Shown: piece by piece, positions 1 to 40,000 of the stretch
How positions within the stretch are numbered: the first letter of the stretch is position 1
Layout: each line of letters opens with the position of its first letter
Assembly: GCA_965204715.1 (NCBI GenBank)
Contig: OZ242009.1
Coordinates: 1,720,013-1,760,012 of the forward strand
Direction of reading: 5' to 3'
Source: Dehalococcoidia bacterium
Lineage (GTDB): Bacteria; Chloroflexota; Dehalococcoidia; Lucifugimonadales; UBA3495
Length of the DNA: 40,000 bases
The notes under the pieces: generated by a model
Databases searched by the model: none
Told to the model about the DNA's origin: nothing
The model's input: only the letters and a program-made list of their open reading frames with translations
Position numbers and translations under genes: made by a program

Positions 1-2
1 CC

Positions 3-1301
3 GAAGCCTACCTGGCCTTCGACGCCGGCGCGTTCCCCGGCTCCCCGGTGACGGCGGGCGCACAGTGCGCCTTCGCCTGCTACGACATCGAGAACGCCAA
101 GGTGGACGGCTACGACGTGGTGGTGAACAAGCCCGCCGTTGCGGCCTACCGCGCTCCCGGCGCGCCCATCGCCGCCTTCGCCTGCGAGACCGTGGTCGAC
201 GAACTGGCCGGGAAGCTGGGCATCGACCCCATCGAGTTCCGGGCGCGCAACGCCTCCAAGGAGGGCACCCGGCGCGTTGATGGTCCGGTGTTCCCCCGCA
301 TCGGCAACGTGGAGTGCCTGGAAGCCGCCAGGGACAGCGACCACTACAAGTCCAAGCTGGAAGGGCCCAACCGGGGCCGGGGCGTCGCCTCCGGGTTCTG
401 GTTCAACATCGGGCTGGCCTCCAGCGCCTCCATCGGCGTCAACGCCGACGGCACCATCACCCTGGTCGAGGGTTCCACCGACATCGGCGGCACCCGCGCC
501 TCCATCGCCATGCAGGCCGCGGAAGTCCTGGGCATCGCCGCCGAGGACGTTCATCCCAGCGTCGGCGACACCGACTCGGTGGGCTACACCTTCCTCACCG
601 GCGGCAGCCGCACCACCTTCGCCACCGGCTGGGCCGCCTACGAGTGCGCCCAGGACATCAAGAACAAGATGATTGACCGGGCCGCCACGATCTGGGAGGT
701 GGACAAGGACGACGTGGACCTGGTTGACGGCGTGTTCCAGCACCAATCCGACCCGGACCTGAAGATGACCTTCAAGGAGCTGGCCGGGCGACTCGCCGGA
801 AGCGGCGGTCCCATCTCCAGCCAGGTCAGCGTTGACCCCCGGGGCGCGGGCGGGGCCTTCGCCACCCACATCGTGGACGTGGAAGTGGACCCGGAAACGG
901 GCAAGGTCGATATCCTCAACTACACCGCCGTCCAGGACGCGGGCAAGGCCATCCACCCCAGCTACGTTGAGGGGCAGATACAGGGCGGCGTCGTGCAGGG
1001 CATCGGCTGGGCGCTCAACGAAGAGTACTACATGGACAAGGAAGGCCGAATGGCCAACTCCAGCTTCCTTGACTACCGGATGCCCACCAGCCTGGACCTG
1101 CCCATGATCGGCACCGTAATCGTCGAAGTGGCCAACCCCGGCCATCCCTACGGAGTAAGGGGCGTGGGCGAGGTCCCCATAGTCCCGCCGATGGCCGCCA
1201 TAGCCAACGCCATCCACGACGCCGTCGGCGTGCGCATGGACCGGCTGCCCATGAGCCCCGGCGCAGTGCTGGACGCGGTGCTGGAGAAGAACGGCAGCTA
1301 A
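3..1301 (+). CDS. Xanthine dehydrogenase / aldehyde oxidase family molybdopterin-binding large subunit, C-terminal part (5' end outside window)
   Basis: Frame 3 is open from base 3, with no stop before the track's GTG at 48, so the gene is cut by the window edge. Family-typical strings are present: 'FLTGGSRTTF', 'AVQDAGKAIHPSYVEGQIQGGVVQGIGWALNEE', 'FLDYRMPT' and 'GHPYGVRGVGEVPIVPPMAAIANAIHDA'. A hairpin with a T-tract follows the stop. Confidence 0.85.
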   Translation, partial: EAYLAFDAGAFPGSPVTAGAQCAFACYDIENAKVDGYDVVVNKPAVAAYRAPGAPIAAFACETVVDELAGKLGIDPIEFRARNASKEGTRRVDGPVFPRIGNVECLEAARDSDHYKSKLEGPNRGRGVASGFWFNIGLASSASIGVNADGTITLVEGSTDIGGTRASIAMQAAEVLGIAAEDVHPSVGDTDSVGYTFLTGGSRTTFATGWAAYECAQDIKNKMIDRAATIWEVDKDDVDLVDGVFQHQSDPDLKMTFKELAGRLAGSGGPISSQVSVDPRGAGGAFATHIVDVEVDPETGKVDILNYTAVQDAGKAIHPSYVEGQIQGGVVQGIGWALNEEYYMDKEGRMANSSFLDYRMPTSLDLPMIGTVIVEVANPGHPYGVRGVGEVPIVPPMAAIANAIHDAVGVRMDRLPMSPGAVLDAVLEKNGS

Positions 1302-1329
1302 CCCAACGGTAAGCCCAAGGCATCAGAAG

Positions 1330-1362
1330 GCCAGGCCGCGGCAATCGCAGCCTGGCTTTTTT
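1330..1362 (+). terminator. Rho-independent terminator candidate downstream of the molybdoenzyme gene
   Basis: GCCAGGC (1330-1336) pairs with GCCTGGC (1350-1356) across a 13-nt loop. TTTTTT (1357-1362) follows immediately. The structure lies 29 nt after the stop codon. Confidence 0.6.
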
Positions 1363-1456
1363 CGTGGGGATAATTTTGGCAACTATCCTCTAAAGTCACG
1401 TAGATTACTTTTCCGCAAAAAACCTCCTTCTAATGCCTCCTTCCATCGAAAGCATC

Positions 1457-1607
1457 TAAACCAATACCAAGGTGGGATGTGCATTTCGGTGGTCTTGACA
1501 ACGACCGAAAGGAATCCACGGTTCCTCATATCACTTCCAGGCCACACCGGGGTAGGCACCGGCAGTGCGGTATGGCGATATGTACATTTCACCTTGGCTT
1601 TGGTTTA
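1457..1607. mobile_element. MITE (147 bp) with IS630-type termini and flanking TA duplication
   Basis: The element spans 1459-1605 and is flanked by TA at 1457-58 and 1606-07. Its left end is AACCAATACCAAGGTGGGATGTGCATTT. The reverse complement of its right end is AACCAAAGCCAAGGTGAAATGTACA. These match the two termini of the IS630-like element at 18325-19494 in swapped orientation. It has no credible coding capacity. Confidence 0.7.
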
Positions 1608-1711
1608 GAGAGTTGACGCGGAAGCCTGCGAGGCTCCAGGACGGGACTCCGAATCCTAACCGGACATAGCCCAGGCGGCAAAACCCCGCTATAACCGCCC
1701 AAAATTCCAAA

Positions 1712-1721
1712 TGTGTATAAT
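1712..1721 (+). promoter_or_regulatory. Candidate -10 element (TATAAT) for the PPC-domain gene
   Basis: A perfect TATAAT sits at 1716-1721, preceded by TGTG, about 30 nt upstream of the ATG at 1752. No good -35 was seen. Confidence 0.3.
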
Positions 1722-1751
1722 GATGGCATCACACATCAGCCAGGAGGACAC

Positions 1752-2147
1752 ATGGCTATAAGGAACTGGGACACCACGACATCCCGCGTCGTTTACCGCC
1801 GCTTGGAAGCTGGGGAATCACTTATTGAAGGCCTCGAATCCTTAGCTCTTGCAGAAGGCATCCGTGAAGCCGCCGTAATCTCCTGCATAGGAAGCTTAAG
1901 CCAACTAAAGCGTCGCAATCTTTGCAACCGCGAAAGAGAGCATACGAGGGAGACAATCGACGAAATTCTTGAGTTGGTAAGTGCTGAAGGTTACATTCAA
2001 CCTGTGGCGGAGGGTGGCATATACGTTCATATACACATAGCCGCTGCACGGCCTTCAGGCGAAATTGTCGGCGGCCACTGTGAAGACGCTACCTGCTTTA
2101 CCGGCGCATACGCATATCTCCAAGTCATAGAAGATACAAGGAGCTGA
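1752..2147 (+). CDS. PPC (DUF296) domain protein
   Basis: An ATG at 1752 is preceded by AGGAGG (1742-1747). The track's GTG at 1713 is the alternative start. The translation fits the PPC/DUF296 pattern: 'VVYRRLEAGESLIEGLESLALAEGIREAAVISCIGSL' ... 'ILELVSAEGYI' ... 'HIHIAAARPSGEIVGGHCEDA'. Confidence 0.7.
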   Translation: MAIRNWDTTTSRVVYRRLEAGESLIEGLESLALAEGIREAAVISCIGSLSQLKRRNLCNREREHTRETIDEILELVSAEGYIQPVAEGGIYVHIHIAAARPSGEIVGGHCEDATCFTGAYAYLQVIEDTRS

Positions 2148-2455
2148 AACGCTCCGCCTGAATCTCCAAAATACTTGTCACGGTCAAAGCCCGATATGCC
2201 CGCTGTTGCTGTGCAAGGGTTCATTCTTGGTTCGAGGTTGCCGTGGAGGGAAAACACTTCCCACGGGAAGGGCTTGTCCAGCGACTCAGGCGATGCCGTC
2301 GCTACCATATTCCCCGTCCGCGATACCTTCGGCGCCCAACAAGGGCAGCGAGCCTTTGTTCGGCGCCAACTCCGAATGCCGTGATTGTTGCCAGGACTCC
2401 AGCCGGGATCGGGCTCCGGGCGGGCCATGTGTCAATGGCGGCAGGAAAACCGGGG

Positions 2456-5131
2456 TTACACCGAACCACCTTCAACCAGGACGGCCAGCTCCGCCTTGGA
2501 TAGTCCCAACTCCCCGCACAGGACATCTTCGTTGTGCTCCCCGATGAGAGGCGCACGCCGGGATATCCTCCAGGGTGAGCCGTTGAAGATGGCCCCTGGG
2601 CCTGGGTGTCGAAATGTCTCGCCAAGTTCCGGGTATTCTACATCTGTCCAGAACCTCCGGTCCTCCAGGTGAGGGTCCTGCATGACCTCGTCCGGGGAAC
2701 GGATCGCCCCCGTGTTGGAGCCACGCTTCTGCAAGCCGTGGTAGGCTTCGTCCCGAGGGATGTTGGCGAGGAAGTTTACAAAAATTTCGCGAATATGCGA
2801 CTGGCTCCCGGCGATGACCGCCGGGTCCCGGTACTTTTCATCCAGCAGGTCGCCCGCCAGGCCGTGCTCATCCATCCACGGCGCAAGCATCAACACCCGC
2901 TCCGGGGTAACCTGACCGACATTCACGTATTTTCCGTCCTTACAGAGGACCTGGGCGTTGGGCCCGGTGGCGGTGTTGCCACCTCCTGTTCTACGAGGAA
3001 TCACACTTCCTTTGTAAATATACTGGTTCACATGGCCCTCGGTCGTGAGCGCGCAGGCATCATGCACCGAGGCATCTATGTACTGCCCCCGGGCCGTCAC
3101 AGACCGGTGGACCAGCGCCGCGGTAATGGCGATGTAGGCGTAGTGACTTCCGATGTGCCAAGCCTGCCCTCCTCCGGGAGCGATAGGCGGTGCATCCGGC
3201 GCCACGCCGTCGTCATAGCCACACCTGGCCATCTGTCCGCCCGCCGCCAGATGCAGCAGATCGCTGGTCTGGAAGTCCCGCCACGGCCCGGTCTGCCCAA
3301 AGGGGGTCAGTGAGCACATAATCAGCCCAGGGTTGCTCTTTGCCAGGTCTTCGTACCCCAGCCCCAGGGAGGCCAGATAGCCGGGCCTGAAGGTCTCCAG
3401 TATCACATCCGCCTTCTCCGCCATTTGCCGGAACAGCCGGCGCCCGTCCTCCATCTCCAGGTCCAGGGTAACCCCCCGCTTGGAGGTGTTGTAATGCCAG
3501 AAGTAAAGGCTCCGCTCCCGGTCCGGTATGTCCTGGTAGAAGGGCCCCACGGTCCGGGCTGCCTCGCCACCGGGCGGCTCTATCTTGATGACGTCTGCTC
3601 CCATGTCAGCCATCTGCTTGCCACACCACTGCCCCTTCTCATCGGCGAGCTCCAGCACCCGCAGCCCTCCCAAGGCCCCCGCAGAGTTCCGATCCGGCGT
3701 ACGCGCGGGCGCGGGCGCGGGATTCGCTACCGGCTCATTCCCGCTCCACTGTACGGGCGAGGCATCCTCCATCATCTCCTTGAAGTAGGGATAATCTTCC
3801 ATACTGAGGTCCTTTGGCCAGAAGGCGCCGTCGGCGAAGCCGCTCACCAGCATCTCGTGACTGATGCCCAACAACCCCTGAAACACCTCTTTGTTGTGCC
3901 CGCCGATCAGGGGACCTGACCGGCTGTTGATTGCAGGCGTCTCCGACATCTTGAAGGGAGCGTTCTGAAGGGGCCAGGTCCCCAGCGCGGGATGCTTCAC
4001 GTCCCGGAACATCTCTCGATGCCTGAGCTGGGGATCGTTGTCCACCCGGTCCTGGCTGTTTTGAACGGGCATGGCGGGCACTCCCGCCGCCTGGCACCGC
4101 TCCATGATCTCGTACTTGCCCAGGGTCCTGGTCCACGCCTCTATCCCCTGGTCCATCTCTTCCTGGTGCTCCAGGCGGCCTTCAAGGGTGGCAAACTTCT
4201 CGCCGGTGGCCCAACCGGGAGAGCCCATTACCTCCACTAACTTCCGCCACTCATAGTCGGAGAAGCAGGCCAGGGCGCACCAGTCGTTGTACTCCGCCGG
4301 ACTGGTCTTGTAAGCGTTGTGCGGCGCCCCGGTCCGCCCCCGGTAGTTGTCCACCAGGGGCGTGCCGGGCCAGTGAGCTCGGTTGCCCGGCGGGTAACCC
4401 TCTCGCATGGTGGAACGGCCGTTGGCCTGGATGTCCAGAAAAGCGGAACCATTAAGGGGGACGCCGAGGATCCACTGGGAACTGTCGACATGCTGTCCCT
4501 GACCGGTCATGTTGCGATGGTAAATCGCGCTCAGAGCATACATGGCCCCGTACAAGCCACCGGTGTCGTCCAGGTAGGACCAGCCCCAACCGGCGGGTGG
4601 CTTGTCCGGCAAGCCCGATGTGTAGGTCAAACCGGACAGGGCTTGGGCGATGGCTCCCATGGTTTGATAGTCTCTGTCCCGGCCCGTGTGGCCGAAGCCG
4701 GACATGGAGAGGTAAATGATGTCAGGCCGGAGCTTCTTCATATCCTCGTAGCCCAGACCCCACCGCTCCAGTACACCGTAGGCGAAGTTCTCGATGACGA
4801 TGTCGGACATTGCCACCAAGCGCCGGGTAAGGTCAATGCCTTGGGCTGTGCGAGTGTTCAGGGTGACGCTCAGCTTGTTGGCGTTGGTGTCGCTGAAATG
4901 GCCGTTGGTGTTGAGATTGGCGGGCAGGCCCTCGGGGGCGCCCGCTCCCGTCGCAATGTTGTCGCCCCGAGTATTGGGTCTCTGGGGCCATTCAACCTTG
5001 ATAACCTCGGCTCCCAGCGCCCCCAACCATCGGGTGCACCAGGGACCCGCCCGGACCCAGGTGAAGTCCAACACTCGGATTCCTGACAAAGCTCCCGGTG
5101 TGGTTGGGGCTTCTGCTCCGGCCTGCACCAT
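2456..5131 (-). CDS. Tandem-fused family III CoA-transferase (two CaiB/BaiF/Frc-type modules in one 891-aa chain)
   Basis: The ATG at 5131 is preceded by GGGAGGTGA. There are two N-terminal Rossmann-like signatures: 'LSGIRVLDFTWVRAGPWCTRWLGALGAEVIKVEWP' (aa ~15) and 'LGGLRVLELADEKGQWCGKQMADMGADVIKIEPPGG' (aa ~485). Each is followed by a 'SGFG/TPFGQTGP'-type segment. A Pro/Ala-rich linker 'NPAPAPARTPD' separates the two modules. Confidence 0.85.
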   Translation of the reverse strand: MVQAGAEAPTTPGALSGIRVLDFTWVRAGPWCTRWLGALGAEVIKVEWPQRPNTRGDNIATGAGAPEGLPANLNTNGHFSDTNANKLSVTLNTRTAQGIDLTRRLVAMSDIVIENFAYGVLERWGLGYEDMKKLRPDIIYLSMSGFGHTGRDRDYQTMGAIAQALSGLTYTSGLPDKPPAGWGWSYLDDTGGLYGAMYALSAIYHRNMTGQGQHVDSSQWILGVPLNGSAFLDIQANGRSTMREGYPPGNRAHWPGTPLVDNYRGRTGAPHNAYKTSPAEYNDWCALACFSDYEWRKLVEVMGSPGWATGEKFATLEGRLEHQEEMDQGIEAWTRTLGKYEIMERCQAAGVPAMPVQNSQDRVDNDPQLRHREMFRDVKHPALGTWPLQNAPFKMSETPAINSRSGPLIGGHNKEVFQGLLGISHEMLVSGFADGAFWPKDLSMEDYPYFKEMMEDASPVQWSGNEPVANPAPAPARTPDRNSAGALGGLRVLELADEKGQWCGKQMADMGADVIKIEPPGGEAARTVGPFYQDIPDRERSLYFWHYNTSKRGVTLDLEMEDGRRLFRQMAEKADVILETFRPGYLASLGLGYEDLAKSNPGLIMCSLTPFGQTGPWRDFQTSDLLHLAAGGQMARCGYDDGVAPDAPPIAPGGGQAWHIGSHYAYIAITAALVHRSVTARGQYIDASVHDACALTTEGHVNQYIYKGSVIPRRTGGGNTATGPNAQVLCKDGKYVNVGQVTPERVLMLAPWMDEHGLAGDLLDEKYRDPAVIAGSQSHIREIFVNFLANIPRDEAYHGLQKRGSNTGAIRSPDEVMQDPHLEDRRFWTDVEYPELGETFRHPGPGAIFNGSPWRISRRAPLIGEHNEDVLCGELGLSKAELAVLVEGGSV

Positions 5132-5317
5132 TGAATCACCTCCCGGCTATGGCTGTCTTAAGGTTAACTCACCTTATTCTAACCCAATGTGGGCGATGAA
5201 GATTCCCGAAAAAAGGGAAGGCCAATTACCGGAACTTTTCGAACCGGACAGGAAGGGAGGGAGGGTTTCCCAGAGACCTTTGCCGGGTTAGAAGAATTGT
5301 CGCCGGAATTGTAGGCG

Positions 5318-6215
5318 GGCTCCAGTATGGTCAATGCAAGCGTCAACAACTACGTACTATCCCGCAGTGGCCTGACCTTCGATGGCATTCAAGGAACAGG
5401 CCATAGAAGCGAACGGGCTCTTTATGCCCCCGGAACCGCTGCTGGTGCGGACGTTGGAGAACAGGTGGAGGTTCGGTACTTCCAGGGTACTTCCAGGACC
5501 CCCAGGGCCGTCTGCCCCTGAGTCCGGTGGATACCGATGCCCGTTGGCGAAGCAGCAGACTGGGCAAGCCCACGGGGTTGCATTACAAGGAGAATGTCAT
5601 CGTGGACGATGGCGGTTTCATCCTGTGCAGGCCGGTCACCCACGCGTCCGAAGGGGAATGGAAAGCGGCGCCGGCGCTGCCGGAGAAACTGCCGGTTAGG
5701 ACGGTGTCGCTGGCAGCGGACACCGCCTGCAGCGTCGGCCAGCTCAGAGAACTCCTGAGGAAAAGGGCATCACGCCCTACATTCCCATCCATCCGAACCA
5801 GGAGACCAACATGGTGTCCAAGGGCGATTTCATCTACCGGGGCGACCATTTGATCTGTCCCCAGGGCAAGCTGCTCCGCCGCAGCGCCTTCATGCGACGG
5901 GACCGTGCCGCCAGTACGTGGCACATCAGGAAGACTGCCAATTCTGTCCTGTCAAAACCCGGTGCTGCCACCCAACCAGAAACGAAGGTATGTGGCCCTC
6001 AGCGTGTACCACCCATTGCTGCTCAGGGTCCGGGAGCGCAACCAGACCGCAGAATACCGCCGGGAGAGAAAACGGCGGAAAACCATCGCTGAAGGGACAT
6101 TCGCCTCGTTGGACCGGCTGGGCTGGGCCAGGTCCCGGCTGCGAGGGCTGCGGAAAGTGGACTGCGAGGGATACATGGCGGGCCTGGCTCACAACGTACT
6201 AAAGGCAGTGTGCCG
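5318..6215 (+). pseudogene. IS5/IS1182-type DDE transposase remnant, 5'-truncated and multiply frameshifted
   Basis: Recognisable transposase segments are spread over all three + frames: 'GSSMVNASVNN' (frame 2), 'DTDARWRSSRLGKPTGLHYKENVIVDDGGFI' (frame 1), 'NMVSKGDFIYRGDHLICPQGKLL' (frame 3), 'HQEDCQFCPVKTRCC' (frame 2) and 'YHPLLLRVRERNQTAEYRRERKRRKTIAEGTFASLDRLGWARSRLRGLRKVDCEGYMAGLAHNVLKAV' (frame 1). The N-terminal third is absent and no terminal repeats were identified. Confidence 0.65.
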
Positions 6216-6474
6216 GTTGCGCGATGACGCTGGACCAACAGGTCCATTGGAACCCAGGGCAGTGGACCCTGTTCCACCGGCAGGCCCGAAGGCAAGTCCG
6301 AAGGAATCCCGGATGCCAGCTAACCCGGCCCAACTGCATGGCATCTCGACAACCGGCGGACCCCACATGAAAGTGGTCTCCACCCTCTGACTCACCGACC
6401 ACCCTGCCCACGGTCTCCTCCTCCCCATCGACTCTTTCAACAGGCCCTTTTCGCCGCCCTTGACAATCCTGAGC

Positions 6475-6516
6475 GGGCCGGGCCGTCGCAACGAATTGAT
6501 GAGACTGGCCCGGCCC
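6475..6516 (-). terminator. GC-rich hairpin downstream of the giant surface-protein gene (terminator candidate, no U-tract)
   Basis: A perfect 10-bp stem joins GGGCCGGGCC (6475-6484) and GGCCCGGCCC (6507-6516) across a 22-nt loop. It begins 48 nt past the stop at 6564-6566. It lacks a T/U run on either strand. Confidence 0.3.
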
Positions 6517-6563
6517 CATAATGATACAGGGTTTGAAAATACGCGGTCCGAAAGCCGCTTTGG

Positions 6564-9500
6564 TCACGGACTGGCGCTCTCGGCTCCCCGCAGGTTCCTG
6601 ACGCCGAACATGATCAGCAGCAGCGCGATGATCAGAATGATCGGGGCGAGTATATAGAGAAGAATGCCCAGGCTGCCGAGCCGCCGCGGCGGAGACTGCC
6701 CGGTTTCCATGACCGGCAGCGCAAGTTCCTCCGGGGGAAGATCGGCCCACAGACCGGCAGGGGAGTCATCCGCATGGACGACGTCCGGGCCGGGAGCAGG
6801 CGTGGGTTGGACCTCCACCTGGACAACCTCCGGTTTGGGGGCCGGCGTGGGTTGGGACTCCGCGGCATTGATGGAAGATGCCGGCCCGTTGGAGGCCATC
6901 GTCTCCGGAGACGGAGTAGCCGGCGAGGTGTCAGCCTCCGCGGCTTCGGGGGTCTGCAACTGGACTTCACCCACTGCGCCGGATTCCACGGAAGGCGCGG
7001 GCAGCGTCACTACGTAGACGCCGAAACCGGGCAGCGGCGACACTGTCCACGCGCGGCCCTGTTCGTCCATTTCGCAGCGGTGTGTCAGAGAGTCCCAGGA
7101 ATCGCCGTCCACACGGTACACGGCTGCCACCACCGCTGCCTCTTCGCACGCGGAAACCCTGTCCCCGGGCAGGAGCGCCCACAACGCGGCATTGATGCGG
7201 GTGTCCGCCGAGGCAGCGGACACCTGGCCCGCCCGAACAACCTTCCCAACAACCCTGACACCCTCCCCCACGGGGGTCTGCTGGGAGTCCGCATCCAGGC
7301 TCTCCACCGTGATGCCCGTGTCGCAGGGCGCTGAGTTGGGAGGGATTACCACGCGGAGTGCGCCGTCGGAGGATTCAATAACTGTGTGTTCCTGGCAGTG
7401 GCTGGACTCTGGGAGAGCCGGCTCCGTAATGGTCAGACTCACGCTGACGGTCTGCGGCGAGTTGCTGCTCCCCGGTGCGGTAATCCTGATGGCCGCGGTA
7501 TGCGTGCCGGTATCAAGGCCGGAAATGTCGGCCGATACTCTGATCAGCGTCTGGTCGTGCGCGCCTTCGGACCTGCCCGATGCCGGGGAAATGGAAAGCC
7601 ATTTCGCGCCGCTGGAAACCCTGAAGTTCATGCCGCAGAGGTCCCGGTTCCAGACTTCCAACAACAGGCCCGGCGGGTCCTCGCCGCCCCTGGCGGCGGT
7701 GAATGACCAAGGAATTCCGGTCCGGAAGCCGATGCTGGGCGTACAGGCTGGAGACATCACACCGCCGCCAGCGGCACTGCGGAGAATGTTACGTTGCTGC
7801 CGGGCGGCGGTGCTGCCCTGTCCGGGGTCCGACCAGGGGCCGGAGCCCTCGGAGTTGTAGGCCCGGACCTGCACCTGGTATGTGGCGCCGGGGACCAGGC
7901 CGGAGACCGTCGCAGCTGTGCCGGACACACTCCCCGGGATACTGGTCCAGGACCCGCCGGTCCCGGCCCGGTATTGCACGTTGTAACCGCCTATGGCAGT
8001 CCCGGCGCCGGCGGGAGCGGCCCATGTCACCGACAGGTTGTTGTGGCCGCCGACGGAAGCCGCCGCCACCGCGGGCGTGCCGGGCTTCCCGGGGGGCTCG
8101 ACGTTGGTGACGGTGATGTTCACGATGATCGTATCCCGGGCGTCGAACTGGTCGGTGGCGGTGACCGTCACCGTGTAGCTGTTCCTGGTCTCGTAGTCCA
8201 GGGCGGCCCTGGTCCGCAACTGGCCGGAGGTTGCCACGATGGCAAAGGACGCAGCATCCGTGCCGCCCAGGGTGTAGGTCAGGCTGTCTCCGGTGTCCGG
8301 GTCGGAGGCCGTCACCGGGACCCCGATGCTGCGGCCCGCCGGGGTGTTCTCGGGAATGCTCCGGGCAGCCGGACCCGGTCCGAAATTCGGTGCGGCGTTC
8401 ACCCGCGCCTGGATGACCGGGTTGTCCGATACCGTCTGCGCCCTTTTGCCGGAACCATGTCTGTCGGTGTAGGCAACGGTGGTCCGCAGGTGCTTGCCCA
8501 CGTCTCCGGCGACCGGGGTGTAGGCGGCTGACGTGGCCCCGCTGATATTGTTGTAGCTGCTGTTTCTGGAGTTGGACCAGGCCCACTGCCAGGACATGGC
8601 GGTAACGGGAGCGTCGGGGTCGCTCAGGCTGGCGGTCAGCGCCGCGCCAGCCCGCGGCCAGGCGGAGGACAGGGTGACGGTCCCGGCCTCGTCCACGTCA
8701 GCAACCTGGATGGTTACCGTTGTGGAGTCCGAGGCATTGGACAGGTCGGTGACGGTTACCGTCACCCCGTAGCTGTTCCTGGTCTCGTAGTCCAGCGCGG
8801 CCCTGGTCTGCAACTGGCCCGAGGTTGCCACGATGGCGAAGAACCCGGCGTCCGTGCCGCCAAGGGTGTAAGTCAGGCTGTCGCCGGCGCTGGTATCCGG
8901 GTCGGTGGCCGCAACCGGTGTGCCTATGTTCCGGCCTGCGGGAGTATTCTCCGCCACTGTTCTTGTCTTCGGCTCCCCGCCGCCACTGCCGGGGAAAGCG
9001 GGCGGCCTGTTGGACATCCTCACCGCACCGGTCGGAGCGGAATACGCGGTCTTCCCGCTCCCGTGTCCGTCGGTGTAGGACACTTTGGCCCGCAGGTGCT
9101 TGCCCAAGTCCCCGGCGACAGGGGTGTAGGATGCTGACGTGGCCCCGCTGATACTATTCCAGGAGCTCTTGCCGGAAGAAATCTCCCACGACCAGGTGAA
9201 GCTTGTAAGACTGCCGTCGGGGTCGGCCAGCGTGGCGGTCAGTTGGGTGCCAACCAATGCTTGAGTTGGCGACAGCGTTACCGTCCCGGTTTCCTCGACG
9301 TTGGTGACCTTGACAGCCACGTGGGTTGAGTCGCTGCCGCCGTTGCCGTCATTCGCATTGACCGTTACCCGGTACTCGTTGTTTTTGTTGGAGTCCGCTG
9401 GTGATTCATAGTCCGGCGCCGACCTGAAAGTCAGGTCCCCTGCGCTGCTGATGGAAAAGTCGCCGCTATCGGTCCCCGACAACAGCCAGGTAACGGAGTC

Positions 9501-12500
9501 GTTCTCCGGGTCGTGGTAGGAATGCTTGGCCACAGTTTCCCGGCTATTCTCCGGGTAAGTGATGGGCGTGTCGGAGGCGCTCCTGGGACCACCTGATATC
9601 ACCGGCGGTCCGTTTGCCCCGGCAACAGTGATGGTCACCGTGATTGTGTCGTCCGTTGCCGTGTCGGCATTGCCACTGGAGTCCTTGCTGTCCATGACTG
9701 ACACGGTGACGGTATAAGTGTCCTTGGTCTCCTCGTCCAGCGCGGCCCTGGTCTGCAACTGGCCGGACGTTGCCACGATGGCAAAGGAGGCGGCATCCGT
9801 CCCGCCAAGCGAATAAGTCAAAGTGTCGCGCTCCGGGTCCGTGGCCGCAACCGGAGCGCCGATGTTCTGGCCCGCCGCTGCGGCTTCGGAGACTCTGCGG
9901 GCAGCCTGGTCCCCGTCATCGAACTCCGGCGGTTCGTTCACGTCGGTTACGGTGACTGTCACGTTCAAGGTCCCCTTTGCTGTCCCATCCGAGGCTTCAA
10001 CCGTTACCAGGTAGACGTTGTTGGTGTCCTTGTCCGTCGCGGCCTCGTAGTTTGGCGCAGGGTCAAAGGTCAGCGTACCTCCGGTGATGGAGAAGTCCCC
10101 TGCATCGTCGCCGGACAGCGTCCAGGTGAAGGACGTGGTCCCGTCCTGGTCGGTGGCGGTGTAGGTTTCCACCGTCCTGCCGTCGTTCTCCGGGTGGTTG
10201 ACGCTGGTATCTCCCGACACCACCGGCGCATCATTCGCGTCGGTGACGGTGATGGTCACAGTGATGGTGTCGTCCGTTGCCGTGTCAGCAACGCCACTGG
10301 AGTCCTTGCTGTCCCTGACCGACACGGTGACGGTATAAGTATCCTCGGTCTCCTTGTCCAGAGCGGCCCTGGTCTGCAACTGGCCGGACGTTGCATCAAT
10401 GGCAAAGGACGCGGCATCCGTCCCGCCAAGCGAATAAGTCAAAGTGTCGCGCTCCGGGTCCGTGGCCGCAACTAGAGCGCCGATGTTCTGGCCCGCCGCT
10501 GCGGCTTCGGAGACTCTGCGGGCAGTCTGGTCCCCGTCATCGAACTCCGGCGGTTCGTTCACGTCGGTTACGGTTATGGTCACAGTGATGGTATCGGAAT
10601 CGAGCGATGGGTCGGCAGCTTTTACCGTTACCGTGTAAGAATTCTTGACCTCATAATCCAGATCAGCTTTTGTCTGCAACTGGCCCGACGCTGTCACGAT
10701 GGCAAAGGAGGCGGCATCCGTACCGCCCAGGGTGTAGGTCAGCGTGTCGGTATCGCTGTCAGTAGCCGTGACGGGCTGGCCTATGTTCTGGCCTGTCCCC
10801 GTGTTCTCGGCGATGCTTCGCTGGGCCGTGTCAGTGGAGAATTCGGGACCCTCGTTGCTCGTTGGCTCTTCCTCCACCATGTTCGTAGTCGTCGCTGTGG
10901 CGGTCTTGCCGGAGCCGTGTCCATCGGTGTAAGTGGCCGTAACCCGCAGGTATTTGCCCACGTCGTCGTCAAGGGGCACATAGGTCCCCGTCGTAGCCTC
11001 GCTGATACTATTCCAGGAGTTCTTGTCGGAAGAAATCTCCCATTGCCAACTCTGAATCGACACGACAATGTCGTCGTCGGTCAACGTGGCTACCAGCCCG
11101 GTGCCCACCTGGGGCTGTATGGAGGAGAAGGTAATCTCCCCATCCTCATCCACGTCGGTGACGGTGACAGTCACGTCCCGGGTTCCCTTTGCTGTCCCGT
11201 CGGAAGCTTCAACCGTTACCAGGTAGACGTTGTTGGTGTCCTTGTCCGCCGCGTCCTCGTAGTTTGGCGCAGGGTCAAAGGTCAGCGCACCTCCGGTGAT
11301 GGAGAAGTCCCCTGCATCGTCGCCGGACAGCGTCCAGGTGAAGGACGTGGTCCCGTCCTGGTCGGTGGCGGTGTAGGTTGTCACCGTACCGCTGTCGTTC
11401 TCCGGGTGGTTGACGGTGGTATCTCCCGACACCACCGGCGCGTCATTCGCGTCGGTGACGGTGATGGTCACAGTGATGGTGTCGTCCGTTGCCGTGTCAG
11501 CAACGCCACTGGAGTCCTTGCTGTCCCTGACTGCCACGGTGACGGTATAAGTGTCCTCGGTCTCCTTGTCCAGAACGGCCTTGGTCTGCAACTGGCCGGA
11601 CGTTGCAACAATGTCAAAGGACGCGGCATCCGTCCCGCCGAGCGTGTAAGTTAGAGTCGCGCCGGCATCCGGGTCCGTGGCCGCAACCGGAGCGCCGATG
11701 TCCTGGCCCGCCGCTGCGGCTTCGGAGACTCTGCGGGTAGTCGGGTCCCCGTCATCGAACTCCGGCGGTTCGTTAACATCGGCCACGGTGATGGTCACAG
11801 TGATTGTGTCGTCCGTTGCCGTGTCGGCATTGCCACTGGAGTCCTTGCTGTCCCTGACTGACACGGTGACGGTATAAGTGTCCTTGGTCTCCTTGTCCAG
11901 CGCGGCCTTGGTCTTCAACTGCCCTGTGGACGTGTCGATGTCGAAAGAGTTGGCGTCGGCCCCTCCCAGCGCATAGACCAGGGTATCCCCGGTGTCCGGG
12001 TCTGTGGCCGCAACCGGAGCGCCGATGTTCTGGCCTGCCGCGGTATTCTCGGCGATGCTGCGGGTGGCGTCCTCCCCTTCGTCGAAAGCCGGCGGTTCGT
12101 TTACGTTGGTGAGGTTGATGGTCACCGGCTTGGTGGCGGTGCCGCCGTTGCTGTCATCGACCTTGACCGTAACCGAGTAGCTGGACTTGGCCTCGTAGTT
12201 ATAGGTCACGTCTGCCTTAGTTTGTATCTGGCCGGTGCCAGTAACAATCTTGAAGGAATCCTTGTCTGTCCCCTCCAGGGTGTAAGTCAATCTAGCGCCA
12301 GTGTCAGTATCCGTGGCCGTGACCGGGCTGCCGATGTCGGTATCGGCCGGTGAGTTTTCTGGGACGCTAAAGGTCAGCGTCCCGGCAGCGAAAGTCGGCG
12401 CGTCATTCGCGTCTGTCACGGTGATGGTGACGGTGATGGTAGCGTCGGCGTCTTCATTCGCGTCAGCAGTACCGTCATCGGCCCTGCCGTCCTTAACCGA

Positions 12501-15500
12501 AACAGTAACCTCATAGCTGTCCTTGGTCTCCTTGTCCAGCGCGGCCTTGGTCTTCAATTGACCGGTTGACGTGTCGATGTCAAAGACCAATGCCCCGGCG
12601 GTATCCAAGGAATAGGTCAGAGTATCGCCATTGTCCTGGTCGGTGGCCTCAACAAGGGCGCCAAAATCAGTATTGGTCGCGGTGTTCTCCGAAACCTCAC
12701 GGGTAGCGGTCTCGGCGTCGAAAGCCGGCTTGTCATTCGCGTCTGTCACGGTGATTGTGACGTCGATGGTGCCGGTGCCGCCTTTCTTGTCGTCCGCCTT
12801 CACCGTTACCGAGTAGCTGGTCTTGGTTCCCTCGTAATCATAGGTAACACCGGACTTTGTCTGTATCTGGCCGCTGGTGGAAACGATCTGGAAGGAGTCC
12901 TTATCCGTGCCTTCGAGGGTGTAGGTCAGGGTGTCGCTGTCAGCATCAGAGGCCGTGACCGGGCTGCCGATGTTCACACCCCCACCCGTGTTCTCTGCAA
13001 CTTGACGGTCCGCATTGGTTGCACCGAAGTCGGGCGCTCGGTTAGTTCCTGACCGGACCGCCTGGGTCGTTGTGGCCTGGGCGGTCTTGCCCGGACCTTG
13101 AGGGTCGGTGTATGTCACGGTGGCCCGCAGGGAATACCCCATTTCCGCATCGGAGGGGGAGTAGGAGTCGGAGTCAGTCCCGATGTTGGTCCAGGTGGCG
13201 CCGTCATTTGACTTGGCCCACTGCCAAGCCTTCCCGGTAGCGCTGCCGTCCGGATCGGTCAAGGTGGCGGTGATTTGGGCGCGGGCCGGGGGCTGGTTGG
13301 TGGAGAGGGTGACAGTCCCCGGCTCGTCCACATTGGTTAAGGTGATGGTCACCGGCTTGGTGGCGGTGCCTCCGTTGCTGTCATCGGCCTTGACCGTAAC
13401 CGAGTAGCTGGACTTGGCCTCGTAGTCATAAGTCTGCCCGGCCTTGGTCTTGATCTGGCCACTGGAACTGTCGATGTCAAAGGAATCTTTGTCTGTGCCC
13501 TCCAGGGAGTAAGTCAAAGTGTCATCGTCCGGGTCGTCGGCCGTAACCACATCACCGATATCTTGGCCCGCCTCCGTGTTTTCCGGGAAGCTGCGGGTCT
13601 CTGACTCAGTAGAGAACGTAGGCGGGTCGTTGGCATCGGTAACGGTGATGGTGACGGTGATGGTAGCGTCGGCGTCTTCATTCGCGTCAGCAGTACCGTC
13701 ATCGGCCTTGCCGTCCTTAACCGAAACAGTAACCTCATAGCTGGACTTGGTCTCCTTGTCCAGCGCGGACTTGGTCTTCAACTGCCCCGTGGATGTGTCT
13801 ATGCCGAAATCGGATGCGTCTGTCCCCCCAAGCGTGTAGGTCAACGTGGCTCCGGCGTCCGGGTCCGTGGCCGCAACCGGAGGGCCGATGTTGGTATTGG
13901 CCGCGGTATTCTCGGCGATGGACCGTGTTGCGGTGTTGGAGCCGAAAGCCGGCGGTTCGTTTACGTTGGTGAGGTTGATGGTCACCGGCTTGGTGGCGGT
14001 GCCGCCGTTGCTGTCATCGGCCTTGACCGTAACCGAGTAGCTGGACTTGGCCTCGTAGTTATAGGTCACGCCTGCCTTAGTTTGTATCTGGCCGGTGCCA
14101 GTAACAATCTTGAAGGAATCCTTGTCTGTCCCCTCCAGGGTGTAAGTCAATCTAGCGCCAGTGTCAGTATCCGTGGCCGTGACCGGGCTGCCGATGTCGG
14201 TATCGGCCGGTGAGTTTTCTGGGACGCTAAAGGTCAGCGTCCCGGCAGCGAAAGTCGGCGCGTCATTCGCGTCTGTCACGGTGATGGTGACGTCGATGGT
14301 ATCGGTGCCGCCGTTCTTGTCGTCCGCCTTCACCGTTACCGAGTAGCTCGGGTCGGTCTCATAGTCATAGGTCGCGCCAGTCTTTGTTTGTATCTGGCCG
14401 CTGGTGGAAACTATCTCGAATGAACCCGCGTCCGTTCCTTCAAGGGTATAGGTCAGGGTGTGGTTGTCGTCATCCGTGGCCGTAACTGGAGCGCCGACGC
14501 TGTGACCTACAGGCGCATCTTCAGCGAACTCACGGGTGGTAGTAGCCCCGCCGAACTCCGGCGCGCGGTTCGACCCTGCGCCGACCGCCTGCGTTGTTGT
14601 GGCCTGAGCGGTCTTGTTCGAGCCGTGGCCATCGGTGTATGTCGCCGTGGCCCGCAGGGAATACCCTATGTCTCCGTCCACCGGGGTGTAGGAGCCTGAG
14701 TCCGTCCCCACATCGTGCCAGGTGTTCCCGTCATTGGACCTCTGCCACTGCCAGGTGGTGCCGGAGATGCTGCCGTCGGGGTCGGCCAGGGTGGCGGTGA
14801 TTTGGGCGCGGGCCTTGGGCTGGCTGGGCGAAAGAGTGACTGTCCCCGCCTCGTCCAGGTTGGTCAAGGAGATGGTTACGTTTTGGGTGGCATCTACCAC
14901 CGCGTCCACATTACCGTCGGCGTCTTTGCTATCGCGGACCGACACAGTTACTGAGTAACTGGACTTGACCTCGTAGTCATAAGTCTGCCCCGTCTTGGTC
15001 TGGATCTGGCCGCTGGCACCGACAATGGTGAAGGAACCTGCATCCGTCCCGCCAAGGCTATAGGTCAGGGTGTCGCCGGTGTCCGCGTCAGTGGCGGACA
15101 CCGGGATGCCGACGTTGTGGACTCCGGTGGTGTTCTCAGGGAAGGAACGTGCCCCGGTCTCGGTGGACGGGAACTCGGGCTCGCTGTTGATAGGACCTTC
15201 GATGTTGATGGTTACCGTGATCCTGTCATCCACATCATCGATGTCGTAGTCGCCGTTGTCGTCCTTGCCGTCGGCGACCAATACCGTCACCGTGTAGCTG
15301 GACCTGTTCGTGTCCAGCGCCCCGCTGACAGACAACTGTCCAGTGTACTCGCTGATGGCGAATGGCAGGGTGGCGGCGTCCGGCAGGCTGTAGGTCAGAG
15401 AGGCGTCTTGATCCGGGTCGGTGGCTGTAACCGGGCCGCCGACTGGGTCGTTCAGTTCGGCGTCGTGCTCGACCTTGCGGGTAGCCGTCCCCCCCTCATC

Positions 15501-17195
15501 GAACTCCGGCGGTTCGTTCACGTCCGTGACCGTGACCCTGACGAACTCCGTTTTCGAGTCGTCCGCGGTATCGGCGCTGATGGTCAACAGGTAGGCGTTT
15601 TCCCCGGCGGTGTCCGCCGGGTTCTCGTAGTCCGGCGGACTTTTGAAGGTCAATACCCCGCTGGAACTGAGGCTGAATTCACCGGCGTCTCTGCCTGACA
15701 GGTGCCAGGTGTGCGACGCGGTCGTGCCCTTCAGGGTGTAGGCAGCCACGGCATCTGTGCTGTTCTCCGGGTATCTGACTGAGGTTGGACCTTCAATCTC
15801 CAGTGGTTCAACCGTTGAGTCCTCAACGATAACGGTAACAGTGAAGAAGGTTTGGCCGGACCTTCCCCTATTGGGGGGATTGGTGTCATAGGCATGTAGA
15901 TGGAAAGAGTACCTATTGTCCTCGTCCTCGTCGGCCGGGTTCTCGTAGTCCGGGGGTTGCGTGAATGTAAGGTTGCCATCGTCGTCGATGTCGAAGAAGT
16001 CCCCGTCGCCGCCGCCGGGCTCAACGCCGATTATCCACCCGATATCCTGATTAACAGCACGTCCGTTGATGCTGGCGGAGTAGGTGGCCAGAGCCCAGGT
16101 GCCGTTTTCGGTGTACCTGATGAAATCGGGACCCTTCACAACGGGAGTATCGTCCGAGCCGGAGGGCGTTAAAGTAACAGTAATGCTGTCGGAGCCATCC
16201 GAAGGGTCCTTGGCAGTTATAGTGATGGAGTAGCTGCCCTTGTCATTAAAGGCATGGGCCTTGGTGGTGAACAGCGTGCCGCTCACCGGGTCGATACGGA
16301 ACAGCTCTTTATCCGTACCACCCAGGGAATAGCGTATCTCGTCACCGTCAGGGTCGGTAGCTCTTACCGGATAATATACGTCCTCGCCGGCCGGGGTGTT
16401 CCTGGGGATGTGCCGGCAGACCTTATCCGTCGGCACCGGATTGCCCGGGCAGTTGTATCCGGTCCCGGAAGACACATTGCGGAACGCTGGCGCCTGGTTA
16501 TTTCCCGGCGCCGCCCGCGCTTGGCTGGCAGATACCGCATTCGCGCTCTTGCCGGACCCCTTCCCGTCGTCGTAGGACGCCGTGACCTTCAGGTAATTGC
16601 CCACATCGCCTGCAGCGGGGGTGTATGTGGCCGTGTTCGCTCCATTCCCGCTGAGGCTGGCGTAGTTGCCGTGTTGTGAACTGGAAGAGGCCCATTGCCA
16701 GGTCGTGCCGGAAATGCTGCCGTCTGGGTCGGTCAGAGTGGCGGTTATAGCTGTACCTGCCTGGGGCCGGGTCCACGACATGGACACGCTCCCCGCCTCC
16801 TCCACGTTGTTGACGTTGATGGTAACGGTGATGGTGTCCGTTGCGCCTTCCGGGTCGGTGACAATTACTTTGACCGTGTAGGAGCTCTTGGCCTCGTAGT
16901 CCAAGGGTTGGCCCACCCGCAACTGGCCGGTGGCCCTGACGACGGTGAACGGTGAGGTTTGCGCATTCTCTATGGTGTAGACCAGCCTGTCGCCGTTGGC
17001 GTCGGTGGCCGTCACGGGAGCGCCGATGTTGTCAAACGAGGACGTGTTCTCGTCCACGCTACGGGTGGTGCTCTCCCCGTCGGTGAACACCGGCGCGTTG
17101 TTCGCCTGGGCGGAAACGGGGAGGATCGCGTAAAGGGCAATAGAGACGATGACGGATAGAACGGCAACCGCCGCGAAGAACATTCCACGACTCAT
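6564..17195 (-). CDS. Giant membrane-anchored cadherin-repeat surface protein / adhesin (~3,543 aa from ATG 17195; ORF opens at GTG 17216)
   Basis: - **Start:** the ATG at 17195 is preceded by GAGGTGG.
- **N-terminus:** signal/anchor 'MSRGMFFAAVAVLSVIVSIALYAILPVSAQA'.
- **Repeats:** by hand parse, about 29 tandem ~100-aa beta-sandwich modules follow.
- **Cadherin-like type:** ~18 modules ('ENT..G..IG.PV.ATD.D.GD.LTY.L.G.DA.SF.I...SGQ..T...LDYE....Y.V.V...D......D.I.V.I.V.DVNEPP').
- **Second cadherin-like type:** 5 modules ('F.W.LSG.DAGDFSI...G.LTF...P.YE...D.D.NN.Y.V.V.A.DG').
- **Third type:** 6 modules ('..TATL.DPDGS....WQW...........Y.P...D.G..LR....YTD.HGS.K.A').
- **C-terminal part:** an FN3 module (~7815-8095, 'GYNVQYRAGTGGSW...ATYQVQVRAYNSEGSGPWS'), two further Ig-like/unknown modules, a Pro-rich stalk, a TM helix 'GILLYILAPIILIIALLLIMFGV' (6600-6668) and a short basic tail. 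Confidence 0.9.
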   Translation of the reverse strand: MSRGMFFAAVAVLSVIVSIALYAILPVSAQANNAPVFTDGESTTRSVDENTSSFDNIGAPVTATDANGDRLVYTIENAQTSPFTVVRATGQLRVGQPLDYEAKSSYTVKVIVTDPEGATDTITVTINVNNVEEAGSVSMSWTRPQAGTAITATLTDPDGSISGTTWQWASSSSQHGNYASLSGNGANTATYTPAAGDVGNYLKVTASYDDGKGSGKSANAVSASQARAAPGNNQAPAFRNVSSGTGYNCPGNPVPTDKVCRHIPRNTPAGEDVYYPVRATDPDGDEIRYSLGGTDKELFRIDPVSGTLFTTKAHAFNDKGSYSITITAKDPSDGSDSITVTLTPSGSDDTPVVKGPDFIRYTENGTWALATYSASINGRAVNQDIGWIIGVEPGGGDGDFFDIDDDGNLTFTQPPDYENPADEDEDNRYSFHLHAYDTNPPNRGRSGQTFFTVTVIVEDSTVEPLEIEGPTSVRYPENSTDAVAAYTLKGTTASHTWHLSGRDAGEFSLSSSGVLTFKSPPDYENPADTAGENAYLLTISADTADDSKTEFVRVTVTDVNEPPEFDEGGTATRKVEHDAELNDPVGGPVTATDPDQDASLTYSLPDAATLPFAISEYTGQLSVSGALDTNRSSYTVTVLVADGKDDNGDYDIDDVDDRITVTINIEGPINSEPEFPSTETGARSFPENTTGVHNVGIPVSATDADTGDTLTYSLGGTDAGSFTIVGASGQIQTKTGQTYDYEVKSSYSVTVSVRDSKDADGNVDAVVDATQNVTISLTNLDEAGTVTLSPSQPKARAQITATLADPDGSISGTTWQWQRSNDGNTWHDVGTDSGSYTPVDGDIGYSLRATATYTDGHGSNKTAQATTTQAVGAGSNRAPEFGGATTTREFAEDAPVGHSVGAPVTATDDDNHTLTYTLEGTDAGSFEIVSTSGQIQTKTGATYDYETDPSYSVTVKADDKNGGTDTIDVTITVTDANDAPTFAAGTLTFSVPENSPADTDIGSPVTATDTDTGARLTYTLEGTDKDSFKIVTGTGQIQTKAGVTYNYEAKSSYSVTVKADDSNGGTATKPVTINLTNVNEPPAFGSNTATRSIAENTAANTNIGPPVAATDPDAGATLTYTLGGTDASDFGIDTSTGQLKTKSALDKETKSSYEVTVSVKDGKADDGTADANEDADATITVTITVTDANDPPTFSTESETRSFPENTEAGQDIGDVVTADDPDDDTLTYSLEGTDKDSFDIDSSSGQIKTKAGQTYDYEAKSSYSVTVKADDSNGGTATKPVTITLTNVDEPGTVTLSTNQPPARAQITATLTDPDGSATGKAWQWAKSNDGATWTNIGTDSDSYSPSDAEMGYSLRATVTYTDPQGPGKTAQATTTQAVRSGTNRAPDFGATNADRQVAENTGGGVNIGSPVTASDADSDTLTYTLEGTDKDSFQIVSTSGQIQTKSGVTYDYEGTKTSYSVTVKADDKKGGTGTIDVTITVTDANDKPAFDAETATREVSENTATNTDFGALVEATDQDNGDTLTYSLDTAGALVFDIDTSTGQLKTKAALDKETKDSYEVTVSVKDGRADDGTADANEDADATITVTITVTDANDAPTFAAGTLTFSVPENSPADTDIGSPVTATDTDTGARLTYTLEGTDKDSFKIVTGTGQIQTKADVTYNYEAKSSYSVTVKVDDSNGGTATKPVTINLTNVNEPPAFDEGEDATRSIAENTAAGQNIGAPVAATDPDTGDTLVYALGGADANSFDIDTSTGQLKTKAALDKETKDTYTVTVSVRDSKDSSGNADTATDDTITVTITVADVNEPPEFDDGDPTTRRVSEAAAAGQDIGAPVAATDPDAGATLTYTLGGTDAASFDIVATSGQLQTKAVLDKETEDTYTVTVAVRDSKDSSGVADTATDDTITVTITVTDANDAPVVSGDTTVNHPENDSGTVTTYTATDQDGTTSFTWTLSGDDAGDFSITGGALTFDPAPNYEDAADKDTNNVYLVTVEASDGTAKGTRDVTVTVTDVDEDGEITFSSIQPQVGTGLVATLTDDDIVVSIQSWQWEISSDKNSWNSISEATTGTYVPLDDDVGKYLRVTATYTDGHGSGKTATATTTNMVEEEPTSNEGPEFSTDTAQRSIAENTGTGQNIGQPVTATDSDTDTLTYTLGGTDAASFAIVTASGQLQTKADLDYEVKNSYTVTVKAADPSLDSDTITVTITVTDVNEPPEFDDGDQTARRVSEAAAAGQNIGALVAATDPERDTLTYSLGGTDAASFAIDATSGQLQTRAALDKETEDTYTVTVSVRDSKDSSGVADTATDDTITVTITVTDANDAPVVSGDTSVNHPENDGRTVETYTATDQDGTTSFTWTLSGDDAGDFSITGGTLTFDPAPNYEAATDKDTNNVYLVTVEASDGTAKGTLNVTVTVTDVNEPPEFDDGDQAARRVSEAAAAGQNIGAPVAATDPERDTLTYSLGGTDAASFAIVATSGQLQTRAALDEETKDTYTVTVSVMDSKDSSGNADTATDDTITVTITVAGANGPPVISGGPRSASDTPITYPENSRETVAKHSYHDPENDSVTWLLSGTDSGDFSISSAGDLTFRSAPDYESPADSNKNNEYRVTVNANDGNGGSDSTHVAVKVTNVEETGTVTLSPTQALVGTQLTATLADPDGSLTSFTWSWEISSGKSSWNSISGATSASYTPVAGDLGKHLRAKVSYTDGHGSGKTAYSAPTGAVRMSNRPPAFPGSGGGEPKTRTVAENTPAGRNIGTPVAATDPDTSAGDSLTYTLGGTDAGFFAIVATSGQLQTRAALDYETRNSYGVTVTVTDLSNASDSTTVTIQVADVDEAGTVTLSSAWPRAGAALTASLSDPDAPVTAMSWQWAWSNSRNSSYNNISGATSAAYTPVAGDVGKHLRTTVAYTDRHGSGKRAQTVSDNPVIQARVNAAPNFGPGPAARSIPENTPAGRSIGVPVTASDPDTGDSLTYTLGGTDAASFAIVATSGQLRTRAALDYETRNSYTVTVTATDQFDARDTIIVNITVTNVEPPGKPGTPAVAAASVGGHNNLSVTWAAPAGAGTAIGGYNVQYRAGTGGSWTSIPGSVSGTAATVSGLVPGATYQVQVRAYNSEGSGPWSDPGQGSTAARQQRNILRSAAGGGVMSPACTPSIGFRTGIPWSFTAARGGEDPPGLLLEVWNRDLCGMNFRVSSGAKWLSISPASGRSEGAHDQTLIRVSADISGLDTGTHTAAIRITAPGSSNSPQTVSVSLTITEPALPESSHCQEHTVIESSDGALRVVIPPNSAPCDTGITVESLDADSQQTPVGEGVRVVGKVVRAGQVSAASADTRINAALWALLPGDRVSACEEAAVVAAVYRVDGDSWDSLTHRCEMDEQGRAWTVSPLPGFGVYVVTLPAPSVESGAVGEVQLQTPEAAEADTSPATPSPETMASNGPASSINAAESQPTPAPKPEVVQVEVQPTPAPGPDVVHADDSPAGLWADLPPEELALPVMETGQSPPRRLGSLGILLYILAPIILIIALLLIMFGVRNLRGAESASP
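9940..10600. repeat. Intragenic direct repeat B, copy 1 (~660 bp, high but imperfect identity to copy 2)
   Basis: This copy aligns with 11152-11812 at an offset of 1,212 bp (404 codons). One example is CGGGTGGTTG at 10191 versus 11403. Long identical runs extend through 'GGTGATGGAGAAGTCCCCTGCATCGTCGCCGGACAGCGTCCAGGTGAAGGACGTGGTCCCGTCCTGGTCGGTGGCGGTGTAGGT'. A third related stretch, 9640-9957, matches 10261-10578 at an offset of 621 bp. Confidence 0.8.
11152..11812. repeat. Intragenic direct repeat B, copy 2
   Basis: See copy 1 (9940-10600). Confidence 0.8.
12083..12432. repeat. Intragenic direct repeat A, copy 1 (350 bp, 2 mismatches versus copy 2)
   Basis: A line-by-line comparison with 13943-14292 (offset 1,860 bp, in frame) shows mismatches only at 12160 and 12211. 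The repeat encodes the near-identical module 'APTFAAGTLTFSVPENSPADTDIGSPVTATDTDTGARLTYTLEGTDKDSFKIVTGTGQIQTK...'. Confidence 0.9.
13943..14292. repeat. Intragenic direct repeat A, copy 2
   Basis: See copy 1 (12083-12432). The sequences diverge abruptly after 12432/14292. Confidence 0.9.
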
Positions 17196-17432
17196 GGGAC
17201 ACCACCTCACTGCCACCCCACGTCAAGGTCCCAGATGAATCAGTTAACCGACAGGCACTTCATCGCGGCGACGACGCCGGGGCCGGTCCCGGCCATGCCA
17301 GGTCAGACCTCCCCCTGCACACCTGAACTGATAGCCCGGATTCACGTCAAGGCGCCCTGGCAGGCTGCCTTGGGGCCAAGCCCGCGCCACCTCCAGCCAG
17401 AGTAATCCAGAAGTTACAAGGGTAATTTTGAC

Positions 17433-17460
17433 GTTATAGCATAAGATGATACAGATTCAA
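17433..17460 (-). promoter_or_regulatory. Candidate sigma70-type promoter upstream of the giant surface-protein gene
   Basis: On the minus strand the sequence reads TTGAAT (17460-17455), a 16-nt spacer, then TATAAC (17438-17433). It sits in the only AT-rich patch of the 5' region, about 240 nt upstream of the start codon and at the truncated end of the IS701-like remnant. Confidence 0.3.
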
Positions 17461-18283
17461 CTATTACGTAAAGGTAATTGGAGCAATTTAACAATGCCCC
17501 TCTTGGGTTTGCGGGGACGCCCGAGTCCCTGATACTCCCCACTGGTCCAAGCTGGCTCCAGCGGCCAGACCGTGAAGCCCGCCGGAACGTCCGGGACGTA
17601 ACGTTTCCCCAAGGCCGAAAGCCCCTCCCGGAAGGACGGAAATACCCCGAAGGCGGCATCCCCGGCAACCCATCCGGCCTTCAGATGGCCGCGCTCCAAG
17701 GCCTGCTTCAGCATCGCCAAGGTCAATTCTGTCTTGGACCGGTAGTCACGAGTCTCATCAGGCACTCCTGCCGCCGCACACCGCTCCGGGTCCGAGGTCC
17801 AACTCTCCGGTAGATAGAGCCACCTGTCCACCAGCGCCCGGCCCAAGGGACTGACGTAGGCCAGAAACATCCCGGCCTGGCAGTTGGCCACCTTGCCCAG
17901 CCCGCCGCAGTACTGGCAGGCCACCCCCGCCGATTTCCTCCCCTGCTTGGGGAAGTCGCTGCCGTCCAAAACCCACACCGCCTCGGGTTCACTAGCCTGG
18001 GAGCCAGGTATTCCTGCAACCTACCGATGACCGTGTCATCGGACCAACGGGCCTCGGTGAGAAATCGCTGCATTGACCGGGCCCGGATGCCCACCGATTC
18101 CGGGAGATTCTCGGCGTTGCGCCGTTCCTGGGTCTGCACCAAGAGAGCCTGGAGATAGTTCCGGCTGTGCTCCCGCCATTGCTTGCGGCCGAAAGAGGCA
18201 GCAAAGAAGGCGTGAAATTTCTGAAAGCTGTCGTAGACCCGCTCGAAGCTCGCCGCATCCATCACCCATACCGCCACCATCAT
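17457..18283 (-). pseudogene. IS701-family DDE transposase remnant (frameshifted, 3'-truncated)
   Basis: The N-terminal part runs from the ATG at 18283 ('MMVAVWVMDAASFERVYDSFQKFHAFFAASFGRKQWREHSRNYLQALLVQTQERRNAENLPESVG...RFLTEARWSDDTV'). It continues after a frame change near 17980-18000 with 'WVLDGSDFPKQGRKSAGVACQYCGGLGKVANCQAGMFLAYVSPLGRALVDRWLYLPESW', the hallmark IS701 DDE region. The total is only about 275 codons, so the C-terminal third is missing. Confidence 0.7.
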
Positions 18284-18322
18284 CTGACCAGCTATTCCAT
18301 CTACAACCCGTCGTTGTAGTCC

Positions 18323-19496
18323 TAAACCAAAGCCAAGGTGAAATGCGCAGAGTAGTGGGGCAAATTGAGGCCGTAACTGGTTAGCTGACCTCAGGAGTTG
18401 GGAGGTGTTGCTGATGGGTGCGAGAGAGAAGGACCTCAGGCGGCGGATGATTCTGGCGCCTGCGCCCCGGGAGCGGGAGCGTTGGTACGCCATGTTGCTC
18501 TTGGCCCAGGGTTGGACGGCGGCGGCCACGGCGGAAGCGCTGGAGCGGGACCCCCACACCATCGGACGCTGGGCGCCGGCCTTCGGCGAGGGAGGGCCTG
18601 CGGCCCTGCTGTTCGATCAGACCGGCGGTTCCCCCAGCCCTTGACCAAGCGCAGCAGACGGAGTTGAAAGGGGCAGTGCAACTGCCGCCGTCATGGTCAG
18701 GCATGGAAATGGCCAACTGGTACTGGAAAGTGGCGCGGCAGTTTGTTGCGGAACGCTTTGGTATCAGCCTGTGTCGCAGCAGTTGTCTGAACTATCTGCA
18801 CCGCTTGGGATTCGCTTTCAAGCGTCCCAGGAAGCGGTTGGTCAAAGCGAATGAGTCTAAGCGGCAAGCCTTTGTGGCGGAGTATGCCGCCTTTGGGGAC
18901 CAGTCGGGGCGCGCTGGCGGAAAGGCATTCTTTGCCGGTGGGGCCCACTTCCGGGCCGGCGCCGGGTTGCGGGGCAAGTGGGTGTTGAGGGAAGAGCCGG
19001 CATTGGCGGACTCCACCAGCTCCAAGCACAGGGAGAAGGCCGGCTGCTACCCGGTGGTGTGCCTGGAAACCGGCGGGGCGGAGTGGATGGAAGTGGAGGG
19101 CAACAGCACTCCGGGACCCCGGTTGCCTTCCTGGAACGGTTGCGGGGGAGGCACGGCGGGCGTCTGAACGTGATCTGGGACAATGCGCCGGCCCATCGCG
19201 GCGAGGCGCTGCGGGCGTACCTGTGGACGCCTGACCTGAACCTGGGGCTGGTAAACCTGCCGGGCTACAGTCCGGACTTCAACGCAGAGGAGGCCACCGG
19301 CAATCTGTGCCTGGGGACCAGGGAGGCGGTACGGGCACGGGCCGGCGGCTTCCTGGGCGGGTCCGGCTAACCGGAAGGACGGGGTGAGACGGCGCTGCCG
19401 GACAGTGCTGCAATCGAGGGCTGAGGCGCTCCTGCAAGATTCCCAGCCCAATTCCAGCCTTCCGGCAAATGCACATCCCACCTTGGCTTTGGTTTA
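18323..19496 (+). mobile_element. IS630-family insertion sequence (1,170 bp, 18325-19494) with intact terminal inverted repeats and TA target duplication
   Basis: The left end is AACCAAAGCCAAGGTGAAATGCGCA. The reverse complement of the right end is AACCAAAGCCAAGGTGGGATGTGCATTT. This gives a 16-bp perfect TIR. TA sits on both flanks (18323-24 and 19495-96), as expected for IS630/Tc1-mariner elements. The insertion lies 40 bp upstream of the IS701-like transposase start. Confidence 0.8.
18405..19370 (+). pseudogene. IS630-family transposase, inactivated (two frame changes, catalytic-site substitution, internal deletion)
   Basis: - **HTH part, frame 3:** 'RERWYAMLLLAQGWTAAATAEALERDPHTIGRW', ending at a stop at 18644.
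- **Middle part, frame 1:** 'ANWYWKVARQFVAERFGISLCRSSCLNYLHRLGFAFKRPRKRLVKA'.
- **C-terminal part, frame 3:** 'LNVIWDNAPAHRGEALRAYL...LVNLPGYSPDFNAEEA'.
- **Catalytic site:** the place where family members carry the first catalytic Asp ('F.DE..F') reads 'FFAGGAHF'. Confidence 0.75.
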
Positions 19497-19568
19497 GGTC
19501 CACTCAAGAGAGAATCTCGCTACCAAACCCCAGATACAAGACCCTCCCCCATCAGGATGGCACGGTCC

Positions 19569-21116
19569 TCAATTTCCCGCCTTGATGAAGTCGGCGACGC
19601 GCTCGGCAATCATCATCGTGGTGACGTTGGTGTTGGCGCGGACCACGTCGGGCATTATGGAGGCGTCGGCGACCCGGAGGTTGGAGACGCCCCGGACTCG
19701 CAACTGCTGGTCGACCACGGCCATGGGGTCGCTGCCGGGCCCCATCTTGCAGGTGCCGGAGATGTGATAGGAGGTGCTGATGTTGCGGCGCAACCAGGCG
19801 TCCAGCGCTTCGTCGGCATCAAGGTCTGCTGGCGTGGGAGCGATTATCTCCTCGATGATGCCATCGTATGAGCTGTGCTGCAGCAGGGACACGCAGAGGC
19901 GGACGCTCTCCCGCAGCCGTTCCCGGTCCCAGTCCTCTTCCAGGTAGCGGTAGTCCATGCTGGGCGGAACGTGGGGGTCGGCGGACACCAGCCGCAGTTC
20001 GCCCTTGCCCGCTGCCAGATAAAGGCCGCAGTTGACAGTGTGGGCCGGGTTGTCGTCTCGCACCACCGTATTCAGCGACGCCGGCGACAGTATCATATCG
20101 TTGGGCGTGTCTGAACCGGTGGCAGTGTAACGGAGCCGCAGGGCCCTCATGCCATTGGCGTCCTGGGGGACATCGTCCTTGACCGTGAAACGCACTGACA
20201 CGTTGGGATGGTCACGCATGTTCTGGCCAACGCCCGGCAGGTCCACCGCCACGGGAATCCCCTGGGCGTTCAACTGGCCGGGCGGGCCGATGCCCGAGAG
20301 CAGCAGCAGTTGCGGGGAAGCCACCGCACCGGCGCAGAGGATGATCTCGCCCCCTTCAACCACGAAGGTCTCGTCGCCGCTCTCTACTTCTATTCCGACG
20401 GCCCGCTTGCCTCCCGGTTCGTCTTCCAGCACCAGGCGGTTGGCCTGGACGTTGGGGCGGATGGTGAGGTTCAACCTGTGGCGCACCGGGGAAATGTAGG
20501 TCAGGGCCATGCTCATCCGCACGCCGTCGATGTTGTTCTCGGCCCGCAGGCTGACGCCGGTGGACTCGGGATGGTTCACGTCGGGATGGAAGGGGTACCC
20601 GGCGGCGGCGGCGGCCTGAAAGAATGCCTCCTGCGAGGCCGGCCAGGTCTCCCGTTGATGATGGCGTACCGGGACCGGGCCGTCAGTGCCGTGGAAATCG
20701 TCGTGAAAGTCGGCGTCGTTCTCCAGCTTGCGGAAATAGGGCAGGCAGTCCAGGTAGGCCCAGCCGTCGTTGCCCCAGGACGCCCAGGTGTCGTAGTCCT
20801 CGGGTGCGCCGCGGATGAATGTCTGGCCGTTGATGGCGCTGGAGCCGCCCAGTACCTTGCCGCGCGGCACGGGCATCGGCCCCTGGTCCGGCGTGGCCGT
20901 GCCGGTGAAGGACCAGTTGTAGGGTGAACCGGCGGCGCGGGCCTCCAGGTTCACCGTCCCCCAGCCCAGCTTGAGCATATCGGGCAATTGAGTGAAGTCT
21001 GGGAAGTCGGGACCGGCCTCCAGCAGGAGCACCGAGCGCTCGGGGTCCTCGGACAGACGGGCAGCCACGATGCAACCGGCCGTGCCACCGCCAACAACTA
21101 TGTGGTCGTATTTCAT
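19569..21116 (-). CDS. GMC-family FAD oxidoreductase (choline/alcohol dehydrogenase-like)
   Basis: The ATG at 21116 is preceded by GGAGGGA. The N-terminal FAD fold is 'MKYDHIVVGGGTAGCIVAARLSEDPERSVLLLEAGPD'. Internal GMC strings include 'RGKVLGGSSAINGQTFIRG'. The C-terminal GMC signature is 'ISTSYHISGTCKMG...VVDQQLRVRGVSNLRVADASIMP'. Confidence 0.9.
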   Translation of the reverse strand: MKYDHIVVGGGTAGCIVAARLSEDPERSVLLLEAGPDFPDFTQLPDMLKLGWGTVNLEARAAGSPYNWSFTGTATPDQGPMPVPRGKVLGGSSAINGQTFIRGAPEDYDTWASWGNDGWAYLDCLPYFRKLENDADFHDDFHGTDGPVPVRHHQRETWPASQEAFFQAAAAAGYPFHPDVNHPESTGVSLRAENNIDGVRMSMALTYISPVRHRLNLTIRPNVQANRLVLEDEPGGKRAVGIEVESGDETFVVEGGEIILCAGAVASPQLLLLSGIGPPGQLNAQGIPVAVDLPGVGQNMRDHPNVSVRFTVKDDVPQDANGMRALRLRYTATGSDTPNDMILSPASLNTVVRDDNPAHTVNCGLYLAAGKGELRLVSADPHVPPSMDYRYLEEDWDRERLRESVRLCVSLLQHSSYDGIIEEIIAPTPADLDADEALDAWLRRNISTSYHISGTCKMGPGSDPMAVVDQQLRVRGVSNLRVADASIMPDVVRANTNVTTMMIAERVADFIKAGN

Positions 21117-21311
21117 TGAAATGACTCCCTCCGTAGATTTGGGCCATTGTACATTGTTTTTTCCTACGCCCGGTCTTTCCCGGCTACGGGGGAAGCCCCA
21201 TACGAATGCGACTGTCACAAATCAAGACTGGTCTGGCATCCGGTATTGTGTTACCCAATTATTTCAATGGTTTCACCCGCAGACATCCGATTTTCGGTGA
21301 TCCCCCAACCT

Positions 21312-24300
21312 TCACCGGTCTCGTTCAAACCTGCCGTATGCCGGTTTTTCCAGAATCCGGGCAATTACCGAGTCTCTCTCATCCCTGTCCACAGTTCGCT
21401 TCTGGTCCGAAGGCTCGTACAGGTAAAGCGGATCGGGAATCCATCTGGGACTGGCTGCCATTTCGACGATCGGGACCATGAAGGCCCAATCGTTGGCGAG
21501 GTCGATCCACTGGCCGTCAATCTTCAGGTCTTCCACGTCGATTGCGTCGAACAGGTACTTCCTGAAGGTCCTCAGGTGTTGCCACACATTGCTCCGCCAG
21601 GACCGCGGCCTATTGAAGTCGGCGGGGTAGGACGCTTCTTTGTCCAGTCTGAGCATGGACCCTACCGTGGCATCGGCTCCGGCTTCGTATTCGGCTCGGA
21701 CCCGGTCGAGGACATGCCTGCCCAGCAGGGCGTCATCGGCGTCAAGGGTGACTATCACCGTGTCCGGGTCGTCGCAGAACCTGGTGACGGCGTTCCAGGT
21801 GTTGAAGAGGGCGCCCCGGCGGGTGGAGTTCCGAATAATGGTGACCCTGTCTGCGTGGTCCCTGAACAGCACTTCGGCATAGTCCCCGAACCCGTTGGTC
21901 GAAGCGTCGTCCACCACGACCGCGCCCCAGTCCCGGCAGTCCTGAACAGCGAGCGACTCGAAGCAGCGCCGGAACCTGCCCGGGTCAACGTTGCGCCCGC
22001 AAATCACGAAGACGAAGGTTTCGCTCCGCTTGGGACCGGCCCAGTCCACCGCGGAGCCGGCCAGTTCCACCCTGTCGAGCTGGACCGGCGCAACGTAACC
22101 CCGTTCTACGCTGTCCATGATGTCCGCTATGCCATCGTCATCGGATTTCCGGTCGTTGGGAACATGGATGAAGGCGGTTGCCGGGTCCCCGCCGCGGTAC
22201 GAGCGGTGTTCGCCGGACGCGATGAAGCGGTCGAACGCCCGGTGCCAGGGCATCGCAAACCGGCCGCCCTCAAGCTCGTTGGCGACGGGCAGCGCCGACT
22301 GGAGCTTCCGCCTGTCGAAGAGGCATCCCCTGACCTCGACGCGCCAGTCCCCTCGCGGCCCCTCGCAGGTGTAGGGTTGGGGGCCGGAGCGGCAGATGCT
22401 GAGGGAAACGAAGAGGGCCCTGGGGTCATTGCGGAGGACATCCGCCATCTCGTCAAGGTAGTTGTGCTGCCGGTCCGCCCTGGCGATGATGAGATCGCTG
22501 TCCACTTGGAGGACGTAGTCGCCGGTGCACGCATCGAACCCGTACAGGGTGGCGAATAGCTGCTGTCCGTTGGCCGAGTGAGTTTCTTCCGACTCCACCC
22601 CGAACCACCTTGCAAAGGTGCTGCGAATGGTCTCGGGGTCCTCAGGGGCGTAGACCACCCGGTCCACCAAGCCGTCCCCGACCAGACGTTCCATGGCGGC
22701 GTGGTGCGCCGCGGGATCGGGAGAGTCGTACTGGCGGGCGAAGGGTCCCATGAACGGGTCGACCACGATCACCCGCTCCGCGAACCTGACCGGTCCCTCG
22801 AGTTGCCCGACCTGGTGGCGGACCAGCCTCTCGATGGAGCGCCACTCCATCAGGCAAGTCTTTATAAGCAAGGACACCTTCGGCCTCGGGTCGCCCGGGG
22901 GCAAGGCAGTTGAGGGTTTGAGCTTGAACACGAGGTGCTCGGACGCCGGGCGCAAGTGACGCGAATCGGTCCCGTCCAGTTCCACGACTTTGTCGACGTG
23001 GAGCCCCGCACTCTCGAAGGCTCGCAGGTAGGTCGCGAAGCTCCTGTGGACCTCCACCCGCCGGTTGCCGTTCATGCTGAGTGTCTTGGTGTACTGGAAC
23101 GTGTGCTCGTACTCATGATCACGGGGCAGATGCTTTTCCGCCAACTCGGTCGATACGACCGGCAGGTAGAACGGGTTGCACACCGCCACGAACACCGTCC
23201 CGTCCCCGGCGGCCAGCCGGCGCAAATCCTGGAGGATGGCTTCGAACTCCTCTGAACCGGGAATGGTGCACAGGACCCGGCTGCACACCACGGCCTGGAA
23301 ACCAGTCGACCTCGACCTGAGTTCGTCGAGCAACTCCCGGCCGCCGTACCTGGCTGCGCTGACGTGGCCGAGGCACCTCGCGACCATGGCGGGGTCCGGG
23401 TCGTATCCTGTTGCCTGGATCCCGCATTCGGACAACCGCTCCGCCAGCCGGCCGTCTCCGCAGCCGTAGTCGAGGACGGTTTCGGGACGTTCCGCGAGGA
23501 CCAGGTCCGCCATCGGGCGTTGGAACAGTTCGTCCCAGCCCCTCGGGTCGAGCGCGTTCAGGAACTGCCCGAATCCGGCCAGTTCCGGCAGGTCCGGGTC
23601 GGTCAGGGATCTCGTCATCAACCGCTTGAGGTCGGACCGGAAGTGAAAACGGTAGGTCAGAAACGCCCGCCGGCACATCTGCTCGAACTCCCGGTCGTTT
23701 GCCGGGACTATGTCCGACCCGTAGTCGATGAGCTTCAGCCCGGATGAGGTCACCAGAAGGTTGTCGGGATGGATATTCCGGCACGCGATTCCCGCCTCCC
23801 GGCACTCCCGGAGCAGGGTCAGTATCTCCCCGAGGCGCCCACCCGAGTACTTCGTACCGGCCTCATACGGGTGCACGGTCACCACCTGCCGGCCCCGGCT
23901 CCGGACTTCCCGGATGTCCAGCAGTGTGCTGTATCCTCCCAGTTTCCCGGCAAGGGACCGGAGGAACGCCACCTGGCGCTCCATGCTGCGGGGCTTCCAG
24001 GAATGGAAGTACTTGTACGCCAACTGCCCGTCGGTCAGCACGGCGCCCTCCTCACCCACTCCCAGGCAGGTGAGAGGGCCGGTCCCGAACTCCTCCCGGA
24101 CGAAGGTCTCGGCGGTCCTGGCGAGGGCTTCTGCGGGCAGCCTGACGTTGGCCCGGTACTGCTCCACGGTCTGGCGTAACTTCCTGAAGTAGTCCCTGAT
24201 TGGAGCGGCATCCTCTTCCGACAGCCGGTTGACGAACTCCTCAATCCGCCCCTCGCTGTAGACCGATGCCAGGGTCTCCGTGAAATGCTTGAGTGCTGCG

Positions 24301-26531
24301 ACCGGTGCTTCGTACCGCAGAGACGCCAGCCACCAGGGAATCGGCTCCCCGAATGAGTCCCGCTCGTAGAACCGTCTGAGGGCGCGGATGAGTCCGGTGA
24401 CCCTGATGGCGTTGAGCTCAAAGTCCCGCAATCGCTCGCGGAGGTGGTCCTGATACAACGCGGCCGCCTCGCCGATTTCATAGTCGTCAAAGTCGAGCAG
24501 GCTACGGCCGTGGGGTTCCCTGCCCTGTGCCTGTCGCCGCTGCGCCTTTCTCAGGAGCATGTCATGCAGGGCGGAGTAGAGGGCGTGTCCCCGGATGTCC
24601 TGCGCCAGTGTGCCGAAGCCGGGGTCTGAGCCTGGACTCGCCGACCTGTCCTGCCGGACCGGGAGCGGGGCCTGGACCACCCTGCGCCCCCCGATGTGCC
24701 TGTTCAGGAGGCACCAGACCATGTCGCTGCGCCGGGTGTCGGCTCCCTCGATTTCAGCGGCGGCGTTGGGGAACTCCCGCAGGGCGTCCACGTCGAACAC
24801 CAGTGTGTTCGGTCCCCTTCTCACCGACGGCACGAGTCCGGCGGCAACATCGGCTCCCCCTGGCTGCACGAGAGGCCGGAATACCTGCCTGCCCGCCAGG
24901 ATTTCAGGCAGGCGTGACACCATCTCCTTTAACACGTCCGCTGCTCGCAGCCCTGTCCGGCCTGCCTCGTACCAGAAGGGCGACTCCAGGTGGCCGGTCT
25001 CCGACCGGGAGAGGTCGTAGTAATAGTCGCGCATGTCCAACCGTGCGAGCCTGTTTTCGCCGCTTCGGTCAGGATAGGGTGTGTCCGGTCCGAGTCCGGT
25101 CAACTGCTGTAGGTTGTGGTGGAGGTCGACAAGCTGGGTGCGTATGCAGCCCGGGGCTGGCAGGGGAGGGTCGCCCGTGACCTCCCCTATGACAACCTCG
25201 TTGCCGGTATCCTTCAGCTTCATGATTGCGGGCACGTAGTCGACTTCACTGGGCTGGATATGGCCGTCCCCCCCGTAGACCAGGCTGTCCAGACGTACAT
25301 CGTCATCGAGAATCCACACCACCGCCCCGGGCCGCGGCTTGGCCTCGAGATAGAGGTAGTGCTGGAGCATGGTCCGGCTTGCGGCGATGCTCTTGCGCCC
25401 GGATAGCTGGTCCGGGGTGGCGGACAGCATTCCTGCCTCGACATCTGAAGCCTGGTCTTCCAGCGTCTTCGCGGTCACGTCGAGCCCTCGTCCCAGGGCA
25501 TCGCCGACAGCCTCCCTGAGGGCCTTCCTGGAGGGACCGCCCGGCCCTCCGTTTTCGAGCAGGACCACCTTCAGGGTGACGTCGTCTCGCCAAGCGATCC
25601 TGGTGACCAAGTCATCCATGAGCCGGGAGATTCCGGCGACTTCAGGCGATGTGATTGCTCCGACGACCAGATCCAAGCTCTCGCCGGGCACAGGATTGTC
25701 CCTGGCCGGCCCGGAAACCGGAGGGATGTCCATGGCTGCGTCGGCGTCACAGCCGAACATCTCCCGGCTCCTCCTGAGGAACGCGGCGCGTTGTTCCCCG
25801 GACATGCGCCCGTTGTACTTGCGAAAGAAGCGCGTGAGCCCCAGGCATTTCGCTTCGCTGCCGGGCGTGGATAGCCGCAGGCGGTCCTCCTCGGCGTAGT
25901 GGTGTACCAGGTGTTCCGGGAGGGAGCCGAACCTCACCGAGCGGAGGTCGGCGAGCCGGATGCAGACGTCCCGGTCCGTGGTGCTGGCAAGCCCCTCGTC
26001 GAACCCTCCGGCTTCGAGCAGTATTTGGAGCCTCACGAACAGGTTGGAGCCCTGTATGTGGGGGTTTCTTATAAGAAGTTCGTCCACGTCGAGGCGGTCC
26101 GGTATATCGAGGTATCCTCCACTGTCGTCGAAGCTGCTGTGGTAAACGATCCCGGCGGCGACCATGTCCAGCCCTTGCCGCACCACCGCTTCTTCACACC
26201 GCTCCAGATAGACCGGTTCCCACATGTCGTCGTCATCCAGAGAAGCCACGAAGACCTCCGGCTCGACGGACTGCAGCCAGGAGAGTGCGGAGTTGCATGC
26301 GCCGGAGAGTCCCGGTGTCCGGCGGTTTTCCAGGTAGACCGTGGTCACCCCGCCGGCGCCGAAGCCGGCAATAACCTCCTTGTTGGCGAACCGCATCTGC
26401 GAACCGGAATCGTCCACGACCAACAGGTAGTCGGGAGGCCGCGTCTGGACTTCGACAGAAGCCAGCGCCCGGTTGGCCAGAAGCCCGGGCCTGCTGTGTG
26501 TGGCGATCACCGCGGCTATCTTAATCATCAC
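21312..26531 (-). CDS. 1,739-aa multidomain glycan-assembly protein: GT2 - GT-A-like - kinase-like - SAM methyltransferase - GT-A-like - GT2
   Basis: - **N-terminal GT2:** 'IAAVIATHSRPGLLANRALASVEVQTRPPDYLLVVDDSG...SLDDDDMWEP'.
- **Second GT-A-like module:** 'VVWILDDDVRLD'.
- **Kinase-like fold (~23640-24080):** 'GVGEEGAVLTDGQLAYKYF...CRNIHPDNLLVTSSGLKLIDYGSD'.
- **Class-I methyltransferase (~23160-23490):** 'VLDYGCGDGRLAERL...FQAVVCSRVL'.
- **Third GT-like module:** 'YVLQVDSDLII'.
- **C-terminal GT2:** 'FVFVICGRNV...LAVQDCRDWGAVVVDDASTNG...IVTLDADDALLG'. Confidence 0.85.
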   Translation of the reverse strand: MMIKIAAVIATHSRPGLLANRALASVEVQTRPPDYLLVVDDSGSQMRFANKEVIAGFGAGGVTTVYLENRRTPGLSGACNSALSWLQSVEPEVFVASLDDDDMWEPVYLERCEEAVVRQGLDMVAAGIVYHSSFDDSGGYLDIPDRLDVDELLIRNPHIQGSNLFVRLQILLEAGGFDEGLASTTDRDVCIRLADLRSVRFGSLPEHLVHHYAEEDRLRLSTPGSEAKCLGLTRFFRKYNGRMSGEQRAAFLRRSREMFGCDADAAMDIPPVSGPARDNPVPGESLDLVVGAITSPEVAGISRLMDDLVTRIAWRDDVTLKVVLLENGGPGGPSRKALREAVGDALGRGLDVTAKTLEDQASDVEAGMLSATPDQLSGRKSIAASRTMLQHYLYLEAKPRPGAVVWILDDDVRLDSLVYGGDGHIQPSEVDYVPAIMKLKDTGNEVVIGEVTGDPPLPAPGCIRTQLVDLHHNLQQLTGLGPDTPYPDRSGENRLARLDMRDYYYDLSRSETGHLESPFWYEAGRTGLRAADVLKEMVSRLPEILAGRQVFRPLVQPGGADVAAGLVPSVRRGPNTLVFDVDALREFPNAAAEIEGADTRRSDMVWCLLNRHIGGRRVVQAPLPVRQDRSASPGSDPGFGTLAQDIRGHALYSALHDMLLRKAQRRQAQGREPHGRSLLDFDDYEIGEAAALYQDHLRERLRDFELNAIRVTGLIRALRRFYERDSFGEPIPWWLASLRYEAPVAALKHFTETLASVYSEGRIEEFVNRLSEEDAAPIRDYFRKLRQTVEQYRANVRLPAEALARTAETFVREEFGTGPLTCLGVGEEGAVLTDGQLAYKYFHSWKPRSMERQVAFLRSLAGKLGGYSTLLDIREVRSRGRQVVTVHPYEAGTKYSGGRLGEILTLLRECREAGIACRNIHPDNLLVTSSGLKLIDYGSDIVPANDREFEQMCRRAFLTYRFHFRSDLKRLMTRSLTDPDLPELAGFGQFLNALDPRGWDELFQRPMADLVLAERPETVLDYGCGDGRLAERLSECGIQATGYDPDPAMVARCLGHVSAARYGGRELLDELRSRSTGFQAVVCSRVLCTIPGSEEFEAILQDLRRLAAGDGTVFVAVCNPFYLPVVSTELAEKHLPRDHEYEHTFQYTKTLSMNGNRRVEVHRSFATYLRAFESAGLHVDKVVELDGTDSRHLRPASEHLVFKLKPSTALPPGDPRPKVSLLIKTCLMEWRSIERLVRHQVGQLEGPVRFAERVIVVDPFMGPFARQYDSPDPAAHHAAMERLVGDGLVDRVVYAPEDPETIRSTFARWFGVESEETHSANGQQLFATLYGFDACTGDYVLQVDSDLIIARADRQHNYLDEMADVLRNDPRALFVSLSICRSGPQPYTCEGPRGDWRVEVRGCLFDRRKLQSALPVANELEGGRFAMPWHRAFDRFIASGEHRSYRGGDPATAFIHVPNDRKSDDDGIADIMDSVERGYVAPVQLDRVELAGSAVDWAGPKRSETFVFVICGRNVDPGRFRRCFESLAVQDCRDWGAVVVDDASTNGFGDYAEVLFRDHADRVTIIRNSTRRGALFNTWNAVTRFCDDPDTVIVTLDADDALLGRHVLDRVRAEYEAGADATVGSMLRLDKEASYPADFNRPRSWRSNVWQHLRTFRKYLFDAIDVEDLKIDGQWIDLANDWAFMVPIVEMAASPRWIPDPLYLYEPSDQKRTVDRDERDSVIARILEKPAYGRFERDR

Positions 26532-26642
26532 GCATCGGAGCCGTCAGCATAGAATTTCCGCCCCAGCCTCGGGACGGCGGTACTTACCGGAGCAAGTATA
26601 GCGCGGAACGGATAGTGGGTTACCAGGGAAATATGATGGTCA

Positions 26643-26825
26643 TCATGGAATTCGGGAGTAGTATTCCATCCCGGCATTGGCTTGTCCGGGTCCCAGGGCA
26701 TCCTCCTTTGCTACTCCGGCCATGTATGTGCACTGGATGCACCAGTTCTTGAAGTTGCTGCGACACGGGGAGCAGGCGGAAATTCCAGGGCCCTGACGCA
26801 GCGCGACTTGGAGGACGTCAGTCAT
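26643..26825 (-). CDS. Hypothetical small (60 aa) CxxC...CxxC protein downstream of the integrase
   Basis: The ATG at 26825 lies within the 86-aa track ORF. The translation 'MTDVLQVALRQGPGISACSPCRSNFKNWCIQCTYMAG...' contains a CxxC-x8-CxxC zinc-ribbon-like spacing. Third-position GC looks gene-like. There is no recognisable family and only a weak SD. Confidence 0.25.
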   Translation of the reverse strand: MTDVLQVALRQGPGISACSPCRSNFKNWCIQCTYMAGVAKEDALGPGQANAGMEYYSRIP

Positions 26826-27035
26826 GGGTTCGGAGGTCCTCTCGAAGGGCGACGCTCCACTGTCCCAACGGCCAGTTGCCAGCAACCCGCACAGGCGCTC
26901 CAAAGCGCAGCCCGACAGGACACACGGCGTTCAGTCGGGTTGGCACAGATACGGGATCCCCGTATGTTTCGGACCACAAGGCCAGCCCGATATTGTGGGA
27001 CGTGTGGTGGTCAGCACCTGCACTTGCTCTCGACC

Positions 27036-34860: not shown

Positions 34861-37800
34861 ATGAGCAAACTAGCGCGCGCAGAATTCGACAAGGCCCGCA
34901 TTCTACAGACGACGCAGAATGACGCTGGCCGCATCCGCCGAGGGGTCGCGGCAGCGAAACAGCGGTTGGTCCGAGCCGGAGTCCGATGGCCTTTCGAACT
35001 TATGCAGAACGCTCACGACGCAGGGCCGCGTGACGACAACCAGCGGGTTGAAGTCGCTTTCGTCCTGGGCGATGACCAGCTTGTAGTTTCCCATACTGGA
35101 AAACCTTTTGTGGCTCAGGAACTTGCCGCCCTGCTGTCTGGTGGATCAAGCAAAGAGTTTGACAGTGAAGAGACCACTGGGCGCTTTGGCACTGGATTCC
35201 TTGTGACACACGCTCTGTCAACGCGAGTTGATGTTGATGGTGTGCTAAACACAGAGGAAGGCCCTGAAGTTTTCCACATCGAACTTGAACGCGACGGAGA
35301 CGAGGATTCCATAGCAAGAAATATAGAGCAAGCCAACCAAGCTCTGGAACGCGCCCAATCTGTTTCAGCAGCCGCCATTGCTGACAAACCTACCGCATCG
35401 CTCGTTTATCACCTTGTTAATGGCGAGGTAGCCAAGCGTGGATTGAGCCGCTTGGAACAATCGCTACCGTACCTCTATGCAACCTGCAGCAAACTCGGCT
35501 GTGTCCGTATCGAGCTATTTGAGGATGTATTCCTCTTTGAGCCGGTAGCATCGTGCGAGACCGTGGTCGGCGACTTCATTATCAGTGAAGCTCATATCGC
35601 GATTTCATCATCTGATGCAACGAAGAACCTCGTAGCAGTGCGCGTAGGATATAAGGGCGGTCAATCGGCCCTCCTTGCGGTGTTGGAACGTAGGGGCTTG
35701 GACAAGTATCAAGTTTTGCTTCCCAGAGAAGATTTCTCCCGGATATTCGTGACTTTTCCAATAGCGGAGACCGACTTCTTGCCTTTCAACATTATCTTGG
35801 ATGGCAAATTTGCACCCGACCAGGAGCGCGATGGCATTGCCATGCACGATGCTGATAAAGCATTGGTTGATGAAGCTCTTTCGGCGTTTCCAACCCTCGT
35901 TCAACACGCCGTGGAATCAGGTTGGCTTGACGCCCATAACCTAGCGCACCTAGCGGTTCCAGATAGACCCTTGAGCGGCGAAAGCGAAAGCGGCGAAATG
36001 GAATGGTGGCAAGAGGCACTTCTACGCGTAGCGGAACAAACCGCTGCCATGTCCATCGTTAAAACTGAATCGGGTTTGCTTCCTGCTTTGAACAATCGGG
36101 ACGGGCTGTCAGTATCTTTTCTCGTTCCGGCGATTGATGCGGATGCACCCGAGTGTGTGGATTACGATACCGTCCACAAGATCGCTAGTGACATTGAGGC
36201 TCTCCACATTCCCAGCGAAGAAGTTGCCCAGTCATGGGGGGCAATAGCCCGCCAATGGGCTCGCATTGGAGCACCGATTGAACGATTGGGGTTGGATGAA
36301 CTGGCAACTTGGCTCAAAGATAAGGCCGGTTCTGTTGACGACCTACCCGTTCAAGGGGACCACTTTGCGTGGCTGGCAAACCTGTTTCTGCTGGCGGCAG
36401 ATATGAATGACCAAAACGTTCGTGATGTGGTCAACGGTCTCTTGCCTGACCAATACGGAAAATTCCGGAACACCGAGGAAGAATACCTTTACGCGGATGG
36501 CGGGATTTCCGAGGAAATCAAGGACATATCCTCTGAGTTGGGTGAGGATATGCGCACCAAACTTCTGCACGATGACATGGCAAGGGCTTTAGCGGCTCCG
36601 GGTTTTGAGAATGCGAACACGTTGATTCGAGGGCTACTCGACAAAATGGACGACGGTGAATACACCGAATCCAAGGCAATCGATAGATTGCTTGACAGCC
36701 TTGCAACTCGCCTGCCACATGACAGCGAGTTCGATGACGATACTGGTTTGTCCGCATTGCGTGCCTCGGCCCGGTTAGTAGCGTACCTCGTGGGAAGCGG
36801 AGATGATGCCAGGGTCAGGAGATGCCCCTTACTGACTGCTGCCGATAATGTGGTTCACCTTACCGGAAATCAACAGATCCTAGCCCCGAAACTGCATTGG
36901 CCGGAATCGGAACAGCCCTACGCAGGTCTCTACACGTCAAGGCGCCTGCTCTCTGATCGTTACTGTGATGATGCCAACTTAACTCAAGCCTTAGACGAGC
37001 TTATCGCGGTTCATCTGGTTATCGCCGCACCTCTGTTTTACGGGAGGCGCGCCGAGATTGAGGATGTCAATTTGCTACGGGAAATGTCGCGCGGTGTGCA
37101 GGAAACAGCCGGAGTGACCGTCAGAGATACTTCGTTTGGGCAGATCGCGTTCCTGGCGACGGACTTGGTAAACCGTTGTGCCCAAGACATTGACCTGGCC
37201 AAGCTACTGCTGGATTTCGTTCTCAACGTGGCGGCGCCCGAGGATCAAAACTGGCGCAAAACAGAGAGCGTGTTGGGCAATCGTTTGAGTGAAAGGGTCA
37301 ACTTGTCCCTCTCGGGAGCGACCTGGCCGGCGGAGCTAAAAGTTCGGGCATGGATACCAGTCCGTTCCGCCGATGATGAGGGGAATGAGCGAATAACGCC
37401 AATGCCAGCGAATGAATCTCACTTGCGAGAGATCCTTGACCCGGCATGGCTGAAAGGCAACCGTGATGCGGTGGACTTGCTGCACCAGGCTTTCGGTTTC
37501 AGAGAGCTAACGCTGATGCTGGATAGTTTGGATAGTGAGATTGAGAACGATTTGGTTGAATTACTGCAAGACCCTGAACTAGTTAGAGTGGCTGCGAACC
37601 AACCCGAAGCTGTAAGGTTTGCGTCGGAACTGGAATCAGCAGACGTCACGCTGGACTCAGTACGCGAGTTTGTACGCGAAATACGAGAGCAAAAGCGTAA
37701 AACTCAAGACATTCAGGAACTTGGGTTTGGAGTTGAGACTTTGGTGAAGGAGAGCTTGGAGTTGGCTGGCTTCTCCGTGCGTCGCACCGGTATCGGCTCT

Positions 37801-38241
37801 GATTTCGAGATCGCTATGGAACTCGGCGACGTAGCTAACTTGCAACTGACTAAGGGCGAGCAAAGCTGGTTGGTGGAAGTAAAGGCCACCCGTGAGCAAA
37901 AGGTGGTCCGTATGTCAGATACCCAAGCCAAGACAGCCGCAAAGGAGAAGGAACGATACTTGCTTTGCGTCGTGCCGGTAGAACATGAAACTGGCGCTCT
38001 AGATCTAGATGATGTTCTGGCTAGTATGAGGTTTGTGGCCGATGTAGGTGGCCGCGTGATTCCACTGTGCGACAATTTGGGCGATTTCGAGGAACTGCGA
38101 GACGACATTACGGCGGGCACATCGTCAGGTGTCCAGCTGGAAATCTCTCCTGGTCCCGCGCGGATTCGTGTTAACCGTTCCGTTTGGGAAAACGACGGTT
38201 TTCCACTTGATGATCTGGCTGAGCACTTATCGCCACGATAA
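34861..38241 (+). CDS. Sacsin/MORC-type GHKL ATPase with C-terminal DUF3883 (restriction-endonuclease-like) domain, 1,126 aa
   Basis: The ATG at 34861 is preceded by GGAG. The N-terminal Bergerat-fold motifs are 'PFELMQNAHDAG' (34994-35023) and 'GRFGTGFLVTH'. The long middle region has no recognised family. The C-terminus is 'GFSVRRTGIGSDFEIAMELG...SWLVEVKATREQKVVRMSDTQAKTAAKEKERYLLCVV' (~37720-37990), a D...E-x-K core as in DUF3883. Confidence 0.8.
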   Translation: MSKLARAEFDKARILQTTQNDAGRIRRGVAAAKQRLVRAGVRWPFELMQNAHDAGPRDDNQRVEVAFVLGDDQLVVSHTGKPFVAQELAALLSGGSSKEFDSEETTGRFGTGFLVTHALSTRVDVDGVLNTEEGPEVFHIELERDGDEDSIARNIEQANQALERAQSVSAAAIADKPTASLVYHLVNGEVAKRGLSRLEQSLPYLYATCSKLGCVRIELFEDVFLFEPVASCETVVGDFIISEAHIAISSSDATKNLVAVRVGYKGGQSALLAVLERRGLDKYQVLLPREDFSRIFVTFPIAETDFLPFNIILDGKFAPDQERDGIAMHDADKALVDEALSAFPTLVQHAVESGWLDAHNLAHLAVPDRPLSGESESGEMEWWQEALLRVAEQTAAMSIVKTESGLLPALNNRDGLSVSFLVPAIDADAPECVDYDTVHKIASDIEALHIPSEEVAQSWGAIARQWARIGAPIERLGLDELATWLKDKAGSVDDLPVQGDHFAWLANLFLLAADMNDQNVRDVVNGLLPDQYGKFRNTEEEYLYADGGISEEIKDISSELGEDMRTKLLHDDMARALAAPGFENANTLIRGLLDKMDDGEYTESKAIDRLLDSLATRLPHDSEFDDDTGLSALRASARLVAYLVGSGDDARVRRCPLLTAADNVVHLTGNQQILAPKLHWPESEQPYAGLYTSRRLLSDRYCDDANLTQALDELIAVHLVIAAPLFYGRRAEIEDVNLLREMSRGVQETAGVTVRDTSFGQIAFLATDLVNRCAQDIDLAKLLLDFVLNVAAPEDQNWRKTESVLGNRLSERVNLSLSGATWPAELKVRAWIPVRSADDEGNERITPMPANESHLREILDPAWLKGNRDAVDLLHQAFGFRELTLMLDSLDSEIENDLVELLQDPELVRVAANQPEAVRFASELESADVTLDSVREFVREIREQKRKTQDIQELGFGVETLVKESLELAGFSVRRTGIGSDFEIAMELGDVANLQLTKGEQSWLVEVKATREQKVVRMSDTQAKTAAKEKERYLLCVVPVEHETGALDLDDVLASMRFVADVGGRVIPLCDNLGDFEELRDDITAGTSSGVQLEISPGPARIRVNRSVWENDGFPLDDLAEHLSPR

Positions 38242-38555
38242 ACCTACATCGCGATAAAGATCATCCAGCAACTCCTTGCGGTTGGCGGCACTCTCCGCCG
38301 TTGGGTGGCTGACCGTAGCGGGGAAGGGCAACAGTGCCAAAAGCCTGCCCTCCTTCAGAGGACCGCGACAGTCTCGGGGGAACTCGCATATCCTCAGTGC
38401 TACGTGCTGGAAACTGGAAATAGGACCATGGGTTAGCCGCCACGGAGCAATAGGCGTAGGCATTCTTTCTCCATCGGCGTCTGGATCCCACCGATTACGG
38501 CAACGCCCGCATCGCGCATTGAACAAGCGAGATCATAGGTCTTGAGGATGAGGTC
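38227..38555 (-). pseudogene. Decayed DprA/Smf-like (SLOG-superfamily) gene fragment
   Basis: Three minus-strand frames each carry a piece of one protein: 'DLACSMRDAGVAVIGGIQTPMEKECLRLLLRGG*', then 'PMVLFPVSST*', then 'FPRDCRGPLKEGRLLALLPFPATVSHPTAESAANRKELLDDLY'. From memory these resemble the C-terminal half of DprA-like proteins ('G.HSP.E.ECL..LLRG..P.i.cPa...' ... 'GRLL.LSPF......T...A..RN'). The fragment has no N-terminal half and overlaps the GHKL gene's last 15 nt. Confidence 0.4.
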
Positions 38556-38676
38556 TCAAAGGCAGTGGGACGAACAAAAGAAGCCGGTAAGAGGCCCTTC
38601 CAATAGTTGAGGGTCGCCCTTCGTTTTGAATGGCGGGGGTTGTTCCATATCCGACTATCCACCGCCGGTTCAATTG

Positions 38677-39519
38677 CTAAGCGAAAGGTAACAAACCTTT
38701 TGTCCATTCGATAATCTTGATTGCAGAAGCAATAACAGGGAGGGCCTTTGCAGCCTGCCAGGCTGTACCCAGCCGTCTCCTGATACCCGTTGGCTGGCCC
38801 GGTATCGGAATGGCGTCGAATTCTCTCCCGAGGATTTCGACTGACATTCGTGCCACGGTTTCCGCATCATTGATTCCCCGGTCCAGGGAGAACAACCCGA
38901 CCCTGTTCGTCACATCCTGATGCGTGTTGGGGAAGAAACGCCTGGGGGCAGACACCATTTCGCGGTGCAAAGCAACTGCTCCGTCACCATCGTCAGTAGC
39001 GGAGCCGAGTCGCAGGTCGAGGGGGAACACTGGCTTTCCATGGCTAATCATATCCACCCCGGCGGAGTACGTGCCCTTGCCACCACCGATGGCGAGCATT
39101 GCATCGGCCTTTTCGATCATGGCCTTCCGGTACTCGCCGCCAGTAAACACCTCTCGCCGTATGGGACAAATTTCCACGACGTTCCTCTGCTGAAGATTCC
39201 TGAGCAGGCGTAGATTGGCATCGTCAATCTTGGACTCCGGCGCTGCGTCGGACATAACCACCTTGGCGTATGGCCGAGGAGCTTCGGTAGTGGTCTCGGC
39301 ATAGGTCTCGATCTCACGCAGCGCCAGCCAGTCGAAAACGTGGGGTGCGCCGCGTTCGTCCTTGGTAGACTCTTCATCTCCAGCGAGGACCACAAGTCCG
39401 CCGCCTTGTCTCAATATGTCGCCGGTGAAGCTTCGGACAAACTCGAAAGCGATGTCCAACTTGTCAGCGGGACACTGGAGTCTGGCGCTGCCGGAAAGCA
39501 TTATGAATTTGCCGTTCAT
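38677..39519 (-). CDS. SLOG-domain (LOG/DprA-like Rossmannoid) protein, putative nucleotide-signal sensor/effector
   Basis: 'MNGKFIMLSGSARLQCPADKLDIAFEFVRSFTGDILRQGGGLVVLAGDE' ... 'KADAMLAIGGGKGTYSAG' shows the N-terminal 'ISGS' strand and glycine-rich 'GGG.GT' loop typical of LOG/SLOG folds. The C-terminal ~30 aa form an amphipathic/hydrophobic helix, 'AWQAAKALPVIASAIKIIEW'. The gene starts 15 nt after the upstream nucleotidyltransferase stop. Confidence 0.6.
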   Translation of the reverse strand: MNGKFIMLSGSARLQCPADKLDIAFEFVRSFTGDILRQGGGLVVLAGDEESTKDERGAPHVFDWLALREIETYAETTTEAPRPYAKVVMSDAAPESKIDDANLRLLRNLQQRNVVEICPIRREVFTGGEYRKAMIEKADAMLAIGGGKGTYSAGVDMISHGKPVFPLDLRLGSATDDGDGAVALHREMVSAPRRFFPNTHQDVTNRVGLFSLDRGINDAETVARMSVEILGREFDAIPIPGQPTGIRRRLGTAWQAAKALPVIASAIKIIEWTKGLLPFA

Positions 39520-39534
39520 CGGTGAATGCTGGCC

Positions 39535-40000
39535 TCAGTTCCCCTCGCAGAACATCCTGTTGAAATCTGCCTTGGAGTTGCAGGAGTTTAACTTGCCCCG
39601 CATCTGACCAAAGTGGGTTGAGGCCCGTCTGCGTGCTCTGGAGTCTGCCGGTCCCAGATATTCGTCCACGTATCTTGATTGCCCTGAGCGGTCTGTGATT
39701 GGCCTCATCACGGCAGTCATGGAGTGGGTTAGCAAGTGATGAAGCATAGACTTCGGGTCCTGGGAGCCTTGATAGTTCCCAAATGCGTCAATCGCTAGAG
39801 ACTCCATGTGGTACCCACTAATCTTCCAATCCTGGCGGGTAATGAAGCAATCCGCCATAGCCTTAGCGAGTTTGATCACAGGCACGACTCTACCGTCCCT
39901 GGCCGAATTGACTCTGGCGAGCTTATTGGCAAAGTCATCAGGTCGAGCCACGTTGCTCCATTGTGTGCTCCCCGGATTGGCAATGCGAACACCGCCTGAA
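39535..40000 (-). CDS. SMODS/CD-NTase-like nucleotidyltransferase, C-terminal part (5' end outside window)
   Basis: The minus-strand frame stays open through base 40000, upstream of the track's GTG at 39951 ('...SGGVRIANPGSTQWSNVARPDD...'). The pattern 'I.NPGS.QW....P..F...L...N...DGRVVPVIKLAKAM........ISGYHMESLAIDAF' matches the post-catalytic helical region of CBASS-type/minimal nucleotidyltransferases. The catalytic GS...D.D region would lie beyond the window. Confidence 0.5.
   Translation of the reverse strand, partial: SGGVRIANPGSTQWSNVARPDDFANKLARVNSARDGRVVPVIKLAKAMADCFITRQDWKISGYHMESLAIDAFGNYQGSQDPKSMLHHLLTHSMTAVMRPITDRSGQSRYVDEYLGPADSRARRRASTHFGQMRGKLNSCNSKADFNRMFCEGN

Follow-up and report, generated by a model that had tools for sequence, protein, structure and literature searches.

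In Escherichia coli O9a, WbdD carries a methyltransferase followed by a kinase and has no glycosyltransferase (GT) modules; it possesses a long trimeric coiled coil acting as a ruler and a membrane-binding C-terminus, works with Wzm/Wzt-CBM, and has an active kinase, shown in vitro by phosphorylation of a mannose disaccharide mimic (PMC3482155). Polymerase and terminator are fused in Klebsiella pneumoniae O12 WbbB and O7 ORF6 (PMC11231755), and likewise in Geobacillus WsaE (PMC2943079). O7 ORF6 is arranged as methyltransferase-kinase-CBM-coiled coil-GT2-GT2, its AmiN/APH-like kinase has an essential catalytic Asp (D441A is dead), and its gene belongs to an O-antigen cluster that also encodes an ABC transporter (PMC11231755). 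WsaE from Geobacillus stearothermophilus joins a methyltransferase to two rhamnosyltransferase domains, three domains in all and no kinase-like module; the GT domains build the repeat, the enzyme's own methyltransferase acts directly on the terminal sugar by O-methylation, a kinase step not being involved, and the gene belongs to an S-layer glycan cluster and overlaps wzm/wzt (PMC2943079). With WbbB, O7 ORF6 and WsaE as precedents, the idea of a fused polymerase-terminator, advanced in the original prediction for the gene analyzed here, is therefore not new.

The gene lies on the reverse strand of the window, i.e., the whole 40,000-nucleotide stretch of Dehalococcoidia DNA that was analyzed. 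Its reading frame starts with GTG and translates into 1,739 aa with zero internal stops, while the database copy (P0001) starts at an ATG one codon downstream and counts 1,738 aa; the true start is likely this ATG, at 26526-26528. The single chain with four GT modules, a kinase-like module and a methyltransferase module that had been read from the sequence was borne out by the translation, by Pfam, by AlphaFold2 and Foldseek, and by profile comparisons, confirming the observation of an intact multi-domain enzyme. The modules follow the order GT2N-M2-LNK-KIN-MT-M5-GT2C and form two GT pairs (GT2N with M2, M5 with GT2C) around a helical bundle, a protein-kinase-like (PK-like) domain and a SAM methyltransferase:

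21312..26531, minus strand: whole gene, 1,739 codons plus stop (stop at 21312-21314)
25722..26531, minus strand: GT2N, N-terminal GT2 (GT-A), aa 1-270 (NCBIfam, Pfam PF00535, hhalign)
24612..25685, minus strand: M2, divergent GT-A module, aa 283-640 (AlphaFold2 and Foldseek, conservation)
24087..24611, minus strand: LNK, all-helical bundle, aa 641-815 (DSSP of the AlphaFold2 model)
23547..24086, minus strand: KIN, small protein-kinase-like domain, aa 816-995 (profile-versus-PDB matches, motif census)
22932..23546, minus strand: MT, class I SAM-dependent methyltransferase, aa 996-1200 (Pfam, profile-versus-PDB matches, conservation)
22047..22898, minus strand: M5, second divergent GT-A module, aa 1212-1495 (AlphaFold2 and Foldseek)
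21315..22034, minus strand: GT2C, C-terminal GT2, aa 1500-1739 (Pfam PF00535, conservation)

Because the whole layout is kept, full-length and at 58-86% identity, in at least 120 Dehalococcoidia/SAR202 protein clusters, and its central part in 672 representatives at 50% identity, the architecture is real and not a product of chance. No transmembrane segment was found in the 1,739-aa protein (highest Kyte-Doolittle 19-residue mean 1.44), nor was an amphipathic or transmembrane anchor, and a soluble, cytoplasmic enzyme is the best reading.

GT2 modules had been claimed at both ends, and both claims hold: Pfam PF00535 matches two stretches of the protein (E 8e-24), the best being aa 1513-1632 within GT2C, and NCBIfam GT models of the MftF/EpsD/GlfT1 type match aa 5-218 in GT2N. 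The motifs predicted for these modules are present and their positions could be refined, the DxD motif of GT2N being DDDD (aa 99-102) at 26226-26237 according to the translation check, and that of GT2C being LDADD (aa 1596-1600) at 21732-21746. S-T-T-D-R-D (aa 183-188) is invariant in the conservation alignment of GT2N, while GT2C also carries VVDDAS (aa 1539-1544) and an invariant D1681-W-A. When modules were compared with each other by hhalign, GT2N and GT2C were the sole pair scored as related (85% probability) and no kinship of M2 and M5 was detected at the sequence-profile level, so that structure prediction was required for these two modules.

M2 (aa 283-640) has no significant Pfam match, and its invariant residues comprise ENG (aa 326-328), W-I-L-DDD (aa 406-411, at 25299-25316, with DDD at aa 409-411), D-Y-Y-Y-D-L-S (aa 502-508) and RRS (aa 600-602). 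The AlphaFold2 model of M2 together with LNK (aa 275-815) reached a pLDDT of 88.6 and a pTM of 0.89, and all 50 PDB matches listed by Foldseek for M2 are GT-A glycosyltransferases (best E 1.4e-5), including GlfT2, Chlorella hyaluronan synthase, PcManGT, AvpGT, COLGALT1, TarP, mannosylglycerate synthase and BcsA (E 1e-5 to 4e-4). In M5 the invariants are K-T-C-x-M-E (aa 1224-1229), Q-x-D-S-D (aa 1342-1346; here QVDSD at 22494-22508, with DSD at aa 1344-1346), W-H-R (aa 1429-1431) and H1456; a sub-threshold PF00535 match lies near the DxD in 8 of 13 members, and the M5 profile gave zero matches among PDB sequences even at E 10. Its model (aa 1195-1500; pLDDT 81.5, pTM 0.85) again returned only GT-A enzymes among the 50 matches listed (best E 1.4e-6), namely Leptospira GT 6p61, BcsA, PcManGT, heparosan synthase 2, XXYLT1, glycogenin and K4CP among others (E 1e-6 to 3e-4). 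Foldseek probabilities for the two modules ranged from 0.92 to 1.00 with modest TM-scores (0.3-0.6), hence their folds are divergent. Comparison of the predicted structures thus confirms M2 and M5 as GT-A glycosyltransferases, and the two further GT-A-like modules proposed from their 'DDD' and 'DSD' motifs were upheld by modeling and Foldseek, not by sequence alone. The acidic residues of all four DxD motifs (DDDD, DDD, DSD and D1597-A-DD1599-1600) are invariant in 17 sequences, a set extending down to a 39%-identical Phycisphaeraceae homologue, and those of M2 and M5 are retained in 113-118 of 120 relatives.

LNK accompanies M2 throughout the family (co-occurrence in 149 representatives). Its helices span approximately aa 640-668, 683-721, 738-757, 760-771, 776-795 and 800-814 by DSSP, and in the joint model they pack against M2 as a compact bundle whose longest helix measures 39 aa. 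A coiled-coil or ruler element had been suggested as a target for structure prediction; no long coiled-coil ruler was found in the model of aa 275-815, LNK being the sole long helical region, and the predicted structure is that of a compact bundle instead.

The kinase-like nature of KIN emerges at the profile level only, as Pfam yielded weak, sub-threshold Pkinase/APH matches in this region, and family profiles compared with the PDB retrieved CK2alpha, TTK and CaMKII (E 3e-5 to 4e-4), in whose alignments the G-loop, the beta3 Lys, the catalytic loop and DxG all line up. Designed PPR proteins, the top matches of a second profile search, were discarded as spurious, since their scores were sums of many tiny repeat matches, none of which passed by itself. 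In the present protein, the G-loop GVGEEG lies at 24045-24062, the beta3 Lys840 at 24012-24014, the catalytic loop C-R-N919-I-H-P-D-N924 at 23760-23783 and D936-Y-G at 23718-23726. G-x-G-x-E-G, K840, N924 and D936-x-G938, which align to CK2alpha and TTK, are kept in at least 112 of 121 aligned relatives, while alignment A6 shows no invariant acidic residue 15-25 residues after K840, where the alphaC Glu would be expected; a displaced Glu is possible. The original prediction had recognized this module by 'HPDNLLV' and 'IDYG', both of which are present, HPDNLLV at 23751-23771 (the interval first assigned to it, 23757-23777, is 6 nt off and reads NIHPDNL). However, 'CRN-IHPDN' aligns on 'HRD-LKPxN', and the catalytic-base position is therefore occupied by Asn919 and not by the D of HPDN, D923, which varies among diverse relatives (K in 49, D in 31). 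Asn919 is found in 96/96 close and 113/114 diverse relatives in the motif census. Of the motif residues of the two central modules, motif I and the acidic D1044 of MT and the ATP-Mg residues of KIN are kept, but the catalytic Asp of KIN is replaced by Asn.

The pseudokinases HER3 and JAK2 JH2 carry the same HRD-to-HxN change, with Asn for the catalytic Asp and with Lys, the Mg-binding Asn and the DFG Asp retained; these eukaryotic signaling proteins bind ATP with little or no phosphotransfer, and as they retain weak activity, Asn alone is no proof of inactivity. Judging from its motifs, KIN is most likely either a nucleotide-binding pseudokinase with a scaffolding or regulatory role, or an atypical transferase with an acceptor that needs no general base, and it is probably not a sugar kinase of the WbdD type.

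The identification of MT as a class I SAM methyltransferase was correct, and motif I (VLDYGCGDG) lies exactly at the predicted 23451-23477. Pfam Methyltransf_23/25/12/11 score above their cut-offs (E 2.7e-12 to 2e-8) over aa 1013-1136, and 12 diverse sequences all have L-D-x-G-x-G and, where beta2 ends, the acidic D1044. UbiG-like proteins lead the profile comparison with the PDB (UbiG best, 1.7e-11) and CgnL (7pd7) is among the sequence matches, whereas WbdD is missing from the 60 PDB matches listed, out of 108. By these profiles MT is generic and not specifically WbdD-like.

The family is distributed over Chloroflexota (SAR202, an abundant deep-ocean group), Planctomycetota, Myxococcota and Gammaproteobacteria, with the more distant relatives in Phycisphaerales, Myxococcota and Pseudoalteromonas. 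Two carriers are in culture, Sorangium cellulosum (KYG04946.1) and Pseudoalteromonas donghaensis HJ51, in which the gene is plasmid-borne (WP_162898086.1); no homologue was found in the phage genome collection. Besides the arrangement described above, which is the commonest, there are a shorter form (GT2N-M2-LNK-KIN-MT) and a permuted form (GT2N-KIN-M2-LNK), an indication that the individual modules are functional units. Database annotation of the members is limited to 'glycosyltransferase' or 'hypothetical', and a literature search found no description of a GT2-GTA-helical-KIN-MT-GTA-GT2 architecture. The family is widespread and unstudied, and it probably builds a methylated glycan.

The gene neighborhoods were compared between the window and about 20 homologous loci from four phyla. 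The original prediction had noted no ABC transporter or flippase gene in the window, and none is present among its ORFs of at least 150 aa; among the neighboring transporter genes proposed as a search target in homologues, ABC transporters were likewise absent, and neither Wzm/Wzt nor an initiating transferase or polysaccharide cluster stands beside the gene in the window or in these loci. Genes for an initiating phosphoglycosyltransferase, a ligase, a lipid-carrier enzyme or an exporter were not found near it in the loci examined. Two SAR202-type loci (L002 and L019) have genes for a UDP-Glc/GDP-Man dehydrogenase and an NAD epimerase/dehydratase flanking the gene, and degraded copies occur in two more (L017 and L018), suggesting that some SAR202 relatives probably use UDP-glucuronate and a derivative of it as donors. 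Only 4 of about 11 SAR202-type loci have sugar-nucleotide genes of this kind, and tblastn found no remnant of the dehydrogenase or epimerase in the window, an observation that speaks against glycan assembly. A CE4 polysaccharide deacetylase gene follows the short form (L026/27), with a weak Pfam match on the Sorangium protein, and hence points to a glycan product.

Outside SAR202, every main-form or short-form locus examined (L010, L020/21, L022, L023, L024, L025 and L026/27) carries a ~200-aa LOG-like SLOG gene (PF18306/TIGR00725) immediately behind the gene or overlapping it; this partner is absent, like NADAR, from the window (by tblastn for SLOG) and from all SAR202-type loci. The permuted class resides in a conserved operon in two loci, the P. 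donghaensis plasmid and L029, with genes for GTP cyclohydrolase II (fused to NADAR in L029), an Asn-synthase-like protein and an arylamine N-acetyltransferase; in L029, ThiF lies upstream and a LysE exporter downstream. The constant partners in other lineages are thus nucleotide-processing genes and not polysaccharide genes, which also runs against a glycan-assembly reading. Defense genes are frequent around the gene: DpdA, QueC, TmtA and a Cap17-like effector in the window, DrmD/DrmMI in L010 and L025, GmrSD and HsdM in L002, a Type ISP R-M enzyme and Cas1 in L017, UvrD and AAA_13 in L019; L001 and L023 have ordinary metabolic neighbors. Searched against PADLOC-DB v2, the 1,739-aa protein retrieved only mad2, through its generic methyltransferase domain (4e-9), and a marginal PD-T4-6 kinase (8.8e-4), and it belongs to no known anti-phage protein model there; the SLOG partner of its relatives had no match. 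In blastn comparisons with all loci, the flanks of the window share nothing except a transposase fragment in common with L018. Flanks are non-syntenic even at 89% nucleotide identity, therefore the limits of a cassette cannot be defined by synteny, and ORF clustering across 20 loci revealed no universal neighbor in the SAR202 branch. The best explanation treats the gene as a cassette by itself, located in variable, defense-island-rich genome regions.

This set of modules is naturally read as one enzyme that both builds and modifies a glycan. In the reading that we prefer, and to which we give about an even chance, the gene encodes a soluble, cytoplasmic, self-contained enzyme for glycan assembly and methylation that bears an ATP-binding pseudokinase or atypical domain. 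The four GT modules would form up to four different linkages from NDP-sugars, giving on an acceptor either a hetero-oligosaccharide of defined structure or a repeat polymer. MT would then methylate this product, the simplest route being direct O-methylation, as performed by WsaE or WbdD-O8, and not methylation of a phosphate. KIN, which retains all that is needed to bind ATP-Mg (G-loop, Lys840, Asn924, Asp936) with Asn at the catalytic base, would act as scaffold or regulator, or as an atypical transferase. The original prediction went further and proposed a methyl-phosphate terminator of the WbdD type; its GT, PK-like and MT modules do occur in one chain, and the WbdD-like reading is in this respect partly supported, but the terminator logic does not fit Asn919, the lack of ruler and transporter, and the generic MT. 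A WbdD/WbbB-like enzyme for an ABC-transporter-dependent surface polysaccharide, whose GT modules lengthen the chain on a lipid carrier, whose kinase phosphorylates the non-reducing end and whose MT methylates that phosphate, so that growth stops and export is licensed, appears decidedly unlikely: fused polymerase-terminators are known and a transporter could be encoded beyond the 40 kb of genome surveyed, yet the HRD Asp is replaced family-wide, a long coiled coil and an amphipathic or transmembrane anchor are missing, the window and about 20 loci lack wzm/wzt, initiating phosphoglycosyltransferase and ligase genes, MT is not specifically WbdD-like, and the flanks lose synteny among close relatives.

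The adjoining SLOG gene outside SAR202, the GTP cyclohydrolase II operon of the permuted class and the many loci lying within defense islands (the window, L010, L025, L002, L017 and L019) would be explained by a nucleotide-centered or anti-phage conflict system, in which the GT2-pseudokinase-GT-A-helical core and a nucleotide N-glycosidase-type partner jointly produce a nucleotide-derived glycoconjugate or attach sugar to a non-glycan target, the form found in SAR202 being a derivative from which this partner has been lost. We regard this as rather unlikely, because SLOG and NADAR are lacking where the present gene belongs, PADLOC models matched no more than the generic MT domain and a weak kinase, L001 and L023 show ordinary metabolic neighbors, surface-glycan genes likewise gather in flexible islands, making the association unspecific, and four conserved GT-A sites suit glycan assembly better than signaling. 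The combination of GT2, Asn-type pseudokinase, divergent GT-A and helical bundle could also constitute an undescribed system, not a surface-polysaccharide synthase, which builds a nucleotide-derived or conflict-related glycoconjugate with the pseudokinase as an ATP/nucleotide sensor or an atypical (e.g., adenylyl-) transferase; this is unlikely in our estimation, and leans on the coupling to SLOG/TIGR00725 or GTP cyclohydrolase II-NADAR, on the defense islands and on the conjugative plasmid. Finally, a 3,550-aa cadherin/Big_9/fn3 protein is encoded 4 kb from the gene in the window, and FG-GAP, ASPIC or Kelch giant proteins near it in L001, L022 and L026/27, as would suit a complex that glycosylates proteins in the cytoplasm and whose substrates, before their export, are large secreted repeat proteins (adhesin-type cadherin/FG-GAP) encoded nearby. 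This is highly unlikely, since the neighbor families vary by locus and most loci are without any, such repeat proteins are common in these phyla, and a GMC oxidoreductase gene, an HTH gene and a broken transposase intervene in the window.

Self-contained glycan assembly and methylation would extend the catalog of single-chain glycan factories beyond WbbB, O7 ORF6 and WsaE with a new layout of four GT-A sites that has neither ruler nor exporter, and would supply a strictly conserved Asn-type kinase-like domain as regulator, scaffold or atypical transferase. Should the association with nucleotide partners and defense islands prove functional, the family would tie glycosylation chemistry to bacterial conflict systems. 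The cultured carriers, S. cellulosum and P. donghaensis HJ51, make direct testing possible.

Among the described systems, O7 ORF6 resembles the present protein in being one polypeptide of more than 1,400 aa with a class I MT, an annotation-cryptic kinase-like domain and GT2 modules, and the nearest structural relative of its MT is CgnL, which the present MT also matches. The present protein differs in the order of its modules (GT2-GTA-helical bundle-KIN-MT-GTA-GT2), in an ePK-like kinase fold with Asn at the base position, and in having no coiled coil, CBM or transporter. With WbdD it shares a SAM MT and a eukaryotic-like kinase fold beside multi-domain GTs, as well as the Mg-binding Asn and the DFG Asp (N356 and D369 in WbdD); the order kinase then methyltransferase is reversed, as had been predicted, the Asn at the catalytic-base position is invariant, and ruler, anchor and transporter were not found. 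The Asn-for-Asp pattern is that of HER3 and JAK2 JH2, a likeness of shared fold and motifs in an unrelated context. Tandem GT-A modules in one chain recall the dual GT-A polymerases (E. coli K4CP, Pasteurella PmHS2, WbbB), which alternate two sugars and feature among the Foldseek matches of M5, and the UDP-Glc dehydrogenase neighbors of some relatives suggest uronic-acid donors in those relatives; the dual GT-A polymerases, however, have two GT modules and not four, lack an MT/kinase-like insert and are encoded in capsule or O-antigen loci with exporters. WsaE, like the present protein a soluble multi-domain enzyme, offers the simplest analogy for how its MT may act.

The giant glycosyltransferase gene (window 21312-26531, minus strand) is a single open reading frame of 1,739 codons without internal stops, and its public copy, P0001, starts at an ATG one codon downstream (1,738 aa, 100% identical to the window protein). 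At least 120 clusters at 90% identity (1,62x-1,83x aa), with members mostly from Dehalococcoidia/SAR202 MAGs, align to it end to end at 58-86% identity, a Phycisphaeraceae MAG encodes a full-length homologue that is 39% identical, and conserved residues run along the entire chain in the family alignment, A1. Because those clusters align over the whole length, the frame is a genuine gene and not a high-GC artefact. The original prediction of one giant multi-module frame was confirmed, its reading of the catalytic loop being the sole correction; translation recovered every motif it had listed, VLDYGCGDG at the same coordinates and HPDNLLV 6 nt away:

26226-26237, minus strand, DDDD
25299-25316, minus strand, WILDDD
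23751-23771, minus strand, HPDNLLV
23718-23726, minus strand, D-Y-G
23451-23477, minus strand, VLDYGCGDG
22494-22508, minus strand, QVDSD
21732-21746, minus strand, LDADD

Pfam and NCBIfam place GT2 domains at both termini (PF00535, E 8e-24; aa 5-218 and 1513-1632) and assign aa 1013-1136 to a class I SAM methyltransferase, where such a module had been proposed. Residues 283-815 gave no significant Pfam match, nor did residues 1212-1495, reached by PF00535 at sub-threshold level only; the modules lying there, M2 (aa 283-640) and M5 (aa 1212-1495), were neither detected by hhalign against the GT2 domains of the same protein nor recognised in a profile search of PDB sequences. AlphaFold2 models of the two stretches, built from 37-sequence alignments, were nonetheless confident (aa 275-815, pLDDT 88.6, pTM 0.89; aa 1195-1500, pLDDT 81.5, pTM 0.85). 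The Foldseek matches listed against the PDB were GT-A glycosyltransferases in 50 of 50 cases for each model, including GlfT2, Chlorella hyaluronan synthase, PcManGT, AvpGT, COLGALT1, TarP, mannosylglycerate synthase and BcsA for M2, and Leptospira GT 6p61, BcsA, PcManGT, heparosan synthase 2, XXYLT1, glycogenin and K4CP for M5. Since all these listed matches are GT-A, the claim of four glycosyltransferase-like modules is correct, and an invariant DxD is kept in all four. Residues 641-815 (LNK) are modelled as a helical bundle forming one rigid body with M2, and no transmembrane-like hydrophobic segment occurs in the whole protein.

The kinase-like module (KIN, aa 816-995) was not called by Pfam, with Pkinase/APH matches below threshold. 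Two family profiles searched against PDB sequences returned 538 matches at E ≤ 10 and 737 at E ≤ 1, and those listed were nearly all protein kinases (CK2alpha, 4e-4 and 1.4e-4; TTK, 3.4e-5), designed-repeat proteins having been set aside as spurious. The alignments begin with the Gly-rich loop, extend as far as the DxG motif and place G-I-x-C-R-N-I-H-P-D-N-L-L-V on G-I-x-H-R-D-V-K-P-x-N-V-M-I of the PDB kinases; the canonical catalytic Asp position is therefore Asn919, and the D of HPDN falls on the variable x of KPxN. In a motif census of 96 close relatives and 114 diverse representatives (identity down to ~30%), position 919 was Asn in 96/96 and 113/114, respectively, with a single Asp, while position 923 was Asp in 92 of the close relatives and Lys in 49 or Asp in 31 of the diverse ones. 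G-x-G-x-E-G, Lys840, Pro922, Asn924 and Asp936-x-Gly938 are nearly invariant; a conserved alphaC Glu was not evident in the alignment. Because this census indicates ATP-Mg-binding residues without a general base, we read KIN as a nucleotide-binding pseudokinase or atypical enzyme. The proposed kinase resemblance holds at profile level; the HPDN Asp does not occupy the catalytic-base position.

Searching aa 275-1000 against 1.84 billion 50%-identity representatives retrieved 672 relatives at E ≤ 1e-3 (225 at E ≤ 1e-30), and domain HMMs derived from A1 resolved three architecture classes:

Class 1, GT2N-M2-LNK-KIN-MT-M5-GT2C, full, the commonest
Class 2, ~1,220 aa, without M5-GT2C
Class 3, ~1,100 aa, permuted GT2N-KIN-M2-LNK, without MT

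These classes share a conserved core of GT2N, KIN, M2 and LNK. Named members, annotated only as 'glycosyltransferase' or 'hypothetical', are found in Chloroflexota, in Myxococcota (cultured Sorangium cellulosum, KYG04946.1, among them), in Phycisphaerales and on a Pseudoalteromonas donghaensis plasmid. The closest relative (L003, 9988-13527) covers only residues 564-1739, its 5' third being absent, and the L007 homologue (10001-15199) has 21 in-frame stops; the two are pseudogenes or else long-read assembly errors. The Sorangium (L024) and Phycisphaerales (L025) homologues are longer (1,963-1,991 aa), with additional Pfam matches, a weak Polysacc_deac_1 (CE4) and a His_Phos_1 (histidine phosphatase) match, respectively.

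In the window, the gene is flanked by a GMC oxidoreductase (19569-21218, minus strand) and a tyrosine integrase (27036-28070, minus strand), past which GC falls from 0.65 to 0.53 and a defence island starts (27036-39519 with the integrase included):

28792-30474, DpdA with N-terminal DUF6884 (PADLOC, E 2.5e-103)
30494-32668, UvrD/GajB-like helicase
32679-33584, PD-(D/E)XK nuclease
33856-34644, QueC
34861-38241, TmtA of the Tiamat system (E 4.6e-114)
38677-39519, minus strand, Cap17-like PN-superfamily effector

To the left lie an HTH gene, a DDE transposase that is frameshifted and a cadherin-repeat protein of 3,550 aa. The last (6564-17216, minus strand; 19 cadherin repeats together with Big_9, Cadherin_4 and fn3 domains) has the look of a giant adhesin-type or surface protein, and big FG-GAP or Kelch repeat proteins also occur near homologues in L001, L022 and L026/27. 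The N- and C-terminal halves of the DDE_5 transposase are split over two overlapping ORFs (17457-18562, minus strand; 18664-19167, plus strand), pointing to an IS element that is frameshifted or has decayed; an HTH_33 ORF adjoins it, and DDE_3 regions in L018 match a 480-nt piece (18817-19294) at 72-74% identity. The region is flanked by the GMC oxidoreductase and by a CoA-transferase of family III (2456-5131, minus strand; 891 aa, two matched stretches); both families recur, along with transposases, upstream of the L018 homologue (1-5866), the only hint of a common neighbourhood; no flanks are shared with L003 (89% nucleotide identity). The window holds no detectable transporter, flippase, initiating transferase or sugar-nucleotide gene, in line with the earlier remark on ABC transporters and flippases.

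Across SAR202-type loci, the only biosynthetic genes that recur beside the giant gene encode a UDP-Glc/GDP-Man dehydrogenase together with an NAD epimerase/dehydratase; L002 and L019 have the pair intact, and in L017 and L018 it is degraded. Recurring defence or mobile neighbours there are GmrSD, HsdM, a Type ISP R-M enzyme, Cas1, UvrD and AAA_13; L005 carries DpdF-like and SNF2 helicases, and L010 and L025 DISARM-like DrmD/DrmMI. Every examined non-SAR202 locus with main or short forms has, directly downstream and often overlapping, a LOG-like SLOG 'LDcluster4' gene (~200 aa; PF18306, TIGR00725; GGxGTxxE motif; 45-58% identity between loci), sometimes followed by a CE4 deacetylase; the permuted member (~1,116 aa) sits in a conserved operon on a plasmid and a metagenomic chromosome:

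L010 15280-15879, SLOG gene
L020 (L020/21) 5530-6153, SLOG gene
L022 16041-16478, SLOG gene
L023 14507-15097, SLOG gene
L024 15973-16551, SLOG gene
L025 6581-7180, SLOG gene
L026 (L026/27) 6174-6734, SLOG gene
L028 116683-123205 of the record, permuted-class operon, P. donghaensis HJ51 plasmid NZ_CP032092.1
L029 9185-17069, permuted-class operon, metagenomic chromosome

The SLOG gene was not found in the window or in SAR202-type loci. The permuted-class operon has genes for GTP cyclohydrolase II, for an Asn-synthase-like amidotransferase and for an arylamine N-acetyltransferase; the cyclohydrolase is annotated as RibA on the plasmid and is fused to NADAR in L029. The operon adjoins TraV/TraC conjugation genes on the plasmid, and in L029 ThiF lies upstream of it and a LysE exporter gene downstream.

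The protein is soluble and belongs to a modular family, with four GT-A sites bearing intact DxD motifs, an intact SAM-binding methyltransferase and a protein-kinase-like domain whose residues indicate competence for ATP binding without the catalytic Asp. It may build a glycan from NDP-sugars, with up to four linkage types, and then methylate it; donors in some relatives would probably include UDP-GlcA-derived sugars, and the kinase-like domain could serve as regulator, scaffold or atypical transferase. We give this reading as a whole roughly even chances. A nucleotide-centred or conflict-system role, to which the SLOG and NADAR partners of relatives and the placement in defence islands point, is unlikely, since the SAR202 branch lacks those partners, no PADLOC model matches and surface-glycan genes likewise gather in flexible islands; a functional link to nucleotide-processing or defence genes would, if true, raise the interest of the family. 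Glycosylation of the neighbouring giant surface proteins is highly improbable, their loose proximity being its only support and not conserved.

The WbdD-like polymerase-terminator originally envisaged also appears quite improbable: the fusion of glycosyltransferase, kinase-like and methyltransferase modules stands, but Asn919 replaces the catalytic Asp, and neither a ruler (the longest helix of the 641-815 bundle has 39 residues), nor an anchor (maximum 19-residue Kyte-Doolittle mean 1.44), nor a transporter with matching gene-cluster context was found. Fused polymerase-terminators are themselves already known from K. pneumoniae WbbB and O7 ORF6 (PMC11231755). The WbdD kinase is an active enzyme (PMC3482155) and the catalytic Asp of O7 ORF6 is essential, D441A being dead (PMC11231755), whereas KIN carries Asn. 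For the methyltransferase of the glycan-assembling enzyme favoured here, the simplest chemistry would be direct O-methylation, by analogy with WsaE of Geobacillus stearothermophilus (PMC2943079), as opposed to methylation of a kinase-installed phosphate. The giant enzyme would represent a new architecture within the known multi-module glycan-assembly enzymes with built-in modifying domains, in a large, uncharacterised family marked by a strictly conserved, unusual Asn-type kinase-like domain.

Follow-up and report, generated by a model that had tools for sequence, protein, structure and literature searches.

A compact CBASS operon with a stand-alone TPALS-type SLOG protein in a Dehalococcoidia defence island

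The window, a stretch of 40,000 nucleotides of Dehalococcoidia DNA analysed here, ends in a compact CBASS operon consisting of an oligonucleotide cyclase gene, a gene for a TPALS-type SLOG protein, and a decayed DprA-like accessory gene. By its architecture the system is a two-gene, type I-style CBASS, derived from or sister to the type IV systems. The best overall explanation, to which we assign a probability of roughly 0.65, is a type IV-related two-gene CBASS in which the SLOG-only protein acts as both receptor and effector. The pair is, with high confidence, unconnected to the QueC and DpdA genes found in the same island.

Organization of the operon and identity of the cyclase

The 3' part of the CBASS CD-NTase (SMODS) gene occupies positions 39535..40000 on the minus strand, with the stop codon at 39535-39537, and encodes residues 127-280 of a 280-aa cyclase. 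The open frame (39535-39999(-), 154 C-terminal residues) runs off the window end. On the same strand, an intergenic spacer of 15 nt (39520..39534(-), read from the sequence) separates the cyclase stop codon from the start of the SLOG gene (38677..39519(-)), which is intact and encodes a 280-aa stand-alone TPALS-type SLOG protein (PF18178), the putative receptor/effector. As the spacer is only 15 nt long, the cyclase and SLOG genes are taken as one operon. The adjacency of the two genes is kept in every related locus except one (L013, with a gap of ~1.9 kb), and the pair stays together while the genes flanking it vary among the loci. The operon is carried by a low-GC defence island with an integrase gene at its boundary; no tRNA genes were found in the whole window. 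The scan of the genome collection returned solely Dehalococcoidia/Chloroflexi genomes assembled from metagenomes, and the metagenome scan for loci returned five.

The cyclase fragment matches the PADLOC oligonucleotide-cyclase profile PDLC00790 (E 2.3e-50, profile positions 158-301 of 310) and the NCBIfam profile NF041117, CBASS_cyclase_b (E 5e-31). The Pfam search of the 154-residue fragment alone gave no match, so the identification is based on the PADLOC and NCBIfam profiles together with the full-length relatives, which carry PF18144 (SMODS). One of these relatives, P0272 (280 aa), differs from the window's fragment at a single residue and passes NF041117 with 226 bits (cut-off 200), as the type IV cyclases do as well. 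In the case of a second close locus, L025, the cyclase DNA shows zero synonymous differences from the window over the visible 154-residue stretch. The GGS...DVD catalytic motif is present in P0272 and in all full-length relatives, and corresponds in the alignment to the D94/D96 motif of the Rhizobiales CdnD, an enzyme with experimentally shown activity. The N-terminal half of the window's own cyclase lies beyond position 40000; judging from P0272 and L025, its active-site half would be expected to be intact. Both genes of the pair are under purifying selection, with dN/dS values of 0.08-0.27 against diverged relatives.

The first-pass annotation of this DNA had described a partial SMODS-like nucleotidyltransferase located 15 nt before a SLOG protein with a GGGKGT loop, and the cyclase profiles, PF18178, and the reading frames all agree with that description. 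Its broader proposal, that a SMODS synthetase and a SLOG sensor together make up a nucleotide second-messenger conflict system, is upheld by the profile matches of the cyclase and of the TPALS protein. It had also supposed that an effector may lie beyond the window, which finds no support, since the genes upstream of the cyclase differ from locus to locus; in the relatives they include a gene for a DUF5677 protein, toxin-antitoxin genes, and a cluster with PLD-helicase and MmeI-type methyltransferase genes.

The third gene of the operon, encoding a DprA-like SLOG protein, is a pseudogene in the window (38245..38648(-)), and was located by tblastn with intact copies. The copies from L002, L006, and L007 gave combined E values of 2e-33 to 2e-40, with the similarity spread over three frames and broken by stops; two in-frame stops and frameshifts are present. 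The similarity ends at about residue 132 of 193, 3 nt from the end of the TmtA gene. The same lesions are shared by L001 and L025. Where it is intact, the DprA-like protein is 193-221 aa long and matches PF02481 (E 4e-7) and the PADLOC profile PsyrA (E 2e-13), which we take to be the antitoxin partner of the PsyrTA pair. Intact copies are present in nine distinct loci, and the gene is absent from 10. In nine distinct loci the third gene starts within ~27 nt of the pair, and in some of them a fourth gene overlaps the third; this fourth gene encodes a soluble protein without a family match. The cyclase-TPALS pair has no further conserved neighbour, and the downstream genes vary by locus. With its third gene decayed, the window's copy of the system could be impaired.

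Type I CBASS in the 2020 classification of Millman et al. reportedly comprises two genes, a cyclase and an effector. The operon resembles this arrangement in having a cyclase with a single adjacent partner, and the PADLOC cyclase and effector profiles are both matched. None of the ancillary genes Cap2/3, HORMA/TRIP13, or Cap9/10 was found beside the pair, either in the window (downstream side) or in the surveyed loci of the Dehalococcoidia type. The system differs from type I in that the partner contains no recognised effector domain, the cyclase is nearest to type IV enzymes, and an optional DprA-like third gene is present at some loci.

The TPALS protein and its C-terminal helix

The 280-aa protein matches Pfam PF18178 (Cap17-like_N, the TPALS SLOG family) over residues 2-230, with an E value of 1.3e-37, and covers only positions 5-235 of the PADLOC Cap17-type effector profile (506 positions). 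Cap17 is a CBASS effector, an ATP nucleosidase of TPALS-PNP architecture (Rousset et al. 2023, doi 10.1101/2023.01.24.525353). The window protein shares the N-terminal TPALS domain and is 30-37% identical to proteins of ~510 aa with the Cap17 architecture, but it lacks the PNP nucleosidase domain of ~270 aa and has a helix of ~30 aa in its place. The search for a PNP domain (PF01048) gave no match in the protein, which stops at residue 280. The possibility that it is a truncated Cap17 was considered and rejected. A total of 395 homologues was found, and the best 120 of them are equally short (277-294 aa, nearly all 279-282 aa) and 67-96% identical; in addition, the 436 bp downstream are the remnant of a different gene and not of a PNP domain. 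Against diverged relatives the TPALS protein shows dN/dS values of 0.12-0.26. An exact look-up of its sequence returned no identical record, and the accessible portion of the literature on PF18178 contains no description of a stand-alone TPALS form.

The AlphaFold model of the protein is confident over residues 1-240. The nearest structures in the fold search are the ThsA SLOG domain, the ADP-ribose-binding SLOG domain of TRPM2, DprA, and LOG, so that model and fold search together confirm the predicted SLOG fold. The search for a sequence-related solved structure gave none (the best hit, a LOG protein, has an E value of 0.67). The nucleotide-binding loop GGGKGT, residues 145-150 of the SLOG domain, is encoded at 39070..39087(-), the reverse complement of which reads ggtggtggcaagggcacg. 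The glycine residues G145, G146, G147, and G149 are invariant even in distant stand-alone TPALS proteins. The best structural match to the model is ThsA, the SIR2-SLOG protein of type I Thoeris (6lhx, 7uxs, 8btp). The SLOG domain of ThsA binds 3'cADPR, and its ligand-bound helical assembly has been solved (8btp), which offers a precedent for the assembly-driven activation proposed below for the TPALS protein. The likeness is limited to the fold: the sequence identity is 12-16% with TM-scores of ~0.5, ThsA has a SIR2 NADase output domain, and its signal comes from a TIR protein and not from a CD-NTase.

The C-terminal tail (residues 246-280, encoded at 38680..38784(-)) is a basic, hydrophobic helix. 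Residues 246-276 are predicted to be helical, with pLDDT values of 43-48 and no confident packing on the SLOG domain in the AlphaFold model. The earlier description of a SLOG protein with no obvious toxic domain and only a C-terminal helix is borne out. The conserved sequence of the tail is KALPxIASAIKIIEWxxGLLPF. The maximum Kyte-Doolittle value over 19 residues is 1.23 for the window tail and ranges from 0.98 to 1.74 across the family, with a median of 1.36 in this lineage; the window value and the median are both below the threshold of 1.6 applied for a transmembrane helix. The hydrophobic moment is modest (0.38). In respect to selection, the dN/dS values of the tail (0.09-0.23 against diverged relatives) indicate a constraint as strong as that on the SLOG domain. 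In several lineages the stand-alone TPALS proteins all have a basic C-terminal helix of hydrophobic or amphipathic character, the sequence of which differs by lineage, and some of these tails reach transmembrane grade (1.86 in L032). The tail is the sole part of the TPALS protein that could act as an output. The strong conservation of its sequence is no less compatible with a protein-protein contact than with lipid binding.

Conflict systems of the SMODS-SLOG-SLATT type were reportedly predicted by Burroughs et al. in 2015. The window operon likewise pairs a SMODS synthetase with a stand-alone SLOG protein, but no SLATT or two-helix membrane gene is conserved beside pairs of the window type; in the surveyed loci, no conserved membrane or SLATT gene was found near the pair.

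Relation to type IV CBASS and to the neighbouring QueC and DpdA genes

Among solved structures the cyclase has a single significant relative, the type IV CdnD of Rhizobiales (9ntn/9nto, deazaguanylated), with an E value of 1e-58 over ~255 residues. Plasmid homologues of the cyclase are located in Cap9-Cap10-cyclase operons in four cases out of four. The cyclase shares 37-53% identity with its counterparts in four type IV operons, and 51-53% with that of L030. Two of the related loci, L030 and L032/L033, are true Cap9-Cap10-cyclase-TPALS operons: each ends with the same stand-alone TPALS partner, and their cyclases and TPALS proteins are 48-54% identical to those of the window. Other type IV operons in this survey carry small membrane proteins in place of the TPALS protein, of which one has a weak, sub-threshold SLATT match and the other matches no family. 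In the case of L030, no further effector candidate flanks the operon, and the TPALS-only protein is thus the effector there by elimination. L032 encodes a further TPALS protein just upstream, with a TIR-like domain fused to it, so that at this locus the TPALS-only protein may not be the only effector.

The differences from type IV concern the modification machinery and its target. The window pair has no adjacent Cap9 (a minimal QueC-like protein of ~185 aa) or Cap10 (a remodelled TGT-like protein of ~330 aa), and in its lineage the cyclase lacks the M(G/S)G(G/S)GG extension at the N-terminus to which NDG is conjugated. The type IV cyclases of L026, L027, and L030 start with MGGSGG or MSGSSG (the latter in L030), whereas P0272, L001, and eight other relatives of the window cyclase, whose own N-terminus is beyond the window end, start with MP(N/D)D.FN and have no Gly-rich tail. 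In L001, a stop codon is found two codons upstream of the cyclase start. Compared with four type IV cyclases, the cyclase of the window lineage lacks 17-28 residues at its N-terminus, and it aligns with CdnD only from CdnD residue 41 onwards, which means that it has neither the NDG tail nor R15, S18, and R22, the residues that contact Cap10. In type IV CBASS, Cap9 deazaguanylates the Gly-rich N-terminal tail of the cyclase, and the characterised system loses its defence activity when this N-terminal motif is deleted (doi 10.1101/2025.04.06.647259). With the motif being essential in type IV, a tail-less cyclase must be regulated differently. The attachment target and the need for cyclase deazaguanylation are left open by Wassarman et al. 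2025 (doi 10.1101/2025.04.06.647259).

The QueC gene (33856..34644(+)) encodes a protein of 262 aa, assigned by the TIGR00364 equivalog profile (189 bits, cut-off 150), with the canonical motifs YxQxHxxE, VPxRN, YPDC, and CxxCxxC. Its best solved relatives are the canonical QueC structures 2pg3 and 3bl5 (1e-29), with Cap9 at 3e-8, and the identity to three Cap9 proteins is 23-25%. The TGT-family gene (28792..30474(+)) encodes a DNA-guanine transglycosylase of 560 aa, a DUF6884-DpdA fusion that passes the DpdA equivalog profile NF041059 (365 bits, cut-off 200) and has the DNA-guanine transglycosylase 7ui4 as its solved relative (E 4e-70). The solved-structure search gave no match of this protein to a Cap10 chain, and in BLASTP comparisons with three Cap10 proteins the similarity was weak or insignificant (E 0.045 to 3e-5). 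QueC is 4.9 kb and DpdA 9-10.7 kb from the pair, both on the opposite strand, in a run that includes a UvrD-like helicase and a PD-(D/E)XK nuclease. The Tiamat defence gene TmtA (34861..38241(+); PADLOC PDLC03967, E 4.6e-114; Sacsin-type ATP-binding domain NF047352), which is convergent with the operon and outside the system, separates QueC from it. Among ~20 distinct loci, only the window and the identically arranged contig L001 have QueC and DpdA beside the pair; in the other surveyed loci of the Dehalococcoidia type, including L025, there are no homologues of Cap9, Cap10, QueC, or DpdA near the pair.

QueC and DpdA, which lie outside the CBASS, are a separate 7-deazaguanine DNA-modification module. 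Like the Dpd system, the module combines a canonical QueC with a DpdA equivalog, the helicase and nuclease lying between them; it differs from that system in that no DpdB or DpdC was recognised among the scanned ORFs and that DpdA is fused to the N-terminal DUF6884. The first-pass annotation was correct about the distances, the opposite strand, and the intervening genes, as well as about the canonical appearance of QueC. Its proposal of a type-IV-CBASS-like relationship stands in respect to the cyclase clade and the TPALS partner, both of which occur in type IV operons, and fails in respect to the local genes under the refuting condition that the annotation itself had set: by the equivalog scores they are QueC and DpdA, not Cap9 and Cap10, and the two modules occur together only in the window and L001. 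The N-terminal modification site of type IV cyclases, to which it had pointed as a check, is not seen in P0272, L001, and the eight other relatives. Annotators should note that a type IV-clade cyclase with a canonical QueC and a DpdA as neighbours can mimic a type IV system.

Proposed mechanism and alternative explanations

In the proposed mechanism, infection would lead the cyclase to make a cyclic oligonucleotide. The TPALS domain would bind this molecule, by analogy with the role predicted for the TPALS domain of Cap17, and ligand binding would drive the self-assembly of the TPALS protein. The output would then come from the assembled C-terminal helices, which would most likely attack or engage the membrane, and the infected cell would be stopped. 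An effector role for the TPALS-only protein itself is somewhat probable. A membrane-directed output by way of the tail is a tentative proposal, with the odds rather against it. In favour of the tail as output are the C-terminal helices shared by stand-alone TPALS proteins of several lineages and the lack of a separate conserved membrane or SLATT gene nearby; its sub-threshold hydrophobicity and modest hydrophobic moment speak against it.

A different account assigns the local QueC and TGT-family genes to the system, acting in trans as Cap9 and Cap10, so that the locus would be a dispersed type IV CBASS with a deazaguanylation-licensed cyclase. The position of the cyclase in the type IV clade and the presence of both genes in the same island, within 4.9 and 9-10.7 kb, speak in its favour. 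However, QueC is canonical by score, motifs, and length (262 aa compared with ~185 for Cap9), the TGT-family protein is a DpdA by its score and solved relative and matches no Cap10 structure, and the genes lie on the opposite strand, in a run with the helicase and nuclease, with the Tiamat gene between them and the pair. In the cyclase lineage the Gly-rich acceptor tail is also missing, as is part of the helix that binds Cap10, and, beyond the window and L001, no locus has QueC, DpdA, Cap9, or Cap10 near a pair of this type. Taken together, these observations make the account extremely improbable.

The remaining explanations accept the pair as it is and differ in the role of the SLOG protein. 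It could be a sensor or adaptor, with the toxicity coming from the third gene, the fourth gene, or a partner encoded elsewhere, in which case the window copy would be crippled. A TPALS-only protein with neither a catalytic nor a clear membrane-spanning domain fits such a role, the highly conserved tail resembles a docking peptide, and the close spacing of the third gene and the overlap of the fourth, as well as the extra TPALS protein with a TIR-like domain in L032, point in the same direction. Against it, the pair persists under purifying selection where the third gene is absent (10 distinct loci, and type IV L030 and L032), the third gene matches just one defence family, the presumed antitoxin PsyrA, which suggests a regulator and not a toxin, and apart from the soluble, family-less fourth gene product nothing else is conserved around the pair; we regard this role as unlikely. 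Still less likely is that the SLOG domain is an enzyme, a LOG-like nucleotide N-glycosidase or a protein processing NAD or ADP-ribose, which depletes a metabolite or processes the signal. The fold is related to that of the LOG phosphoribohydrolases, and the invariant R131 aligns with the arginine of the LOG 'RK' motif, but the catalytic glutamate of the LOG motif PGGxGTxxE is replaced by Ser152, a position variable across the relatives. Moreover, in Cap17-type and TIR-type effectors the same TPALS domain with the same motifs forms the N-terminal, non-catalytic part, and the closest folds are ligand-binding SLOG domains (ThsA, TRPM2).

With the two-gene CBASS and its SLOG-only receptor and effector as the preferred explanation, the TPALS partner is of interest because at least one true type IV operon, L030, has no effector candidate besides it, although it contains neither an enzymatic nor a clear membrane domain. 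It may represent an uncharacterised class of CBASS effectors that kill or arrest the cell by signal-driven assembly, using just a sensor domain and a C-terminal helix of 30 residues, and the Dehalococcoidia clade may have a type IV-clade cyclase that works without deazaguanylation, a reading that we hold at a little under even odds. The related tail-less clade, which has no Cap9 or Cap10 and is still kept by purifying selection beside the same partner, offers a ready comparison for the role of deazaguanylation. If the reading is true, comparison with the Cap9/Cap10-dependent sisters (L030, L032) could reveal what the 7-deazaguanine modification licenses.

The cyclase gene and its SLOG-domain partner

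The end of the window carries a CBASS operon, a known kind of system, in an uncharacterised variant that combines a type IV-clade cyclase lacking the deazaguanylation apparatus with a SLOG-only partner. The 3' part of the cyclase gene (translated over 39535-39999, minus strand) encodes 154 residues without an internal stop and ends with the stop codon at 39535-39537; its frame is open up to the window edge, beyond which the other half of the cyclase is located. The fragment matches the PADLOC profile PDLC00790 (E 2.3e-50, profile positions 158-301 of 310) and the NCBIfam model NF041117 'CBASS oligonucleotide cyclase' (E 5e-31) and, as judged from its sequence, is a CBASS cyclase.

The missing half was read from full-length relatives. 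The related contig L001 has the same gene order as the window (UvrD-like, PD-(D/E)XK, QueC, TmtA, then the pair), and its cyclase is a 280-aa SMODS protein (PF18144), 91.6% identical to the window fragment. P0272, the full-length relative encoded on the contig L025, differs from the fragment by one residue, with no synonymous differences in the underlying DNA, and its 226 bits clear the equivalog threshold of NF041117 (200). Its FGGS...LSDVD motif, which lines up with the metal-binding motif D94/D96 of an experimentally active CdnD, and its MP(N/D)D.FN start are kept in all 10 aligned full-length relatives. The nucleotidyltransferase catalytic motifs anticipated upstream of the fragment are thus present in these proxies.

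The partner gene (TPALS-type SLOG, 38677-39519, minus strand, ATG at 39519) is a 280-codon ORF separated from the cyclase gene by 15 nt. Residues 2-230 match Pfam PF18178 'ATP nucleosidase Cap17-like, N-terminal' (E 1.3e-37), and the GGGKGT loop occupies residues 145-150. The first-pass annotation, a SMODS-like nucleotidyltransferase fragment followed 15 nt later by a SLOG protein with this loop, was correct in every particular. The dN/dS values are low for both genes (0.08-0.27 for the cyclase; 0.12-0.26 for the TPALS domain and 0.09-0.23 for its C-terminal tail, against diverged relatives), indicating that both are under purifying selection.

Of the PADLOC Cap17-type effector profile, 506 positions long, the TPALS protein covers only the first 235, and no PNP domain was found in it with Pfam and PADLOC profiles. 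A truncated Cap17 is nevertheless ruled out by the existence of a stable family of ~280-aa proteins: among 395 homologues, the top 120 show 67-96% identity and have lengths of 277-294 aa, in nearly all cases 279-282. The 17 genome hits all come from metagenome-assembled Dehalococcoidia/Chloroflexi genomes. Only 260 relatives turned up among the 1.84 billion cluster representatives searched, in three groups: stand-alone (~280 aa, 35-57% identical to the window protein), Cap17-type (~510 aa, 30-37%), and TIR-type (~385 aa, 25-33%). Two metagenome-assembled genomes with complete chromosomes (L023 and L024, both at 6001-6836) show matches to the TPALS gene in two frames, reflecting either frameshift pseudogenes or assembly errors.

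Relationship to type IV CBASS and to the neighbouring QueC and DpdA genes

Among solved structures, the cyclase has a single significant relative, 9ntn/9nto 'CdnD' (E 1e-58), a Rhizobiales type IV CBASS cyclase. In type IV systems, the QueC-like Cap9 conjugates the CdnD N-terminus to 7-amido-7-deazaguanine, the TGT-like Cap10 then holds this N-terminus, and an M(G/S)G(G/S)GG extension of the cyclase is reported to be universal and essential (Wassarman et al. 2025, doi 10.1101/2025.04.06.647259). The extension is absent from the full-length relatives representing the window's cyclase lineage; a stop codon stands two codons upstream of the L001 cyclase start, and the alignment to CdnD begins at CdnD residue 41, past the Cap10-contacting R15, S18, and R22.

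Only four plasmid homologues of the cyclase were found, all four in Cap9-Cap10-cyclase operons and each beside a small membrane protein (one with a weak, sub-threshold SLATT-family match, the other with no family match). The type IV operon of the locus L030 comprises Cap9 (184 aa), Cap10 (332 aa), the cyclase (297 aa, start MSGSSG) and, as the last gene, a stand-alone TPALS protein (279 aa, 48% identical to that of the window). No other effector candidate flanks this operon, so the TPALS-only protein is the effector there by elimination. The loci L032/L033 carry a second Cap9-Cap10-cyclase-TPALS operon, with a TPALS protein 54% identical to the window's. The stretch just upstream of it (L032 1-2411, and in L033) encodes an RNase T-type exonuclease and another TPALS protein, whose fusion partner is a TIR-like or nucleoside-deoxyribosyltransferase-like domain; in these loci, two TPALS receptors may be served by one cyclase.

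The QueC and TGT genes that had suggested a type IV connection belong to a compact co-directional run (DUF6884-DpdA, UvrD-like helicase, PD-(D/E)XK nuclease, and QueC; 28792-34644, plus strand) on the strand opposite to the pair, with the TmtA gene in between. The QueC has 262 aa, passes TIGR00364 (189 bits vs 150), and carries the canonical SGGxDS, YxQxHxxE, VPxRN, YPDC, and CxxCxxC motifs; Cap9, by contrast, is minimal in size (~185 aa). Solved relatives of the window's QueC are QueC 2pg3 and 3bl5 (1e-29), while the match to Cap9 (3e-8) is confined to the C-terminal end. The TGT passes the DpdA equivalog NF041059 (365 bits vs 200) and matches the DNA-guanine transglycosylase 7ui4 (4e-70); it has no solved-structure match to Cap10, and BLASTP against three Cap10 proteins was weak or insignificant. 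By these family assignments the QueC is canonical and the TGT is a DpdA. In the Dehalococcoidia-type loci surveyed other than the window and L001, among them L025, no QueC, DpdA, Cap9, or Cap10 homologues were found near the pair.

Both QueC and TGT therefore group with housekeeping or DNA-modifying families rather than with Cap9/Cap10, and in the Dehalococcoidia-type loci surveyed they accompany the pair only in the window and L001; a functional tie to the cyclase is rejected. The possible type-IV-like relationship proposed in the first-pass annotation is thus partly supported: what stands is an evolutionary link of the pair to type IV CBASS, through the CdnD match and the L030 and L032/L033 operons, and not a role for the local QueC and TGT. 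The run itself resembles a minimal 7-deazaguanine DNA-modification or restriction system, in which neither DpdB nor DpdC was recognised. Within the DpdA fusion, the DUF6884 part gives a hit to the PADLOC candidate family PDC-M57A (E 3e-7).

Island setting and accessory genes

The GC content drops from 0.61-0.65 to 0.53-0.555 at ~28 kb. A tyrosine integrase gene (27036-28070, minus strand) adjoins the drop and, with a small ribbon-helix-helix gene (28244-28525), marks the boundary of an acquired defence island; no tRNA genes were found in the whole window. Elsewhere in the window lie, on the minus strand, a 3550-aa protein (6564-17216) whose cadherin repeats (matched in 18 stretches) accompany bacterial Ig and fibronectin type III domains, a DDE_5 transposase (17457-18562) split into two overlapping ORFs of 173 and 279 aa and probably frameshifted and dead, and, just outside the low-GC region, a 1739-aa multidomain protein (21312-26531) that combines a methyltransferase domain with two regions of glycosyltransferase family 2. 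As the drop lies beside the integrase, the Dpd-like module, the Tiamat gene TmtA (34861-38241, plus strand, E 5e-114, convergent with the pair operon), and the CBASS pair share one acquired island, which is enough to explain their closeness. In L024, the pair is followed immediately, on the same strand, by a TmtA-like gene (7116-10319, 42% identical); this recurrence may be more than chance island packing.

A third gene (193-221 aa, DprA-like SLOG protein, PF02481, E 4e-7) comes after the TPALS gene, at a distance of up to ~27 nt, in 9 distinct loci and is missing from 10 others, and is thus accessory. Among defence families it matches PsyrA alone (PADLOC, E 2e-13), the antitoxin-side partner of the PsyrTA pair. 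In the window it is a pseudogene (38245-38648, minus strand), just outside the interval first annotated, with two in-frame stops and frameshifts; L001 and L025 carry the same lesions. Similarity is undetectable past ~residue 132 of 193, and the TmtA gene ends 3 nt away. In some loci a fourth gene (203 aa; L002 9441-10052, L031 6443-7051) overlaps the end of the third by 8 nt, with a remnant at L025 12030-12179; it has no family match in Pfam, PADLOC, or NCBIfam and no clear membrane segment.

Four loci with pair proteins 69-99% identical to those of the window (L002, L005, L006, and L025) have a PLD-SNF2 helicase (~1130-1170 aa) and an MmeI/Eco57I-type methyltransferase directly upstream of the pair, and three of them a PIN-domain gene as well. 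This cluster may be what follows position 40000 in the window's genome.

The TPALS protein as candidate effector

The cyclase and TPALS genes are side by side in all fetched loci but one (L013, ~1.9 kb between them), while the flanking genes vary. A cyclase under selection and a sensor-domain protein form the only conserved pairing. We estimate a probability of about 0.6 that the TPALS protein is the effector. It might instead be an adaptor needing a partner protein, which we consider unlikely; no conserved membrane or SLATT gene was found near the pair in the loci compared. The AlphaFold model (41 sequences, mean pLDDT 84, confident over residues 1-240) has as its nearest solved folds the ThsA SLOG domain, the TRPM2 ADP-ribose-binding SLOG domain, DprA, and LOG. 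An enzymatic SLOG domain, as the likeness to LOG might suggest, is improbable to a still greater degree, since a variable Ser stands where LOG has its catalytic Glu.

Besides the SLOG domain, the effector candidate has only its C-terminal tail (residues 246-280), a variable linker followed by the conserved KALPxIASAIKIIEWxxGLLPF. The tail is positively charged overall and predicted to be helical but unpacked. Stand-alone TPALS proteins of other lineages have analogous hydrophobic or amphipathic C-terminal helices of unrelated sequence, and tail hydrophobicity ranges from 0.47 (clearly sub-membrane) to 1.86 (transmembrane grade, L032), with 1.23 in the window. By analogy with ThsA, for which there is a solved structure of a ligand-bound helical assembly (8btp), signal binding would drive assembly of the TPALS protein, and the clustered tails would then provide the output, with the membrane as the likeliest site, although we hold this membrane route only tentatively.

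For the question of why type IV CBASS needs deazaguanylation, the variant provides a natural comparison, and it would offer a candidate effector of the SLOG-only type, with a mode of action inferred by analogy.
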